Of a DNA stretch of 54,944 nucleotides, positions 1-54,944 are shown one piece after another. How positions within the stretch are numbered: position 1 is the first letter of the stretch; every line of letters starts with the position of its first letter. The stretch comes from a virus (lineage: Duplodnaviria; Caudoviricetes): positions 1-54,944 of the IMG/VR virus record IMGVR_UViG_3300043465_001344; one strand, 5' to 3'. Under the pieces are notes generated by a model that made no database searches, had not been told where the DNA came from, and was given only the letters and a program-made list of their open reading frames with translations. A program made the position numbers and the translations under genes.

Positions 1-1
1 C

Positions 2-1498
2 GACAAGCAGGCGTCCCGGGCCGCCATCGTGGACGAGGTGCTCGTCCGGCTGGCCAAGTCGCAGCACATGGGCGACCTGCAGTGCGACATCATCCTGCAG
101 TACATCTACAACGGCAACTCCCGGCTGCTGACGATGGCCTCGATGCGCAAGCGCATCAAGGAGCTGAAGGGTTCGACGATGTCCGGCACCGACCACACCG
201 AGATCGCCCAGCATCTGATCAAGGAGCTGGAGCGGTACGGCGAGGTTCGCTACGAGGCCGGGTCGTTCTACCAGTGGGCCGGTGCGCACTGGCGGCAGAT
301 GACCGACGCTGACCTGATGAAGGTGTTGGCCGAGGAGTTCGGCCAGCTGGCCGCCGCTCGCAAGTTCAACGACCACAAGGGCATCCTGAACGTCGCGTCC
401 ATGCTGGTGCCCCGGGGCCTGAAGACGTGGGACGTCCCGGGCATCAACTTCGCCAACGGCTACCTGACGCTGGACATGCAGCTGCAGGATCACGACCCCT
501 GCTACGGGGCCAAGTACGTCCTGCCCTACCGCTATGCGCCGAATGAGGGTGCGCCGCTCCGGCTGCTCGCTCTGCTCGATCAGGCGTGGGGTGTGGATCA
601 GGACTACGCCCAGAAGGTGCAGGCCTTCCGCGAGGCGCTGGCGGTGACCCTGTTCGGAATGGCCCCTCGCTTCTCGCGGGCCGTCTGCCTGTTCGGGCCG
701 CCCAAGACGGGCAAGTCGACCGTGAAGGACATCGTGCAGGGTATGATGCCCGACGAGGCCCTCTGCTCGGTGCCGCCCCATGACTGGGCCGACAAGTTCC
801 TCCCGACCCAGATGCACGGCAAGCTGCTGAACTTCTGCGGCGAGCTGTCGGAGAAGGAGCTGATCTCGGGCGACCGGTTCAAGTCCATCGTCGAGGGCGA
901 GGAACTGAACGGCCAGATGAAGGGCGGGCAGATCTTCCGCTTCCGGCCGCTCTGCGCCCACTGGTTCGCCTCGAACCACCTGCCGCGGACGAGGGACACC
1001 TCGGCCGGCTTCAACCGGCGCTGGCTGTTCCTGCACTTCACCAATCAGGTGGCCGACGGTCAGAAGATCATCGGGCTGGCCCAGATGATCCTCGCCGAGG
1101 AGCGCGAGGCGATTGCCGCGTGGGCGGTCCCGGCCATCGAGGATCTGATGCGCAATCAGGACTTCACGCTGCCGAAGTCGCATGAGGCCCTGATCTCCGA
1201 TGTGGCCTCGCAGAACAACAGCGTGCGTTTTTTCCTGATGTCCGGCGGGGTTCAGGTCCACGCGCCGTCGGACAACGTGGATTGCTCGCTCCGCACCTCC
1301 GAGAGAGTGCTGTACGGTCTGTACTACGCGTTCTGCAGGCTTCAAACCAATGCCATGCCTGTGCAGTTGATGCGCTTCAGGCTCATCATGCAGGAGTTGC
1401 AGAACGAGATCGGCTTCCGGTCGGAGATCGTGGTTACCCCGGCGGGAGACGAGGCTTGGTACGTCAACCTCACTCCTGTGAGATCGACGGGGACGTAG
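2..1498 (+). CDS. D5-like primase-helicase, C-terminal SF3 helicase part (5'-truncated by the window)
   Basis: Frame open from base 2. D5_N-like INFANGYL, Walker A GPPKTGKST, Walker B-like NFCGEL, motif C FASNHLP, GFNRRWLFL. Confidence 0.85.
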   Translation, partial: DKQASRAAIVDEVLVRLAKSQHMGDLQCDIILQYIYNGNSRLLTMASMRKRIKELKGSTMSGTDHTEIAQHLIKELERYGEVRYEAGSFYQWAGAHWRQMTDADLMKVLAEEFGQLAAARKFNDHKGILNVASMLVPRGLKTWDVPGINFANGYLTLDMQLQDHDPCYGAKYVLPYRYAPNEGAPLRLLALLDQAWGVDQDYAQKVQAFREALAVTLFGMAPRFSRAVCLFGPPKTGKSTVKDIVQGMMPDEALCSVPPHDWADKFLPTQMHGKLLNFCGELSEKELISGDRFKSIVEGEELNGQMKGGQIFRFRPLCAHWFASNHLPRTRDTSAGFNRRWLFLHFTNQVADGQKIIGLAQMILAEEREAIAAWAVPAIEDLMRNQDFTLPKSHEALISDVASQNNSVRFFLMSGGVQVHAPSDNVDCSLRTSERVLYGLYYAFCRLQTNAMPVQLMRFRLIMQELQNEIGFRSEIVVTPAGDEAWYVNLTPVRSTGT

Positions 1499-1568
1499 AG
1501 TTCGACATGGATGAATGGGGATGGCTCTGGGCGATGGTGCTCGAAGTCACTGAAGCAGAGGAACAAGC

Positions 1569-1763
1569 ATGAAGTACGTTGTTGAGAAGGGTCCGATTGA
1601 GGTCCCGCTGTATCTGGTGCTGCTGGATGCCCAGCAGGGCATGGAGCACGAATGGTCCGATGACGAGGACCGCGCCACGCGGTTCGACACCTCGGATGAG
1701 GCGACGGCCTTTGGGTCGAACACCCGCGTCGAGGCGCTGCGCGTCACGGAGCTGGAGGCATGA
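1569..1763 (+). CDS. hypothetical protein
   Basis: GAGGA SD upstream; ATGA overlap with next gene. Confidence 0.6.
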   Translation: MKYVVEKGPIEVPLYLVLLDAQQGMEHEWSDDEDRATRFDTSDEATAFGSNTRVEALRVTELEA

Positions 1764-2263
1764 ACAAGATCTGGGACATCATCCAGACGGTGATCTTCGG
1801 GCCACCGCTGGTGAGCGTGAAGACCCAGCCGACGTTGGTTTCGGCCGACAGGTACGCCAGCCTCGTCACCAGTGAAGGGACCGCGGCCCGGATCGCGGGT
1901 GACGAGGCGCGGCCATGGGTCGACTACTGGCGGCGGATGGGCGTCGATGATCCTGTGGCGGCTGCGCGGGCCTGTGAGGGCCGACGCGCCGGCGGGGTTA
2001 AGGCCAGCGTGGCAGCGATCCCTGATGGTTTGGGGTTCGCGGCTCGCGCGATGGAGACGTTTGCGGAGGCCACGCGGGCGGTGCCGATGCTCACCTGCAA
2101 GGAGGGGAGCTGGCCGACGGCGTGCGTCACCGTCGAGCCGAAGCAGATCGACTTCTTCGAGCGGGGTCTGCGGACGAGGGTCATGATTGCGGGGTACGAG
2201 ATCCGGGATCGTGTAACGGGGCGGCTTCTCGCCGAAACTGAGAAGTATACGTTCGAAACCTAA
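1760..2263 (+). CDS. hypothetical protein
   Basis: GGAGG SD, coupled start, ends just before a terminator. Confidence 0.6.
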   Translation: MNKIWDIIQTVIFGPPLVSVKTQPTLVSADRYASLVTSEGTAARIAGDEARPWVDYWRRMGVDDPVAAARACEGRRAGGVKASVAAIPDGLGFAARAMETFAEATRAVPMLTCKEGSWPTACVTVEPKQIDFFERGLRTRVMIAGYEIRDRVTGRLLAETEKYTFET

Positions 2264-2292
2264 CGGTAATGCCTACTAATAGACGCTAATGG

Positions 2293-2326
2293 AGCCCCGA
2301 TCCGCAAGGATCGGGGCTTTTTCTTT
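2293..2326 (+). terminator. Rho-independent terminator
   Basis: AGCCCCGATCC-GCAA-GGATCGGGGCT followed by TTTTCTTT. Confidence 0.85.
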
Positions 2327-2600
2327 ATGTTTTCGGGGTGTGATAGCACATTATTCGCAGATTTTTTCCGGGAGCGTTTCTGTGATGCTCAGTATCAACC
2401 CCCCGCCACCACTAGAGAGAGAGGGTGTACTCCTTCATTCTCCACCCCCTTTCACTGGTGGTATAGGTTATTCTTAGTTATCGGATGAAGAGAAGGAGAC
2501 AAGAACAAGAGGGAAGAGGGTGTCGCGCCCCGCGCGCGACAGGTCACGGGCCTGTACCGTGCGCACAAGCCCCCATTATGTCTTGCGATTGCTTCGAAAC

Positions 2601-2613
2601 TTTAACCGTTAAA
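2601..2613. repeat. TTTAAC..GTTAAA palindromic motif, copy 1
   Basis: TTTAACCGTTAAA, followed by an extra half-site TTTTAACC; 32 nt before the ATG at 2646. Confidence 0.8.
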
Positions 2614-2645
2614 CTTTTAACCTTCTAGCCCGAAAGGCTTACACC

Positions 2646-3305
2646 ATGTTCAACGTTTCCACGCATACCGCCGCCGCTGTGCACAATGCCCGCGACGCCG
2701 CATCCAAAGCCGAAAAGGCGACGGGCAAAGTCGCCTCCACCATGACCGCCCTGTTTGTCGCGTTCATCGCGGCGGACCCGACGCTTTCCCTGAAGGCAAT
2801 CTCCGCCCTTGTCGGCGACAAGGTCCCGCAATCCAAGTCCGGGGGCGTCGCCGCCGTGCACAAGTCCCGCGCCAATACCTTTTTCAAGGACGCGGGGAAT
2901 ATGGCCGCCGCGCGGGCCGCTATCCCCTCGCCGGAGGCTATGGAACCGGAAGCCTTTCAGGCGGCCGTGACCGAATACGCCAAAGGGATCAATCCGCGAA
3001 AGTGGATCGATGAACAGAAGGCGGCCGAAAAGGCCGCGACCACGGCGGGGGCGGAGGCGAAGGCGGACAACGTCCGCGAAGAGGGCGAGGACGAACAGGC
3101 GGAGGGTGACGCCCCCCTGAACGCCGGGTTTGACCCGGTGCTCGCGGCTCAAACCGACGCCCTCAAGGCTATCGCGAACCTCCGCGAGATGCTGACGAAC
3201 GTTGACGCGCAAGTCGCGGAGGACGCCCTGAACGCCCTCCAGCGCGTGTTTGACAGCGCCGGCATCGCCCTCACCGGTGACGTCCCCATGGCGGTCGCAG
3301 TTTAA
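2646..3305 (+). CDS. hypothetical Ala-rich early protein
   Basis: 219 aa ORF bracketed by two motif copies; its stop codon lies inside copy 2. Confidence 0.7.
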   Translation: MFNVSTHTAAAVHNARDAASKAEKATGKVASTMTALFVAFIAADPTLSLKAISALVGDKVPQSKSGGVAAVHKSRANTFFKDAGNMAAARAAIPSPEAMEPEAFQAAVTEYAKGINPRKWIDEQKAAEKAATTAGAEAKADNVREEGEDEQAEGDAPLNAGFDPVLAAQTDALKAIANLREMLTNVDAQVAEDALNALQRVFDSAGIALTGDVPMAVAV

Positions 3306-3313
3306 CGGTTAAA
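3301..3313. repeat. palindromic motif, copy 2
   Basis: TTTAACGGTTAAA. Confidence 0.8.
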
Positions 3314-3349
3314 CTCGACCCCCTCCCAACCCCCTCGCCTCACGGCGGG

Positions 3350-3415
3350 GGGGATTTGGTCGTCCGCGTCCGCGCGCGTGCCTTACGCGCGCCTCGCGCG
3401 GACGACCAAATCCCC
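3350..3415. repeat. long inverted repeat / hairpin followed by a T tract
   Basis: GGGGATTTGGTCGTCCGCG (3350-3368) pairs perfectly with 3397-3415; inner GCGCGCGT/ACGCGCGC; then TTTCTTTTT. Confidence 0.85.
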
Positions 3416-3421
3416 TTTCTT

Positions 3422-3435
3422 TTTAACGCGTTAAA
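3422..3435. repeat. palindromic motif, copy 3
   Basis: TTTAACGCGTTAAA, perfect palindrome. Confidence 0.85.
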
Positions 3436-3448
3436 GTGGAGCCTGAAA

Positions 3449-3670
3449 ATGCTGGATTTGGGAATACTGAGCCTGCGCTACGGCGGATTTTTCGTCGGGA
3501 CCATGACCATCGTCATCGCCAGCCTGTGCCTCGCGCAGCTGGGTCGCGAGTTGAAAGCCTGCCGCACGCGTCGCGAGGCGCGGAACGTCTGGGTCGAGAT
3601 CAACTGGGTTGTCGGCTACGCCACAGCCTTCCTTTCTGCCGCCACGATTTGCCTGATCGCGAGTTTTTAA
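3449..3670 (+). CDS. small two-TM membrane protein
   Basis: GGAG SD then ATG at 3449; two hydrophobic segments; stop codon inside motif copy 4. Confidence 0.6.
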   Translation: MLDLGILSLRYGGFFVGTMTIVIASLCLAQLGRELKACRTRREARNVWVEINWVVGYATAFLSAATICLIASF

Positions 3671-3680
3671 CATGTTAAAA
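3665..3680. repeat. palindromic motif, copy 4
   Basis: TTTTAACATGTTAAAA, perfect palindrome containing the upstream stop (TAA) and the downstream start (ATG). Confidence 0.85.
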
Positions 3681-4151
3681 GTTGACAGCCGGTTCGGCCT
3701 CGAAAAGGTCGCCACCCGGGACCGCGGCCCAGTCCCGCGGCTCGCGACTACGGCCCCGCACAGTCTGGGCCTGCCCGAGGCCGCGTACCAGACGCACGGC
3801 ACGGCCGACATGGATTACGACCCTGTGGCGTTGGTCTGGGTCAAGAAGCCCCTGCCGCCCATCACCGGCCCGCGCGCCCCGGCCGTGACCCCGGTCCCGG
3901 CACGCGGTGCTGGCACGCGATACGAGGTCAAGGCGCGCGGGCAGCGGTTCTGGTTCGTGACCGCTCACACCACTGAGGAGGCGTGGGACGAGGTCGAGCG
4001 CCTGTGTCAGGCCAGCGGTTACGATGCGCGGGACGTCGTTCTGGAGCTGCACAAGCCGGCTCGCGTGGTGGGTCCGGGGCGGTCGCCCTTGGCCAGTGCT
4101 AGCGTTTCGGTCGCGGAGGTCAGGAAAAGGCTTTTGGGATCAAGGGCTTAG
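3672..4151 (+). CDS. hypothetical protein
   Basis: 159 aa ORF starting inside the motif. Confidence 0.5.
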   Translation: MLKVDSRFGLEKVATRDRGPVPRLATTAPHSLGLPEAAYQTHGTADMDYDPVALVWVKKPLPPITGPRAPAVTPVPARGAGTRYEVKARGQRFWFVTAHTTEEAWDEVERLCQASGYDARDVVLELHKPARVVGPGRSPLASASVSVAEVRKRLLGSRA

Positions 4152-4274
4152 GTATTTGGCATAACAGAAAAAAAAGCCAAACCATTATCTTCTTTCATTT
4201 TTTATCCTAGAGAAAGAAAGAAAGAATAGAATATGGTTTGGCGGGTCGTCGCTGTTATGCCAAATAGCCTAGCC
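4145..4274. repeat. AT-rich nested inverted repeat (candidate origin or terminus element)
   Basis: TATTTGGCATAACAG 4153-4167 / 4252-4266 and GCCAAACCAT 4176-4185 / 4233-4242 enclose a pyrimidine tract and a (GAAA)n tract. Confidence 0.85.
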
Positions 4275-4356
4275 TGCGCCAGAACGAGCTGGGCCACCCT
4301 TAAAACGAGGCGGCGAGACGCCAGTCTGGCTAGCAGCGCGATAGTGCGCAACAGTT

Positions 4357-4908
4357 ATGACTTCCACTGGAAAGCCTGAGCCTGTGACCGACGAAACTTT
4401 ACCCGTTAAAAAGCGGGGCCGCCGACCACAGTCGGTGCTCAAGAGGCTGGGCCGAGAGGGCCAGCTGGACGAGCACAGCTGGCCGGACCGGGCCTCGCCC
4501 TGTTGGGATGGCCCCGAGCTGATCAGCTACGGCGGCACGATGTGCCGAACCCCTCGCGCGTGCCTGAACGATACGATGCCGACACAGCTGACCAGCACGC
4601 AACAGTTGCAGTCGGTGTGCAAGCGCGACGGGTGTATCAACCCCCATCACTACCGGATTGCCGACCGGCGGAACCGGTCGGGCGAGCCGACCGTCCCCCT
4701 GCCCGACTGGGCGTTCATGCAGCACGTCCTCGAAGACGCGGAGCGTGAGAAGAACAAGCCACCCCAAGAGCGCCTCATGGAGTGCGCCATGGACGTGAGA
4801 CTGGCCCTGAACAGCGACCCTGACCTGAGCGACGCGGATCTCGCCGCGCGCTTCCAACACGCCTACACTGAGGAGCTAATCCGTGAAGCAAGAACCGTCG
4901 AGCTGTAA
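4357..4908 (+). CDS. hypothetical protein with a His-Cys/HNH-like Zn-binding loop
   Basis: PCW...CKRDGCINPHH resembles the C-x4-C-x-NPxH core of phage HNH/His-Cys proteins; basic N-terminus KKRGRRP. Confidence 0.5.
   Translation: MTSTGKPEPVTDETLPVKKRGRRPQSVLKRLGREGQLDEHSWPDRASPCWDGPELISYGGTMCRTPRACLNDTMPTQLTSTQQLQSVCKRDGCINPHHYRIADRRNRSGEPTVPLPDWAFMQHVLEDAEREKNKPPQERLMECAMDVRLALNSDPDLSDADLAARFQHAYTEELIREARTVEL
4398..4411 (-). repeat. palindromic motif, copy 5 (reverse orientation, inside a CDS)
   Basis: TTTACCCGTTAAAA is the reverse complement of TTTTAACGGGTAAA. Confidence 0.75.
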
Positions 4909-5287
4909 CATTCTCCGAAAAGCCCAAGACCTGATCCGCGACCCGCGACACTGGATCGGGGGCGACCTCTCCGAGAAACGCGCCATCGACCCAGCCTACG
5001 AGGCGTGCATCGTCTCCACCCTGCTCCCCGACGGGCGCTACGCCCCAGCCGAAGTGGGCAACGCTGACTGCTTCTGCGCCGGCCTCGCGATCACGCGAGC
5101 CTGCCGCGACCTCGGCGTCTACAGCGGCCCGACCCGCGATCTCGCCGTCCGCGCTATGAACGAGGCGGCCATCGACAGGTCCCAGACTGGCATCAGCCAG
5201 CTGGGCCAGTGGAACGACAACCGGACCCGCACCCATGACGAGGTCATGGCTGCGTTCGACGCCGCGATCAGCCGGGCCTCGGCCTGA
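4883..5287 (+). CDS. DUF6197-like phage protein
   Basis: CFCAGLAI...WNDNRTRTHDEVMAAFDAAI signature; GAGGAG SD. Confidence 0.6.
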   Translation: MKQEPSSCNILRKAQDLIRDPRHWIGGDLSEKRAIDPAYEACIVSTLLPDGRYAPAEVGNADCFCAGLAITRACRDLGVYSGPTRDLAVRAMNEAAIDRSQTGISQLGQWNDNRTRTHDEVMAAFDAAISRASA

Positions 5288-5410
5288 AGGCACTACGCCC
5301 TCCAGCGAAAGGAGCACACCATGCCCCCGCCGGACTAAAGCCCGGCACTCAACCACCACCGGCCCGGGCTCCCCCAGCCCGGGCCACCCACCCTCACAAG
5401 GACCAAGCCT

Positions 5411-5866
5411 GTGACCCCACCCATCCTCGACCCCCAGAAAGTCGCCGCGGCCAGCCTTGAGGCCTACTACGCCGGCACCCTGTGCGCCCAGACCAACTTC
5501 GGCGGCGACTACGGGTCCGCGAGCGCCTTCTACATCACCGATGACACCAACTACCCCAACGCCCGCTGCGCTATCGGGGCCGGTATGACCGCCGAGCAAG
5601 CCCAGCTGGCCGAGCGCCGACCGGGCGTCCGCGACTACAGGATCTCCGGTCTCATCCTCGCTGGCCTGTTCCAGACCACGAGTATCGAGGCGATGAACGA
5701 TCTCCAGCTGCTTCAGCAGCTGCACGATATGTGGAGCACCCAGCGCATCAGCCGCACGCTCACGCCCCGCCCGGGCACCGCCGAAGAAACCCGGTTCGTC
5801 GAGTTTGCGACGGCCATGGCCAACAACACCGTCACCGACGAAATGCGCGACAGGCTGCGGACGTGA
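5411..5866 (+). CDS. hypothetical protein
   Basis: AAGGA SD, RCAIG motif, coupled to the next gene. Confidence 0.65.
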   Translation: MTPPILDPQKVAAASLEAYYAGTLCAQTNFGGDYGSASAFYITDDTNYPNARCAIGAGMTAEQAQLAERRPGVRDYRISGLILAGLFQTTSIEAMNDLQLLQQLHDMWSTQRISRTLTPRPGTAEETRFVEFATAMANNTVTDEMRDRLRT

Positions 5867-6261
5867 CCAAACCAGCCCCCACCAACCCGGGCGACGTCGA
5901 GACCCTTCTCGCCGCCGACCTCGACACCCGCGTCTTCTGGGGTCCGCCCATCAGCCAGACGCACGCACTGGTCCTCGCCGCGCTCGACCTGCCACCCCGC
6001 CGCCCACCAGTGGGCTTCTCGGGCCGGGCCACCGTGACCAGCGACGGTCACATCATGTGCAACTTCACCACGGCCGAGGACGAGCACCACCACGGGGCCT
6101 ACGCCGGCCACATCGACCAGCTGGCCGTCTACCTCGACTACCTCACCACCGAGCTGCAGCTGGACCCAGTCCAAACGCTCGAACTCCAGCGCAGCCTCGA
6201 CGCGTTCATCACCACCTCCTACGAGGCTCGGCCGACCAAGTTCGCGCCACAATCCCATTAA
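5863..6261 (+). CDS. hypothetical protein
   Basis: GTGA overlap start. Confidence 0.55.
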   Translation: MTKPAPTNPGDVETLLAADLDTRVFWGPPISQTHALVLAALDLPPRRPPVGFSGRATVTSDGHIMCNFTTAEDEHHHGAYAGHIDQLAVYLDYLTTELQLDPVQTLELQRSLDAFITTSYEARPTKFAPQSH

Positions 6262-6263
6262 AC

Positions 6264-6278
6264 TTTAACGGGTTAAAA
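6264..6278. repeat. palindromic motif, copy 6
   Basis: TTTAACGGGTTAAAA, 2 nt before the ATG at 6281. Confidence 0.85.
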
Positions 6279-6280
6279 TC

Positions 6281-6724
6281 ATGTCTCTGAACATCCCGCG
6301 CCTCACCGAGCTGGCCGACCACCTCGACGGCGTGCCCGACGAGAAGTTCGACCTGTCGAACTGGTTCAGCACCGAGCCGGGCATCCCACTGTTCGTCAAA
6401 TGGGACACCCCGATCACCCCGGGCTGCCAGACCTGCGCCTGCATCGCCGGCGAGACGCTCGTGCTCTTCGCCCCGGACACGGCGGTCACCATACCCGCAG
6501 TCCAACACAGAGCCGCGGAACTGCTGGGCCTCACCCACCCCCTGAACGAGTGGCTGTTCGTGCCCCGGGAATACGACAGCGTCGTCGAGGACGAGGAGGA
6601 CACCGACGAGCCTGACGTCCTGCCCGAAGGCTGGCGGATGACCGACGTAAAGCCTGATCAGGCCGCCCGGGTCATCCGTCATCTGATCGAGACCCAAACC
6701 GTTGACTGGAGGATACTGCGGTGA
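6281..6724 (+). CDS. hypothetical protein, CxTxxCIxG family paralog 1
   Basis: FDLSNW...CQTCACIAG...QAARVIRHLIETQTVDW. Confidence 0.75.
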   Translation: MSLNIPRLTELADHLDGVPDEKFDLSNWFSTEPGIPLFVKWDTPITPGCQTCACIAGETLVLFAPDTAVTIPAVQHRAAELLGLTHPLNEWLFVPREYDSVVEDEEDTDEPDVLPEGWRMTDVKPDQAARVIRHLIETQTVDWRILR

Positions 6725-7077
6725 CCGTGCGCCTCCCCTTCACCATCGAGGCCGACGCGCTCCTCATCACTGCCCACCCCCACATGGCGGTCGACTTCAA
6801 CGACGAGGACTACGACAGCAACGAGCTGGTCGACATCTCGGGGTTCAGCGCCCGCACCCAGTCCGAGGGCCACGGCACCCGGGCGATGACCGCGATCACC
6901 GAGCTGGCCGACCAGCATCAGGTCGGGCTCGAGGTTTTCGCGGGCGTCAAGGCCGATGGTTGCGACGCCACCCGCCTCATCGACTTCTACAGCCGCTTCG
7001 GCTTCGTCCTCCAACCCACCCCATGGGACGAGGAGTGCGGCCTCGGCCGGCCGTGGCTCATAAGGAGACCCCAATGA
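6721..7077 (+). CDS. GNAT-family acetyltransferase-like protein
   Basis: Motif A-like SEGHGTRAM and C-terminal RLIDFYSRFGF. Confidence 0.65.
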   Translation: MTVRLPFTIEADALLITAHPHMAVDFNDEDYDSNELVDISGFSARTQSEGHGTRAMTAITELADQHQVGLEVFAGVKADGCDATRLIDFYSRFGFVLQPTPWDEECGLGRPWLIRRPQ

Positions 7078-7277
7078 GCGTCCCCCACCTCGCCGCCCGT
7101 CTTGTCCCTGCCCACCAGCGGCACTGGCTCGGCGACAGCTGCCGGCTGCAGAGCGACAAATGCCTGATCGTCCCGGTCAGCCGCCTCACCTCCGAAGCCA
7201 CGAAGATCAACCACTTCTGGGACACCCTTCAACAACGACCTCTCATCGACGAGGTCATGTTCACCATCGAGGACTGA
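7074..7277 (+). CDS. hypothetical protein
   Basis: TAAGGAG SD, ATGA overlap. Confidence 0.55.
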   Translation: MSVPHLAARLVPAHQRHWLGDSCRLQSDKCLIVPVSRLTSEATKINHFWDTLQQRPLIDEVMFTIED

Positions 7278-7280
7278 GCC

Positions 7281-7640
7281 ATGAACCCCAACCTGAAACT
7301 GGTCCGCGACCGTATCGCCGAGGCCCCTGAACGCCTGCTGGATATGAGCGAGACCGGTATGCCGCACTGCGGCACGCCGGGCTGCATCATCGGCTGGGCT
7401 CAGAGCCTGAAGCCCGAGCTGGTCGGCGCACCCTTTCACACCATCTACGCCGCCCTCGGCTTGGACGAGGAACAGGGCAACAACCTGAGCCTCGGCCTCG
7501 CCCCGACGCCGCTGATCGCCCAGAACCACATCACCAAGGATGAGGTCCTGACCGCCATCGACAGCCTGCTGGTCGACCCCACCCGGGTCATGCCCAAGTG
7601 GCCGCGCCGCGTTCGGTCCATCGCGGAGAACTGGGGGTGA
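7281..7640 (+). CDS. hypothetical protein, CxTxxCIxG family paralog 2
   Basis: NLKLVRDRI...LDMS...HCGTPGCIIGWA. Confidence 0.7.
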   Translation: MNPNLKLVRDRIAEAPERLLDMSETGMPHCGTPGCIIGWAQSLKPELVGAPFHTIYAALGLDEEQGNNLSLGLAPTPLIAQNHITKDEVLTAIDSLLVDPTRVMPKWPRRVRSIAENWG

Positions 7641-7801
7641 GGATCTGGAGGTGCGAGATCAACTGCGGATGCTACATCATCCGTCCCTTCGAAGCGTGGG
7701 GTGAGACCCTTTGGTCGCTGACCAAGGGTGTCTTCTACATCTGCGCCATCATCATCATGGTGTGGCTCACCCACACCATTTTAACGGGTAAAATGTCATG
7801 A
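7637..7801 (+). CDS. small membrane protein
   Basis: GTGA overlap; hydrophobic C-terminal half. Confidence 0.45.
   Translation: MRIWRCEINCGCYIIRPFEAWGETLWSLTKGVFYICAIIIMVWLTHTILTGKMS
7779..7793. repeat. palindromic motif, copy 7
   Basis: TTTTAACGGGTAAAA, 4 nt before the ATG at 7798. Confidence 0.85.
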
Positions 7802-8025
7802 ATGAGCCCCGATACATCGTCGCGACCTGCCCCAAGGAGGGGCCGGAACGCTTCTTCCCTATCGCCCAGCCGGGCGGTGGCCCGGTCGAGTATCCCGACC
7901 ACGCTGAGGCCATGGCCGTCGGCGAGCAACAGCTACGCACCGGTGGCCAGCGCGCGTTCCAGATCTGGACCGTGAGCGAGACCTACGAGATCGTGGTCGA
8001 GATCAAGCCGAGGCTGGCGGCATGA
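7798..8025 (+). CDS. hypothetical protein
   Basis: Coupled to both neighbours. Confidence 0.6.
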   Translation: MNEPRYIVATCPKEGPERFFPIAQPGGGPVEYPDHAEAMAVGEQQLRTGGQRAFQIWTVSETYEIVVEIKPRLAA

Positions 8026-8357
8026 GCATCTCCCGCCAGCAGCGGCGCTATCAGGAGCGCAAGGGACGCGTTGTCGTCCTCGCCAGCCCACCGCCGTCCC
8101 CGTCCGTCGAGCGCCTCGTCAGCTGCGCCCTGATCGACCACGAGGGCGTCACCCACCGTGGGTTCAAAGCCCACTGGGAGCTGCGCGCCAGCCTCGGCCG
8201 GGCTGACGCCTACGCCGCGGACCCGTCCGACACCTACGGCTTCTGGACCAGCTTCGACCGCTTCGTCACGCGACCCGAAGCCCAGCTGATCGGCGAGGTC
8301 TCCGGCCAGTGCCGTCCCCAGCAGCGCGAGCTGCTGTCATCGGACATCGACTGGTGA
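8022..8357 (+). CDS. conserved phage hypothetical protein
   Basis: GFWTSFDRFVTRPEA...ELLSSDIDW pattern. Confidence 0.65.
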   Translation: MSISRQQRRYQERKGRVVVLASPPPSPSVERLVSCALIDHEGVTHRGFKAHWELRASLGRADAYAADPSDTYGFWTSFDRFVTRPEAQLIGEVSGQCRPQQRELLSSDIDW

Positions 8358-8821
8358 CCGCCCTCATCACCCCGGGCCAGTGGGTCGTGCTGTTGGAGGA
8401 CAACAGCGTCTGGCGGGTCGAGAGCACCACCCCCACCGCGGTCCTGCTAGAGGGTTGCACTCTCCCACTCGACCGGTCCCGCGTCGAACATCTGGCGGGC
8501 TTCTGCCCGCCCGACTTCTACGTCGGCGACGACGTGGTCGACTTCGAGCAGCGCAAGCGGTTCACCGTGGCCGGCTTCGAGGCTGACCCCGACGTCCGGT
8601 CCATCATCTTCGCTGTCGACGAGACGGGGGAAGTCCACTCGCTTCGCCCGCTCGGCCGCCGGTCCACATTCGACAGCGGCGAGGACGTCGAGGTCGAGAT
8701 GGCCGCGCTGTGGTCGGCCTATGCCACGACCGCGGTGCTGATGAAGCACTACCCGCTCGACATCAAGATCAACAGCCTGCGGCACAACATCCGCGAGGCC
8801 ATCCTCAACCTGCACCCGTGA
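8354..8821 (+). CDS. hypothetical protein
   Basis: GTGA overlap start. Confidence 0.55.
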   Translation: MTALITPGQWVVLLEDNSVWRVESTTPTAVLLEGCTLPLDRSRVEHLAGFCPPDFYVGDDVVDFEQRKRFTVAGFEADPDVRSIIFAVDETGEVHSLRPLGRRSTFDSGEDVEVEMAALWSAYATTAVLMKHYPLDIKINSLRHNIREAILNLHP

Positions 8822-8865
8822 GACCGGGCGCGAACCGCAAGCGTCAATGGAAAAGGACACCCAAG

Positions 8866-9039
8866 ATGCGCGACTACGAACAACAGCAGGCCGCCCGACG
8901 GGCCAAGGAGGACGCCCGCGAGGCGCTCTTCGAGCAGATCATCAGCGGCGTCGCCGCGATTTTAACGGGTAAAGCCAGCATCGCCGCTGACCGCGACGGT
9001 GAGCGGACCCTCTACAGGGTCATCCCCGATGCAGAATAA
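8866..9039 (+). CDS. hypothetical protein
   Basis: AAGGA SD; contains motif copy 8. Confidence 0.45.
   Translation: MRDYEQQQAARRAKEDAREALFEQIISGVAAILTGKASIAADRDGERTLYRVIPDAE
8960..8973. repeat. palindromic motif, copy 8 (inside a CDS)
   Basis: TTTTAACGGGTAAA. Confidence 0.8.
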
Positions 9040-9445
9040 CGACAACATCCGCCTCGTCCGCGATATGATCCTCGCGCACCCCACTCAGTTCGACATGGGA
9101 ACGCTCGTCGGGGGTGACCCTAACGACGACGCCGAAGCCACCCTCGGCGGACTGGCCCACCCTTGCGGCACCGTGGCCTGCATCGCAGGCTGGGCGGCCT
9201 ACGCCGCCGGTTACCACGGCCGGGAGGGCGGACGGATCGAGCACATCGCCGCCGAGTTCCTTGGGATCCAGTTCAATGTCGGTGACTTGATCATCGGCGG
9301 TGTCGCCGGCCGGCTGTTCTACCCGGATATGCCCGAGGACCCCGAAGCCCCCGGCCCCTATGTGGCCACCGCCGAGCAGGCCGCCCGGGTCCTCGATCAC
9401 CTGATCGAGACGGGCGAGGTGGATTGGAGCAAGGCCGATGTCTGA
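9029..9445 (+). CDS. hypothetical protein, CxTxxCIxG family paralog 3
   Basis: NIRLVRDMI...FDMG...CGTVACIAGWA...QAARVLDHLIETGEVDW. Confidence 0.75.
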   Translation: MQNNDNIRLVRDMILAHPTQFDMGTLVGGDPNDDAEATLGGLAHPCGTVACIAGWAAYAAGYHGREGGRIEHIAAEFLGIQFNVGDLIIGGVAGRLFYPDMPEDPEAPGPYVATAEQAARVLDHLIETGEVDWSKADV

Positions 9446-9833
9446 CGACGCCAACGTCTACCTCATCGTCGGCAACCCAGAGCGTGGCTATACCGCGACC
9501 TGCAACGGCCACCACGGCACAGGCTCCAACCCGTCCGCGGCCCTACAGCAACTGCACCTGAAGTTCTGGAACCGAAAGTGGGCGAAGGACGCCGAGCGCA
9601 AGGCCGCCTTCAAGTCCATGAAGCGGCACTTCCGCCGGTCGATCCGCTACCCAATGTGGGCACCCCGCTTCCTCTGGAACTCGGGGCAACGCTTCGCGGC
9701 CAAACTCCACAACGACCTCGTCATGCAGGTCGCCCGTGAACTCGACGAGCGCCCGGTCCGCGCGACATGGACCGAGGCCGCCCGCATCATCAATGAAAGG
9801 TGGACCTATGGCCCAGATCACCCCCAGCCCTGA
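9438..9833 (+). CDS. hypothetical protein
   Basis: GGAG SD, overlapping start. Confidence 0.6.
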   Translation: MSDDANVYLIVGNPERGYTATCNGHHGTGSNPSAALQQLHLKFWNRKWAKDAERKAAFKSMKRHFRRSIRYPMWAPRFLWNSGQRFAAKLHNDLVMQVARELDERPVRATWTEAARIINERWTYGPDHPQP

Positions 9834-10044
9834 GCAACAAGTCCTGCTCGACACCTACGACACCAGCCTCCTCGGCTTCGACCCCGAGGCCATCGAGGAG
9901 GGCGACGTCGAGAACTGCGGCGACGGCCTGTTCCTGTTCCTCTGGAACGAGCTGGCCCCAGACGGCGGCACCGACCGCGCCACCTACATCACCCGCATGC
10001 ACACTGCTCTGGAGCAGGTGCGCGAAGTCTTCGAGGCCCTCTGA
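9808..10044 (+). CDS. small acidic hypothetical protein
   Basis: AAGGTGG SD; CGDGLFLFL motif. Confidence 0.6.
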   Translation: MAQITPSPEQQVLLDTYDTSLLGFDPEAIEEGDVENCGDGLFLFLWNELAPDGGTDRATYITRMHTALEQVREVFEAL

Positions 10045-10065
10045 GCTATCCACATCAACCCACTG

Positions 10066-10081
10066 TTTTAACAGGTTAAAA
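10066..10081. repeat. palindromic motif, copy 9
   Basis: TTTTAACAGGTTAAAA, 4 nt before the ATG at 10086. Confidence 0.85.
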
Positions 10082-10085
10082 TCTC

Positions 10086-12026
10086 ATGTTCTCAGACTTC
10101 TCCAAAATCGTCCATGCGACGTTCGGCCGAATGGCCGGCGTCGAGCTGTTCAAGGTCGACACCTCGGACCTCTTCGAGGTCTACCTGTCGGCCTTCCCCG
10201 AGGGCACCAACCCGATCTTCCGCGAGCGGACCGAGCACGACTGCTCGTGCTGCAAGAACTTCATCCGCAACATCGGCAATGTCGTCGCCATCATCGACGG
10301 CCGGGTCGTGACCGTCTGGGACGACTACGCCTCCGCGCCAGCTCCCTACGACGTCGTCGGCCGCGTCCTCGCCGAGCGCGTCCGGCAGGCCCCGATCCGG
10401 GGCGTGTGGCGCACCAAGGAGCGCCAGTACAGCCAAGAGACCTCCGTCGAAATGATGGGGGATCGTGCCCACACATGGCACCACTTCGCGGCCCGGGTGC
10501 CGGACAAGAACTTCAGCCTGACGCCTGACAAGGCCGCTGGTGACATCAACACCACCGCCCACGTCCTGCGCCGCGGCCTGAACGAGATCACTCTCGACGC
10601 TCTCGACACCGTGATCGATCTGGCCGAGGCCAACAACCTGCTCCGCGGCACCGAGTTCCTGCCGGCGATTAAGGGCTTCCGCGCCCTCCGCGCTCAGTGG
10701 ACCGGCGACGAACTGCTGATCTGGCAGAACCTCGACGACCGCTCGGCCCGCTTCCGCAACACAGCCATCGGCACGCTCCTGCTCGAGCTGTCGGCTGGCG
10801 AAGAGCTGGAGAAGGCCGTCGGCAAGTACGAGAACATGGTCTCGGGCACCAACTACAAGCGCCCGACCGCCCTCGTGACGCCCAAGATGATCGAGGCCGC
10901 CGTGACCAAGATCGACGAGCTGGGTCTGCGAGGCTCGGTCGAGCGCCGCCATGCACGGATCGAGGACCTGTCGATCAACGACGTTCTGTTCGTCGACAAC
11001 GCCTCGGCCAGCCAGATGCGGGATAGCCTCGCTGACACCCTGATGGCCTCAGCCTCGCGCCCCGTGGCCTCGGTCAAGAACCCCCAACCGATCTCGGCCG
11101 AGGACTTCTTCACCAAGAGCTACACCTCAATCAGCGCGCTGGTCGAGAACCGCCACGGCCCCAACTTCATGAGCCTGACCGCCCCGGTCGACACGACCGA
11201 GGGCCGGCTGTTCAGCTGGAACAACGACTTCAGCTGGTCCTATGACGGTGACGTCGCCGACAGCATCAAGCAGCGGGTCAAGGCCGCCGGCGGCAACGTG
11301 GACGCCAAGTTCCGCGTCAGCCTCGCGTGGTTCAACACCGACGATCTGGACCTGCACTGCTACACACCGGGGGGTCGGCACGTCTACTTCGGCTCGAAGC
11401 AAGGCATCCTTGATGTCGATGCGAACGGCCCGAGCGTGACCAACCGGCGTGACCCCGTCGAGAACATGGCCTTCACTTCGGTCGAGGATGGGACCTATCG
11501 CTTCGATGTCCACCAGTACAGCCGACGCAACTCGCACGACGTCGGCTTCACGCTGGAAATCCAGATCGGCGCGCAGATTATGCAGTACAGCTACGCCCCG
11601 ATGGTCGTCGGCACGGTCAAGGCAATCTCGATCACCCTGCAGGGTGGCCAGTTCGTCGACATGGTCCTGCACACGGACCTGACCGGCGGTGGCTTCTCGG
11701 CCGAAAAGTGGGGCGTCAGCACCGAGCAGCTGGTCCCCGTCGAAACGCTGATGCTCAGCCCCAACTTCTGGAACGGGCAGACCGTCGGCAACAAGCACTG
11801 GTTCTTCATCCTGCGTGGGTGCAAGAACCCGGACCCCGTCCGCGGCATCTACAACGAGTATCTGCGGCCGGACCTGAATGAGCACCGCAAGGTGTTCGAG
11901 GTGCTCGGATCCAAGACCAAGGCTCCGTTCGCCGAAGACCAGCTCTCCGGGCTGGGCTTCTCTTCCACCCAGAGGAACACCCTCACCGTAGTCGCGGATG
12001 GTCGCGCCTACGAAATCCAGTTCTGA
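10086..12026 (+). CDS. large conserved phage protein with an N-terminal HDCSCC motif and a YfaP/DUF2135-like domain
   Basis: RERTEHDCSCCKNFI; LAWFNTDDLDLHC...LDVDAN...PVEN. Confidence 0.75.
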   Translation: MFSDFSKIVHATFGRMAGVELFKVDTSDLFEVYLSAFPEGTNPIFRERTEHDCSCCKNFIRNIGNVVAIIDGRVVTVWDDYASAPAPYDVVGRVLAERVRQAPIRGVWRTKERQYSQETSVEMMGDRAHTWHHFAARVPDKNFSLTPDKAAGDINTTAHVLRRGLNEITLDALDTVIDLAEANNLLRGTEFLPAIKGFRALRAQWTGDELLIWQNLDDRSARFRNTAIGTLLLELSAGEELEKAVGKYENMVSGTNYKRPTALVTPKMIEAAVTKIDELGLRGSVERRHARIEDLSINDVLFVDNASASQMRDSLADTLMASASRPVASVKNPQPISAEDFFTKSYTSISALVENRHGPNFMSLTAPVDTTEGRLFSWNNDFSWSYDGDVADSIKQRVKAAGGNVDAKFRVSLAWFNTDDLDLHCYTPGGRHVYFGSKQGILDVDANGPSVTNRRDPVENMAFTSVEDGTYRFDVHQYSRRNSHDVGFTLEIQIGAQIMQYSYAPMVVGTVKAISITLQGGQFVDMVLHTDLTGGGFSAEKWGVSTEQLVPVETLMLSPNFWNGQTVGNKHWFFILRGCKNPDPVRGIYNEYLRPDLNEHRKVFEVLGSKTKAPFAEDQLSGLGFSSTQRNTLTVVADGRAYEIQF

Positions 12027-12034
12027 GAGACACC

Positions 12035-12433
12035 ATGACCGACAAGAACCTCTTCAAACTCGCCGCCCGTCGCAAGACGCGCTTCAACTCCACCCGCGGC
12101 CCGCTGACCGCCGAGCAGCTCTACGACCTGAAGCTGACCGACCTCGACGCCATCGCCCGGGGCATCAACACGGACCTGAAGTCCGTGACCGAGGACAGCT
12201 TCATCCAGACCACGCCGGACCCCCGCCGTGGTCAGCTGCAGGACGCCCTCGACCTCGTCATCGAAGTGATCGCCGACAAGCAGGCCGACGCCGCCGACAG
12301 CAAGAAGCGCATCGAGCGCGCCGCCCTGCGTGACACCCTGAAGTCGGCCCTCGCCCGCAAGCAGGACGAGGCCCTGTCCGAGACCTCCATCGCCGACCTG
12401 CAGAAGCAGCTGGCCGCGCTGGGCGACGACTGA
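12035..12433 (+). CDS. conserved helical partner of the preceding gene
   Basis: LFKLAARRKTRFNSTRGPLTAEQLYDL followed by a coiled-coil tail. Confidence 0.75.
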   Translation: MTDKNLFKLAARRKTRFNSTRGPLTAEQLYDLKLTDLDAIARGINTDLKSVTEDSFIQTTPDPRRGQLQDALDLVIEVIADKQADAADSKKRIERAALRDTLKSALARKQDEALSETSIADLQKQLAALGDD

Positions 12434-12443
12434 TCCATCAACC

Positions 12444-12493
12444 GCCCCGGGCTTCGGCCCGGGGCACCAGATTTTAACGGGTAAACTCCAATG
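12444..12493 (+). promoter_or_regulatory. UUCG hairpin + motif copy 10 + start codon
   Basis: GCCCCGGGC-TTCG-GCCCGGGGC then CCAGATTTTAACGGGTAAACTCCAATG. Confidence 0.75.
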
Positions 12494-12997
12494 ACCATCA
12501 CCCTCGCCGGCCTCGTCGCCCACATGAGTGCCCGGGACGCGATCATGAAGCGCCTCGACGAGATCGCCCGCTACTGCCACGCACAGCGGAAGATCGTCTG
12601 GGAGAACTCGATCACCCCCGTCAGCCGGTGGAAGGAGCCGGAGCCCGGCGTTGCCGATGACTTCGAGATCTACGATGGCAGCATCTGGGTCTCCTACTGG
12701 TGGTCGACCTATGATGGTCGGGAGGAGCTGACGGTCAAGTTCCCCGCTGACTATCTCGACAGGCATGACAGCATCTGGCAGGCCATCGAGACTTCGGCTG
12801 CCGCGGAGGCCGTGAGCCGCAAGACCCAACACGTCGAGACCCTCGCGCAGCACGCCGCCGAACAGCGCCGTCGAGCCTTCGAGCAGAGGCAGGAACAGGT
12901 CCGTCAGCGCATGATCGAGACCGTCCCCGGCTTCGGGCAGATGACGGAGCTGACCCAACAATCCATCATCGCCACCGCACTAGGAGCACGGACGTGA
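12491..12997 (+). CDS. hypothetical protein
   Basis: Starts 5 nt after the motif. Confidence 0.65.
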   Translation: MTITLAGLVAHMSARDAIMKRLDEIARYCHAQRKIVWENSITPVSRWKEPEPGVADDFEIYDGSIWVSYWWSTYDGREELTVKFPADYLDRHDSIWQAIETSAAAEAVSRKTQHVETLAQHAAEQRRRAFEQRQEQVRQRMIETVPGFGQMTELTQQSIIATALGART

Positions 12998-13416
12998 ACC
13001 TCTACCTCTCCAACGGCCGGGCATGGACCGGAACCCAGAAGGACGCCAAGGACGCCGGCCCGTTCGTCGCCGTGGACGTCCCGACCGACAAGCCGGGCCT
13101 GCTCCGGTGGTTGAACGAAAACTGGATTGGGCGCGGGGAGCCCACCGTCTCGCCGGACGGTGAAGAGACCACCGGCTCTCGGGATGAAGAAAGCCACAGG
13201 CGGACCGAACCCGAGGATGGTCTCACCCCGGTCACCAGCCAGCCGGCCGCCAACCCGACCGACTGCCCTGCCTGCCACCGCTCGCCTCGTGTCGCCCAGA
13301 TCGTGGTCAACTGCGAGGCCTCGATGACGGCGCAGGCGGCCATCGCTGACGTCACCGACACGCGGTCCCTCGACCGCATCATCGCGGTGGCCGTGGCCCG
13401 GCGGGCCGAGCTGTGA
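12994..13416 (+). CDS. hypothetical protein with CxxC
   Basis: AGGAG SD; WTGTQKDA...VDVPTDKPGLL; CPAC. Confidence 0.65.
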   Translation: MNLYLSNGRAWTGTQKDAKDAGPFVAVDVPTDKPGLLRWLNENWIGRGEPTVSPDGEETTGSRDEESHRRTEPEDGLTPVTSQPAANPTDCPACHRSPRVAQIVVNCEASMTAQAAIADVTDTRSLDRIIAVAVARRAEL

Positions 13417-13709
13417 CGCCGGCCTATCACATCGACCCTCGCAACCGTTCGATCTCCCTGATCGACGAGCCCCTCGAACTCCCTGCCAATGGCGTCGCCA
13501 TTCAGGGCCTCGGCATCGTTCACTCGGACCCGATGTCGATTATGCAGCCGGGCATCAACCCGTGGTTCTTCGAGCCACTGGGCATGATGCTCGGACCTGC
13601 AATCGTGACTGAACCCGTCGTGCCCGAGCACGTCATCCACCGCCTGACGACTTGGGTCCGCGCGACCATGGTCATCAATCAGGCAACTCTCATCATCCCC
13701 TACCGCTAG
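13413..13709 (+). CDS. hypothetical protein
   Basis: GTGA overlap. Confidence 0.55.
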   Translation: MTPAYHIDPRNRSISLIDEPLELPANGVAIQGLGIVHSDPMSIMQPGINPWFFEPLGMMLGPAIVTEPVVPEHVIHRLTTWVRATMVINQATLIIPYR

Positions 13710-13723
13710 GAAAGACCAAGCCT

Positions 13724-14614
13724 ATGAACGTCACGCTCACCCCGTCGGACAACGGTTTCGACGTCTCCCACCCGGCGCTGCCCGGTCCGATCAGCCTCAC
13801 CGCCGAGGTCGGCCGCCAGTTCGCCAAAGCTCTGGTTTCCCCGGAGCTGGACACCCCGGCCTTCAAGTCGGACAAGAACATCTGGGCTCCCCAGACCCGC
13901 GAACCCCTCGGCCTGTGGCTGACCGAGGCCGGCGTCATCCAGCTCTGGATCGCGGGGCAGGTCGAGGACATCACCCGTGACGAGGCCACGGCTCTCGCCT
14001 CGGAAGTCCTGCTCGCCTCGGCCGTCTTCAAGATCGGCGACGAGGTGGAAATCACCAGCGAGCTGTTCCTCTTCAGCCGGGCTGACATCACGGCCCGCGA
14101 GGCTGCCGATGCCACCGACCGCCTGTCCAAGCTGGCCGTGCAGGGCTCCTACGGGACCGTCGTCTCCGTCGAGCTCTTCGAGGGCAAGGTCGCCTATCGT
14201 CTGCAGATCGGTGACGCCTTCACCTTCTCGATGTACGACCACGTCTACAAGGCGGCCCCGCCGATCCAGACCTACCGCGTCGAACGGGACATCGCCCGCT
14301 ACCTCGGCGACGCCGTCACCGTGTCGGCCCGCTCCCCGGCGGAAGCCCGCAAGCTGGGCGAGAAGGCGCGCTGCCCCCGCGGCTACAGCCTGATCGATGT
14401 CGTCGATGTCGAACTCGTCACCGGGACCGACGACGAGCTCAACCGCGGCGAGGGCTTCTTCGTCGACACCACCAGCAACTCGCTGGGCCTGACGGACGAC
14501 AGCCCGTTCGCCGACCCGACCGCGTTGGTCGCGTTCCTCGTGGACAAGGCCTTCGCCGGCTCGCGCCGCCACCAGCAGATCGTTCGCGACGTCATCGCTC
14601 CGACCAGCGTCTGA
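13724..14614 (+). CDS. hypothetical protein
   Basis: AGGA SD; high GC3 codon pattern. Confidence 0.7.
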   Translation: MNVTLTPSDNGFDVSHPALPGPISLTAEVGRQFAKALVSPELDTPAFKSDKNIWAPQTREPLGLWLTEAGVIQLWIAGQVEDITRDEATALASEVLLASAVFKIGDEVEITSELFLFSRADITAREAADATDRLSKLAVQGSYGTVVSVELFEGKVAYRLQIGDAFTFSMYDHVYKAAPPIQTYRVERDIARYLGDAVTVSARSPAEARKLGEKARCPRGYSLIDVVDVELVTGTDDELNRGEGFFVDTTSNSLGLTDDSPFADPTALVAFLVDKAFAGSRRHQQIVRDVIAPTSV

Positions 14615-14623
14615 CCTGAGCCC

Positions 14624-14680
14624 GGGCCGGTCCTTCGGGGCCGGCCCACCCCTCCAGATTTTAACGGGTAAAATCCAATG
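14624..14680 (+). promoter_or_regulatory. UUCG hairpin + motif copy 11 + start codon
   Basis: GGGCCGGTCC-TTCG-GGGCCGGCCC then CCAGATTTTAACGGGTAAAATCCAATG. Confidence 0.75.
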
Positions 14681-15139
14681 AGCGGACCGATCTACTTCAA
14701 CGGCATCGTCGACCTGAAGCCGGACACCACCATCCGCGAGGTGCTCAACCTCTACTGGGAGAATGGGTGCCCGTGGGACGACGACGAAGACCTGACCGAC
14801 GTCACCCACGAGTACAACGACTTCGACAATCAGGTGCGCCTCGTGATCGAGGGCGGCCAGCTGGGCTACACCGTCGACTTCAGCGACGGCTCCTACGACT
14901 TCGTCGACCAGTTCGAGGGCTTCCTCAAGGCCATCGCCGAACAGTACGCCACCAAGGGGTGGATCAGCTGGGAAGGCGAACCCGGCGACGACCAACAGCA
15001 GGTCGCCTACGGCCTGACTGAACTCGACAGGCTGCGTGCTGCCGCTGACCAAGCCGGCCTCGAACTCGAGGCCGCTCAGGACAAGTACAAGCGAGCGGTG
15101 GAGGCCCTGACCAGTGCAGCGCAAACCCCGGCCCAGTAA
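14678..15139 (+). CDS. acidic hypothetical protein
   Basis: Starts 4 nt after the motif; D/E-rich. Confidence 0.7.
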   Translation: MSGPIYFNGIVDLKPDTTIREVLNLYWENGCPWDDDEDLTDVTHEYNDFDNQVRLVIEGGQLGYTVDFSDGSYDFVDQFEGFLKAIAEQYATKGWISWEGEPGDDQQQVAYGLTELDRLRAAADQAGLELEAAQDKYKRAVEALTSAAQTPAQ

Positions 15140-15189
15140 CCCGTACCCCGTGCCGACCAACGCGAGCACGCTCCACAAGGACTTCGACA

Positions 15190-15474
15190 ATGATTACCCC
15201 CGAGAGAGCCTACGAGATTGCCTCCCAGTGGGGGTCCTATATCTCAGCGGGCGACAACGGCGTGCCGTTCGTGAGCTTTCCGAAGAATGACGGAACGCCC
15301 GTCTCGCCGGGCCATCAAGAAGCCTGCATCGACTACACGATCAACCTGCTGGCCAACGCCAAGGAGGTTGATCGTTCCGACCTGATCGCGCTGCTGTACT
15401 TCTTCGACCAGACAGCCCCGCGTGACCTGCCCACCCCCTCAGACCTGAACCTCGGAGAAGACCCATGGAACTGA
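15190..15474 (+). CDS. hypothetical protein
   Basis: AAGGA SD; IASQWGSY..GD.G pattern. Confidence 0.6.
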   Translation: MITPERAYEIASQWGSYISAGDNGVPFVSFPKNDGTPVSPGHQEACIDYTINLLANAKEVDRSDLIALLYFFDQTAPRDLPTPSDLNLGEDPWN

Positions 15475-15686
15475 TCCCCGTCGAGAGCTCGAACCTCGAC
15501 CGCGTCGGCTACGACACCGACACCAAGACCCTGCGCGTGCTGTTCAAGAACGGCCGGACCTACGACTACACCGGCGTCCCCGCCGTCATGTTCGGCCAGC
15601 TGCTCGCCGCCGAGAGCGTCGGCAAGTTCCTGAACGGGAGCATCAAGCCGCACTACGCCGTCACCGAGGTCAAGGCCGATGGCTAG
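15465..15686 (+). CDS. KTSC domain protein
   Basis: VESSNLDRVGYD...LRVLFKNGRTYDYTGVP...LLAAESVGKFLN. Confidence 0.9.
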   Translation: MELIPVESSNLDRVGYDTDTKTLRVLFKNGRTYDYTGVPAVMFGQLLAAESVGKFLNGSIKPHYAVTEVKADG

Positions 15687-15915
15687 GCAGTTCATCCAGA
15701 TCCCGTGGTCCAAGAAACTGGGCCTCGCCTACTGGGGCCGGAACCGCTCCGGCTCCCAGTGCGGGATTGCCCTCTACCCGGCTCAGGGTGAGACACCCTC
15801 GGTCGTCCTCATGCCCATCAACAGCCTCGCGCTGTCCACCACCGCCGCTCAGCTGGAAGTGCCCAAGTCGCACATCCCGACGCTGATCAAGGCCCTTCAG
15901 GAGATGATCTCGTGA
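15679..15915 (+). CDS. hypothetical protein
   Basis: Overlapping start and stop with neighbours. Confidence 0.55.
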   Translation: MARQFIQIPWSKKLGLAYWGRNRSGSQCGIALYPAQGETPSVVLMPINSLALSTTAAQLEVPKSHIPTLIKALQEMIS

Positions 15916-16313
15916 AAATCTACGCCAGAATGTGTCAGGAGAACGAAGAGGACGAGCTGATCGTCTTCTTCATCCCGAAGGAGCGGCTGTTCCAGCTGCG
16001 GGAAATCTGCGTCGCGAACGGCCTCAGCGAGGCCTGCATCGAGATGCCGACCTACGTCCGCCACGCGTGGCCCGAGACCATCCCCTCCGATGGCTTCGTC
16101 TCAGTCGAAACCCGCTCTGAGTGGGCGGCCGGCCGCTTCGAGGACATCGAGTTCTCCGACCACCGCAACGTCGATCTGAGCCAGAGCCTGCTGGAGACCC
16201 TGCACGTCGGGGCCAACGGCGCGGTTCACATCGAGTGCCGCGGCGGGCCGGCCGGCGAGTGGTGGTCCGAGGGCCTCGACCTGCAGGAGATCGCGACCTA
16301 TGCCGAGGTATAG
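15912..16313 (+). CDS. hypothetical protein
   Basis: AGGAG SD, GTGA overlap. Confidence 0.6.
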   Translation: MKIYARMCQENEEDELIVFFIPKERLFQLREICVANGLSEACIEMPTYVRHAWPETIPSDGFVSVETRSEWAAGRFEDIEFSDHRNVDLSQSLLETLHVGANGAVHIECRGGPAGEWWSEGLDLQEIATYAEV

Positions 16314-16500
16314 CGTGAGGCTGGTCTGCGACGCCACCGCGTGGGCGGATGTCGTTGTGGAAGCCGACAGCCCGGAGGCCGCTGTCGAGCTCGCCACCGA
16401 TGAGCAGCACCGCAACAGCGCCAAGTGGGAGCTGTCCGACGGCAACTACCTGAAGCGCGACGACATCTCGGCTGAGCTGGACGAAGTCACCCAACTTTAA
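16300..16500 (+). CDS. hypothetical protein
   Basis: AGGAG SD; VEADSPEAAVELA pattern; stop codon inside motif copy 12. Confidence 0.6.
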   Translation: MPRYSVRLVCDATAWADVVVEADSPEAAVELATDEQHRNSAKWELSDGNYLKRDDISAELDEVTQL

Positions 16501-16510
16501 CTGTTAAAAA
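16496..16510. repeat. palindromic motif, copy 12
   Basis: TTTAACTGTTAAAAA, upstream of rIIA. Confidence 0.8.
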
Positions 16511-16526
16511 TCAGAAGGATACGACC

Positions 16527-18746
16527 ATGCGTTCCGACGCTTTCAAAAGAGACGTCTCGGTCAGCGAAGAGCTGCCGACCGCGGCGTTCACCATCCAAGG
16601 CAACGCGAAGATGTTCAGCATCCTCGCCGACAAGCTCTACTCCGACAAGCCGCGCGCCGTGATCCGCGAGATCAGCGCCAACGCGCTGGACGCCCACGGC
16701 ATGAACGGCCAGACCCGGCCGTTCGACATCAGCCTGCCGAACCACATGGAGCCGATGCTCATCATTCGCGACTACGGTCCGGGCATGAGCGACGACGACG
16801 TGATGATGATGTACACCTCGTTCGGTGCCTCGACCAAGGATCAGGGCAACGACGCCATCGGCGGCTTCGGTCTGGGCTGCAAGTCGCCCTTCGCCTATGC
16901 CGACGCCTTCACCGTCTCGTCGGTACAGGCCGGCGTCAAGCGGAACTACGCCGCCTACCGGGGGTCCGACGGCATCCCGCAGATGACCCGCGTCGGCGAG
17001 GAAGCCACCGATGAGCCGGACGGCATCAAGGTCTGTGTCCCGATCAAGGACAACGACTGGTGGACGTTCGAGCAGACCGCCATCGATCTGCTGCAGCACT
17101 TCCCCGAGGGCTCCTTCAACCCCCACGGCATCGAGGTCTCGGCCATCGAATACGTCTCGAAGCACGACGGCTACTGGGTCCGCAAGGCCAAGCCCCCGAA
17201 GCCCTACGTCCTGATGGGTCCCATCGCCTACCCGGTGGACTGGACCCTGATCCTCGAAGAGGGCGACGTCGCTCTGCCTGAGACCGTCATCATGGTCTTC
17301 GACATCGGCTCGCTCGACCTGCAGCCGAACCGCGAGGGCCTGTCCTACGACAACCTGACGCTGGCCACCCTGCGCCAGCGGTACCGGTCCATCGCTGACG
17401 CCTACGCCGAAGAGCAGTTCGCCCTCATCCAGAAGCTGAACCGCTTCGAGCAGGTGCTGCACATCGCCAGCCTGAAGGAAAACAAGACGTGGTCGATGAT
17501 CGCCAAGCGGTGGCCGACGACCTACGAGGAGCGCAAGGAGGGCGACAAGAGCGTTCTGCGCAAGGAGCTGACCACCGAGGGCTTCCCGGGCATCACCGAC
17601 CGAGTCGACATCGCCGGCCGCCCCTCGACCACGCGCCTCGACGCCAAGGGCCATAAGGGCGTTTCGTTCGACGTCTACACCACCCGGCCCGAGAAGCTGG
17701 CGCTGGAGGCCAAGGACCTCAACGAGCGGTCGATCTTCATCTTCGACGACATGCAGGCAGACGGTGATTTCAAGCGCCGGCTGACCTCGCGCTACAAGCA
17801 GGCCTGCCATGACCGCGGTCTGAACGCAGCCCGCTTCTACCTCTTCGACAAGGAGCCGGGCGTCTACAACTCGTTGAAGCGGGAGTTCGAGGACATCGCG
17901 CCGACCTATGCGACCTTCGAAGACCTGCAGGCCGCGCTCGTCGGCTGGGCGCACGCCGACACCAACGTCGTCCGCCTGTCCGACCTGCCCACCATGGCTG
18001 CCGCAGTGCGCAGCGGCACCGGTCGCAAGACCGAGCTGCGCGTGACCGGTATCCGGCTGGGTCAGAACCACCACACCAACAGCGCCCGCTGGTACGCGAA
18101 CTGCTGGGAAGAGCAGCCCGGTCTGGCCGAAGGCGGCGTCTACGCGCCTCTCTCCGGCACTGGTCTGGAGGACGGCTTCCCGCAGGGCATCATGAACTGC
18201 GAGTGGCGTCTGCAGGAACTGCCGCTGTTGCTCGGCCTGACCAAGAAGGCCCGGGACCAGATCCGCAAGGACGGCACGACCGAGGACTATGTCCGTCTCG
18301 ACGTCTATCTGCGTGAGCGGTACGACAACGAGATCGCTGACGAGGCGATCCTGAACGAGCTGGCCCGTCAGGCCACCATGGCGGACTTCTCCAAGGACCC
18401 GGTCGCCGTGGCTGCGCTCAGCATCGCGCAACGCCGCCCCGAACTGTTCCCGTCGATCACGGAGCGCGTGGCTCCGCTGATCGACCCGGGGCAGGCCATC
18501 CGCACCCGGGTCAGCCGCCTGCGGGACTACGCCACCCGGGCCAAGCTCGTGCTGCCCAAGGTGAAGAAGTTCAAGGTCTCCGCGATCAAGGAGATCCACA
18601 AGGTCCACGACCGGTCGCCGCTCCTGCGGACGCTGGTTAAGTCGGAGCGGTCGCAGGACTATTCCATCCTGCGCCACTTCGATCACGAAGACCTGATGGC
18701 CTTCGCCGGCATCCGCCGGACGCTGGCCAAGACGGTCGAAGAGTAG
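16527..18746 (+). CDS. rIIA: rIIA-like protein (N-terminal GHKL ATPase fold)
   Basis: MFSILADKLYSDKPRAVIREISANALDAH, DYGPGMS, GGFGLGCKSPFAY; followed by rIIB. Confidence 0.88.
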   Translation: MRSDAFKRDVSVSEELPTAAFTIQGNAKMFSILADKLYSDKPRAVIREISANALDAHGMNGQTRPFDISLPNHMEPMLIIRDYGPGMSDDDVMMMYTSFGASTKDQGNDAIGGFGLGCKSPFAYADAFTVSSVQAGVKRNYAAYRGSDGIPQMTRVGEEATDEPDGIKVCVPIKDNDWWTFEQTAIDLLQHFPEGSFNPHGIEVSAIEYVSKHDGYWVRKAKPPKPYVLMGPIAYPVDWTLILEEGDVALPETVIMVFDIGSLDLQPNREGLSYDNLTLATLRQRYRSIADAYAEEQFALIQKLNRFEQVLHIASLKENKTWSMIAKRWPTTYEERKEGDKSVLRKELTTEGFPGITDRVDIAGRPSTTRLDAKGHKGVSFDVYTTRPEKLALEAKDLNERSIFIFDDMQADGDFKRRLTSRYKQACHDRGLNAARFYLFDKEPGVYNSLKREFEDIAPTYATFEDLQAALVGWAHADTNVVRLSDLPTMAAAVRSGTGRKTELRVTGIRLGQNHHTNSARWYANCWEEQPGLAEGGVYAPLSGTGLEDGFPQGIMNCEWRLQELPLLLGLTKKARDQIRKDGTTEDYVRLDVYLRERYDNEIADEAILNELARQATMADFSKDPVAVAALSIAQRRPELFPSITERVAPLIDPGQAIRTRVSRLRDYATRAKLVLPKVKKFKVSAIKEIHKVHDRSPLLRTLVKSERSQDYSILRHFDHEDLMAFAGIRRTLAKTVEE

Positions 18747-18781
18747 TAGCCTACCTCCACCCACCCTGTAAGGACAAGACA

Positions 18782-19987
18782 ATGAACCCCGTGATCTCCA
18801 TCACAAGCGCCGACAGCGTGACCGTGTTCGTGGCTGGCAAGCCCTTCACGGTCGCGTCCGACAACCCCCGATACGACGAGCTGAAAGCCGCCATCTCGGC
18901 GGGCGATCTCGATCTCGTGGACGGGATCGTCAACGCCTCCACCCGCCTCACGAAAGTCCTCGGCGTCTACGGCGACGTCGCGGTCTTCGCCGGCCACGTC
19001 ACCTTCCAAGGCCGCCCGGTCAAGACCAGTCTGGTCGAGCGGCTGCTGAAGATGGTCAATCAGGGCCGCGACCCTGAACCCTACGCCCGGTTCCTCGACC
19101 GCGTCATGCGCAACCCCACCAAGGATGCGATCTCGATGTTGTTCGACTGGGTCGAGAAGGCCGACCTGCCCATCCTGCCGGACGGGCGGTTCCTCGCCTA
19201 TCGCTACGTCAACATGGCCTACCTCGACGCCCACACGCGGACCATGGACAACACGCCGGGCCGGGTCATCCGCATGCCCCGCGAGGCGTGCGACGAGAAC
19301 CACCAGAACACCTGCTCACGCGGCCTGCACTTCTGCAACCACACCTACCTGAAGAGCATGTCCGGCTACCGCTGCCTCATCATGGCCGAGGACCCCGCCG
19401 ACGTCGTGAGCTTCCCGCAGGACGGCGGCGGCTCCAAGGGCCGCACCGAGAAGCACGAGGCCCTGTTCGAGATCTCGATGGACGACGCCCGCGAGGGCAT
19501 CTTCTTCGAGGGCGAGGACAAGCTGGTCTTCGACTTCGACCGGGTCGAGCACTACCAGCGCCTGCAGCTGGTCTTCCTCGCCGCCGAAGGTGAGGACGCC
19601 AGTGAGTTTCTGGCGGCCTACGACGCCGGTTATCGCGTCGTCTGGAGCGAAGTCGACGGCGACCAGTGGGGTCTGACCATCGCGGATCGTGTCATTGACA
19701 GCTACCCCACCCGCGCCGCGGCGTGGCAGGCTGCGGTCGACATGAACATCCACAACGTGGCCCCGTCGGAGGAGGCCGAGGTGGCCGCCATGGACGACGA
19801 CGCGACCGAGACCTTCTCGGGCCGTCTGTCTGCGATTGAGAACCAGCTGGCGATCAGTCTCATCTACGGCAACGAAGGGACGTTCAGCGAGCGCCTCGAC
19901 CGCATCGAGTTTGAGCTGGGTCTGACCGACCACACCCCGCCGCAGATCGATCGACTGACCCGCGCCGAGCAAGCCGCCGGCTTGTAA
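18782..19987 (+). CDS. rIIB: rIIB-like protein
   Basis: LPILPDGRFLAY, MPREACDENHQNTCSRGLHFC; adjacent to rIIA. Confidence 0.85.
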   Translation: MNPVISITSADSVTVFVAGKPFTVASDNPRYDELKAAISAGDLDLVDGIVNASTRLTKVLGVYGDVAVFAGHVTFQGRPVKTSLVERLLKMVNQGRDPEPYARFLDRVMRNPTKDAISMLFDWVEKADLPILPDGRFLAYRYVNMAYLDAHTRTMDNTPGRVIRMPREACDENHQNTCSRGLHFCNHTYLKSMSGYRCLIMAEDPADVVSFPQDGGGSKGRTEKHEALFEISMDDAREGIFFEGEDKLVFDFDRVEHYQRLQLVFLAAEGEDASEFLAAYDAGYRVVWSEVDGDQWGLTIADRVIDSYPTRAAAWQAAVDMNIHNVAPSEEAEVAAMDDDATETFSGRLSAIENQLAISLIYGNEGTFSERLDRIEFELGLTDHTPPQIDRLTRAEQAAGL

Positions 19988-19989
19988 GG

Positions 19990-20005
19990 TTTAACGCGTT
20001 AAAAA
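19990..20005. repeat. palindromic motif, copy 13 (last one seen)
   Basis: TTTAACGCGTTAAAAA. Confidence 0.85.
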
Positions 20006-20042
20006 TCAGGGGCTTAGCTTCGGCTGAGCCCCTGACCTTTAT
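20006..20042. terminator. stem-loop / probable terminator
   Basis: TCAGGGGCTTAGC-TTCG-GCTGAGCCCCTGA, with an A tract before and CCTTTAT after. Confidence 0.65.
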
Positions 20043-20053
20043 AGGCTATCGAC

Positions 20054-20338
20054 ATGGACATCCTCATCGGCGGCGCGTTCGGCGCTGCCATCGTCTTCGC
20101 CGCGCTGGCTATCGTCTGGGTCATCCACCGCCGACGAGCCCTAACCCGCACCACCACCGCCCCCGACGTCCAGCGCCTCCGGGTCTGGACCGCGGAGCAG
20201 CTGTCCACCCTGACCGTCGAGCAGCAGGAAGCCATGCGCCTCTGGGCGTGGGCTGAACGCCAGAACTGGATGGTCGTCACCGAAAACGTCAACCTTGGGA
20301 ACGAGTTTCCCCGCGCCAAGGAGGCGCTCCTGTCATGA
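20054..20338 (+). CDS. membrane-anchored hypothetical protein
   Basis: N-terminal TM helix followed by HRRR. Confidence 0.6.
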   Translation: MDILIGGAFGAAIVFAALAIVWVIHRRRALTRTTTAPDVQRLRVWTAEQLSTLTVEQQEAMRLWAWAERQNWMVVTENVNLGNEFPRAKEALLS

Positions 20339-20706
20339 AAATCACTGTCCAAACCGAAGTCCCGTTCCAGCGCATCGCCGACGTCATGTGCGGTGCAATC
20401 GAGGGCGGCTCCGCCTACTGGTGTCAGGACTTCATCCGCGAGAGCGGCCCGGACCTGCCCAACTTCTACGCCGAGGCCGCCTTCTACGAGAGCGGCAACT
20501 ACTCCATCAAGGTCACCCACGACGACCCGGATGGCGACGACCAGAAGACCACCATCATCGGCCCGACCGAGGTCGAGGCCGGCGTCCAGCTGATGGCCAC
20601 CAAGTTCAGCAGTCACTTCAACGACATGATGACCGAGGCCGACGACGCCATCACGTCGGACGTCCTGCTGCAGTGCATTGTGCTGAAGGACTTGGTCTTT
20701 GGCTAA
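20335..20706 (+). CDS. conserved phage hypothetical protein
   Basis: AIEGGSAYW...DAITSDVLLQCIVLKDLVFG; AAGGAGG SD. Confidence 0.7.
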   Translation: MKITVQTEVPFQRIADVMCGAIEGGSAYWCQDFIRESGPDLPNFYAEAAFYESGNYSIKVTHDDPDGDDQKTTIIGPTEVEAGVQLMATKFSSHFNDMMTEADDAITSDVLLQCIVLKDLVFG

Positions 20707-20804
20707 GCCCCGCACGAAGGTCTACTGGACGAAGAAGTCCAAGAATGGCCGGTTCCTGATCCGCGGCTGTATCGGGCAGTCGCGGGTCACGCTCATCGTG
20801 CGCA

Positions 20805-21206
20805 ATGGCTAAGCCCATCCGTACCCCCGCCGAGGCCATGGAGACTGTCGTCTCCATGGCCAAGCACGGCCACCTCATCCAGCAGCTGAGCCCCTACCAC
20901 TTCCGCGTCTGCTACGGGCGTGATCTCTGGGTCGACTGGTGGCCGACGACCGGAGCTGTTCGCATCGTCATCGAGCAGTGCGGCCGACCCCTTTTCAACG
21001 AGCGCGATCTCGCCGCTCTTCTCGAAGGCTTCCACTATGCCACATTCAGAACTCGACCTATCCCGGTACTGGATAGTCCACGTCAACCGCAACGTCATCC
21101 AGCGGAACGCCCACAAACCCCCGAGCGAGCGCGAGCCCGCCGTCCGCATCCAGAAGGGCAAGAGGGGCAAGCCGAAGTACGGGATGAGGGTCCGCCTTGG
21201 GCCTAG
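20805..21206 (+). CDS. hypothetical protein (3' part overlaps the next gene)
   Basis: N-terminal half looks coding (YHFRV..VDWWPTTG); the tail looks like an off-frame read-through. Confidence 0.4.
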   Translation: MAKPIRTPAEAMETVVSMAKHGHLIQQLSPYHFRVCYGRDLWVDWWPTTGAVRIVIEQCGRPLFNERDLAALLEGFHYATFRTRPIPVLDSPRQPQRHPAERPQTPERARARRPHPEGQEGQAEVRDEGPPWA

Positions 21207-21297
21207 CGAGATGATCTACTCGCCCGACGAGGCCCTGCTCCCCTGCGGCGCGAAGATGATCCTCATCACCGAGACCGAGCCGGAGGTCGTCGCGTGA
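21037..21297 (+). CDS. conserved phage hypothetical protein
   Basis: VHVNRNVIQRN...GPSEMIYSPD..LPCGAK pattern. Confidence 0.65.
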   Translation: MPHSELDLSRYWIVHVNRNVIQRNAHKPPSEREPAVRIQKGKRGKPKYGMRVRLGPSEMIYSPDEALLPCGAKMILITETEPEVVA

Positions 21298-22157
21298 CCA
21301 CCCGGGACTACGAGCTGATCGGCCTCGACTTCGCCGATCTCGAACTACGCGTTTTCGCCCACCTTCATGAGAGAACCATGACCGACTTCAACTACGCCGC
21401 CCTCGCTCAGCGCACCTGCCCCGACGGCTACCACGCCACCGCCGTCCCCCCGGGGCTGCTGATGTCCTCGATGATGAACGCCATCAACGCGCTGGCCGCC
21501 CTCGACGTCATCAAGAAGGCCTACGCCTACGGCAAGCCGCTGCCGGCCGCCCTGAAGCCCATCGCCGACGCCACCACTGGCACCGTCTTCGCCGGCGAGC
21601 TGGACGGTCACATCCTGCACTCGATCCTCGGCATCGCGACCGAGGGCGGTGAGCTGCTCGAAGCCGCCGTGAAGACCCTGTTCAACGGAGAGGCGTTCGA
21701 CATCGTCAACTTCCAAGAGGAGCTGGGCGACGTCGCTTGGTACCGCGCCATCGGCCTGAACGCCGTCGGCCAGTCCGTGGATGAGAACGACCGCCAGAAC
21801 ATCGACAAGCTGCTGGAGCGGTTCCCCAACAAGTTCGACGCCGATCTGGCGATCAACCGTGACACGGCGGCCGAGCGCCGGGTGCTGGAGGGCGAGGACT
21901 TCGCTGAAGATCTGGGCGACGTCGAGATCATCGCCCACGGCCCCGACCACAACCGGCTGCGCTGGACCGATGATGAGGGCACGGTGCGCCTGTCGAGCCG
22001 CGTCGTCCTGATGCCCTTCCGGGCCGCCCACGAGTACAATGGCAAGTACAAGGGCCAGCTGCTCGCCACGGACGACACCACTCTGTACCGCATCAACGGG
22101 ACGGTGACCGACAACAGCGCCTACCCGGCCGAGCCGGCCGATGCTGGTAGCGCGTAA
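21294..22157 (+). CDS. mazG: MazG-like NTP pyrophosphohydrolase (alternative start at 21378)
   Basis: HSILGIATEGGELL...FQEELGDVAWY...NIDKLLERFPNKF. Confidence 0.82.
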   Translation: MTTRDYELIGLDFADLELRVFAHLHERTMTDFNYAALAQRTCPDGYHATAVPPGLLMSSMMNAINALAALDVIKKAYAYGKPLPAALKPIADATTGTVFAGELDGHILHSILGIATEGGELLEAAVKTLFNGEAFDIVNFQEELGDVAWYRAIGLNAVGQSVDENDRQNIDKLLERFPNKFDADLAINRDTAAERRVLEGEDFAEDLGDVEIIAHGPDHNRLRWTDDEGTVRLSSRVVLMPFRAAHEYNGKYKGQLLATDDTTLYRINGTVTDNSAYPAEPADAGSA

Positions 22158-22395
22158 GGTCGTCGCGGCGGCGATGGCGGAGGCCTCCAAGTTGGGGGCC
22201 TCCATCTCGTTCCGCCCGGGCTCTAAGCACGTCCTCATGGAGGTGACGCTTGGTGAGGCCCGCCGGCAGACGACCCTGTCGAACAGTCCCAGCAAAAAAC
22301 GTGAAGTGCATCAGGAGGACTGGGTTCGCCAGTTCATCCGGCGCGCAGTGAAGGAGATGAAATCGTGCAATACCTCGACGCCCTCCAAGCCGTAG
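22141..22395 (+). CDS. small protein, possible HicA-like fold
   Basis: Helix-beta-GSKH-beta-beta-SPS-helix pattern. Confidence 0.4.
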   Translation: MLVARKVVAAAMAEASKLGASISFRPGSKHVLMEVTLGEARRQTTLSNSPSKKREVHQEDWVRQFIRRAVKEMKSCNTSTPSKP

Positions 22396-23018
22396 GCGGC
22401 CTTGGCAAGCCCAGCAAAATGCCGTGGTGGTCATGGTCCATATCGGCCACCGAGTGCATCACCGGGTCCAAACTGGCCGAGGTCGATGGCACCGTCTGCT
22501 CCGGCTGCTACGCCCTCAAAGGCAACTACCGCTTCGACAACGTCATCGCGGCCCAAGAGCGACGCCTCGCCGCGGCGCGTGACCCGGGGTTCGTGGGTGC
22601 TTTCGTGATCGTGCTGAAGCACCTGCTCAAGCATCAGCGCCGCGAGCGGAGACCCGGCGTCCCGGAGAACCGCTTCCGCTGGTTCGACGCCGGGGACCTG
22701 CAGGACGTTGAGATGTTGGACAAGATCGTGCAGATCGCCCGGGCCACCCCCGAGATCTCGCACTGGCTGCCGACGCGCGAGCTGCCGGTCGTCCGCGCCT
22801 ATCTGGCCGGCGGCGGGTCCTTCCCGCCCAACCTCGTTGTCCGCACCTCGAGCCCCAAGATCGGCGTCGCTCCCAAGCAGCGTCCGTTCGACCTGCCGGT
22901 CTCCACGGTCAGCGCCCCGGGTGCCCGGCACGACTGCCCGGCCAGCCAGCAGGGCAACAAGTGTCTCTCCTGCGACGCTTGCTGGTCGACGCGCGACATC
23001 AACTACCACTATCACTAG
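22365..23018 (+). CDS. Gp88-like Cys-rich (radical-SAM-related) phage protein
   Basis: PSKMP, C..GSKL....VCSGCYA, FRWFDAGDLQ, HWLPTRE, CPA...KCLSCDACW. Confidence 0.75.
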   Translation: MQYLDALQAVGGLGKPSKMPWWSWSISATECITGSKLAEVDGTVCSGCYALKGNYRFDNVIAAQERRLAAARDPGFVGAFVIVLKHLLKHQRRERRPGVPENRFRWFDAGDLQDVEMLDKIVQIARATPEISHWLPTRELPVVRAYLAGGGSFPPNLVVRTSSPKIGVAPKQRPFDLPVSTVSAPGARHDCPASQQGNKCLSCDACWSTRDINYHYH

Positions 23019-23028
23019 GCCCGGGCTA

Positions 23029-23057
23029 TTGACGCACCCTAACCGGTGCGTCATCTT
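23029..23057 (+). promoter_or_regulatory. sigma70-like promoter overlapped by an inverted-repeat operator
   Basis: TTGACG-N17-CATCTT; IR TGACGCACC (23030-38) / GGTGCGTCA (23045-53). Confidence 0.5.
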
Positions 23058-23082
23058 CCACTGGACAACTCAGGACCCCTCA

Positions 23083-23526
23083 ATGACCGGAAGCCGTGAC
23101 GACATCCGCGCCCTCAACGCGGAGCTGGTGGAGGCGTACTATAAGGGGGAGAGTGTGGCGGCCATCGCCTCCCGCTCCGGCAGGGACAACTCGACGATCA
23201 GCAAGTTGATCCGAACCGACACCCTCCTCAACGGCCCACGCCCCCGCACTGCCAAGCCTGCCGATCCCCGCTTGATGGTGGACAAGAAGACGCTTTCGAA
23301 GCGCCACACATGGATCGGCATCCAGATCGCCCGGTACCGGGCGGAACACGACCACACCCCCACCCAGTTCGGCATGCTGATCAACGCCAGCCGGGTGGTG
23401 GTGCGAAACATGGAGGTCGGTGCCCACGACTTCACCCTCTGCCAGATCGACCGGCTGAGCGAGGTGTTGAAGATGGACTTCCAGACCCTTACGACACCCG
23501 CGTTGGTGTCGGTGACCCGAGCGTAA
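23083..23526 (+). CDS. HTH DNA-binding protein (two HTH-like units, the C-terminal one Xre-like)
   Basis: SVAAIASRSGRDNSTISKLI; IARYR...TQFGMLINASRVVVRNMEVG...LSEVL. Confidence 0.65.
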   Translation: MTGSRDDIRALNAELVEAYYKGESVAAIASRSGRDNSTISKLIRTDTLLNGPRPRTAKPADPRLMVDKKTLSKRHTWIGIQIARYRAEHDHTPTQFGMLINASRVVVRNMEVGAHDFTLCQIDRLSEVLKMDFQTLTTPALVSVTRA

Positions 23527-23539
23527 AGGACCAGCCCCT

Positions 23540-23734
23540 GTGAAAACTCTTGAAGACGCCGCCAAGACCTACTGGCGCTACGGCCAGCATCTGGCCGCAC
23601 TGAGGACCCCCGAGGAACGCGAGCAGTTCCTGATGTTCACCGTCGCGCCGACGGCGGCCGGGACCACCAGCCAGCATGAGCGCCGCCTGCTCGGCAAGCT
23701 GCTGAACCGCGAAGTCGCGGTCGCCACGGGATGA
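23540..23734 (+). CDS. hypothetical protein
   Basis: AAAGGA SD. Confidence 0.55.
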   Translation: MKTLEDAAKTYWRYGQHLAALRTPEEREQFLMFTVAPTAAGTTSQHERRLLGKLLNREVAVATG

Positions 23735-24345
23735 TCGTCAGCCGCTTCGGTCTGCACACCGCCGGCGGCATCCCGTTCCTACTCCAGAAAAACGGGTTCC
23801 AGAACCTGATCTCGCCGGAGCTGCGCGCTCCGTTCGAAGCGATGATCAAGCCGCGCAATGCCCTGTGCCAGCATGAGATCAACCTGTCCTCGGCTACCCC
23901 AGCCCCGGGTTGGATCGACGAGCCGCTGGCTCAGGTCTTCCACCCGGTGCCGGGCTCGTTCGTCAAGATCATCGTCGACCCCGACGGCACCCTCGGCCCG
24001 AAGTTGGAGACGCTCGCGCGTCTCTCCAGCCCGACCGAGACGCTGATCCGCCCCATCTGGTGGCGGCAAGCGATGAAGCTGGCCCCGCTCTACCAGCTGA
24101 CCAACATCGGCCCGCTGGTCTGGACGGCGGCCACGGTCGGCCGGACCCGGGAGATCGAACGCCACGTCGAGCTGGCCGCCGCCAACGGCCGGCGGGTGCT
24201 GATCGTGGCCGAGAGCCGCATCCCGATCTTCCAAGGCGTTGAGTGGATCGAGCCCTTCGACTTTCCCATCGACGCCCCCTTCGAAGCCATCGGCGCAGGA
24301 TTGCTGCGCCGCCACATGGAGACCATCCAATGCGGAACATCCTGA
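23731..24345 (+). CDS. hypothetical protein
   Basis: ATGA overlap. Confidence 0.6.
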   Translation: MIVSRFGLHTAGGIPFLLQKNGFQNLISPELRAPFEAMIKPRNALCQHEINLSSATPAPGWIDEPLAQVFHPVPGSFVKIIVDPDGTLGPKLETLARLSSPTETLIRPIWWRQAMKLAPLYQLTNIGPLVWTAATVGRTREIERHVELAAANGRRVLIVAESRIPIFQGVEWIEPFDFPIDAPFEAIGAGLLRRHMETIQCGTS

Positions 24346-24569
24346 TCCCCACCCTGCTGTTGTTGGCGGCCTGCGACACCCGACCTGACCACGCTGAGTA
24401 CCAGCAGGTCTGCATGGACTACGACAGCTCGACCACCACCGCGGTCGGCACCACCATCGGGGCAAACGGGCAGGTCTCGACCACCATCACGCCGATCACC
24501 ACCAGCTGGTGCGTTCGATACGAGGTGCAGTGCATCGCTGGCAAGGACGGGAGCACGACCTGTGAGTAG
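24330..24569 (+). CDS. small lipoprotein
   Basis: MRNILIPTLLLLAA-C lipobox; GGAG SD. Confidence 0.7.
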   Translation: MRNILIPTLLLLAACDTRPDHAEYQQVCMDYDSSTTTAVGTTIGANGQVSTTITPITTSWCVRYEVQCIAGKDGSTTCE

Positions 24570-24903
24570 ATGCAGCAGAGACCGGTGTGGGCAGGAAGCG
24601 GTCAAAGACCGTCTCTGCACCGTCCACCTCGCCGACCGCGACGAGCGCCGACGTCGGGGTCGGCTGATCCCGAAGTGCGCCGTCACCGGCTGCAACCAAC
24701 AGCGCAACAGCGTCAGCGACCGGTGCGGCGTCCATTGGAACGCCCTGCTCGAACGCCAGCGTGAGCTGGAGCGGGAGCAGCAGCGCGAACAGGCGATGGA
24801 GGACTTCAAGGAGCGGCTGCGGGTTCGCATCCGTGGGGCGCACAGCATCCCCGCCCTACAGGAAGTCCTGTGCAACATGGTCGACTATATGGTGTCGTCA
24901 TGA
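24562..24903 (+). CDS. Cys/His Zn-finger-like protein
   Basis: Two C-x4-C-x9/10-C-x2-H repeats followed by a coiled coil. Confidence 0.6.
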   Translation: MSRCSRDRCGQEAVKDRLCTVHLADRDERRRRGRLIPKCAVTGCNQQRNSVSDRCGVHWNALLERQRELEREQQREQAMEDFKERLRVRIRGAHSIPALQEVLCNMVDYMVSS

Positions 24904-25292
24904 CCGTCTACTACGACCACAGGGCCGAGGCCGAGCGCAAGGCCCGCGACACGCCGGCCCAGATCGTCCACATCGCCCGGTCCAAGGGCTACTTCGACGT
25001 CAGCCACCGCTGGCGCGACGGCTGGCTAACCCGGCGCTGCATGGAGCTGGTGCGGCTGGGCTTCCTGAAGCGCGGCCGGCAGAAGGCGGCGTGGCAAGGC
25101 TCCACCCGCTACTTCCCCTCCCAGAAATGGTACTGGAAAATCCATGGCAAACCGACTGCAGCGTCGGCGGCTGGCGAAGTACAAACGCCGCAAGGACCAC
25201 GCCCGGACGAAGAACCAGTTTCTGGTGTGGTCGATCCGCTTTCACCGCCTGTGTCATCGACTGCACGGGCCGCCGAACCTCTGGAGACTTGA
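24900..25292 (+). CDS. hypothetical protein
   Basis: ATGA overlap; 3' end uncertain. Confidence 0.45.
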   Translation: MTVYYDHRAEAERKARDTPAQIVHIARSKGYFDVSHRWRDGWLTRRCMELVRLGFLKRGRQKAAWQGSTRYFPSQKWYWKIHGKPTAASAAGEVQTPQGPRPDEEPVSGVVDPLSPPVSSTARAAEPLET

Positions 25293-25444
25293 GTGATGCA
25301 CTGGCCCAATCTGACGTTCAGCTTCGATATCTCGCCCTTCGACTGGAAGCGGTTCCAAATCGGACACCCGTGGCAGAGGCACCAGCCCGACGCTGTCTGG
25401 CTGATCGTCGGCCCGCTTGGCATCGGCGCGCACTGGGGCGGGTG

Positions 25445-26884
25445 ATGCTGAAGCTCCGCGAGACTGACCAGCTGCCCCGACTGGCCTTCTACATCGGCCA
25501 GAGGAAGTGCATGGATCTATCCGACCCCGGCACCGGTAAGACACCGCCGGTGTGCGTCAACATGGGCCGGCGGGTACAGGACGGCATGAAGACGGTCTGG
25601 GTCCAGCCTCTGGCCCTGATCGAGAAGAACATCGGCGAGGTGATGCGCTGGACCGGGCTACCCCGGTCGGCCATCGCCGTCCTCGACGGCACCCCGGTCA
25701 AGATCCAGAAGGAGATGACGAAGGGGGCGCAGATCTTCATGGTCGGCCCCGACCGGTTCAAGACCACCTACGGGGCCATCCACCAGCAGGGCGTCCGGGC
25801 CATGGATACCGACGAGCACCACATGTGCTTCGGCGGGGCCACCAGCGCCCGCACCACCGCCTTCCTCGAACTGGCGAAGCACACCGAAGAGAGTGTGTTC
25901 ATGACGGGCACGATGATCAACGGCCGGCTCGACACCGGCTACTCGGCCATCGCGGCCATCAGTCCGCGCTACTATCCCTTCGGCTACGAGCTGTCGTTCC
26001 TCTCCGAGCACGCCACGCTGGACGACTACGGCCGGCCGATCTTCTGGTCGGGCCACGAGAAGCTGAAGCAGATCTTCGGCACCCACGGCATCCGCTTCAC
26101 CTTCGAGCAGATCTTCGGGCCGCAGTCGGTGGTCCGTGAGGTGCAATGGGTCTCGATGCACCCGAAGCAGCTAGCCCTGTTCAAGGAGTTCCGCGAGCAG
26201 GCTTTCCTCGAACTGGAGGACTTCTTCATCGACGGCTCCCAGCCGGGGCCGGCCATGATCCGTGCCCGCCAGTTGATGGAGCACCCGAACTTCTTCCCTG
26301 ATCTGCGTGACCCCGACCACAAGCTGGGCCTGCCACCGGTCGACGTCATGCCCGGCGAGCTGCCGGGCAAGGCCGAGGCCCTGCGGGTCCACTTCATCGA
26401 CCACAAGCTGACTGGCAAGCCGTTCCTCCTGTTCGCCGCCCTCATCCCCCAGCAGCGCCAGATATTGGAGCTGGCTCAGGCCGAGGGTCTACGCGTCGCC
26501 TTGATGAACGGGTCGATGAGCCGCGCCCAGAAGAACCGGGTGGACGAGGCCTTCCGGGCTGGCGAGCTGGATGGTGTCATCGCCACCCCGGGCGTCGCCT
26601 CGGTCGGCTTCAACTGGCAGTACTGGGGACCATACCGGCAGGAGGTTGACCACGTCATCAACGTCAGCCTCGGCTACATGGACAGCGACTTCGTCCAAGG
26701 CTACCGCCGCACCATCCGCGAGAAGCGCAAGCGTCCGCTGCGGATCACAACTCTTGCCTACTACGACAGCCTCGATCCGCGCTTCATGCAGATTTTGGAG
26801 ACCAAGTCGAAGGACGCCCACCGCGTCGATCCGACCCGGGAAATCCTGCAGTTCAACTCCTACGAACAAAAGCATGATGTCTAG
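25445..26884 (+). CDS. SF2 (SNF2/DExH-like) DNA helicase
   Basis: LRETDQ Q-motif, DPGTGKT, DTDEHH, MTGT, GVASVGFN, QGYRR. The true start is 25445, not 24761. Confidence 0.85.
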   Translation: MLKLRETDQLPRLAFYIGQRKCMDLSDPGTGKTPPVCVNMGRRVQDGMKTVWVQPLALIEKNIGEVMRWTGLPRSAIAVLDGTPVKIQKEMTKGAQIFMVGPDRFKTTYGAIHQQGVRAMDTDEHHMCFGGATSARTTAFLELAKHTEESVFMTGTMINGRLDTGYSAIAAISPRYYPFGYELSFLSEHATLDDYGRPIFWSGHEKLKQIFGTHGIRFTFEQIFGPQSVVREVQWVSMHPKQLALFKEFREQAFLELEDFFIDGSQPGPAMIRARQLMEHPNFFPDLRDPDHKLGLPPVDVMPGELPGKAEALRVHFIDHKLTGKPFLLFAALIPQQRQILELAQAEGLRVALMNGSMSRAQKNRVDEAFRAGELDGVIATPGVASVGFNWQYWGPYRQEVDHVINVSLGYMDSDFVQGYRRTIREKRKRPLRITTLAYYDSLDPRFMQILETKSKDAHRVDPTREILQFNSYEQKHDV

Positions 26885-26995
26885 TAGACAACACGGATTT
26901 CGGGACTTGAGGCAGCCCGGAAAGTAGTATCAAAGTCCTCTCTCGGCGGCCAACCGGTCGGCGAGATCACTTTCAAAAACAGAGACAGAAAACAA

Positions 26996-27748
26996 ATGAG
27001 CGACGCTCTCGAAAACATCAACGCCCAGATCGCTGCCGCCCGTGCTAACGCCGGTGCGGTCATCCAACAGGCCGCTGATGCCCCCACCCCGCCCGCCGTC
27101 GGGCAGGGCTTCCAACCCCCCGCAGCCTCCAACGCCGTCCAGCCGGGTCGCCCCGTCTCGCTCGGTGAGCTCCTCGCTCAGGGCGGCATGCGGGTCGATG
27201 TCTATCTGAAGGCCGACAAGACCGGCTTCCTGCTGGGCACCGACGCCAAGAACCCGCAGGAGGAACTCGAGGTCGAGTTCAAGCTGTCCGATGTCGTGCC
27301 GTTCTTCGGCCTGCGTTGGGGCTCGACCCCGGCCAAGTACCTCCGCTCCTTCGACCGTCTCACCGAGAGCCGCACGAAGAAGCCGTGGGCCGATTGCGTG
27401 GCCGAGGCCATGCGCTCCGACGACCGCTGCCGCGGCGACTACGCCTCGGCGGACATCCCCTTCACCTACATCGGTGAAGACGTCGTCGCCGCCAAGGGCG
27501 AGGCCGGCAAGGTGCTGCTGGCCAAGGGTCAGTCGCTGGGCCTGACCCTGTCGATCACGAACTTCAAGGAGTTCGCGAGCTTCATCAAGCCCTACGACGA
27601 CCTGAAGGCTGCCGGCCAGATCCCGGCTGACCTGATGCTGCGCGGCAAGCTGGTCCACAAGGAAGCCACCGGGGGCGGCAACGTCTACGGCAAGGCCAAC
27701 TTCGTCGACTTCATCGCCGTGTCGCGGTCGGCGGTCGACGAGGGGTAA
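26996..27748 (+). CDS. hypothetical protein, candidate ssDNA-binding/annealing protein
   Basis: Lies between the helicase and the 5'-3' exonuclease/PolA, has its own terminator and a strong codon bias. Function is inferred from context only. Confidence 0.5.
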   Translation: MSDALENINAQIAAARANAGAVIQQAADAPTPPAVGQGFQPPAASNAVQPGRPVSLGELLAQGGMRVDVYLKADKTGFLLGTDAKNPQEELEVEFKLSDVVPFFGLRWGSTPAKYLRSFDRLTESRTKKPWADCVAEAMRSDDRCRGDYASADIPFTYIGEDVVAAKGEAGKVLLAKGQSLGLTLSITNFKEFASFIKPYDDLKAAGQIPADLMLRGKLVHKEATGGGNVYGKANFVDFIAVSRSAVDEG

Positions 27749-27774
27749 CCCCCTCCACACCTTCGACCCTTGGG

Positions 27775-27803
27775 AGGGCGGCGGTTTCGGCCGCCGCCCT
27801 TTT
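27775..27803 (+). terminator. Rho-independent terminator
   Basis: AGGGCGGCGGT-TTCG-GCCGCCGCCCT-TTT. Confidence 0.8.
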
Positions 27804-27821
27804 CCTTGTCTGGAGACCACC

Positions 27822-28058
27822 ATGTTCGACTACCTCATCTCGTTCGCCTACGGCGCAGGTTTCTTCGCTGCCCTGATCGCCTTCTACATCCTTGTCCTCG
27901 TCGGCTTGGCCTACACCAGCGGTTGGCGGTCCCGCATCTGGCACAGCTGGCCCCACTCGGTGCGCGGCATCGTCAAGATCGTGGGCTGGACCGCTCTGAT
28001 CGTCTTCTTCGTCGTCCTCGCTGCGGTGCAGGGCGCTGACATCCGCGACACGATCTGA
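27822..28058 (+). CDS. two-TM membrane protein
   Basis: GGAG SD, two hydrophobic helices. Confidence 0.65.
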   Translation: MFDYLISFAYGAGFFAALIAFYILVLVGLAYTSGWRSRIWHSWPHSVRGIVKIVGWTALIVFFVVLAAVQGADIRDTI

Positions 28059-28852
28059 TGCAAAAGATCGTCCTCTACGACAGCCTCTCCTACCTGCGGG
28101 TGCAGCTGGAGACGACCAAGCTGCGCGACTTCCTCGTGGGGTGTCTGAACCAGACGGCCAACCCCTACGACCTACGCATCTGGGTCTGGGATGGCGAGGG
28201 GGCGAACAAGGCGCGGCGGGCTCTGTTCCCTGCCTACAAGACCCGCACCAAGCCGAAGGGCAGCGTCACGCGCGACCTGAACTTCGTGCGGGAGCTGATG
28301 GGCTACACTGGCTCGTGGCAAATCCGGGTGCCCGGGTTCGAGGGCGACGACGTGATCGCCGCCCTGACCGAGCACTTCCTGTCCACCACCAGCCTGCCGA
28401 TTAACATCGTCTGCCGGGACGCCGACATCGCTGCGCTCTGCGCCCTGTCGCCCCGCGTGACCTGCACCTTCGACCCCAAGATGCCCTTCGAGGACATCCG
28501 GCTGTACAAGACCACGGTCGGCGACCCCTCGGACACCATCCCGGGCATGAAGGGCTTCGGCAAGGGCGGCTGGGAAGAGTGCGACAAGGCCGGTCTGCGG
28601 ACCCTCATCACCACCCTGCTCGACGAGCGCCGTCCTCTGGCCGACGATGAGGTCACCCGCGCACTGGCCATCGGCATCCGCCCGGGCACCTGCAACTGGC
28701 TCAAGGAGCAGGCCAACGTCGACGAGCTGGCTGTCATGCGCCGGATCATCGACCCGCTGCCCGTCCCGCGGGACACCATCAACCAACACCTGAAACAGGG
28801 CGTGCGCGACGAAGCCACGCTCTACCGCCTCTGCACGGAGTATATGTTGTGA
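28058..28852 (+). CDS. 5'-3' exonuclease / flap endonuclease
   Basis: VWDG, RRALFPAYK, EGDDVIA, DAD, GDPSDTIPGMKGFG (H3TH). Confidence 0.88.
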   Translation: MQKIVLYDSLSYLRVQLETTKLRDFLVGCLNQTANPYDLRIWVWDGEGANKARRALFPAYKTRTKPKGSVTRDLNFVRELMGYTGSWQIRVPGFEGDDVIAALTEHFLSTTSLPINIVCRDADIAALCALSPRVTCTFDPKMPFEDIRLYKTTVGDPSDTIPGMKGFGKGGWEECDKAGLRTLITTLLDERRPLADDEVTRALAIGIRPGTCNWLKEQANVDELAVMRRIIDPLPVPRDTINQHLKQGVRDEATLYRLCTEYML

Positions 28853-29112
28853 CCGACGACCAAGCTCACATCGACCAGATGATTTCCGAGAAGCAGCACC
28901 CGGGTGACCGGATGTTTGTAGTCGGCGACGCCCACTTCGGCCAGCCTGCCGAAGTCCGCTACGAGACCGTCCGTGGCGTCACCATGCCCATCGAGCCGGG
29001 CATGTCCAAGCTGCGCATCGAGATCGAGCGCAATAAGGCCCGCAAGCGCATGAAGGAAGACGACCGCAAGCTGGCCCGCATCGAGCAGGCGATCAGGGAG
29101 CAGCAGAAGTGA
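28849..29112 (+). CDS. hypothetical protein
   Basis: GTGA overlaps on both sides. Confidence 0.55.
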   Translation: MTDDQAHIDQMISEKQHPGDRMFVVGDAHFGQPAEVRYETVRGVTMPIEPGMSKLRIEIERNKARKRMKEDDRKLARIEQAIREQQK

Positions 29113-31871
29113 TCCGCACAGTCCTCGTGGACCGCCGCAGCATCGCGGAGGAGGGTCCGAAAATCCTCGCGGTGATGGCCGCGGCCAAGGGCCTCGTCGG
29201 CATCGACTGCGAGACGCAAGACGACGCCCGGCACGACGGCCTCAACGCCTTCATGAAGGTCAACGAGGAGACGCGCCACAAGGCCAAGAACAAGCGCCTC
29301 GTCTTCGACATGCGCCGCACGGTGATGACCGGCTTCTCGCTCTACCCCGAGGGCCACGACGTCGCCTACTACATCAATCTGGCCCACGCCGACGTCGAGA
29401 ACCGGCTGGCGTGGGAGGAAGTGAAGCCCTTCCTCGACGCCAAGCCGGGCAGCGTCCTGTGGGTCGCGCACAACGCACCCTACGAGCTGACCGCCTTCAT
29501 GGCCTGCCACAGCTACGCGCTGGAGAACATCACCTGCACTATGCAGATGTCGGTGTCGGCCTTCGGCGACGACAACTACGACAAGCGGGAGTTCTGGGCT
29601 CGCGACCTCGGCCCGATCAAGATGCACCTGCAGCCGCTGCTCATGGCCGCGATGGAGACGCAGCCTTCGGACCTGATCCCCGACGAGGATGGTGAGGAGA
29701 CCCGGCGCTTCAGCCGCAAGGTCGACGAGATCATCGGCAAGATCACCTCGAAGACCGCAGACAGCGACGGCTCCTACAACGGCTATGTCTATGACATGGC
29801 CTACGGCCACGGCCTGAAGAACCTCGTCAAGAAGTTCTTCGGCGTCGAGATGACCACCTTCGACGAGGTCATGAATGGCAACGCCCACATGGGCATGCTG
29901 ACCGGCGATGAGGTCGTCGAGTACGGCGCGGACGACGCCTACTGGGTCGTCCCTCTCTTCCATCGTCTGATGCAAGAGCTGGCTCTGAACAGCCCCAACG
30001 CGCTGGGGACGTTCTTCGAGCAAGAGAACCCGATGATCCATGTCTACTCGGACATCTGGCTCGACGGGATGCGGGTCAACAAGCCCGCCATCGATGAACG
30101 CCGGGCGCTGGAGCGCGTCGAGTTCGCGAAGCTGCTGCGTGAACTGAAGCCGGCCATCCGCGCCCTGCTGCCGTTCGAGGACGGCCCTGAACGCGAGCTG
30201 GCCAAGCGTCAGGACTGGTACTTCAACCCGGACAAGCCTGATGCGGCCTGTGGCTACCACAAGTACCGCAGGCAGTGGGAGGATTGGGCCAACAGCCCCG
30301 ACAGCGCCGACGACTACGAGCAGTGCATCCAGATCTCGTCGCCCGTCGGCAACGCATGGATGATGGACCGTGAGGGCGTCGAGCTCAAGGCTTCGGCCAA
30401 GGCCAAGATGCTGTCGATCACCCACTACATGCCGGTGCGGGTCCTGCTCTACGACCTGATCCGCGCCAAGATGATGTTCGACAAGGGCAAGATCCAGTCG
30501 GATGGCGAAGCGCGCGGCAAGGTGCAGGACTGGCTGAAGCAGAACCAAGTCGACAACGCCGAGGCCAAGCTGAAGGTGATCGAGGTGATGACGGCCATGG
30601 CCGGCGTCGAGCAGCGCATGAAGCTGTACCTGACCCCCTACACCTTCCTCACCGACCCCGAGACGGACCGGATGTATCCGACCGTCAACTGCCTGCTGAA
30701 CACGCTGCGCCTCGCCGGCTCGACGCCGAACCTGATGCAGCTGGCCAAGCGCGGTGAGAGCACCTACGTCCGCGGCTTCTTCCTGCCGGACTACGACGAC
30801 CACGTCCTCGTCTCGCTCGACTGGTCGGCCTTCGAGCTGGTCATCATCGGCGAGCTGTCGGGCGACGAGGAGTTCGCCAAGGCCTTCGGCCAGCTGCCGC
30901 ACCAAGACATGCACCTCGGCGCGGCGGCCGACATCTTCCGGGCCGAAATCCCGTGGATGAGCGAGGAGATCTTCAAGACCCTGAAGAACTACCAGAGCCC
31001 GGACGACTTCCAGAAGGAGTACGGGTGCAAGGCCTTCGAACGCGACCGCCTCTTCACCAACCTGAAGGGCGAGGCGATGACCGGTGCCAAGGCCGCCAAG
31101 TACTGGCGGACCGAGATCGGCAAGGGGGCCAACTTCAACTACTGGTACTCGGGCTTCCTGACCACCGTCGGGCAGCGCATGGGTTGGGGTCTGCAGCGTA
31201 CCGGGGAGGCGACCGAGTTCTATCGGAACCGCTTCTGGGGCGGCGAGCAGTGGCGTATGGACACGATCCAGCACGCCGAAATCCACGGCTACGTCGAGCG
31301 CCTCGATGGTCACCGTCGGTTCCGCTACGAGGCCACGGAGGAGTGGATCCAAGCGTTCTCGGCCAAGTGGCCGGACGCGCAGGAGCTGCGCCCCATCGTC
31401 CGTGAGATCTGCCGCCGCATCAACAAGCGGGCCAAGAACCAAGCGGTCAACGCACAGGTTCAGGGCACCAACGCCTTCATCATCAAGCGGTCGATCCTTC
31501 GGCTGAAGAAGATGCTGGCCGAGGCCGGCTGGACGAAGCGTGAGGCCAACTTCAAGATCCCCGTCCACGACGAGAAGGTCTGGTCGGTCCACAAGGACCT
31601 CGTGGTCGAGTTCATCACGATGGCCCGCATGGTGATGATGTCGCACGACGACATCTTCAAGACGTTGAAGCTGGACGCCACACCGGCCGTCGGCCTGACC
31701 TTCGAGCCTTGGAACGGCGACAAGCCGATCAAGGGCCAGATCGGCCAGATCGAACTGTTCGAGGCCCCGAAGCTGGACTTCCTCCCCGAGAGCGCATGGG
31801 GCGGGCGTCTCAATGACGACCAGACTAGATCAGTCGTCGAGTTCTTGATGCACCAGAGGCAATCAGCATGA
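29109..31871 (+). CDS. polA: family A DNA polymerase with 3'-5' exonuclease
   Basis: ExoI IDCET, AHNAPYE, YGADDA; motif A LDWSAFEL, motif B RTEIGKGANFNYWY, motif C VHDE. Confidence 0.92.
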   Translation: MIRTVLVDRRSIAEEGPKILAVMAAAKGLVGIDCETQDDARHDGLNAFMKVNEETRHKAKNKRLVFDMRRTVMTGFSLYPEGHDVAYYINLAHADVENRLAWEEVKPFLDAKPGSVLWVAHNAPYELTAFMACHSYALENITCTMQMSVSAFGDDNYDKREFWARDLGPIKMHLQPLLMAAMETQPSDLIPDEDGEETRRFSRKVDEIIGKITSKTADSDGSYNGYVYDMAYGHGLKNLVKKFFGVEMTTFDEVMNGNAHMGMLTGDEVVEYGADDAYWVVPLFHRLMQELALNSPNALGTFFEQENPMIHVYSDIWLDGMRVNKPAIDERRALERVEFAKLLRELKPAIRALLPFEDGPERELAKRQDWYFNPDKPDAACGYHKYRRQWEDWANSPDSADDYEQCIQISSPVGNAWMMDREGVELKASAKAKMLSITHYMPVRVLLYDLIRAKMMFDKGKIQSDGEARGKVQDWLKQNQVDNAEAKLKVIEVMTAMAGVEQRMKLYLTPYTFLTDPETDRMYPTVNCLLNTLRLAGSTPNLMQLAKRGESTYVRGFFLPDYDDHVLVSLDWSAFELVIIGELSGDEEFAKAFGQLPHQDMHLGAAADIFRAEIPWMSEEIFKTLKNYQSPDDFQKEYGCKAFERDRLFTNLKGEAMTGAKAAKYWRTEIGKGANFNYWYSGFLTTVGQRMGWGLQRTGEATEFYRNRFWGGEQWRMDTIQHAEIHGYVERLDGHRRFRYEATEEWIQAFSAKWPDAQELRPIVREICRRINKRAKNQAVNAQVQGTNAFIIKRSILRLKKMLAEAGWTKREANFKIPVHDEKVWSVHKDLVVEFITMARMVMMSHDDIFKTLKLDATPAVGLTFEPWNGDKPIKGQIGQIELFEAPKLDFLPESAWGGRLNDDQTRSVVEFLMHQRQSA

Positions 31872-32062
31872 GTGAGCGCGAGTTCCCTATTGAACCCCAC
31901 GGGGTCGCCTACGATTGCGACGAGTGCGGAGAAGAGATGAAGCCAGCGAGCATGACGATGCGGATGACTAATCCGCCCCAGATGGCTCACGAGTGCCCCG
32001 CCGGGCACATCATCTGGCTCACCGAGCGGTACCCCACCGTCCGTTGGAGGCACCGGGCATGA
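31868..32062 (+). CDS. small Zn-ribbon protein
   Basis: CDECG...HECPAGH...YP. Confidence 0.6.
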   Translation: MSEREFPIEPHGVAYDCDECGEEMKPASMTMRMTNPPQMAHECPAGHIIWLTERYPTVRWRHRA

Positions 32063-32379
32063 CGTTCGGCGAGTACATCGAAGACCTGTCAGCGCAGGGT
32101 AAGGCGAAGGGGCAAGACTTCGCCTACGCCGTGCGCTGGCAGCTCGACCCGGTCTCGAAGGAGAACACCCCGCTCGAAGCTGACGTGCGCTGGCTCGACG
32201 CCGGAGGGCACATGACCGAGTGGCCGGAGCGCACCACGGACCAGATGCGAGCTCTCGGGCAACATTGGGACGAGAAGTGGACCTTCGTCCGCTGCGCGGT
32301 CCAGCCACCCCGGAAGACCATCAGCCTGAAGCCGGGCAAGTTCCTGCCGGCCATGCCCAATATCGAGATCGAACGATGA
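32059..32379 (+). CDS. hypothetical protein
   Basis: GGAGG SD, ATGA overlap. Confidence 0.55.
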   Translation: MTFGEYIEDLSAQGKAKGQDFAYAVRWQLDPVSKENTPLEADVRWLDAGGHMTEWPERTTDQMRALGQHWDEKWTFVRCAVQPPRKTISLKPGKFLPAMPNIEIER

Positions 32380-32819
32380 CCAAGAACACCGGCAAGCCGT
32401 CGGAGGAGATCTTCGACACCCACTTCACCCGCCTCGGCAAGCGGGCCTACGTCCACAAGTTCACCGACGCCTCCGAGGTGACGGGCATGAACAAGGGCCG
32501 GGTCGGCTCGGGCTTCGTCAACGTCAAGGCGCAGCCCGCGGACCGGCTGGTGGTTCTGGACGGCCAGATGTTCTTCGCCGAGGTGAAGTCGTCGGTCGCC
32601 GAGCACGACCGGTTCGACTTCAAACTGCTGAAGAAGGGTCAGAACGCCGCCGGCGCTCAGGCTATCGCAGCGGGCGGGGCCTACTGGGTCTACTACCACC
32701 ACATCGCCACCGACGAGTGGTTCCGCTTCCCCTACGGTGTGGTCTTGGCCGCCAAGGCCGCCGGCCAGTCTTCCATCCCCCTCGCAATGATGCGAACCAA
32801 TATGATCTGGGTACCATGA
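32376..32819 (+). CDS. PD-(D/E)xK nuclease, Holliday-junction resolvase-like
   Basis: SEEIF...QPADRLVV...FAEVKS. Confidence 0.7.
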   Translation: MTKNTGKPSEEIFDTHFTRLGKRAYVHKFTDASEVTGMNKGRVGSGFVNVKAQPADRLVVLDGQMFFAEVKSSVAEHDRFDFKLLKKGQNAAGAQAIAAGGAYWVYYHHIATDEWFRFPYGVVLAAKAAGQSSIPLAMMRTNMIWVP

Positions 32820-33415
32820 CCGACGCGCCTATCTGTTCCTACTACGACATCATGACGGACATCGAGACGACCGGCACCCGGCCGGACCGTCACCACGTCA
32901 TGTCGCTGGCCGGTGTGGCCTTCAACTGGCACGAGGGTCAGGTTTCCCCCGACACCTTCTACGTCACCATGGCGATGCCCGGCTGGCGCAGCTGGGACGA
33001 GGACACCCGGGCGTGGTGGTCGAAGCAGAAGACCGAGACGTTCGCCGCCGCGACCGAGAACCCCGTCAGCCTCACGGAGGGTATGTGGCGCTACCAGCAG
33101 TGGGTCCGTAGGGTCACCGGGGTGCTGGACGCCCCGAGGCTCTGGGCCAAGCCAATCAGCTTCGAGTGGCCGTTCATCGAGAGCTGCTTCCGTGACGCCG
33201 AAGTGGACAACCCCTTCCACTTCCGAGACTGTATCGATATGCAGAGCTTCATCAGGGGCATGCGGATGAACCCGGCCGCTCCTGCGTTCGACAAGCAGGT
33301 TCCGTTCGTCGGCAACGAGCATCATGCTCTCGATGACACCCTGCACCAGATTGTGGTCACCCTGACCGCAAAGGCGAAGTTCGCCACCACCCCGAAGGAG
33401 ACTACCGATGACTGA
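32816..33415 (+). CDS. DEDDh 3'-5' exonuclease
   Basis: TDIETTG, WAKPISFE, CID, HHALDD. Confidence 0.8.
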   Translation: MTDAPICSYYDIMTDIETTGTRPDRHHVMSLAGVAFNWHEGQVSPDTFYVTMAMPGWRSWDEDTRAWWSKQKTETFAAATENPVSLTEGMWRYQQWVRRVTGVLDAPRLWAKPISFEWPFIESCFRDAEVDNPFHFRDCIDMQSFIRGMRMNPAAPAFDKQVPFVGNEHHALDDTLHQIVVTLTAKAKFATTPKETTDD

Positions 33416-33800
33416 CAAGAAGGCCCCGCCCGCGCCTCCCGCGCCTCCCGCGCCTCCCGCCACCCCCGTGATCAAGTTCGGCAACCCCGACAGCGTCAAG
33501 CCCGGCCAGCTGTTCAACACCTATCGCCTCGGCGACAAGTGGGCCGACGCCGTCCAGAAGGACGACGTGGTCACTCTGGCCAACACCGATGGCCAAGGCT
33601 TCGGCACCGCCGAGGTCGTCTCGGTCCACTCCGGCCAGTGGGATGCCGTCAAGCCGTTCGCCAGCGACAATCACGAGGTCGCGCACTTCGGGCCGGCCGA
33701 GGCCGCCGAGCTGCTCTACGACAACCTGCGTCGTTACTATCCCGACGACATCAAGGACAACTCGCGCTTCACGGTCCTGTACCTGCGTCGCGTTTCCTGA
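33408..33800 (+). CDS. ASCH/PUA-like protein with an N-terminal (PPA)n linker
   Basis: FNTYRLG...DVVTL...GTAEVVSV; 9-bp tandem repeat CCCGCGCCT x3 at 33429-33455. Confidence 0.45.
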   Translation: MTDKKAPPAPPAPPAPPATPVIKFGNPDSVKPGQLFNTYRLGDKWADAVQKDDVVTLANTDGQGFGTAEVVSVHSGQWDAVKPFASDNHEVAHFGPAEAAELLYDNLRRYYPDDIKDNSRFTVLYLRRVS

Positions 33801-33848
33801 CCGCCTCTGGCCGCCCTCCGGGGCGGCCAGCCACCCTGTGAGAAGACC

Positions 33849-34829
33849 ATGATCAAGATCCTTGGAGACGTCCACCTTGGCAAACGGTGGAAGAACGGCG
33901 TGAGCCTCGCTCGCCGCGGCGACCGCGAGAGCCTGCAGTGGGCCGAGTTCGAGGCGAACCTGATGGACGTGGCCGGCGTTACGCACCACATTCAGGTCGG
34001 CGATCTGTTCGACGAGGCCATCGTCCCCTACGGCGTCATCTGGCGGGCCGCGATGGCTTACCAGAGGGCGGCCGAGGCCAACCCTCACTGCTCCTACATT
34101 CTCTACCGTGGCAACCACGACGCCAGCCGCGACGTCGAGAAGGTGACGGCCTTCCAGATTTTCTCGGCCATCGTGGGCGAAGCCGTCATGGTCGCTGCTG
34201 ATGAGCCGTTCATGCTGGTGATTGACAGCGAGCGACACGTCTTCATCCCGTGGCACCCGGTCCTGTCGGCCGGCGAGATGATCCTCGAGCATGAGAGCCT
34301 GATCCGCGGTGCGGACGTGGTCTACGGCCACTGGGACGTCGACCGCCGGCAGATCGAGAGCACCAACTACATCCCGGCCGTGACCCTGAAGGCGCTGGGC
34401 GTCAAGCGGGCCGTGACCGGCCACGACCACAACAAGCGCGACGAGGTGATCGAGGGTCTCGACGTCCACGTCACGGGGTCGATGCAGCCCTATGACCACA
34501 GCCAAGATGAGGATGAACGCCTCTATGTGACGAGGGATCTGGCCGACGTCCTTGCGAACCTCGACGGCTTCAAGGACAAGCATCTCCGGGTGCGGCTGCA
34601 GCCGGGGGAGGTGCTCGATGTACAGGTTGATTGCCTCCAGCTTACTCAGGTCCGAGATGGCCAAGAGGAGGAGGTTGTGGCGCTGGATGTTGAGTTCGAG
34701 CCATTCGACTTCGAGGCCCTGCTCAAGCGGGCCATCGACGAGGTCGGCCTCGGCGAGACCGTCGCCACCGCCATGCGAGAGCGCCTGAAGGAGCACCGGC
34801 TCCACGAGGATGACCAGAATGTCGGATAA
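33849..34829 (+). CDS. SbcD/Mre11-like metallophosphoesterase nuclease
   Basis: GDVHLG, GDLFD, GNHD, GHW, GHDH; upstream of the SbcC-like gene. Confidence 0.85.
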   Translation: MIKILGDVHLGKRWKNGVSLARRGDRESLQWAEFEANLMDVAGVTHHIQVGDLFDEAIVPYGVIWRAAMAYQRAAEANPHCSYILYRGNHDASRDVEKVTAFQIFSAIVGEAVMVAADEPFMLVIDSERHVFIPWHPVLSAGEMILEHESLIRGADVVYGHWDVDRRQIESTNYIPAVTLKALGVKRAVTGHDHNKRDEVIEGLDVHVTGSMQPYDHSQDEDERLYVTRDLADVLANLDGFKDKHLRVRLQPGEVLDVQVDCLQLTQVRDGQEEEVVALDVEFEPFDFEALLKRAIDEVGLGETVATAMRERLKEHRLHEDDQNVG

Positions 34830-35034
34830 CGCCCCTGCTATCGGGCTACTGACCTACTGCGTCAACAATCTCACCATCATCACCGACGGCGAGCGCAGCC
34901 TGCTGCGCGAAATGCTCGCCGCCGCCCACCGAAACACCCTCCACGAGTGGGGGCAGGCGAACCTGCCCCGCGCTCTTGAGGTGCGACGGTTGTTCGACAA
35001 GATCAAGGCTCACCTCAATGCTACATCGTCTTAA
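34819..35034 (+). CDS. hypothetical protein between the SbcD- and SbcC-like genes
   Basis: GAGGA SD; overlaps both neighbours. Confidence 0.5.
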   Translation: MSDNAPAIGLLTYCVNNLTIITDGERSLLREMLAAAHRNTLHEWGQANLPRALEVRRLFDKIKAHLNATSS

Positions 35035-37126
35035 ATACTCCGTCACCTTCCCCTCGACCGGTCGGACCCTGTCCGCCGATCTGACGTTCTCGAAGGGCCT
35101 GACCGCGCTGACCGGCGCGAACGAGACCGGCAAGACCATGGTGCTGGAAGTGGCCCGCTGGCTGCTGTTCGGGACCGCCGCCCTGCGCGGCACGGCCGAC
35201 GACTACAAGACGCTGGTCGGCTACGGTGCCTTCGAGATCAAGGGCAACCTGATCGAGATCGACCGGTCCGCCCGGGGCGCGACCATGAAGCGCAACGGGG
35301 CGGCCGTGGCCACTGGCACCAAGCCGGTGAACCAGAAGGTCGTGGAGGAGCTGGGCTTCGGCCTGTCGGTCTTCGACATCGCCAACTCGATCAATCAGGG
35401 CGAGGTGGAGAAGCTGGGCTCGATGACGCCGACCGCCCGCAAGGCGATGGTCGACAGCGTCCTCGGTCTGGCCGTGCTGGATCTGGTGTCGAAGTGGGCC
35501 GGCGAGGAAGCCAAGCTGCTCGACCGTCAGGCCGACGGCCTGAAGGAGCGGCTGACGCCGCCCGGTGCGCCGCCCGAGAAGCCGGAGGGGTACCAGACGG
35601 TCGCCATCTTGGAGCCGTGGTTGGCTGAACTGCGTCGGGACGCCGACGAGCTGGCCGGGATTGAGGGCTGGCTGGCCGCCCCGGCACCGGGCAAACCCGA
35701 GAAGCCGACCACCAAGGTCGAGCTCCCCTCGGAGAACCTCGTCAGCCTCGCTGCGAAGCGCGCTGACGCCCGCGAGCTGGTCGCCGGTCTCTCCGTGGCC
35801 GTCAACGCCTTGCCGGCCTCAGCGGCCTTCCCCGCCACCACGCTGGACGCCGTTGAGCGGGCGTGGGACGCCTATGACGCGTTCGAGGTCGAGGTGCAGT
35901 GGGCCAAGGCCAACCCCCGGCCCACGACGCCCTACGCCGATCTGATCCAGATGCAGGTCGCGTGGGACCTGCGCAACGAGTGGGGCCACTACGAAAATCA
36001 GGTCCGCGAGGTCGAGCGGCTGCGCGCGGCGCTGGAAAACGTCGAGAAGGTCACCTGCCCCGCGTGTCAGCATGACTTCGCGCTGCACGCTGATCACGCC
36101 GCGCGCCTTGGCGCAGAGCTGGAGTTGGCCGAGCAGGGTATGTCGGACATCAGGCCCTCGCAGCCGAAGCCGGACGAGCCGAAGCTGAAGTCGGCTGAGA
36201 TCGACCGACTGGTCGCCGCGTGGGAGACCACCGACGACGCCCGTCATGCCGCGCTCTTCATGAACCCCGGCGCGACCAAGCCCGACATGACCCGCCGGGA
36301 GATCGACACCTACCGGCGGCAGCTGGAACAGGTCGCCGAGCGTGAACCACTGGCCGCGGAGCTGGCTGTCGCCCAGAAGAAGTTCGAGGCGATGGCCGAC
36401 TACGAAGCGATGCTCGCGGAGCGTCGCCAGTACGAGACGATGTTGGCCTCCTACCAGACCCAGCTGGCCGCCTACGAGGGCTGGCAGGCTGAGGCGACCA
36501 AGAAGCAGGCCCGCAAGACCCAACTGGCCGGCGCACCGGCTGCCCGGGACAAGATGGAGGTCAGCCTACAGCAGGCCCGGGGCTATGAGCACGCCGAGCG
36601 GACCTACAGCACCACCCACGACGCCTACGTCAAGGGCGTCGCCGAGGTCGGCCGGCTGCAGGACGAGGCCGACGAGCACCGCAAGGTGCGCGAGGTCATG
36701 GCCGTCCTGCGCGGCCTGATCAAGCAGCACGTCGTGCCGTCGCTCAACGTCGTGGCCAGCCAGCTGCTCCGGCAGATGACGGGCGGTCAGCGGAACATCA
36801 TCCACGTCGATGACGACTTCAACGTCAGGGTCGACGACCAGAGCCTCGACACCCTGTCTGGCTCCGGCAAGGCCTGCGCCAACCTCGCCCTGCGTATCGC
36901 GCTGGGGCAGGTGCTGACCAACCGGGTCTTCTCGATCATGCTGGCCGACGAGATCGACGCCAGCATGGATGAGTTCCGTTCCGAGCAGACTGCAGATGTC
37001 CTACGGATGTTGGAAGAAAGGGTCTCCCAAGTACTTCTCGTCTCCCATAAGCCAGTCGATGCGCCGCATCATGTCAGGCTCGGAGGATTTAGTGACGACT
37101 GCGACAACCCCGGATCAGGTTCGTGA
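35018..37126 (+). CDS. SbcC/Rad50-like ABC ATPase
   Basis: GANETGKT, Q-loop INQGE, CPAC zinc hook, LSGSG signature, LADEID, VSH. Confidence 0.88.
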   Translation: MLHRLKYSVTFPSTGRTLSADLTFSKGLTALTGANETGKTMVLEVARWLLFGTAALRGTADDYKTLVGYGAFEIKGNLIEIDRSARGATMKRNGAAVATGTKPVNQKVVEELGFGLSVFDIANSINQGEVEKLGSMTPTARKAMVDSVLGLAVLDLVSKWAGEEAKLLDRQADGLKERLTPPGAPPEKPEGYQTVAILEPWLAELRRDADELAGIEGWLAAPAPGKPEKPTTKVELPSENLVSLAAKRADARELVAGLSVAVNALPASAAFPATTLDAVERAWDAYDAFEVEVQWAKANPRPTTPYADLIQMQVAWDLRNEWGHYENQVREVERLRAALENVEKVTCPACQHDFALHADHAARLGAELELAEQGMSDIRPSQPKPDEPKLKSAEIDRLVAAWETTDDARHAALFMNPGATKPDMTRREIDTYRRQLEQVAEREPLAAELAVAQKKFEAMADYEAMLAERRQYETMLASYQTQLAAYEGWQAEATKKQARKTQLAGAPAARDKMEVSLQQARGYEHAERTYSTTHDAYVKGVAEVGRLQDEADEHRKVREVMAVLRGLIKQHVVPSLNVVASQLLRQMTGGQRNIIHVDDDFNVRVDDQSLDTLSGSGKACANLALRIALGQVLTNRVFSIMLADEIDASMDEFRSEQTADVLRMLEERVSQVLLVSHKPVDAPHHVRLGGFSDDCDNPGSGS

Positions 37127-37502
37127 CCTGTACAACGAGTGCGGGGGTGACCTTGAACAGGTCGCCGCCCGCCTCGGGCTGCCCTACAGCGAGTTCGTCT
37201 CGAAGTTCGGTGCGGAGGTAGCCCCGGCTTCCACCCCACCGGCGCGACGCCGGCCGCCGCCGTCCGATCTGGGGCACCGTGAAGGTGCTCCCAATCCGAA
37301 GTACATCGTCGCCGTGCGCCATGCGGACAACCCCATGTGGCCCACGGAACATCAGTCTGCCATCGCGCTCGCCCGGGCCAACTATGAGGCCGGGACGCAC
37401 GAGATGGTTCAGGGCCGGGATCGCGACTGGTTCATCCAGTATTCGATCCCCCGCCAGAAGCGTACCGGGGCGAGGAAGTTCTTCCACACCCACGGCTATT
37501 GA
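37092..37502 (+). CDS. hypothetical protein with an N-terminal HTH-like segment
   Basis: GGAGG SD + GTG; GGDLEQVAARLGL. Confidence 0.55.
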   Translation: MTTATTPDQVRDLYNECGGDLEQVAARLGLPYSEFVSKFGAEVAPASTPPARRRPPPSDLGHREGAPNPKYIVAVRHADNPMWPTEHQSAIALARANYEAGTHEMVQGRDRDWFIQYSIPRQKRTGARKFFHTHGY

Positions 37503-37529
37503 ACATCAACCGGAGAAGGGCACTACTCC

Positions 37530-37730
37530 ATGAAGACCACCGAAGAAGGCCGCGCTTGGTTTACCGGGCTTATCGGCCTCCCTGCTGCACTCTGCTGGAT
37601 CGCCTATGGCGCTGGCTGGCTGCTGTACCCCCGCTTTCCCGAGCTGACCCCTGAAACCTGCGCGAAGGGCGTCGCTGCCGGCTACTACAGCCTCGCGATG
37701 TTGATCCTGTTCACGGGAGGGATGCGCTAA
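37530..37730 (+). CDS. small two-TM protein
   Basis: Two hydrophobic segments. Confidence 0.55.
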   Translation: MKTTEEGRAWFTGLIGLPAALCWIAYGAGWLLYPRFPELTPETCAKGVAAGYYSLAMLILFTGGMR

Positions 37731-38875
37731 TGCGGTTCCTGTATCGCCGGGGCAAGCCCGGCCAAGTCCTCGTCTGGGCCATGGAGCAGGACGGTGCCCG
37801 GCACCGGACCATCCATGGCGTCCAAGGCGGCAATCTCGTCACCTCTGAGTGGACCGACTGCGTCGGCAAGCAGAAGCGGACCGACGTCGAGCAGGCCGCC
37901 TTCGAGATCGACGCCGGCTACACCTACCAGCTGAAGCGCAAGTACTTCGAGACCGTCGCCGAGATCGACGTGCCTCGCTTCTTCGCGCCCATGCTGGCCG
38001 AGAAGTGGGCCGACACCACCTTCGAGAAGTGTGTCGAGCGGGTCGCCAACGAGCGGGTCAGCGCCCGGTCGCTGGTGGGTAAGGGCGTCTTCGTCGAGCC
38101 CAAGCTGGATGGCTTCTGCTGCATCGCTCAGGCCTCCGGCCTGACCAGCCGTGAGGGCCAGCCCATCGTGGCCGTACCGCACGTCATGTCGGCGCTGTCG
38201 CAGTTCTTCCGCGACTTCCCCGACGCGGTGCTGCACGGCGAGCTGTACAGCCACGACCTGAAGGAGGACTTCGAGGAGCTGTCGTCCATCCTCAAGAAGC
38301 AGAACATGACCCCCGAGCTGGCCGAGGCCGCCAAGGGGATGCAGTTCTGGGTCTACGACTACCCGTCGCCGGACGTGCGCAACCTGCCCTACAGCGAGCG
38401 TCGTGAGCTGCTGAACATCGACCTGCGCGAGTTCTGTGGCGACGTCATCAAGCTGAACGCCTACTTCCCGGTGGTCGGCGCGTGGGAGATCGACGTCTAC
38501 CGTAACCGCTTCATCGCCGAGGGGTACGAGGGCGCGATGGTGAAGCTGGATCTGGCCTACCGGGTCGGCAAGCGGTCGTGGTCCAACCTGAAGTGCAAGG
38601 TCTTCGACTGCGCCGAGTTCGAGCTGGTCGGCGTCGAGCCGGGCAAGGGCAACTACAGCCGCTTCGCGAAGCGCGCGACGTTCAAGCTGGCCGACGGCCG
38701 GACCTTCGGCGCGGGCATCAAGGGCGGTCAGTCCAAGTTCAACGCTGACCTGCTGACCAACTGGCGCGAGACGCAGCACTCGGCCACCGTCCAGTACTTC
38801 GGTCTGACGGCCGACGGCATCCCCCGCATGGCCACGGTCAAGGCGTGGCTGGGGTTGGAAGGGCGGGTGCTCTGA
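37730..38875 (+). CDS. lig: ATP-dependent DNA ligase
   Basis: APMLA, EPKLDG, LHGELY, FWVYD, YEGAMVK, GKRS..NLKCK, GIPR. Confidence 0.88.
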   Translation: MRFLYRRGKPGQVLVWAMEQDGARHRTIHGVQGGNLVTSEWTDCVGKQKRTDVEQAAFEIDAGYTYQLKRKYFETVAEIDVPRFFAPMLAEKWADTTFEKCVERVANERVSARSLVGKGVFVEPKLDGFCCIAQASGLTSREGQPIVAVPHVMSALSQFFRDFPDAVLHGELYSHDLKEDFEELSSILKKQNMTPELAEAAKGMQFWVYDYPSPDVRNLPYSERRELLNIDLREFCGDVIKLNAYFPVVGAWEIDVYRNRFIAEGYEGAMVKLDLAYRVGKRSWSNLKCKVFDCAEFELVGVEPGKGNYSRFAKRATFKLADGRTFGAGIKGGQSKFNADLLTNWRETQHSATVQYFGLTADGIPRMATVKAWLGLEGRVL

Positions 38876-39159
38876 TGGCCCAGACCAACCACGTCGTCCG
38901 CTCGTGGTGTCACCTCTTCGAGGCGATGGCCTCCGGCGAGAAGACCCACGACCTTCGTCGCAACGACCGTCACTATCAGGTGGGTGACACCCTCGACCTG
39001 CAGGAATATGACATCCGCTTCGGCCGCCCGACCGGGCGCTCGTTGCGGATGCAGATCACCTACATCACGGGCCGCGACGAGGGACATCACCCCTGCGCCG
39101 TCTCCTCGGCAGTGCTCGACCCCGAGTACGTCATCCTCTCTGTGAGAAAGTTCCCTTGA
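38875..39159 (+). CDS. DUF3850/ASCH-like protein
   Basis: FEAMASGEKTHDLRRNDRHYQVGDTLDLQEY. Confidence 0.8.
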   Translation: MAQTNHVVRSWCHLFEAMASGEKTHDLRRNDRHYQVGDTLDLQEYDIRFGRPTGRSLRMQITYITGRDEGHHPCAVSSAVLDPEYVILSVRKFP

Positions 39160-39953
39160 CCACCATTTCCGCCAAGGTCATCGCCGACAGCGTCGCCGAA
39201 GACACCCGCATCCGCCTGTTGACGTTCGAACTGCGCTACCCCCGCTTCGTCCACGCCGAGTTCATGACCCACCGGGTCTTCAGCCGGAACGCCTCGTCCA
39301 GCCGCGCCATCCCGGTCAAGCGCCTCATCGCCACCGTGCTGCACGACATGGCCGAGCCCGTCCACTGGGGCAAGAACCAACCGGGCATGCAGGCCCGTGA
39401 GGAGCTGTCCGGCTGGCGTCTGGTCGCCGCGCGCCTGCTGTGGCGATCCGCGGGTCGCGCTGCCGTGCTGTTCGCTCGCGGAATGGCGGCGCTCGGCGCG
39501 CACAAGCAAATCGTCAACCGTCTGATCGAGCCGTTCAGCCACATCACAGTCGTGGTCACCGCCACCGAGTGGGAGAACTTCTTCGCCCTGCGGCTCCACG
39601 AGGATGCCGACCCGACCATCCGCGAGCTGGCCTACGTCATGGACTGCGTCGCTCGAGCCTCCACCCCGCTGGTGCTGAAGCCGGGCCAGTGGCACCTGCC
39701 GTACGCGGCCGACGAGGGCCGCGCGGTCTCCGCCGCCCGTTGTGCGCGGACCAGCTACCTGACCCACGACGGCCAGCGGCCGACGGCGGCCGACGACCTC
39801 GCGCTCTTCCAGCGTCTGGTCGAAGCCAACCCGCCCCACCTGTCGCCTGTCGAGCATCAGGCCACCCCGTCCGGTGATCGGGAGTTCCACAAGAACTTCC
39901 GGGGCTGGATCCAGTTTCGCGAGGAGATCGAACATGACCGCTACAGCGCCTAA
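39156..39953 (+). CDS. thyX: FAD-dependent thymidylate synthase
   Basis: HAEFMTHRVFSRNASSSRAIP; HKQIVNR; SAARCARTSY; HLSPVEH. Confidence 0.88.
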   Translation: MTTISAKVIADSVAEDTRIRLLTFELRYPRFVHAEFMTHRVFSRNASSSRAIPVKRLIATVLHDMAEPVHWGKNQPGMQAREELSGWRLVAARLLWRSAGRAAVLFARGMAALGAHKQIVNRLIEPFSHITVVVTATEWENFFALRLHEDADPTIRELAYVMDCVARASTPLVLKPGQWHLPYAADEGRAVSAARCARTSYLTHDGQRPTAADDLALFQRLVEANPPHLSPVEHQATPSGDREFHKNFRGWIQFREEIEHDRYSA

Positions 39954-40509
39954 GTTCATCGGCATCGCCGGCCGCAAGCGGTCGGGTAAGGACACCGCAG
40001 CCATCATGCTCCCCCGGGAGTACCGGAAGCTGTCCTTCGCCAAGCCGATCAAGGCCATGCTGCGCACCCTGCTCTCCACCCGGGGGGCCGACCATGAGCT
40101 GATCGAGCGCATGATGGAGGGCGACCTCAAGGAGATCACGTCGCCCCTGTTCGGGGGCCACACCCCACGTCACGCGATGCAGACCCTCGGCACTGAATGG
40201 GGCCGCCAGTGCATCCACGGCAGCCTCTGGGTGGACACCGCCCTGACGGAGGCCTTGGCCACGGGGGAGTGCTACGTCATCCCCGACGTCCGGTTCCACA
40301 ACGAGTGCAACGCCATCAAGGCCATCGGTGGTGTGGTCATCAGGGTCGAGCGCCCCGGTCGCCCCATCGGCGTGCTCGAAGACCATGCCTCGGAGCAAGA
40401 GATCGACGAGCTGGATGTCGACCACGTCCTCGTCAATGACGCCGACACCGCCCTCGGTTTCGAACAGGTGGCAGCAGCTTTCTTCCGCGAAAAGCTGAAC
40501 ATCCACTAG
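39934..40509 (+). CDS. deoxynucleoside monophosphate kinase
   Basis: GIAGRKRSGKDT, SFAKPIK, TPRHAMQTLGTEWGR, DVRFHNE, HASE. Confidence 0.9.
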   Translation: MTATAPKFIGIAGRKRSGKDTAAIMLPREYRKLSFAKPIKAMLRTLLSTRGADHELIERMMEGDLKEITSPLFGGHTPRHAMQTLGTEWGRQCIHGSLWVDTALTEALATGECYVIPDVRFHNECNAIKAIGGVVIRVERPGRPIGVLEDHASEQEIDELDVDHVLVNDADTALGFEQVAAAFFREKLNIH

Positions 40510-40524
40510 ATACTCGCCTTTGCC

Positions 40525-40556
40525 CCCTAGCGGTGGGAGTTTCTCCCCCGCTAGGG
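40525..40556. promoter_or_regulatory. stem-loop upstream of nrdA
   Basis: CCCTAGCGG-TGGGAG-TTT-CTCCC-CCGCTAGGG, with no U tract. Confidence 0.45.
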
Positions 40557-40582
40557 TCCGCTCCCCACTCTGGAGAACCACC

Positions 40583-42403
40583 ATGCCCGATCCATCGGCC
40601 GTCACCCTGTGCCCTGAGCGCGACAACCTGCTCACCGACTTCGGCAAGAAGACGATGCGAGATCGGTATCTGCTCCCGGGCGAGAGCTATCAGGATATGT
40701 TCGCCCGGGTCGCCGCAGCCTACGCCGATGACGACGCCCACGCGCAGCGCGTCTACGACTACATCTCGCAACTCTGGTTCATGCCGGCGACACCTGTGCT
40801 GTCCAACGGGGGCACCGACCGGGGCCTGCCCATCAGCTGCTTCCTGAACGCCGTCGGTGACAGCCTCGACGGCATCCAGCATATCTGGAACGAGAACATC
40901 GCTCTGGCCTCCAACGGCGGCGGGATCGGCACCTACTGGGGCGGTGTGCGCTCCATCGGCGAGAAGGTGAAAGGCCGCGGCGTGACGAGCGGCATCATCC
41001 CCTTCATCCGGGTCATGGACAGCCTGACGCTGGCGATCAGCCAAGGTAGCCTCCGGCGCGGCTCGGCCGCCGTCTATCTCGACGTCCACCACCCCGAGGT
41101 CGAGGAGTTCCTCGAAATCCGCAAGCCGACCGGGGACGCCAACCGCAAGGCTCCGAACATCCACCACGGCCTGAACGTCACCGACGCCTTCATGGAGGCC
41201 GTGCGCGACCGCCGGACCTTCGACCTGCTGTCGCCCAAGACCGGCGAGGTGATCAAGACGGTGGACGCCCGCAAGCTGTGGCAGAAGATCCTCGACACGC
41301 GGCTCCAGACCGGGGAGCCCTACCTGATCTTCATCGACCGGGTGAACGACGCGATGCCGATGCACCAGCGCCAATCGGGGCTGCAGGTGCGTCAGTCGAA
41401 CCTCTGCACCGAGATCACGCTGCACTCGGGCAAGGACCACCTCGGCGTGGACCGGACCGCCGTCTGTTGCCTCGCCTCCGTCAACGCCGAGACCTTCCTC
41501 GACTGGCAGGATGAGCCCCTGTTCATCCCCGACATCATGCGCTTCCTCGACAACGTGCTCCAGAGCTTCATCGACAACGCCCCTCCGCCTATGGCCAGCG
41601 CGGTCTACTCGGCCATGCGAGAACGGTCAGTCGGCCTCGGCCTGATGGGCTTCCACTCGTTCCTGCAGAAGCAGGGACTGGCCTTCGAGGGACCGATGGC
41701 CAAGTCGTGGAACAAGCGTCTGTTCCGTCACCTACGCCGGCAGGCCGATCAGGCCAGCGTGGATCTGGCGGTCGAGCGCGGCCCCTGCCCAGATGCGGCG
41801 GATCATGGAGTGATGGAGCGGTTCAGCCACAAGCTGGCCATCGCGCCGACCGCCTCGATCTCGATCATCTGCGGCGGCACGTCGGCGGGGATCGAACCCA
41901 TCCCCTCGAACATCTACTCGCATAAGACCCTCTCCGGTACCGTGGCGGTCATGAACCCCTACCTCGACCAGCTGCTGCAGGACGTGTGGGAGCAACGCTT
42001 CTCGGGCACCCCTCGCACACAATGGCTCGCCGAACAATGGGACAGCGTCCTTGAAGCCGACGGCTCCGTGCAGCATCTCGACTGTCTGAACGAAGACGAG
42101 AAGAAGGTGTTCCGCACCAGCTTTGAGTTGGATCAGAGGTGGATCGTCGAGCATGCGGTCGACCGCACCCCCGACATCTGTCAGGCGCAGTCGGTCAATC
42201 TCTTCATCCCCGGCAACGTCAACAAGTGGGACCTGCACATGCTGCACTGGACCGCTTGGGAGCGGGGCATGAAGTCCCTCTATTATCTGCGCTCGCGCTC
42301 TGTCGCTCGCGCCGCCCACGCCGGCTCCGACAAGGCCGCCTCCCCCTTCCCCATCGCGGCTCCGGCCCCGGTTCAATACGATGAGTGCCTCGCATGTCAG
42401 TAG
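40583..42403 (+). CDS. nrdA: class I ribonucleotide reductase alpha subunit, no ATP cone
   Basis: PATPVLSN, PISCFL, QSNLCTEI, AIAPTASIS, KSLYY, C-terminal CLAC. Confidence 0.95.
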   Translation: MPDPSAVTLCPERDNLLTDFGKKTMRDRYLLPGESYQDMFARVAAAYADDDAHAQRVYDYISQLWFMPATPVLSNGGTDRGLPISCFLNAVGDSLDGIQHIWNENIALASNGGGIGTYWGGVRSIGEKVKGRGVTSGIIPFIRVMDSLTLAISQGSLRRGSAAVYLDVHHPEVEEFLEIRKPTGDANRKAPNIHHGLNVTDAFMEAVRDRRTFDLLSPKTGEVIKTVDARKLWQKILDTRLQTGEPYLIFIDRVNDAMPMHQRQSGLQVRQSNLCTEITLHSGKDHLGVDRTAVCCLASVNAETFLDWQDEPLFIPDIMRFLDNVLQSFIDNAPPPMASAVYSAMRERSVGLGLMGFHSFLQKQGLAFEGPMAKSWNKRLFRHLRRQADQASVDLAVERGPCPDAADHGVMERFSHKLAIAPTASISIICGGTSAGIEPIPSNIYSHKTLSGTVAVMNPYLDQLLQDVWEQRFSGTPRTQWLAEQWDSVLEADGSVQHLDCLNEDEKKVFRTSFELDQRWIVEHAVDRTPDICQAQSVNLFIPGNVNKWDLHMLHWTAWERGMKSLYYLRSRSVARAAHAGSDKAASPFPIAAPAPVQYDECLACQ

Positions 42404-43509
42404 ACCGCCCCATCCCCACCTACACCTTCGATGACTTCGGTAACCTCAACGGCGTCATCGGCGAGAGCTCGCCCACTATGGTGCAGGTCAAGCAGGAGGC
42501 CATCCTCGCCATCCATGAGCTGATGCCGGTGGGGCTCCGTACGCCGGGGCCGTTCAAGCCGATGCGGTACCCATGGGCCTACGCTCTGTGGAAGCTCCAT
42601 GAGGAGATCCACTGGCTGCCCAAGGAGGTGCCTATGGGCGAGGACGTCATGGATTGGGAGCGCAACCTGTCGCCGGGTGAGAAGAACCTCCTGACGCAGA
42701 TCTTCCGGCTGTTCGTGAAGTCCGACGAGGAGGTCAACAACAACTACATGACGCGCCTCGGGGGCCTGTTCAAGCCGACCGAGATCTGCATGATGCTGTC
42801 CGGCTTCGCCGGCCGCGAGCCTGTCCACATCGACGCCTACAGCGTTGTGCTGGAGACCGTGGGCATGCCGGACAGCGACTACGCGGCCTTCGCCCAGTAC
42901 GAGGCCATGCAGGCCAAGGTGGATCACTGGTCGACCTTCAAGGTCGACACCGACGCCAACATCCTGAAGACGCTGGCCATGTTCGGTGGCTTTGCCGAGG
43001 GGCTCCAGCTCTTCGCCTCGTTCGCCATGCTCATGAACTTCCCCCGGCACGGCAAGATGAAGGGGATGGGCCAGATCGTGTCGTGGTCGGTGCGTGACGA
43101 GAGCATCCACTGTCAGGGCGTGATCCAGCTGTTCCACGAGTTCGCCAACGAGACCGGCGCGCTCACGCCGGAGGTGCGCCAGAGCATCCTCGACACGCTG
43201 ATGGTGGTGATCGCTCAGGAAGACGCCTTCATCGATCTGGCCTTCGAGCTGGGCGACGTGGAGGGCATGACCGCGGACGACGTGAAGCGATACATCCGCT
43301 TCATCGGCGGCTGGCGGATGCGCCAGCTGGGGCTGGCCGACCCGTTCGGGATCACCGAGCACCCGCTGCCGTGGCTGCAGGTCATGCTGTCGGGTCAGGA
43401 GCACGCCAACTTCTTCGAGGCATCGCCGACCGAGTATTCGAAGGGTGCTTCCGAGGGGACCTACGACGAGGTCTGGGATCGGTTTGACGCCCTGCCCCGG
43501 GTGGGGTAG
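42394..43509 (+). CDS. nrdB: class I ribonucleotide reductase beta subunit (start uncertain)
   Basis: KPMRYPWA, EPVHIDAY, EGLQLFASF, RDESIH, HANFFE. Confidence 0.93.
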   Translation: MSVDRPIPTYTFDDFGNLNGVIGESSPTMVQVKQEAILAIHELMPVGLRTPGPFKPMRYPWAYALWKLHEEIHWLPKEVPMGEDVMDWERNLSPGEKNLLTQIFRLFVKSDEEVNNNYMTRLGGLFKPTEICMMLSGFAGREPVHIDAYSVVLETVGMPDSDYAAFAQYEAMQAKVDHWSTFKVDTDANILKTLAMFGGFAEGLQLFASFAMLMNFPRHGKMKGMGQIVSWSVRDESIHCQGVIQLFHEFANETGALTPEVRQSILDTLMVVIAQEDAFIDLAFELGDVEGMTADDVKRYIRFIGGWRMRQLGLADPFGITEHPLPWLQVMLSGQEHANFFEASPTEYSKGASEGTYDEVWDRFDALPRVG

Positions 43510-43538
43510 TAAGGGCGACCCTACTACCGGCCTCCGAG

Positions 43539-43566
43539 AGGGTCGCTCTTCGGAGCGGCCCTTTTT
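43539..43566 (+). terminator. terminator for the + strand block
   Basis: AGGGTCGCTC-TTCG-GAGCGGCCCT-TTTT. Confidence 0.85.
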
Positions 43567-43586
43567 CGTGTCTGGTGCCCAAACGC

Positions 43587-43619
43587 AAAAGCCCCCGTCC
43601 GAGGCGGCGGACGGGGGCT
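43587..43619 (-). terminator. terminator for the - strand late block
   Basis: AAAAGCCCCCGTCCG...CGGACGGGGGCT; U tract on the - strand. Confidence 0.8.
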
Positions 43620-43693
43620 CCCACAGAACGACCGGAGAAGGGCAAACGCCAGCCGAAGCTGCAATATCGTTCGCTCAGAGTAGACCTACAAGA

Positions 43694-44086
43694 TCAATGA
43701 TTTCCAGTGGAAAGATCGAGGTCGGGGGTGAACGGCTCCGGTGTCGCTAGCTGCTCCAGAAGGGGGGTTCGCGTCGAGGTCGAAGGACGGAAGTGTCGAG
43801 CATCTGGGCACTCTCCTGTTACCTGATCGATGGCCGTCAGGGTCAGGCAGACCCTGCGAAGCTGCCGTCGGCAATCGCGTCCGGCACCGGTCCGCTCCGT
43901 TTCGTTGATCGCAGTGGTGACGTCGTCGGCACCGGCCGCCCACGGCCGGGGCTCACCATCACACGCGAATAGTTCAGCGGGGAGCTTCGTCCGCTCCACC
44001 GGGGGAGGGACCTGCACCCTCTGCGGCCAGATCGTCGAGCAGCTGGCGACGGCGAAGCTCGAAAGCAGGACTAGCAGCACACGCAT
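43694..44086 (-). CDS. o-spanin (Rz1-like lipoprotein)
   Basis: MRVLLVLLSSFAVAS-C lipobox, Pro-rich, overlaps the 3' end of the i-spanin in another frame. Confidence 0.75.
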   Translation of the reverse strand: MRVLLVLLSSFAVASCSTIWPQRVQVPPPVERTKLPAELFACDGEPRPWAAGADDVTTAINETERTGAGRDCRRQLRRVCLTLTAIDQVTGECPDARHFRPSTSTRTPLLEQLATPEPFTPDLDLSTGNH

Positions 44087-44402
44087 TGGTCTTCTCCACA
44101 GCGGACAGGGCGGCGATACGATCCAACAGCGCGGTCTGCGCGGCCCGGTCATCGCTCGACCCTTGTACGATAACCGGAATGGCCCGGTCACGATATTCGA
44201 TTTCCTTGATCGCCAGATCACCCTTCACTGCGTCGAAGGCCGTCACGATGACCGTGGGGCACTTCTCCAGCGTCTGGAAGCGGATGTCGGCGGCACAGGC
44301 CGCCCACGCCTCAGTCGCCTGCCAGTCGCGCAGCTGGTAGCCCCCGCCGAAGCCGGTGGCGAGCAGGAGGGCCGAGGCCAACAGGTAGATCCAGATCTTC
44401 AC
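43974..44402 (-). CDS. i-spanin (Rz-like)
   Basis: N-terminal TM (GGYQLRDWQ), helical periplasmic part, downstream of the endolysin. Confidence 0.75.
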   Translation of the reverse strand: MKIWIYLLASALLLATGFGGGYQLRDWQATEAWAACAADIRFQTLEKCPTVIVTAFDAVKGDLAIKEIEYRDRAIPVIVQGSSDDRAAQTALLDRIAALSAVEKTNACAASPAFELRRRQLLDDLAAEGAGPSPGGADEAPR

Positions 44403-45613
44403 CGACGTGCGCTCCGCGTGATCTCGTAGATGCGCTTGGCGAACACCAGCCCGGTGCCGAGGGCCATGAGCCAGCCCGCCCCTTGGGTGAGCCAGCCCAT
44501 CTCGATCTCGACGCCCATGTTACGCGCCTCACGCGCGGCCTCGACGACCAGCGGAGCGACGGTGACGAGACCGGTCAGCCACAGGGTGACCGACTTGCCG
44601 GCGTTCTTGTGCTCTTCGACCAGCGGGATGGGGCTGACGTCGGCCTCGGCCGGGGTGGCCACCGCGTGGGTGGTGACCGGGTAGACGCCGGCCCACATCT
44701 GGGCCTCGTCCTCGCGACGCCGCACGAGACCGTTCAGAACCTTGCCCTTGGACCGCGTCCACCGGCGGAACTGCGTCTGGATTTCGTGCTGAGGAGCGAC
44801 GGCGTTGACCTTCTTCAGCAGGGTCGAGGAGGTGAGATTGCCCTCCCCACAGTTGAAGGCGAAGGAGACCAGAGCGTCGTACTGCCACTGCTGCAGGGGC
44901 ACACGGACCAGCCGGCGCACGGCGGCCTCGAAGCGGGAGAGATCCCTCAGCAGGAGACGGTCGGCCTCGGTGAGGCTGATGATCTGCCCGATCTTCACGT
45001 CGGTGCCCGTGTGGCCGTAGCCGATGGTCAGGGTGCCCAGCACCTTGTCGCCAGCCTTCAGCGGGTGGTTCGGCCGGAAGTCGTCGTAGGCCCGCGCCAT
45101 GAACTTCTCGTGGGCCTTCAGGAAGCCCAGAGCCTGTTCGCTGATCGACAGCCCCATTGAGGCCGTGTTGGTCTCGCGGGTCATCGGGGCCTTGCCCCAG
45201 AGCCGCCAGAGCGGCAGGCCGCCGCGGCGCTCGTCCATGCGGCTCGTCTGCAGGATCTTGTGGGGGCCGGCCATGTCGTCTCGCACGCGCCGCGGCGGGC
45301 CGAAGGTGTCGCCGACCGACCACCGCTCGCCGTTGTCCAGCTCGACGATGCCGATCATGTGGTCGATGGCCGCACCGGTCGAGCTGACGAGCGCACGGTA
45401 GAGCTGGGTGCGCGGCACGCCCCACCGGAACAGGATCTCCAGCGTGGTCATCGACCAGTCGTCACAATCGCCTCGGAAGCCGATGCCCTTCTCGACGTCG
45501 TCGGCGAAGGACTTCCAGTTGTCGTGCAGGGCGGGGTCCGCCACATAGACGGCATACTGCTTGACCAGTCGGTCAGCCTCGAGGATCAGGCGATTGTTGA
45601 CGTCGGGTTTCAT
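44399..45613 (-). CDS. endolysin: transglutaminase-like Cys protease (C93/BTLCP-like) + GH24 lysozyme + C-terminal TM helices
   Basis: GDCDDW / DHMIG / GDT triad; HEKF..AYDD..TIGYGHT, QYDALVSFAFNCG, GLVRRREDE; two C-terminal hydrophobic helices. Confidence 0.8.
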   Translation of the reverse strand: MKPDVNNRLILEADRLVKQYAVYVADPALHDNWKSFADDVEKGIGFRGDCDDWSMTTLEILFRWGVPRTQLYRALVSSTGAAIDHMIGIVELDNGERWSVGDTFGPPRRVRDDMAGPHKILQTSRMDERRGGLPLWRLWGKAPMTRETNTASMGLSISEQALGFLKAHEKFMARAYDDFRPNHPLKAGDKVLGTLTIGYGHTGTDVKIGQIISLTEADRLLLRDLSRFEAAVRRLVRVPLQQWQYDALVSFAFNCGEGNLTSSTLLKKVNAVAPQHEIQTQFRRWTRSKGKVLNGLVRRREDEAQMWAGVYPVTTHAVATPAEADVSPIPLVEEHKNAGKSVTLWLTGLVTVAPLVVEAAREARNMGVEIEMGWLTQGAGWLMALGTGLVFAKRIYEITRSARR

Positions 45614-45768
45614 CAGGTCGGCTCACAGAACGGGTCTTCCGGCTCCAGCGCGCATCGGGTGCTGTCCTGTTGATGAGCGTGTGGCACTGCCGCGCCGGGG
45701 CCGGAAGGGGGTTGCTCCGGCCCACAGGAGGCAAGCAGGAGAAGGGGGATGATGATGAAGTATTTCAC
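45613..45768 (-). CDS. 51-aa lipoprotein (not in the ORF track)
   Basis: Hand translation MKYFIIIPLLLLAS-CGPEQPPSGPGAAVPHAHQQDSTRCALEPEDPFCEPT; GTGA overlap upstream and TGATG overlap with the endolysin. Confidence 0.7.
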   Translation of the reverse strand: MKYFIIIPLLLLASCGPEQPPSGPGAAVPHAHQQDSTRCALEPEDPFCEPT

Positions 45769-46139
45769 AGGCCCAGATCCACGTTGAACAGTTTCGAGAT
45801 GCCCGCAATGGTCAGGGCGGCGACGACGGGGCCACCGACCCAGCTCATGACCCCAATGAGGACGTCGTTGCGACCTTGGGTGCGGGCCAACTGGACCGCG
45901 TGATCTGCTTGCCGTCCGTCGATGTCGTCGAGACGGCTCTTCAGGGTCTCGGCCACGCTCTCGACGCTGTTAACGCGGTGGCCGACGCTGGCGACCCCGT
46001 CGAGCTTCGTGTGCAGGATCTGCGCGTCCTCGCGCTGCCGCTGGTCCATCTGGTCCAGACGCTGAACCACGGGCAGGATGAGCCTGTCGATAAGGGGCAG
46101 GATCACGTTCTGCATCTCATTGGGGTCTGCCACGCTCAC
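45765..46139 (-). CDS. holin-like / XhlA-like protein (coiled coil + C-terminal TM)
   Basis: Position in the lysis cassette; single C-terminal hydrophobic helix. Confidence 0.5.
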   Translation of the reverse strand: MSVADPNEMQNVILPLIDRLILPVVQRLDQMDQRQREDAQILHTKLDGVASVGHRVNSVESVAETLKSRLDDIDGRQADHAVQLARTQGRNDVLIGVMSWVGGPVVAALTIAGISKLFNVDLGL

Positions 46140-46318
46140 TACTCCCCCCGCGGCGCTGCGAGCGAAGGGTCCATATCGCCGAAGAGCAGCTGGTACCGCG
46201 AGCGGATGTGGTCGATGAGGACCGTACTCCCGCTCTTCTGGTCATGGTCCGCGATGGCGGCCAATTTCAAACGGTCGTCGGGCTTTCCCCGCGCAATGAT
46301 GCCAGCTGATTTCGCCAT
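46139..46318 (-). CDS. 59-aa ribbon-helix-helix-like protein (not in the ORF track)
   Basis: Hand translation MAKSAGIIARGKPDDRLKLAAIADHDQKSGSTVLIDHIRSRYQLLFGDMDPSLAAPRGE; TAGTG overlap with the next gene. Confidence 0.55.
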   Translation of the reverse strand: MAKSAGIIARGKPDDRLKLAAIADHDQKSGSTVLIDHIRSRYQLLFGDMDPSLAAPRGE

Positions 46319-46389
46319 GGCAGTGGGATCGCATAGATCAGCTCGGAGTTCCCGTGGAAGATGCCCATAACATCCAGTGGATACTCAAA

Positions 46390-46428
46390 TAAAAAGCCCG
46401 CCGTCAGTGACGGCGGGCTCTTCCTTTT
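46390..46428. terminator. terminator (probably bidirectional) between the tail genes and the lysis cassette
   Basis: AAAAAGCCCGCCGTCA-G-TGACGGCGGGCT-CTTCCTTTT. Confidence 0.8.
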
Positions 46429-46439
46429 GGCCTGAGACC

Positions 46440-46871
46440 TTATGCCTCGGGTTCGGGCGGCGGGGCCGGCGCAGGGTCGACCACGACCGGGGCGACCGTG
46501 GAGAAGGCAGCGTCGACAGCGGGGGCCGGGGGCTCGTCGCCGGATGGGGCCAACTTGTGGGCCGCCCACGCCACGATGGCCCACGCCCGGTCGCGGCTCT
46601 CGATCCCACCATATTGGCCGGTGCCCACGGCGGTGGCCACGATGCCAAGCAGTTGGAGCGTGGCCTCCCGGCCGGGTGCGGTGGAGAAGGGCTTCTCGGT
46701 GGCGATCACATAGAGCGCCTCCATGCCGCCCAGCAGCGCCGGCACCGGCGAGATCTCGCGCAGCTTCTCGCGCAGCTTCTCCTTCACCTCAGCAAAGATC
46801 TTGCTGCCGTGGTCTTCCATGAACTCTCGCATCGCGTTGACGGCGGCGACGGGTCCGTTATCTGCAAACAT
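46440..46871 (-). CDS. hypothetical protein downstream of the tail fibre
   Basis: GAGGA SD; Pro-rich tail. Confidence 0.65.
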   Translation of the reverse strand: MFADNGPVAAVNAMREFMEDHGSKIFAEVKEKLREKLREISPVPALLGGMEALYVIATEKPFSTAPGREATLQLLGIVATAVGTGQYGGIESRDRAWAIVAWAAHKLAPSGDEPPAPAVDAAFSTVAPVVVDPAPAPPPEPEA

Positions 46872-46928
46872 GGTCTGGTCCTCAAGGGTGGTGGGTGTGG
46901 GGGAAGTGGGGCGATTAGTAGTCTAGTG

Positions 46929-49900
46929 TCAAGTGGTTTCGGTGATCGAGGCGGTGACGAGCAGAGTGACGGTCTTGCCGGTGCCGGCGTCGGTCGCAGC
47001 ACAGGCGAAGGTGGCCGACTTGGTCTCCCCAACCCCGACCGACCCGGTGAAAGCGGTGGCCGCGCCTGTCGATGAGGTGGCGCTGATCCCAGTGTCTCCG
47101 CTGATCCGGTACCAGCTGTAAGACACCGACCCACCCGCGCCCGTAGGCGTCACGGTGACGGTCGAGGTCGTGACAGACCCGGCCCCGGAGCGCGAGCCCG
47201 AGCGGTTGGTGTGGCTGGCCGTAGCCCCGAAGCCCCCCGCGGCGCTCGTCACCGCCGTCAGCAGGTTGCTATTGGTGCTGTCGTAGAACTGGCGGCCATC
47301 CGTCAGGCCGGCCGCCTTGGCCGCAGCGACGCCAGCGTGGGTCGGAAACGTCTGCGTCGCCAGTAGGGTCTGGCCCGCGTAAGACGAAGCGACGCCTTGG
47401 TCCGTGCGGAAGTTGGCGCGGGTGGCGAGAGTGGCCTTGGCCTCGGTCTCCCAGCAGTTCTCACCGAAGACCGCGTCCTGCCCGATGGAGCCTGCGCCAA
47501 TCGTGTAGCTGTCTGCGCCGCGAGCGGCGTTGGTCAGGGTGACGGTCCAGCCGTCGTCCCAGTCGGCGACCGTGCCGGGCGTGTGGCCGACGCGGACGTT
47601 CTTCACCGAGACCTTCGAGTAGGGCCACGTCGTGCTGTTGACGAGGCCAATGTCCACGGCGGGGCGGCCCGTCGCCGGGTCCTTGTGCATGTAGACGTTC
47701 TGGAAGCCAAAGCGATCTCCGGTCGCCTTGACGGAACTGTTGATCCAGCCGTGCGAGCCGCCGCCGTAATCGTAGGTGTAGCCGTAGATTTGGTACACCA
47801 CAGCACCTCCGCCGCCGTACCGCTGGACCTCCACCTCAAAGGAGATCATGGCGTAGTTCCACGTCACGGGCAGGACGATGCGCCACGCACCCATGTCGGC
47901 GCTGCCGGAGTTCTCGTTCGTGCCTCCGACCGGAAGGGCAATGTGCGTGACGTTGCCCTGCTTGCGGTCGTTGAAGACCTGAACGTCTGGAGCGGTCGCG
48001 GCAGCGGTCTGGCCGGAGATTGAGGAAGCGGTGCCAAGGCTGGTGATCAGGCCGGTGCGGCCCACAAGCGCCCCGCCCGTATCGTCATAGGTGTTGTGGC
48101 CGATACGGGCGACTTGGTTGGCCGGTCCCACCTGAATGTCGGCAAGCTGGTTTCCGAAGTACACCTGCGATGCTGCGAAGCCGAGGGTCTGGCCAGCGGC
48201 GGCGGCGTAGGTGTAGCGCACAACGCCGTTCTGGAGCCACTGAACCCGGACGCCGTCGTAGACGACCGACCAGACGTCCGTGAGCGCCCATGCTCCGGCA
48301 GCGGCCAACGTGGCGAGTTCCCCGATGCCCCCGGCGTAGGCCCGCATAGCTTGAGACCCCGGAAGCCCGGTCGTGTAGCACGAGTAGTTGATCGTATTGT
48401 AGTCGCCGCCAAAGCCGGGGGCAGCCAGACCCGCCATGAAGTAGGGCTGGACGCTCTCGCCTACACGGAACGAGCAGTAAGCTGCGCCAACATACTTGTC
48501 GCGCGACGACACGCCGCCGCCCCAAGAGCCGTGCGAACCACCAACCTTGGTCGCGGTGCTACCCGATACGACAGTCTCCGAGTTGTACGGGACCAGCGCC
48601 GCGACCGCTGCGGTGTTCTCGGTCCACGCGCCGTACTGGATATCAACGATGGCGGCGGGGAAGGTCGAGGCCGCTGAGTTGTAGAAGTCGATGATCTTCG
48701 GCCACAAGGTCTGGCCCGCCGGGGCGGGGGACGAGCAGTACCTGACGCCGTCAATGTCCACGAACACCGTCGAGCCGTCGTAGCCCAGCGTCATGCGGGA
48801 GGCGAGCGTCAAGACCGGGATCGTAGCGGACGCGAGGGTCGTGTCACCGCTGTAAAGGGCGAGGCTACCCGGCGAACCCCCGGCGGTGACGTACCGGCAC
48901 CAGTATTTCTGAGTGCTCGTGTTGAACGTCGTGGCGTCGTCATCAAGGGCAAGCTGCGTGTACCAGCCGCCTCCGGCGGCCACCGACAAGAGGCTGCTGC
49001 GGATATAGGCCGACCCACGCTGCGCCGATCCGACAGCCCCACCTTCGAGAGCCCCGTGTGTTCCCGACTTGCTGACGCTGTTGCCGACCACCGTCGAGAA
49101 AGAGCCGAGGGGGGTCAGGATGCCGCTCGTGCCCGCATTGGGGCTGGGGCGCGTGGCTCCGGTCACACCCGCGAAGTCGGAGTTCGTGGCAAGCACGGAT
49201 TGGCCCGTGATTGAAGCAGCGGTGCCGAGGCCGGTTACAAGGGCCGCCTCGGTGGCGAGGCTGCCGTCCGCCCTCCGCAGACTTCCGCCCACGGTGGTCA
49301 CTTCAACGATACGGAGGCCTTGGATTTCTACTGCGCCGGACGCGCCGTTGTAGTTCGGCAGAGCGCCCACCGCCATGGTGACGGCGTTGGCCGGAATGGT
49401 CTTGCCGGTGCCCGCGCCGAAGACGCGGCTGTAATAGGTCCACGTCGCCGGGATGGTCGTGCCCTGCGGCCAGTAGAGCCAGTACGATCCATCGCCATTG
49501 ATCTCCGAGCCCGCGCCGTCACGAAGGCTGGCCAGCCCGTAGGCGGTGTTGGTTGTACCGGTGCGGCGCATCCAGCACTCGATCATGTAGGTCTTGGCCG
49601 CGTCCACCGGCACACGACGAGCCCCAATCAGGGTTCCCCCCGTGAGGCGCATCGCGGTGGTGGCAACCTCACCGTCCGTGATCGAGACGAAGCTGCCCAC
49701 CGCTCCAGCCCACGCACTGGGGTCAGCGCCGGACGGGTCTTCGGTGAGGCTGTCCCCCTGCGTGACCGGGGCGCGGTTCGTCAGGTTGGTCGTCCAGTCC
49801 GCACCCACCGTGGCGTTGTTGGCGGGGCGGGTTGCGCCCGTGACCGAGGCGAAGTCAGATGAAGTCGCGGTAGCGGCCTGTCCGCTGATCGAGGCGGCGA

Positions 49901-52900
49901 CACCTTGGTCCGTACGGAAGTTGGCGCGCGTAGCCACGGCCCCGCCAGCTTGCTCCAACAGACCCTCGCCGAAGACCTGATCCCCGCTGCGGGGGACATC
50001 CACGATGCGGACCCAGTAAGGGGTCGTCATGTTGACGTAGGTGCCGGAGATGGCGGTGTTGTTCAGACTGATCGACCAGCCGGTTGCCCAGTCGTTGACC
50101 TGCGACGCGTAGCCGACCTGCACGTTGCGGATGGTGACATTCGGGTACTGCCAGAGATCACCAACCGAGCCGATCCAGATGGTCGCCTTGCCTGCGGCGT
50201 TGAAGCCAAACTTGACCGGGCGGGAGAAGGCGCGGGGACCGTTGAACGTCGCGGTGACGTTCGCCCACCAGCCGTTACTCCCCGTGTTGTAGTGGTGACC
50301 GGCGACGGTGTATGTGCTGGTGCGACCGGTAGAGTAATCGTGAACCACCACGTCGAACGTGATCATCGGCGAGACCGCGTTCCAAGCGAACGGGAAGACG
50401 ATCTCAAGCTGGCCGACTTGGTTCGAGGTCGGAATGTTGAGTTGCCCCCCGTCCGGCTGCTGGATCAGCTTGACGCCGCCCTCATAGCGGTCGTTCAGGA
50501 CGCGGTTGGACACCGCCGTCGCGCCCGGACCTTGGCCAGTGATGGCCGAGGCCGTCCGGGTCTCAGTGACGTTGGCGTTGGCCTCCTGCGGGCGCAGGAC
50601 CTCCATCGTGACGCCGCCGCCCCCAATGTAGTTCACCTTGTCGGCGGTCCGACCGGTCAGAGCGTCCAAAGGGCGGGTCGTGATGTTCGACAGGCTGTTG
50701 AACGCCCCGGTCGTGTTGTCGAGGTTCTGCGAGCGGTTGCCGACAATCGTGGGGGTCAGACCCCCCGGGATGGTGGCCGTAGCCCACGCGGTCTGACCCG
50801 CGATGGTCGCGGCGACACCAAGGCTGGTGACGGCGACCGCGTCGGTCAGGACCGCGCCCGTCTCCCGGTAGACCAGATCCCCCAGCCTGCTGGCGCGGCG
50901 AATGATCGGCTCGGCGAAGTAGCCGTAGCCGGTGTTGTAAGCCTCGAACCAGAAGCCCATGCGGACGGCGTTCGACGGCGGGGTGATCAGCGCGGTGACC
51001 CGCGTGGGGCTGGTCGTGGTGTTGCTACCGATGATCGGAGTGCTGCTGATCAGGGCTCCCGCTCGGTCGTAGAAGGTCGCGTACGCCGTGGCAGCTGCAG
51101 CGGGGACGGAGGAGAATACGACGGCACTGACGTAGTACACCCTACCCGGCTCAACGGGGGTCGAGCCCTCGTAGTTGCTCCGAACGGCCCGAGTGGAGCC
51201 TGCTGTGGTGATCAGGACGTAGTTCGTGGACGCGACGTCGAGAGACAGGCCCGACGAGGGGTTGAAAACGAAACTCCCCGGCGTGGTGATCCACAGAGAA
51301 GCGTCCCCCGACATATCGCTGTCGCGGAACATGTTGGACGTGTCGCGGATGCTCTGCCTGCTGGGGGTGACCGCCCCGGCGTCGATATGCGTTGCTGCAA
51401 CCGTGCCCCGCGTGGCCAGTACGCCTTGACCGGTGATGGCCGCCGCGGTCCGGCTCTCGGTGACGTTGGCACCAAACTCACCGGGGCGGAGCGAACTGAC
51501 GGACGCGCCACCGGTGCCGGGGTACAGCATCCGTCCCGCGTTGAGGTAGTTCCCATCCACATCGCCACCTTGCAGGCGGTTGGCAATGACGCCTGAAAGC
51601 TGACCGTCGCCGGAGATCGTGTTGGCCGTCGCCAGACCGCCCTGCCCGGTGAACGAGGCCGCAACCCCTTGAACCGTGATCAGATCGGCGTCGCCTCTAC
51701 GAGCACCGCTGCTGTCGCGCAGACCGGTATTGATGAACGTCGCGGCTGGACCGGACGTGTCGATCTGGTCGTACCGGGCAAGATACCAGTCGAAGGAGGT
51801 GTTCGCTCCGTTGTGGACCGCGAGGTGGCCCACGCTGGAGGGCGACCCTCCCGGCGCACCAGTGAAGACCTCGAAGACGTAAAGCTGCCAGCTTCCCGTG
51901 CCCTCCATGCTGGTGAGCGGGGTGACCGTGCTCCCCACCCCCATGGAGTTGCCGTGCCACGTCAAGGTGCGGCCAACAGGGATCAGCGCCATCACCTTGT
52001 ATAGGATGCGGGAGTTGAGCGTGTACTGGCCGGGGCGGGCTGCCCCGGTCGTGTACGTCAGACCCTGATAGACGCCCCCGAAGCCGGGCGACGGGTTGCT
52101 GTTCGGCGTCCCGGTGCCGTCGTAGCTGACCTTGAGGACGTACCGGCTATTGTTCGGGGCGTTGCTCTCGTACTCGACCGCAATCGTAACCTTCGCCCCA
52201 CCTGCGTTGTTGTAAACGCTGTAGTTGGCCGCACTTCCGTCAGCAAACTCCGGGTTCAGGGCGAGGTTCGTGCCCGCGATGCCGCCCATCATTTCGAGAG
52301 GCCTGACGCGGGCGTTCAACCCCGATTGCAGGTAGCCGTCGGCGAAGATGGCGGTGTTCAGAGCGTTGACGGAGCGGCCCGTGTAGGTCGCCCAATCAGT
52401 CTGGCCGGTGATGGCCGAGGCCGTGCGGGTCTCGGTGACGTTGGCTCCAGCCTCGCCGGGGCGAAGGCTCTCGACCGTTGCGCCTCCGGTGACGTAGGTC
52501 AGCTGATCGGCCGTCCGGCCGGTCAGGAGGGACAGACTGCGAGTGTTGATGTTCGACAGGCTGGTCAGGTTGCCGGAGGCGTCCAGATTGCCAACACGGC
52601 CTTGGACGGTCGCCGGCGTGAGGGTGCCATAGGTTGCCCAGCCGGTCTGGCCGGTGATGGCCGAGGCCGTGCGGGTCTCGGTGATGTTTGCACCGCGCTC
52701 CAGCACGGCACGGTCGGCCCCGTGCGTGACGTCGAAGCTGACCCCGGAGGCGTTCACCGCGGCCACGCCGTTGGTCACGAGGCCACCGGCCGCGCTGACC
52801 AGTGTGTAGGTCCCGTTCGTCATCACCCCGGTGACGCGGTTCGCGCCGCTGGCGTCGGTCAGCGGGATGGTGCCGATCAGTGTGGCCCCGACCGTGGGGT

Positions 52901-54944
52901 TGCTGACGTAGTTGACGGCCCAGACCCCTTCGGTTCCGGGCAGAGGCTCCACGCTGATCATCATGTCGAAGGCGCTGTTGGCCCCGATGTAGACGTCCAG
53001 ATAGCTTTCGCCGGTTCCCCTCGACAGACGGGCCTGAGTGATCGGGCAGCCCGTGCCGTTGGAGACAATGCTGATGGTCCCATTAACGTCCCAGTCGCGG
53101 GAAACGTCCAGCACCAGAGCCGAGGGGGTCGCCCCACCGCCGTTGAAGCCCAGCGTAACCCGCATCGCACCCCGGCCAACGGAGGAGACCACGCGGGCCA
53201 CCCGGTGCCAGCGGGCGCTACCTGCCGCAACGGCCACAGACGATTGGGTGCGGGGGGACAGGAATGTCGCGACAGGTGTGGCGACCTGCGACGGAGTGTA
53301 GCTGCCGTAGGTCGCCCATGAGGTCTGACCCGTCACCGAAGCGGCCACACGGCCTTCGGTGACGTTGGCTCCAGCCTCGCCCGGGCGAAGGCTTTCGACC
53401 GTGGCTCCACCCGATACATAGGTCAGCTGATCGGCCGTCCGACCGGTCAGGAGGGACAGACTGCGAGTGTTGATGTTCGACAGGCTGGTCAGGTTGCCAG
53501 AGGCGTCCAGATTGCCAACACGGCCTTGGACGGTCGCCGGCGTGAGGGTGCCATAGGTTGCCCAACCGGTCTGGCCCGAGACGGAGGCCGCGACGCCCTG
53601 ACTGGTGACCAGCACGGGGTCGGTGGACAGCACGTCCCCACCCGCGACGGTGACGTAGGTGGGTGTGGCGGTGCCAAAGTAGTTGAGTGCCCCGACGTTA
53701 CCGGTCCGGTCCACCGGCTTGCCCCAGTAGTAGTAGGGGACCCCCGCCGTGACGTTCGTGTCGGCGAAGATCGACCCAGTGACATTGGGTCGGTACAGGT
53801 CGGCCTCACCCGTGCCCGCGGGGCTGGTGCCCGTAGTGTTGCGGTAGAGCTTCAGGTGCGAGTAGTCGGCGTCAGCGTAGGGCGTCCACGCCAACACGAT
53901 CCGGCGGGCGAGGGCAGTGATGGTGATGCTGGTCGGGTTGCTCGGCGCGGTCACGTCGCCACCGGCGGCCACGGAGGCCGAGGTGGTGGACCATGCGGCC
54001 GAGCGAAGCCCAGTACGCCCCACAGCCTTGACCTTGACGGTATAGGTCCGGCCCGGCTGCACCCGCAGGTTCTTGATGGAGGCGACCGGAGACCACTCGG
54101 TCCACGGGGTCACCCCATCGTTGATCTCGATGTCGTAGCCAGTGGCGGCCGAAACAGCCGTCCAGCCTGCCGTCAGGTTCGTGACCTGCGTCCCATCGGG
54201 GTTGATGGTCGAGGCGAACGAGAGGGTGGGCGTGCCGCTGACGGTTGCGGGGGCGGTGGCCGGCAGGTCCACGTCCGCGATGCCGCCGCGCGTGACGCTG
54301 CTCTCCGCCGACCAGAACAGGTCCGAGCTGGAGAACTTGTCGTAGTAGGCCGCCTTGATGTAGCGCAGATCCCCATCCGCGAGGGGCACGAAGAAGCTGC
54401 CCTGATTGGCGTCCTGAGCCACGGCGGTGACGCCGCTGACCGTGGAGACGCTGAGCTTCGCACCGACCACGTCGCGCTCGGTGGAAGGCGACAGGACGAC
54501 GTTGACGCCGCCCATGGTCGCCGTGACCGTGATGGTCGGGGCGAACGGCGCGGGGTTGTTGATCGACAGCTCGACCGGAGGGGAGAGATTGTCGTCCTGA
54601 TCCACGGCGTAGAGCGTGAACGTCAGGTCGCGGGTCGCGGTGCCGAGCCCGTCGTCCCGGTTCATCAGGAAGTCGTAGCGGTACTCCAGCTCCGTCGCGA
54701 GCTCGACGATCCGCAGCTGGGCATCCGACGAGGTGTCGCTGATGACCAGCCGGTAGTTCTTGAAGTTGGGCGAGGCCGGCGGGGCGTCCCACATCACCTT
54801 CGGGCTGAGGTCTTCGAACACGGTGGGCAGCAGCCCACCCACGAGGGTCAGGTTCGTGGGCGGCGCGACCGGGCGGGCGTCGCCCGTCACGTTGTAGGTC
54901 AGCGTCAGGGGCAGGCTCTCGCGGCCCCGGATGTCGATGGCCAC
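46929..54944 (-). CDS. giant modular tail fibre / host-specificity protein (5'-truncated by the window)
   Basis: FnIII-like domains (YTVKVKAVG), repeated GANVTETRTASAITGQ linkers, several beta-sandwich/CBM-like modules (NLALNPEF, NMFRDSDM). Confidence 0.85.
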   Translation of the reverse strand: MAIDIRGRESLPLTLTYNVTGDARPVAPPTNLTLVGGLLPTVFEDLSPKVMWDAPPASPNFKNYRLVISDTSSDAQLRIVELATELEYRYDFLMNRDDGLGTATRDLTFTLYAVDQDDNLSPPVELSINNPAPFAPTITVTATMGGVNVVLSPSTERDVVGAKLSVSTVSGVTAVAQDANQGSFFVPLADGDLRYIKAAYYDKFSSSDLFWSAESSVTRGGIADVDLPATAPATVSGTPTLSFASTINPDGTQVTNLTAGWTAVSAATGYDIEINDGVTPWTEWSPVASIKNLRVQPGRTYTVKVKAVGRTGLRSAAWSTTSASVAAGGDVTAPSNPTSITITALARRIVLAWTPYADADYSHLKLYRNTTGTSPAGTGEADLYRPNVTGSIFADTNVTAGVPYYYWGKPVDRTGNVGALNYFGTATPTYVTVAGGDVLSTDPVLVTSQGVAASVSGQTGWATYGTLTPATVQGRVGNLDASGNLTSLSNINTRSLSLLTGRTADQLTYVSGGATVESLRPGEAGANVTEGRVAASVTGQTSWATYGSYTPSQVATPVATFLSPRTQSSVAVAAGSARWHRVARVVSSVGRGAMRVTLGFNGGGATPSALVLDVSRDWDVNGTISIVSNGTGCPITQARLSRGTGESYLDVYIGANSAFDMMISVEPLPGTEGVWAVNYVSNPTVGATLIGTIPLTDASGANRVTGVMTNGTYTLVSAAGGLVTNGVAAVNASGVSFDVTHGADRAVLERGANITETRTASAITGQTGWATYGTLTPATVQGRVGNLDASGNLTSLSNINTRSLSLLTGRTADQLTYVTGGATVESLRPGEAGANVTETRTASAITGQTDWATYTGRSVNALNTAIFADGYLQSGLNARVRPLEMMGGIAGTNLALNPEFADGSAANYSVYNNAGGAKVTIAVEYESNAPNNSRYVLKVSYDGTGTPNSNPSPGFGGVYQGLTYTTGAARPGQYTLNSRILYKVMALIPVGRTLTWHGNSMGVGSTVTPLTSMEGTGSWQLYVFEVFTGAPGGSPSSVGHLAVHNGANTSFDWYLARYDQIDTSGPAATFINTGLRDSSGARRGDADLITVQGVAASFTGQGGLATANTISGDGQLSGVIANRLQGGDVDGNYLNAGRMLYPGTGGASVSSLRPGEFGANVTESRTAAAITGQGVLATRGTVAATHIDAGAVTPSRQSIRDTSNMFRDSDMSGDASLWITTPGSFVFNPSSGLSLDVASTNYVLITTAGSTRAVRSNYEGSTPVEPGRVYYVSAVVFSSVPAAAATAYATFYDRAGALISSTPIIGSNTTTSPTRVTALITPPSNAVRMGFWFEAYNTGYGYFAEPIIRRASRLGDLVYRETGAVLTDAVAVTSLGVAATIAGQTAWATATIPGGLTPTIVGNRSQNLDNTTGAFNSLSNITTRPLDALTGRTADKVNYIGGGGVTMEVLRPQEANANVTETRTASAITGQGPGATAVSNRVLNDRYEGGVKLIQQPDGGQLNIPTSNQVGQLEIVFPFAWNAVSPMITFDVVVHDYSTGRTSTYTVAGHHYNTGSNGWWANVTATFNGPRAFSRPVKFGFNAAGKATIWIGSVGDLWQYPNVTIRNVQVGYASQVNDWATGWSISLNNTAISGTYVNMTTPYWVRIVDVPRSGDQVFGEGLLEQAGGAVATRANFRTDQGVAASISGQAATATSSDFASVTGATRPANNATVGADWTTNLTNRAPVTQGDSLTEDPSGADPSAWAGAVGSFVSITDGEVATTAMRLTGGTLIGARRVPVDAAKTYMIECWMRRTGTTNTAYGLASLRDGAGSEINGDGSYWLYWPQGTTIPATWTYYSRVFGAGTGKTIPANAVTMAVGALPNYNGASGAVEIQGLRIVEVTTVGGSLRRADGSLATEAALVTGLGTAASITGQSVLATNSDFAGVTGATRPSPNAGTSGILTPLGSFSTVVGNSVSKSGTHGALEGGAVGSAQRGSAYIRSSLLSVAAGGGWYTQLALDDDATTFNTSTQKYWCRYVTAGGSPGSLALYSGDTTLASATIPVLTLASRMTLGYDGSTVFVDIDGVRYCSSPAPAGQTLWPKIIDFYNSAASTFPAAIVDIQYGAWTENTAAVAALVPYNSETVVSGSTATKVGGSHGSWGGGVSSRDKYVGAAYCSFRVGESVQPYFMAGLAAPGFGGDYNTINYSCYTTGLPGSQAMRAYAGGIGELATLAAAGAWALTDVWSVVYDGVRVQWLQNGVVRYTYAAAAGQTLGFAASQVYFGNQLADIQVGPANQVARIGHNTYDDTGGALVGRTGLITSLGTASSISGQTAAATAPDVQVFNDRKQGNVTHIALPVGGTNENSGSADMGAWRIVLPVTWNYAMISFEVEVQRYGGGGAVVYQIYGYTYDYGGGSHGWINSSVKATGDRFGFQNVYMHKDPATGRPAVDIGLVNSTTWPYSKVSVKNVRVGHTPGTVADWDDGWTVTLTNAARGADSYTIGAGSIGQDAVFGENCWETEAKATLATRANFRTDQGVASSYAGQTLLATQTFPTHAGVAAAKAAGLTDGRQFYDSTNSNLLTAVTSAAGGFGATASHTNRSGSRSGAGSVTTSTVTVTPTGAGGSVSYSWYRISGDTGISATSSTGAATAFTGSVGVGETKSATFACAATDAGTGKTVTLLVTASITETT
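52432..53576. repeat. 221-bp direct repeat inside the tail fibre (52432-52652 and 53356-53576)
   Basis: Near-identical DNA encoding GQTGWATYGTLTPATVQGRVGNLDASG...GEAGANVTE, offset 924 bp. Confidence 0.9.

Follow-up and report, generated by a model that had tools for sequence, protein, structure and literature searches.

The endolysin gene described here belongs to a lake-water phage and is found in a window (the whole stretch of DNA that was analysed) of 54,944 nucleotides, where it is flanked by the genes listed in table 1. Its GC3 of 0.91 is typical of coding sequence in this record, which has 65% GC. The initial annotation had described a single ORF of 404 residues, which is borne out by the ORF listing, by the 20 aligned relatives, in all of which (20/20) the architecture forms one ORF of approximately 400 residues, and by two contigs (X7 and X14) from two other samples and different studies, in which the region 44300-45800 is unbroken and free of indels. 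These relatives and independent metagenome contigs rule out an assembly artefact and contain no stop codon between the domains; the fold of the N-terminal domain being also confirmed (see below), the fused architecture therefore stands. The internal start proposed at position 45184 (M144), although preceded by AAGG 5 nt upstream, is not a feature of the family, since a Met occupies this alignment column in just 5 of the 21 proteins. A match of the protein to DUF6634 (E 0.11) was disregarded.

Table 1. Features of the endolysin gene and of its neighbours, with their positions in the window.
Feature	Positions	Strand	Remarks
Whole endolysin ORF, stop codon included	44399..45613	(-)	404 aa, ATG start; protease module, linker, GH24, disordered spacer, hydrophobic hairpin
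BTLCP/LapG-like cysteine peptidase domain, residues 1-142	45188..45613	(-)	fold, profile, invariant residues
Predicted catalytic Cys50	45464..45466	(-)	
Predicted catalytic His85	45359..45361	(-)	
Predicted catalytic Asp102	45308..45310	(-)	
Unstructured linker, residues 143-158	45140..45187	(-)	pLDDT 67-80
Linker motif R146-E-T-N-T-A151-S152	45158..45178	(-)	candidate self-cleavage site
GH24 muramidase domain, residues 159-307	44693..45139	(-)	catalytic E169, D178, T196
Disordered spacer, residues 308-340	44594..44692	(-)	P-x-P-L-V-E-E ... K-S stretch before first hydrophobic helix
Hydrophobic helices 342-365 and 372-403, basic tail KRIYEITRSARR; residues 342-404	44402..44590	(-)	AF2 helices, hydropathy
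142-aa ORF, i-spanin candidate	43974..44402	(-)	N-terminal transmembrane segment; GTG overlaps endolysin stop (GTGA)
Overlapping ORF, o-spanin candidate	43694..44086	(-)	signal peptide, lipobox (VASC); uncertain
51-aa lipoprotein gene	45613..45768	(-)	lipobox LLLASC (Cys15), Gly at +2, Pro-rich stalk, loop C39-ALEPEDPF-C48
124-aa ORF	45765..46139	(-)	one C-terminal transmembrane segment; translationally coupled to lipoprotein gene

The middle of the protein is, as had been proposed, a GH24 muramidase: PF00959 matches residues 188-303 with an E of 7e-39 (133.4 bits against a cut-off of 22.3), the region matches the phrog_7 endolysin (E 2.8e-48) as well as 13 solved lysozymes/endolysins, the best being 9kbq_A (E 1.5e-23), and E169, D177/D178 and T196 are invariant in the 21 aligned proteins. 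The spacer that follows has a pLDDT below 50 at residues 315-331 of the AF2 model; V332, E334 and S341 are invariant in the same 21 proteins, and the spacer stretch is also found in two proteins made of GH24 and anchor without protease domain (P0025 and P0027).

The two C-terminal hydrophobic helices of the initial annotation are recovered in the AF2 model, and all 21 proteins end in a pair of hydrophobic segments and a net-basic tail, the Kyte-Doolittle maxima being 1.74 and 1.12 for the two segments of the protein under study. By analogy with the C-terminal anchors already published for the endolysins LysAP, Siskin, Enc34 and M4Lys, the hairpin would act as a membrane anchor, the likely topology being drawn from the same systems, and may possibly also play a part in forming holes. 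Its last 100 residues found no tblastn match in 50,697 phage records, and a homology with the separate two-transmembrane protein of locus L006 was considered and rejected, as no similarity was detected. Both hydrophobic segments being C-terminal, the N-terminal signal-anchor that is the hallmark of SAR endolysins is absent; outside the last 95 residues the 19-residue hydropathy does not exceed 1.24, and the chain opens directly at helix 1 without an N-terminal export signal.

As for the neighbouring genes, the 142-residue product is a candidate i-spanin by position and topology only, and the codon statistics of the o-spanin candidate are weak outside the overlap (GC3 0.59). The 124-residue protein is the only other membrane protein of the cluster. 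No match at E <= 0.01 was found in Pfam or PHROGs for these three ORFs, or in Pfam for two further ORFs of 59 and 143 residues; a comparison of the spanin candidates with those of locus L005 revealed no similarity, and Pfam, PHROGs and inspection of transmembrane segments identified no holin in the cluster.

The peptidase domain and its linker

Residues 1-142 are modelled by AF2 with a pLDDT of 92.4 and a pTM of 0.88, helix 50-63 of this model beginning with Cys50 and strand 85-91 with His85. All six Foldseek matches in the PDB at E <= 0.001 are LapG chains (E 2.1e-4 to 6e-4); with VIA-align, the top match is LapG 4fgo_A, with a Z of 12.1 and an rmsd of 4.0 over 131 residues, the next entry having a Z of 8.2. 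The motifs from which a transglutaminase-like, LapG-type fold had initially been predicted, namely GDCDDW (G48-W53), DHMIG (D84-G88) and GDT (G101-T103), are all found in the protein, and the prediction is borne out by both structural searches and by the invariant triad. Indeed, C50, H85 and D102 are unchanged in all 21 aligned full-length proteins, of which the identity to the protein under study is 41-97%, and the same three positions are also fixed in 21/21 of alignment A3, including 20 further standalone forms of the domain. The Cys and His align with those of LapG, while the equivalence of D102 is by spacing only (35/17 here versus 34/15 in HvyA).

At the sequence level the relation is more distant. 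A profile of 15 N-terminal domains, run against 177,635 PDB sequences, recovered LapG chains only, and weakly (E 0.085 and 0.67), the alignment pairing Y-x-x-D, GDC[D/E]D[W/Y]A and HM. Against PF06035, the protein scores 16.3 bits (E 0.0089), which is below the Pfam gathering cut-off of 27, yet the homologue P0158 lies above it with 31.2 bits, and matches at E <= 1 are obtained in 15/21 family members, the best at 1.2e-5. The protein is, therefore, judging from profile scores, a divergent relative of BTLCP / Peptidase C93 and not a curated member. The N-terminal domain found no match at E <= 0.01 in PHROGs and none by tblastn in 50,697 phage records, a PF06035 search of the record's own genome recovered the endolysin gene alone, and the secreted form L028, run as a single sequence against the PDB, yielded no informative match.

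The peptidase is probably calcium-dependent, as suggested by the putative ligands D26, D49 and D51, which are unchanged in 21/21 proteins. D26 is aligned to the Asp of the LapG calcium loop (Pf D111), 24 residues before the Cys, and D49 and D51 flank Cys50 in the way that D316 and E318 do in DvhG; the numbering of the LapG calcium ligands, so far as it is given there, is drawn from papers other than that on the LapG structure.

In the linker between peptidase and muramidase, R146 and A151 are invariant in the 21 aligned proteins, and the sequence around the Ala is [T/S]-A-A in 11, [T/S]-A-S in 6, including the T-A-S of the protein under study, and T-A-[N/T] in 4. This motif resembles the LapG cleavage site, described as [T/A/P]AAG (PMC13090378), and is a candidate site of self-cleavage, an exact TAAG being found in one linker of 21 only (P0007). 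Fusion linkers keep R-x-T-x-T-A-[A/S], and the M15 fusions L005, L007 and L014 have a similar motif; the linkers of P0158 and P0229 fit it poorly, and it is missing in standalone domains such as P0121 and in P0261, a fusion in which the catalytic Cys is lost. Self-release from the membrane anchor, which had been suggested at first, is not supported, since the sole conserved LapG-like site lies between protease and muramidase and none is present in the stretch between muramidase and anchor (residues 308-340).

The retention of the linker motif in GH24 and M15 fusions and its loss in the Cys-less P0261, along with the conserved calcium-ligand positions, would also fit a domain that is only a self-removing pro-domain, so that the muramidase would be inactive until periplasmic calcium triggers a single T-A|S cut, with no other substrate. 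This is very improbable: standalone domains, with nothing attached to release, account for at least 72 of 145 database representatives, the conserved lipoprotein partner would be left unexplained, and relatives composed of GH24 and anchor (P0025 and LysAP) work without the domain.

The upstream lipoprotein and the distribution of the domain

The gene preceding that of the endolysin encodes a small lipoprotein and is tightly interlocked with its neighbours, its GTG start overlapping the preceding stop (GTGA) and its TGA overlapping the endolysin ATG (TGATG). C15, C39 and C48 are unchanged in 12 aligned homologues, and neither Pfam nor PHROGs gave a match at E <= 0.01. The Cys-loop motif lies 52-72 codons 5' of the catalytic Cys in 29/29 usable entries for the N-terminal domain. 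In 22 of these it is in a separate small ORF, in another frame and with a stop before the domain, which mostly has a lipobox and overlaps the domain gene; in the other 7 it is in frame within one longer protein, which is signal-bearing where the start is present. Of 145 database representatives, a minimum of 27 have loop and domain in one chain, and in 25 of these a hydrophobic, signal-like segment is present at the N-terminus. The export signal is carried either by the upstream lipoprotein, where this is separate, or by the single chain itself, and hhalign relates the lipoproteins to the secreted single-chain forms with a probability of 96.7% (E 3.8e-10). The lipoprotein is, on these sequence grounds, a partner module of the protease domain, to which it would presumably bind. 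Separate, translationally coupled proteins are likelier than a frameshift joining the two, because the overlap frames differ among loci and no slippery site is present at the TGATG of the window. Nor is the lipoprotein an o-spanin, as loci L005 and L007 also have a separate, overlapping spanin pair.

A partner that holds the domain in place might suggest that the latter is a non-catalytic docking module, which, by attaching to the lipoprotein of the outer membrane, would let the enzyme anchored in the inner membrane span the periplasm. In line with such a role, LapG is held by its partner through a Trp loop (PMC4359373, as far as that source was drawn upon), Asp at +2 is absent from all 12 aligned lipoproteins, and P0261 is a fusion without the Cys. 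However, a docking role alone is scarcely credible for a domain with triad and calcium-ligand positions invariant in 21/21 proteins, with C, H and D also kept in the 20 standalone forms, and of which the standalone and M15-fused versions have no membrane anchor.

The same protease-GH24 architecture, sought in other phages, is present in the 20 aligned relatives and in P0229, always with the protease domain at the N-terminal side. The domain is also fused to Peptidase_M15_4 (L005, L007 and L014) and, in P0158, to an Enc34-type catalytic domain (7q47_A, E 1.3e-26); it adjoins a GH24 gene in L016 and L019, and in L006 a GH108 endolysin is encoded two genes downstream of it. In a quick tree, the M15, Enc34-type and P0229 fusions fall outside the main clade of GH24 fusions. 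The top matches of the domain in BFVD are proteins of 117-178 residues, and the nearest ESM-Atlas clusters are phage-dominated, belong to PF06035 and have 123-155 residues; a pattern scan of genome contigs returned one locus. What is new, besides the upstream Cys loop and the linker motif described above, is that the protease domain is joined to three unrelated endolysin catalytic domains, or found beside endolysin genes. A literature search on transglutaminase-like domains and phage endolysins gave nothing on this architecture. Because of the fusions to wall hydrolases, the position in lysis cassettes and the upstream lipoprotein, this widespread phage protease appears to be part of the lysis machinery. 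In the loci, the tail fibre, the lipoprotein, the domain and convergent RNR genes follow each other in a common order, and part of the synteny may therefore reflect common descent and not independent evidence.

Fusion to three kinds of peptidoglycan hydrolase and the position in lysis cassettes could also mean that the N-terminal domain is itself a second peptidoglycan-cleaving domain, which would attack stem peptides, cross-links or the bonds between proteins and peptidoglycan as an endopeptidase, amidase or isopeptidase and would make the protein an endolysin of two activities, with the lipoprotein as outer-membrane activator or adaptor. Papain-like Cys-His-Asp domains are described as common lytic modules (in the parts of PMC10318531 relied on here), and PeiW and PeiP are among the structural matches, with Z of 6.4 and 6.1, respectively. 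Nevertheless, we regard this as unlikely: the closest structure by far is the protein-cleaving LapG, whereas NlpC/P60 chains have Z of 4.2-4.7, and the NlpC/P60, CHAP and amidase families of Pfam gave no match at E <= 1 in the 21 members; all these peptidases are, however, of the same papain-like superfamily, so that the difference does not by itself speak against a wall substrate. Furthermore, in L006, L016 and L019 the domain lies beside a complete endolysin and is, thus, not needed as the only lysin.

In most loci the lipoprotein/domain pair comes directly after tail-fibre genes, and this position would suit a unit with a remodelling action on the cell surface like that of LapG and HvyA, which would shed or block a component of adhesin, capsule or S-layer type serving as phage receptor or trapping the progeny, and which would be fused to the endolysin only for delivery at lysis. 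Known BTLCPs act, according to the accounts used here, on surface adhesins (LapG; PMC13090378) or on capsulation (HvyA; PMC4241560), and among the 'auxiliary' genes of river viruses BTLCP was reported to be the commonest (PMC11283719, in the part considered). Yet no gene for a substrate accompanies the unit, while a domain that is repeatedly fused to wall hydrolases and has lost its export signal would be expected to act at lysis and not during infection. Such remodelling is, as a distinct explanation, quite unlikely; it also overlaps with the preferred one, set out below, in which various substrates in trans are conceivable.

Possible action at lysis

The explanation that we favour, tentatively and with a probability of roughly 45%, is that the protein is a membrane-anchored endolysin carrying the catalytic half of a split periplasmic LapG-type peptidase, of which the other half is the upstream lipoprotein. 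The GH24 module in the middle is an ordinary muramidase, and the hairpin would tie the protein to the inner membrane. The two halves would correspond to what is one secreted protein in other phages and in bacteria: the loop piece would be exported and oxidised in the periplasm, and the catalytic piece, having no export signal, would ride with the endolysin.

In such a scheme, the enzyme would first build up on the cytoplasmic side and, when the inner membrane is breached at lysis, would enter the periplasm, where calcium and the lipoprotein loop would complete or position the peptidase beneath the outer membrane. The peptidase would then cleave peptide bonds beside small residues, probably starting from its own linker, at R-E-T-N-T-A|S, to be freed from the muramidase, and would later cut an envelope target, for which the initial annotation had suggested an S-layer protein, an adhesin or a tether, the glycan strands being cut by GH24.

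A more extended version of this proposal, which we consider doubtful as a whole, is that a secreted protease of the LapG type would have been divided by phages between two genes, thereby confining its activity to lysis. An outer-membrane lipoprotein loop would be exported early, and the catalytic piece, alone or fused to an endolysin, would wait in the cytoplasm until it reaches the periplasm by the holin or the anchor route and is activated by calcium. It would then cut itself off at T-A|S and, subsequently, cut a protein link under the outer membrane, which would make it a fourth enzymatic step beside holin, endolysin and spanin.

For phage BTLCP genes, a role is thus suggested, which is tied to lysis by three kinds of fusion, by the cassette position and by a dedicated lipoprotein. 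The fusion also offers an answer to how the two halves could meet, as the catalytic half, which has no signal, would take the endolysin's route to the exported one. Should the protease prove active, a proteolytic step that is absent from holin-endolysin-spanin models would be added to the lysis of some Gram-negative hosts, and engineered lysins might benefit from such a module. One phage operon and one Cys-to-Ala mutant would make a compact system in which to test calcium- and partner-gated activation of a LapG-type enzyme, suited also to the study of C-terminally anchored endolysins and of their export.

Comparison with known systems

LapG and DvhG (BTLCP, MEROPS C93, PF06035; PDB 4FGO, 4FGP, 4FGQ and 4U65) are the best structural match and share with the domain described here the Cys-His-Asp order, the acidic residues flanking the Cys and the Asp 24 residues upstream of it. 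The phage chain differs from LapG in having no signal peptide and in being fused to a muramidase and a membrane anchor. Furthermore, approximately 40 N-terminal residues of LapG are missing in the phage domain, and their position matches that of the separately encoded Cys-loop lipoprotein. No LapD-like partner or large adhesin was noticed in the window, in an analysis aimed at other features. HvyA of Caulobacter, a periplasmic BTLCP that blocks capsulation and affects phage susceptibility, belongs to the same family and has a similar triad spacing (C192, H226 and D241 versus C50, H85 and D102, a comparison of residue numbers and not an alignment); it is an envelope-acting enzyme of alphaproteobacteria, but a host protein, with a Sec signal, cell-cycle regulated and, in the account of PMC4241560 used here, without link to lysis genes.

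Among phage proteins, the passages considered of PMC11283719 treat BTLCPs as host-adaptation genes, with no mention of a link to lysis or of a lipoprotein, and a fusion to an endolysin is mentioned neither there nor in the corresponding parts of PMC10318531 and PMC4241560. The short phage BTLCPs reported as auxiliary metabolic genes, such as the 'Transglutaminase' of Caulobacter phage CcrPW and the COG3672 proteins that BFVD lists for uncultured phages, represent the same domain, with the same size as the one fused here.

PeiW and PeiP are encoded by methanogen viruses. These pseudomurein endoisopeptidases (PDB 8JX4 and 8Z4F) are cysteine enzymes of transglutaminase fold that are distant from the present domain; by cutting a peptide bond of the cell wall, they provide a precedent for lytic use of the fold, although the type of wall differs.

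As for the anchored muramidase, LysAP of Acidovorax phage AP1 resembles the present protein in its GH24 E-D-T triad, C-terminal hydrophobic domain and basic tail, but it has 227 residues, one predicted transmembrane domain and, as described in the part of PMC8879335 drawn upon, no N-terminal protease module. Its transmembrane domain is reported there to be needed for lysis upon expression, and the anchor requirement and topology discussed above are taken from the LysAP and M4Lys papers. It has been argued for Enc34 that no mechanism is known by which a C-terminal anchor could bring a large N-terminal domain across the membrane (PMC8943055), a point that also weighs against the scheme proposed above. 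The Siskin/Enc34/M4Lys class has two C-terminal helices, as found here, and a predicted N-in, C-in topology; its catalytic domain differs from that of the present protein, and none of its members has been described with a protease module. In P0158, however, the protease module is joined to exactly such an Enc34-type catalytic domain and anchor.

The fused gene and its genomic setting

The 404-residue protein encoded in the window joins a LapG-like cysteine peptidase domain (residues 1-142, the N-domain in the following), a linker, a GH24 muramidase, a spacer and a hydrophobic C-terminal hairpin, and the fusion of protease domain and endolysin is real. In a collection of 5.8 billion proteins, it is matched by about 20 proteins of about 400 amino acids, all metagenome-derived, with coverage of 83-100% and identities of 39-97%. 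The alignment took in 20 relatives (P0001-P0018, P0020 and P0021; P0019, with 351 amino acids and 74% query coverage, was excluded), and contigs of two further samples from different studies cover positions 44300-45800 unbroken, with 5 and 43 substitutions and zero indels. The single fused ORF seen in the initial annotation is confirmed by the continuity of the three parts in 20/20 aligned relatives and in the two independent contigs; the internal start proposed there is not supported. Twenty listed runs, drawn from 15 studies and mostly of lake water and wastewater, contain all or part of the stretch; six of these runs may represent the source sample.

The window spans an entire IMG/VR virus record (54,944 bases, 65% GC), which is listed as linear and which CheckV estimates to be 65% complete. 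Plus-strand genes reach as far as those for ribonucleotide reductase, a minus-strand arm runs from the other end, and both arms converge near 43,600. In the lysis cluster, a 124-amino-acid ORF overlaps the lipoprotein gene by GTGA, the stop/start overlap TGATG joins the latter to the endolysin ORF, and this in turn overlaps, by GTGA, a 142-amino-acid ORF whose product has an N-terminal membrane segment. No holin was recognised within the cluster; just one small ORF encodes two transmembrane segments, and this ORF, which resembles a holin in size and shape, lies far away among the early genes of the other arm. Upstream of the cluster, the tail-fibre-like ORF contains long internal repeats, and a segment of about 100 amino acids starting GQTGWATYGTLTPATVQGRVGNLDASGNL is present twice. 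The i-spanin candidate, the 142-amino-acid ORF, is overlapped at its end by a lipobox ORF, whose GC3 outside the overlap is 0.59 versus about 0.85 for the genes of the record; how long this lipobox ORF really is, or whether it is real at all, is uncertain. Ribonucleotide reductase genes also converge on the late-operon end in three distant loci of 40-42% GC (L008, L010 and L031), which suggests one large phage group with a gene order kept over a very wide GC range.

Coordinates of features in the window and in loci used for comparison
Feature	Coordinates	Strand	Remarks
Window, holin-like ORF	27822..28058	+	78 aa; two strongly hydrophobic segments (Kyte-Doolittle ~2.5); GC3 0.89
Window, ribonucleotide reductase genes	40520..43509		
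Window, lipobox ORF (uncertain)	43694..44086	-	
Window, endolysin ORF	44399..45613	-	404 aa; ATG start; GC3 0.91
Window, lipoprotein gene	45613..45768	-	51 aa
Window, tail-fibre-like ORF	46929..54944	-	>2,671 aa; leaves window end
L001 (Pseudomonas phage Flu_PA14_4, PQ287279.1), aligned frame	2501-3148	+	
L006, lysis-cassette-like cluster	3853..5823	+	70% GC phage contig
L017, spanin-like pair	4395..5215	-	
L022, spanin-like pair	2073..2899	-	

The muramidase matches PF00959 at residues 188-303 (E 7e-39) and solved GH24 lysozymes (best E 1.5e-23), the window protein also matching phrog_7, annotated as endolysin (E 2.8e-48), and the catalytic E169, D178 and T196 are invariant in the 21-protein alignment (window protein included). 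The spacer that follows is disordered (pLDDT <50 at residues 315-331) and leads to AF2 helices at 342-365 and 372-403; two hydrophobic segments and then a net-basic tail are found in 21/21 proteins. In most relatives, it is the distal segment that is strongly hydrophobic (Kyte-Doolittle up to 2.7), an order reversed in the window protein (proximal 1.74 versus distal 1.12). Spacer and hairpin are shared by GH24 proteins of about 230-270 amino acids without the N-domain (e.g. P0025, 48% identity; P0027, 38%). In phage Flu_PA14_4, tblastn aligns window residues 155-378, i.e. the GH24 domain and part of the C-terminal region, to a frame just after the annotated holin, where the record annotates 'hypothetical proteins' on the opposite strand only; the endolysin of this phage thus seems to be unannotated.

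The N-terminal domain and its recurrent association with endolysins

The PF06035 match of the window protein is sub-threshold (16.3 bits versus a cut-off of 27, E 0.0089), and the protein lies outside the curated membership of that family. The signal nevertheless recurs throughout the family, 15/21 members matching at E <= 1 (best E 1.2e-5), and P0158, a homologue of different architecture, reaches 31.2 bits and so exceeds the cut-off. In the PDB, a profile of 15 N-domains matched only two distinct sequences, both LapG, weakly (E 0.085 and 0.67), pairing Y23-x-x-D26, G-D-C-D/E-D-W/Y-A and H-M. In the AF2 model built on the alignment of these 15 N-domains (pLDDT 92.4, pTM 0.88), Cys50 begins a helix and His85 a strand. 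All six Foldseek matches in the PDB at E <= 0.001 are LapG chains (TM-score ~0.6 on the query), and VIA-align ranked LapG 4fgo_A first among 48,161 representative chains (Z 12.1, rmsd 4.0 over 131 residues), next coming other transglutaminase-fold proteins (Z 8.2 and below), among them the pseudomurein endoisopeptidases PeiW and PeiP (Z 6.4 and 6.1); NlpC/P60 chains scored 4.2-4.7. With LapG the best match by both methods, the transglutaminase-like, LapG-type fold originally called was correct.

The triad C50, H85 and D102 is invariant in 21/21 full-length proteins and again when the window protein is aligned with 20 standalone homologues, its spacing of 35 and 17 residues comparing with 34 and 15 in the tested triad of HvyA (PMC4241560). 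LapG-type enzymes are described as requiring calcium beside the active site, DvhG needing the Cys-flanking D316 and E318 (PMC13090378), and D111 of the 'calcium binding loop' of Pseudomonas fluorescens LapG as a ligand (PMC4359373). In the profile alignment, D26 takes the position of D111, which precedes the Cys by 24 residues, and D49 and D51 take those of the flanking acids; these three aspartates are invariant in 21/21 full-length proteins. Taken together, these results make the N-domain a divergent BTLCP-type enzyme with its active site intact and probably also a site for calcium.

Among 1.84 billion representatives, a profile search recovered 383 proteins with E <= 0.001, 163 of them with E <= 1e-10. 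At least 72 of 145 representatives (P0121-P0265) are short standalone proteins, as classified by a script of simple patterns whose catalytic motif was unmatched in 18 of the 145. The N-domain adjoins phage-dominated PF06035 clusters of 123-155 amino acids in the ESM Atlas (score 0.93), and its best BFVD matches come from phages and have 117-178 amino acids, including the 'Transglutaminase' of Caulobacter phage CcrPW. BTLCP was the most frequent auxiliary gene in a river-virus survey, where host-adaptation roles were proposed (PMC11283719). One homologue, P0235 (493 amino acids), is interrupted immediately ahead of the catalytic Cys in its D-C-D motif by an intein-like insert of about 350 residues, which begins C-L-T-G-D and ends H-N.

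The association with lysis genes takes several forms. The N-domain precedes GH24 in the window group and the distant P0229, GH24 without anchor in P0019 and P0023, Peptidase_M15_4 in L005, L007 and L014 (the L005 protein, P0266, matches endolysin phrog_465, E 1.8e-41), and, in P0158, a C-terminally anchored catalytic domain of the Enc34 type (7q47_A, E 1.3e-26). In L016 and L019, a separate N-domain gene directly follows a GH24 gene and a lipoprotein gene, and in L006 the order is lipoprotein, N-domain, two-transmembrane protein (138 amino acids), a coiled-coil protein with N-terminal membrane segment (122 amino acids) and a GH108+PG_binding_3 endolysin. The L006 set looks like a full lysis cassette and would make a useful comparison system. 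A quick, preliminary maximum-likelihood tree built from 66 domain cores unites 15/16 GH24 fusions in a single clade (SH-aLRT 98) that also contains three standalone rows, places the M15 pair among other standalone forms, and leaves P0158 and P0229 apart from either group. Fusion has therefore not been the accident of a single lineage.

The lipoprotein partner and the linker

The window and 31 loci were examined, of which 29 entries had enough upstream DNA and were usable (L014 and L032 are truncated at the 5' end, and the match in L003 is dubious; L008/L009/L021, L011/L012/L033, L010/L030, L017/L027 and L022/L024 are near-duplicates). In 29/29, the catalytic D-C-D is preceded, at a distance of 52-72 codons, by a Cys-loop motif, (E/D)-Q-C-x-x-(Q/E/N/D)-P-x(3-4)-(W/F/G)-C. 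In 22 entries this motif is part of an ORF of its own, read in another frame and closed by a stop ahead of the N-domain; in the entries checked, this ORF encodes a small lipoprotein with signal peptide and lipobox, and Asp at +2 is found in 0/12 aligned lipoproteins. In the other seven, it is in frame with the N-domain in one longer protein, and the five with a start inside the locus have 220-249 amino acids and a hydrophobic signal-like N-terminal segment. Of the 145 representatives, at least 27 have the loop in the same chain, and 28 further proteins have an N-terminal extension in which the strict loop pattern was unmatched; 25/27 have the N-terminal hydrophobic signal-like segment, some with a lipobox. 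Profiles of 12 lipoproteins and 20 single-chain forms match over the loop (probability 96.7%, E 3.8e-10). In the VIA alignment, model residues 1-139 pair with LapG 90-238; with the single-chain profile, the loop region matches the start of the LapG chain, weakly (E 0.0094). By position, the loop is the counterpart of the approximately 40 LapG residues preceding the part matched by the N-domain.

That the upstream lipoprotein is an o-spanin was considered and rejected, because L005 and L007 carry, besides it, an overlapping spanin-candidate pair of ordinary type downstream. Secreted single-chain protease genes also adjoin lysis-type genes, since in L017 and L022 a spanin-like pair (a 177-amino-acid protein with N-terminal membrane segment and an overlapping lipoprotein of 101-104 amino acids) lies beside them on the opposite strand.

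The 16 residues between N-domain and GH24 lack secondary structure (pLDDT 67-80) and contain the motif R-x(0-2)-[T/A]-[N/T]-[T/S]-A-[A/S/N/T], R146 and A151 being invariant in the 21-protein alignment. It ends as [T/S]-A-A in 11/21 proteins, as [T/S]-A-S in 6/21, including the window, and as T-A-[N/T] in 4/21, with an exact TAAG in P0007; the M15 fusions have K-R-T-T-A-A-S (L005), S-R-S-T-A-S-S (L007) and Q-R-T-T-A-S-R (L014) at the equivalent place. Standalone domains (P0121) end ahead of the motif, proteins with GH24 and anchor but no N-domain (P0025) start beyond it, and P0261, the sole fusion with the catalytic Cys lost, lacks it. LapG-type enzymes are reported to cut between the alanines of [T/A/P]AAG (PMC13090378). 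Owing to the conservation of the motif in fusions and its resemblance to this site, self-cleavage at T-A|[A/S] of the linker is a reasonable inference. Self-release from the membrane anchor, suggested in the initial annotation, is not supported, as no LapG-like motif occurs between GH24 and anchor.

Proposed mode of action and relation to known systems

Both the disulfide loop and the lipid modification form in the periplasm, so that the loop piece would have to be exported. The catalytic piece, having lost its signal, would enter the periplasm, free or welded to the endolysin, only once lysis opens the inner membrane; there, under the outer membrane, calcium and the loop piece would render it competent, and its own linker may be its first cut. 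The trans substrate may be a protein link beneath the outer membrane or a peptide or isopeptide bond of peptidoglycan, both being compatible with the data. The literature consulted on BTLCP/PF06035 and on transglutaminase-like phage endolysins contains no mention of a BTLCP module on an endolysin, of a split lipoprotein partner or of a conserved LapG-like linker, and the finding should be of good interest to researchers of phage lysis and of LapG.

The N-domain differs from the BTLCP family in being without the export signal typical of the latter. Neither the GH24 part nor the anchor is unusual for its class. Siskin, Enc34 and M4Lys are described as combining another catalytic domain with a two-helix C-terminal domain of predicted N-in, C-in topology, their route to the wall being left unexplained (PMC6498227, PMC8943055, PMC7143992). 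The hairpin could be an anchor, be released on depolarisation or itself form holes. With two C-terminal helices as in those enzymes and GH24 in place of their catalytic domain, the GH24 and anchor part of the window protein is a new member of a known, poorly understood class.
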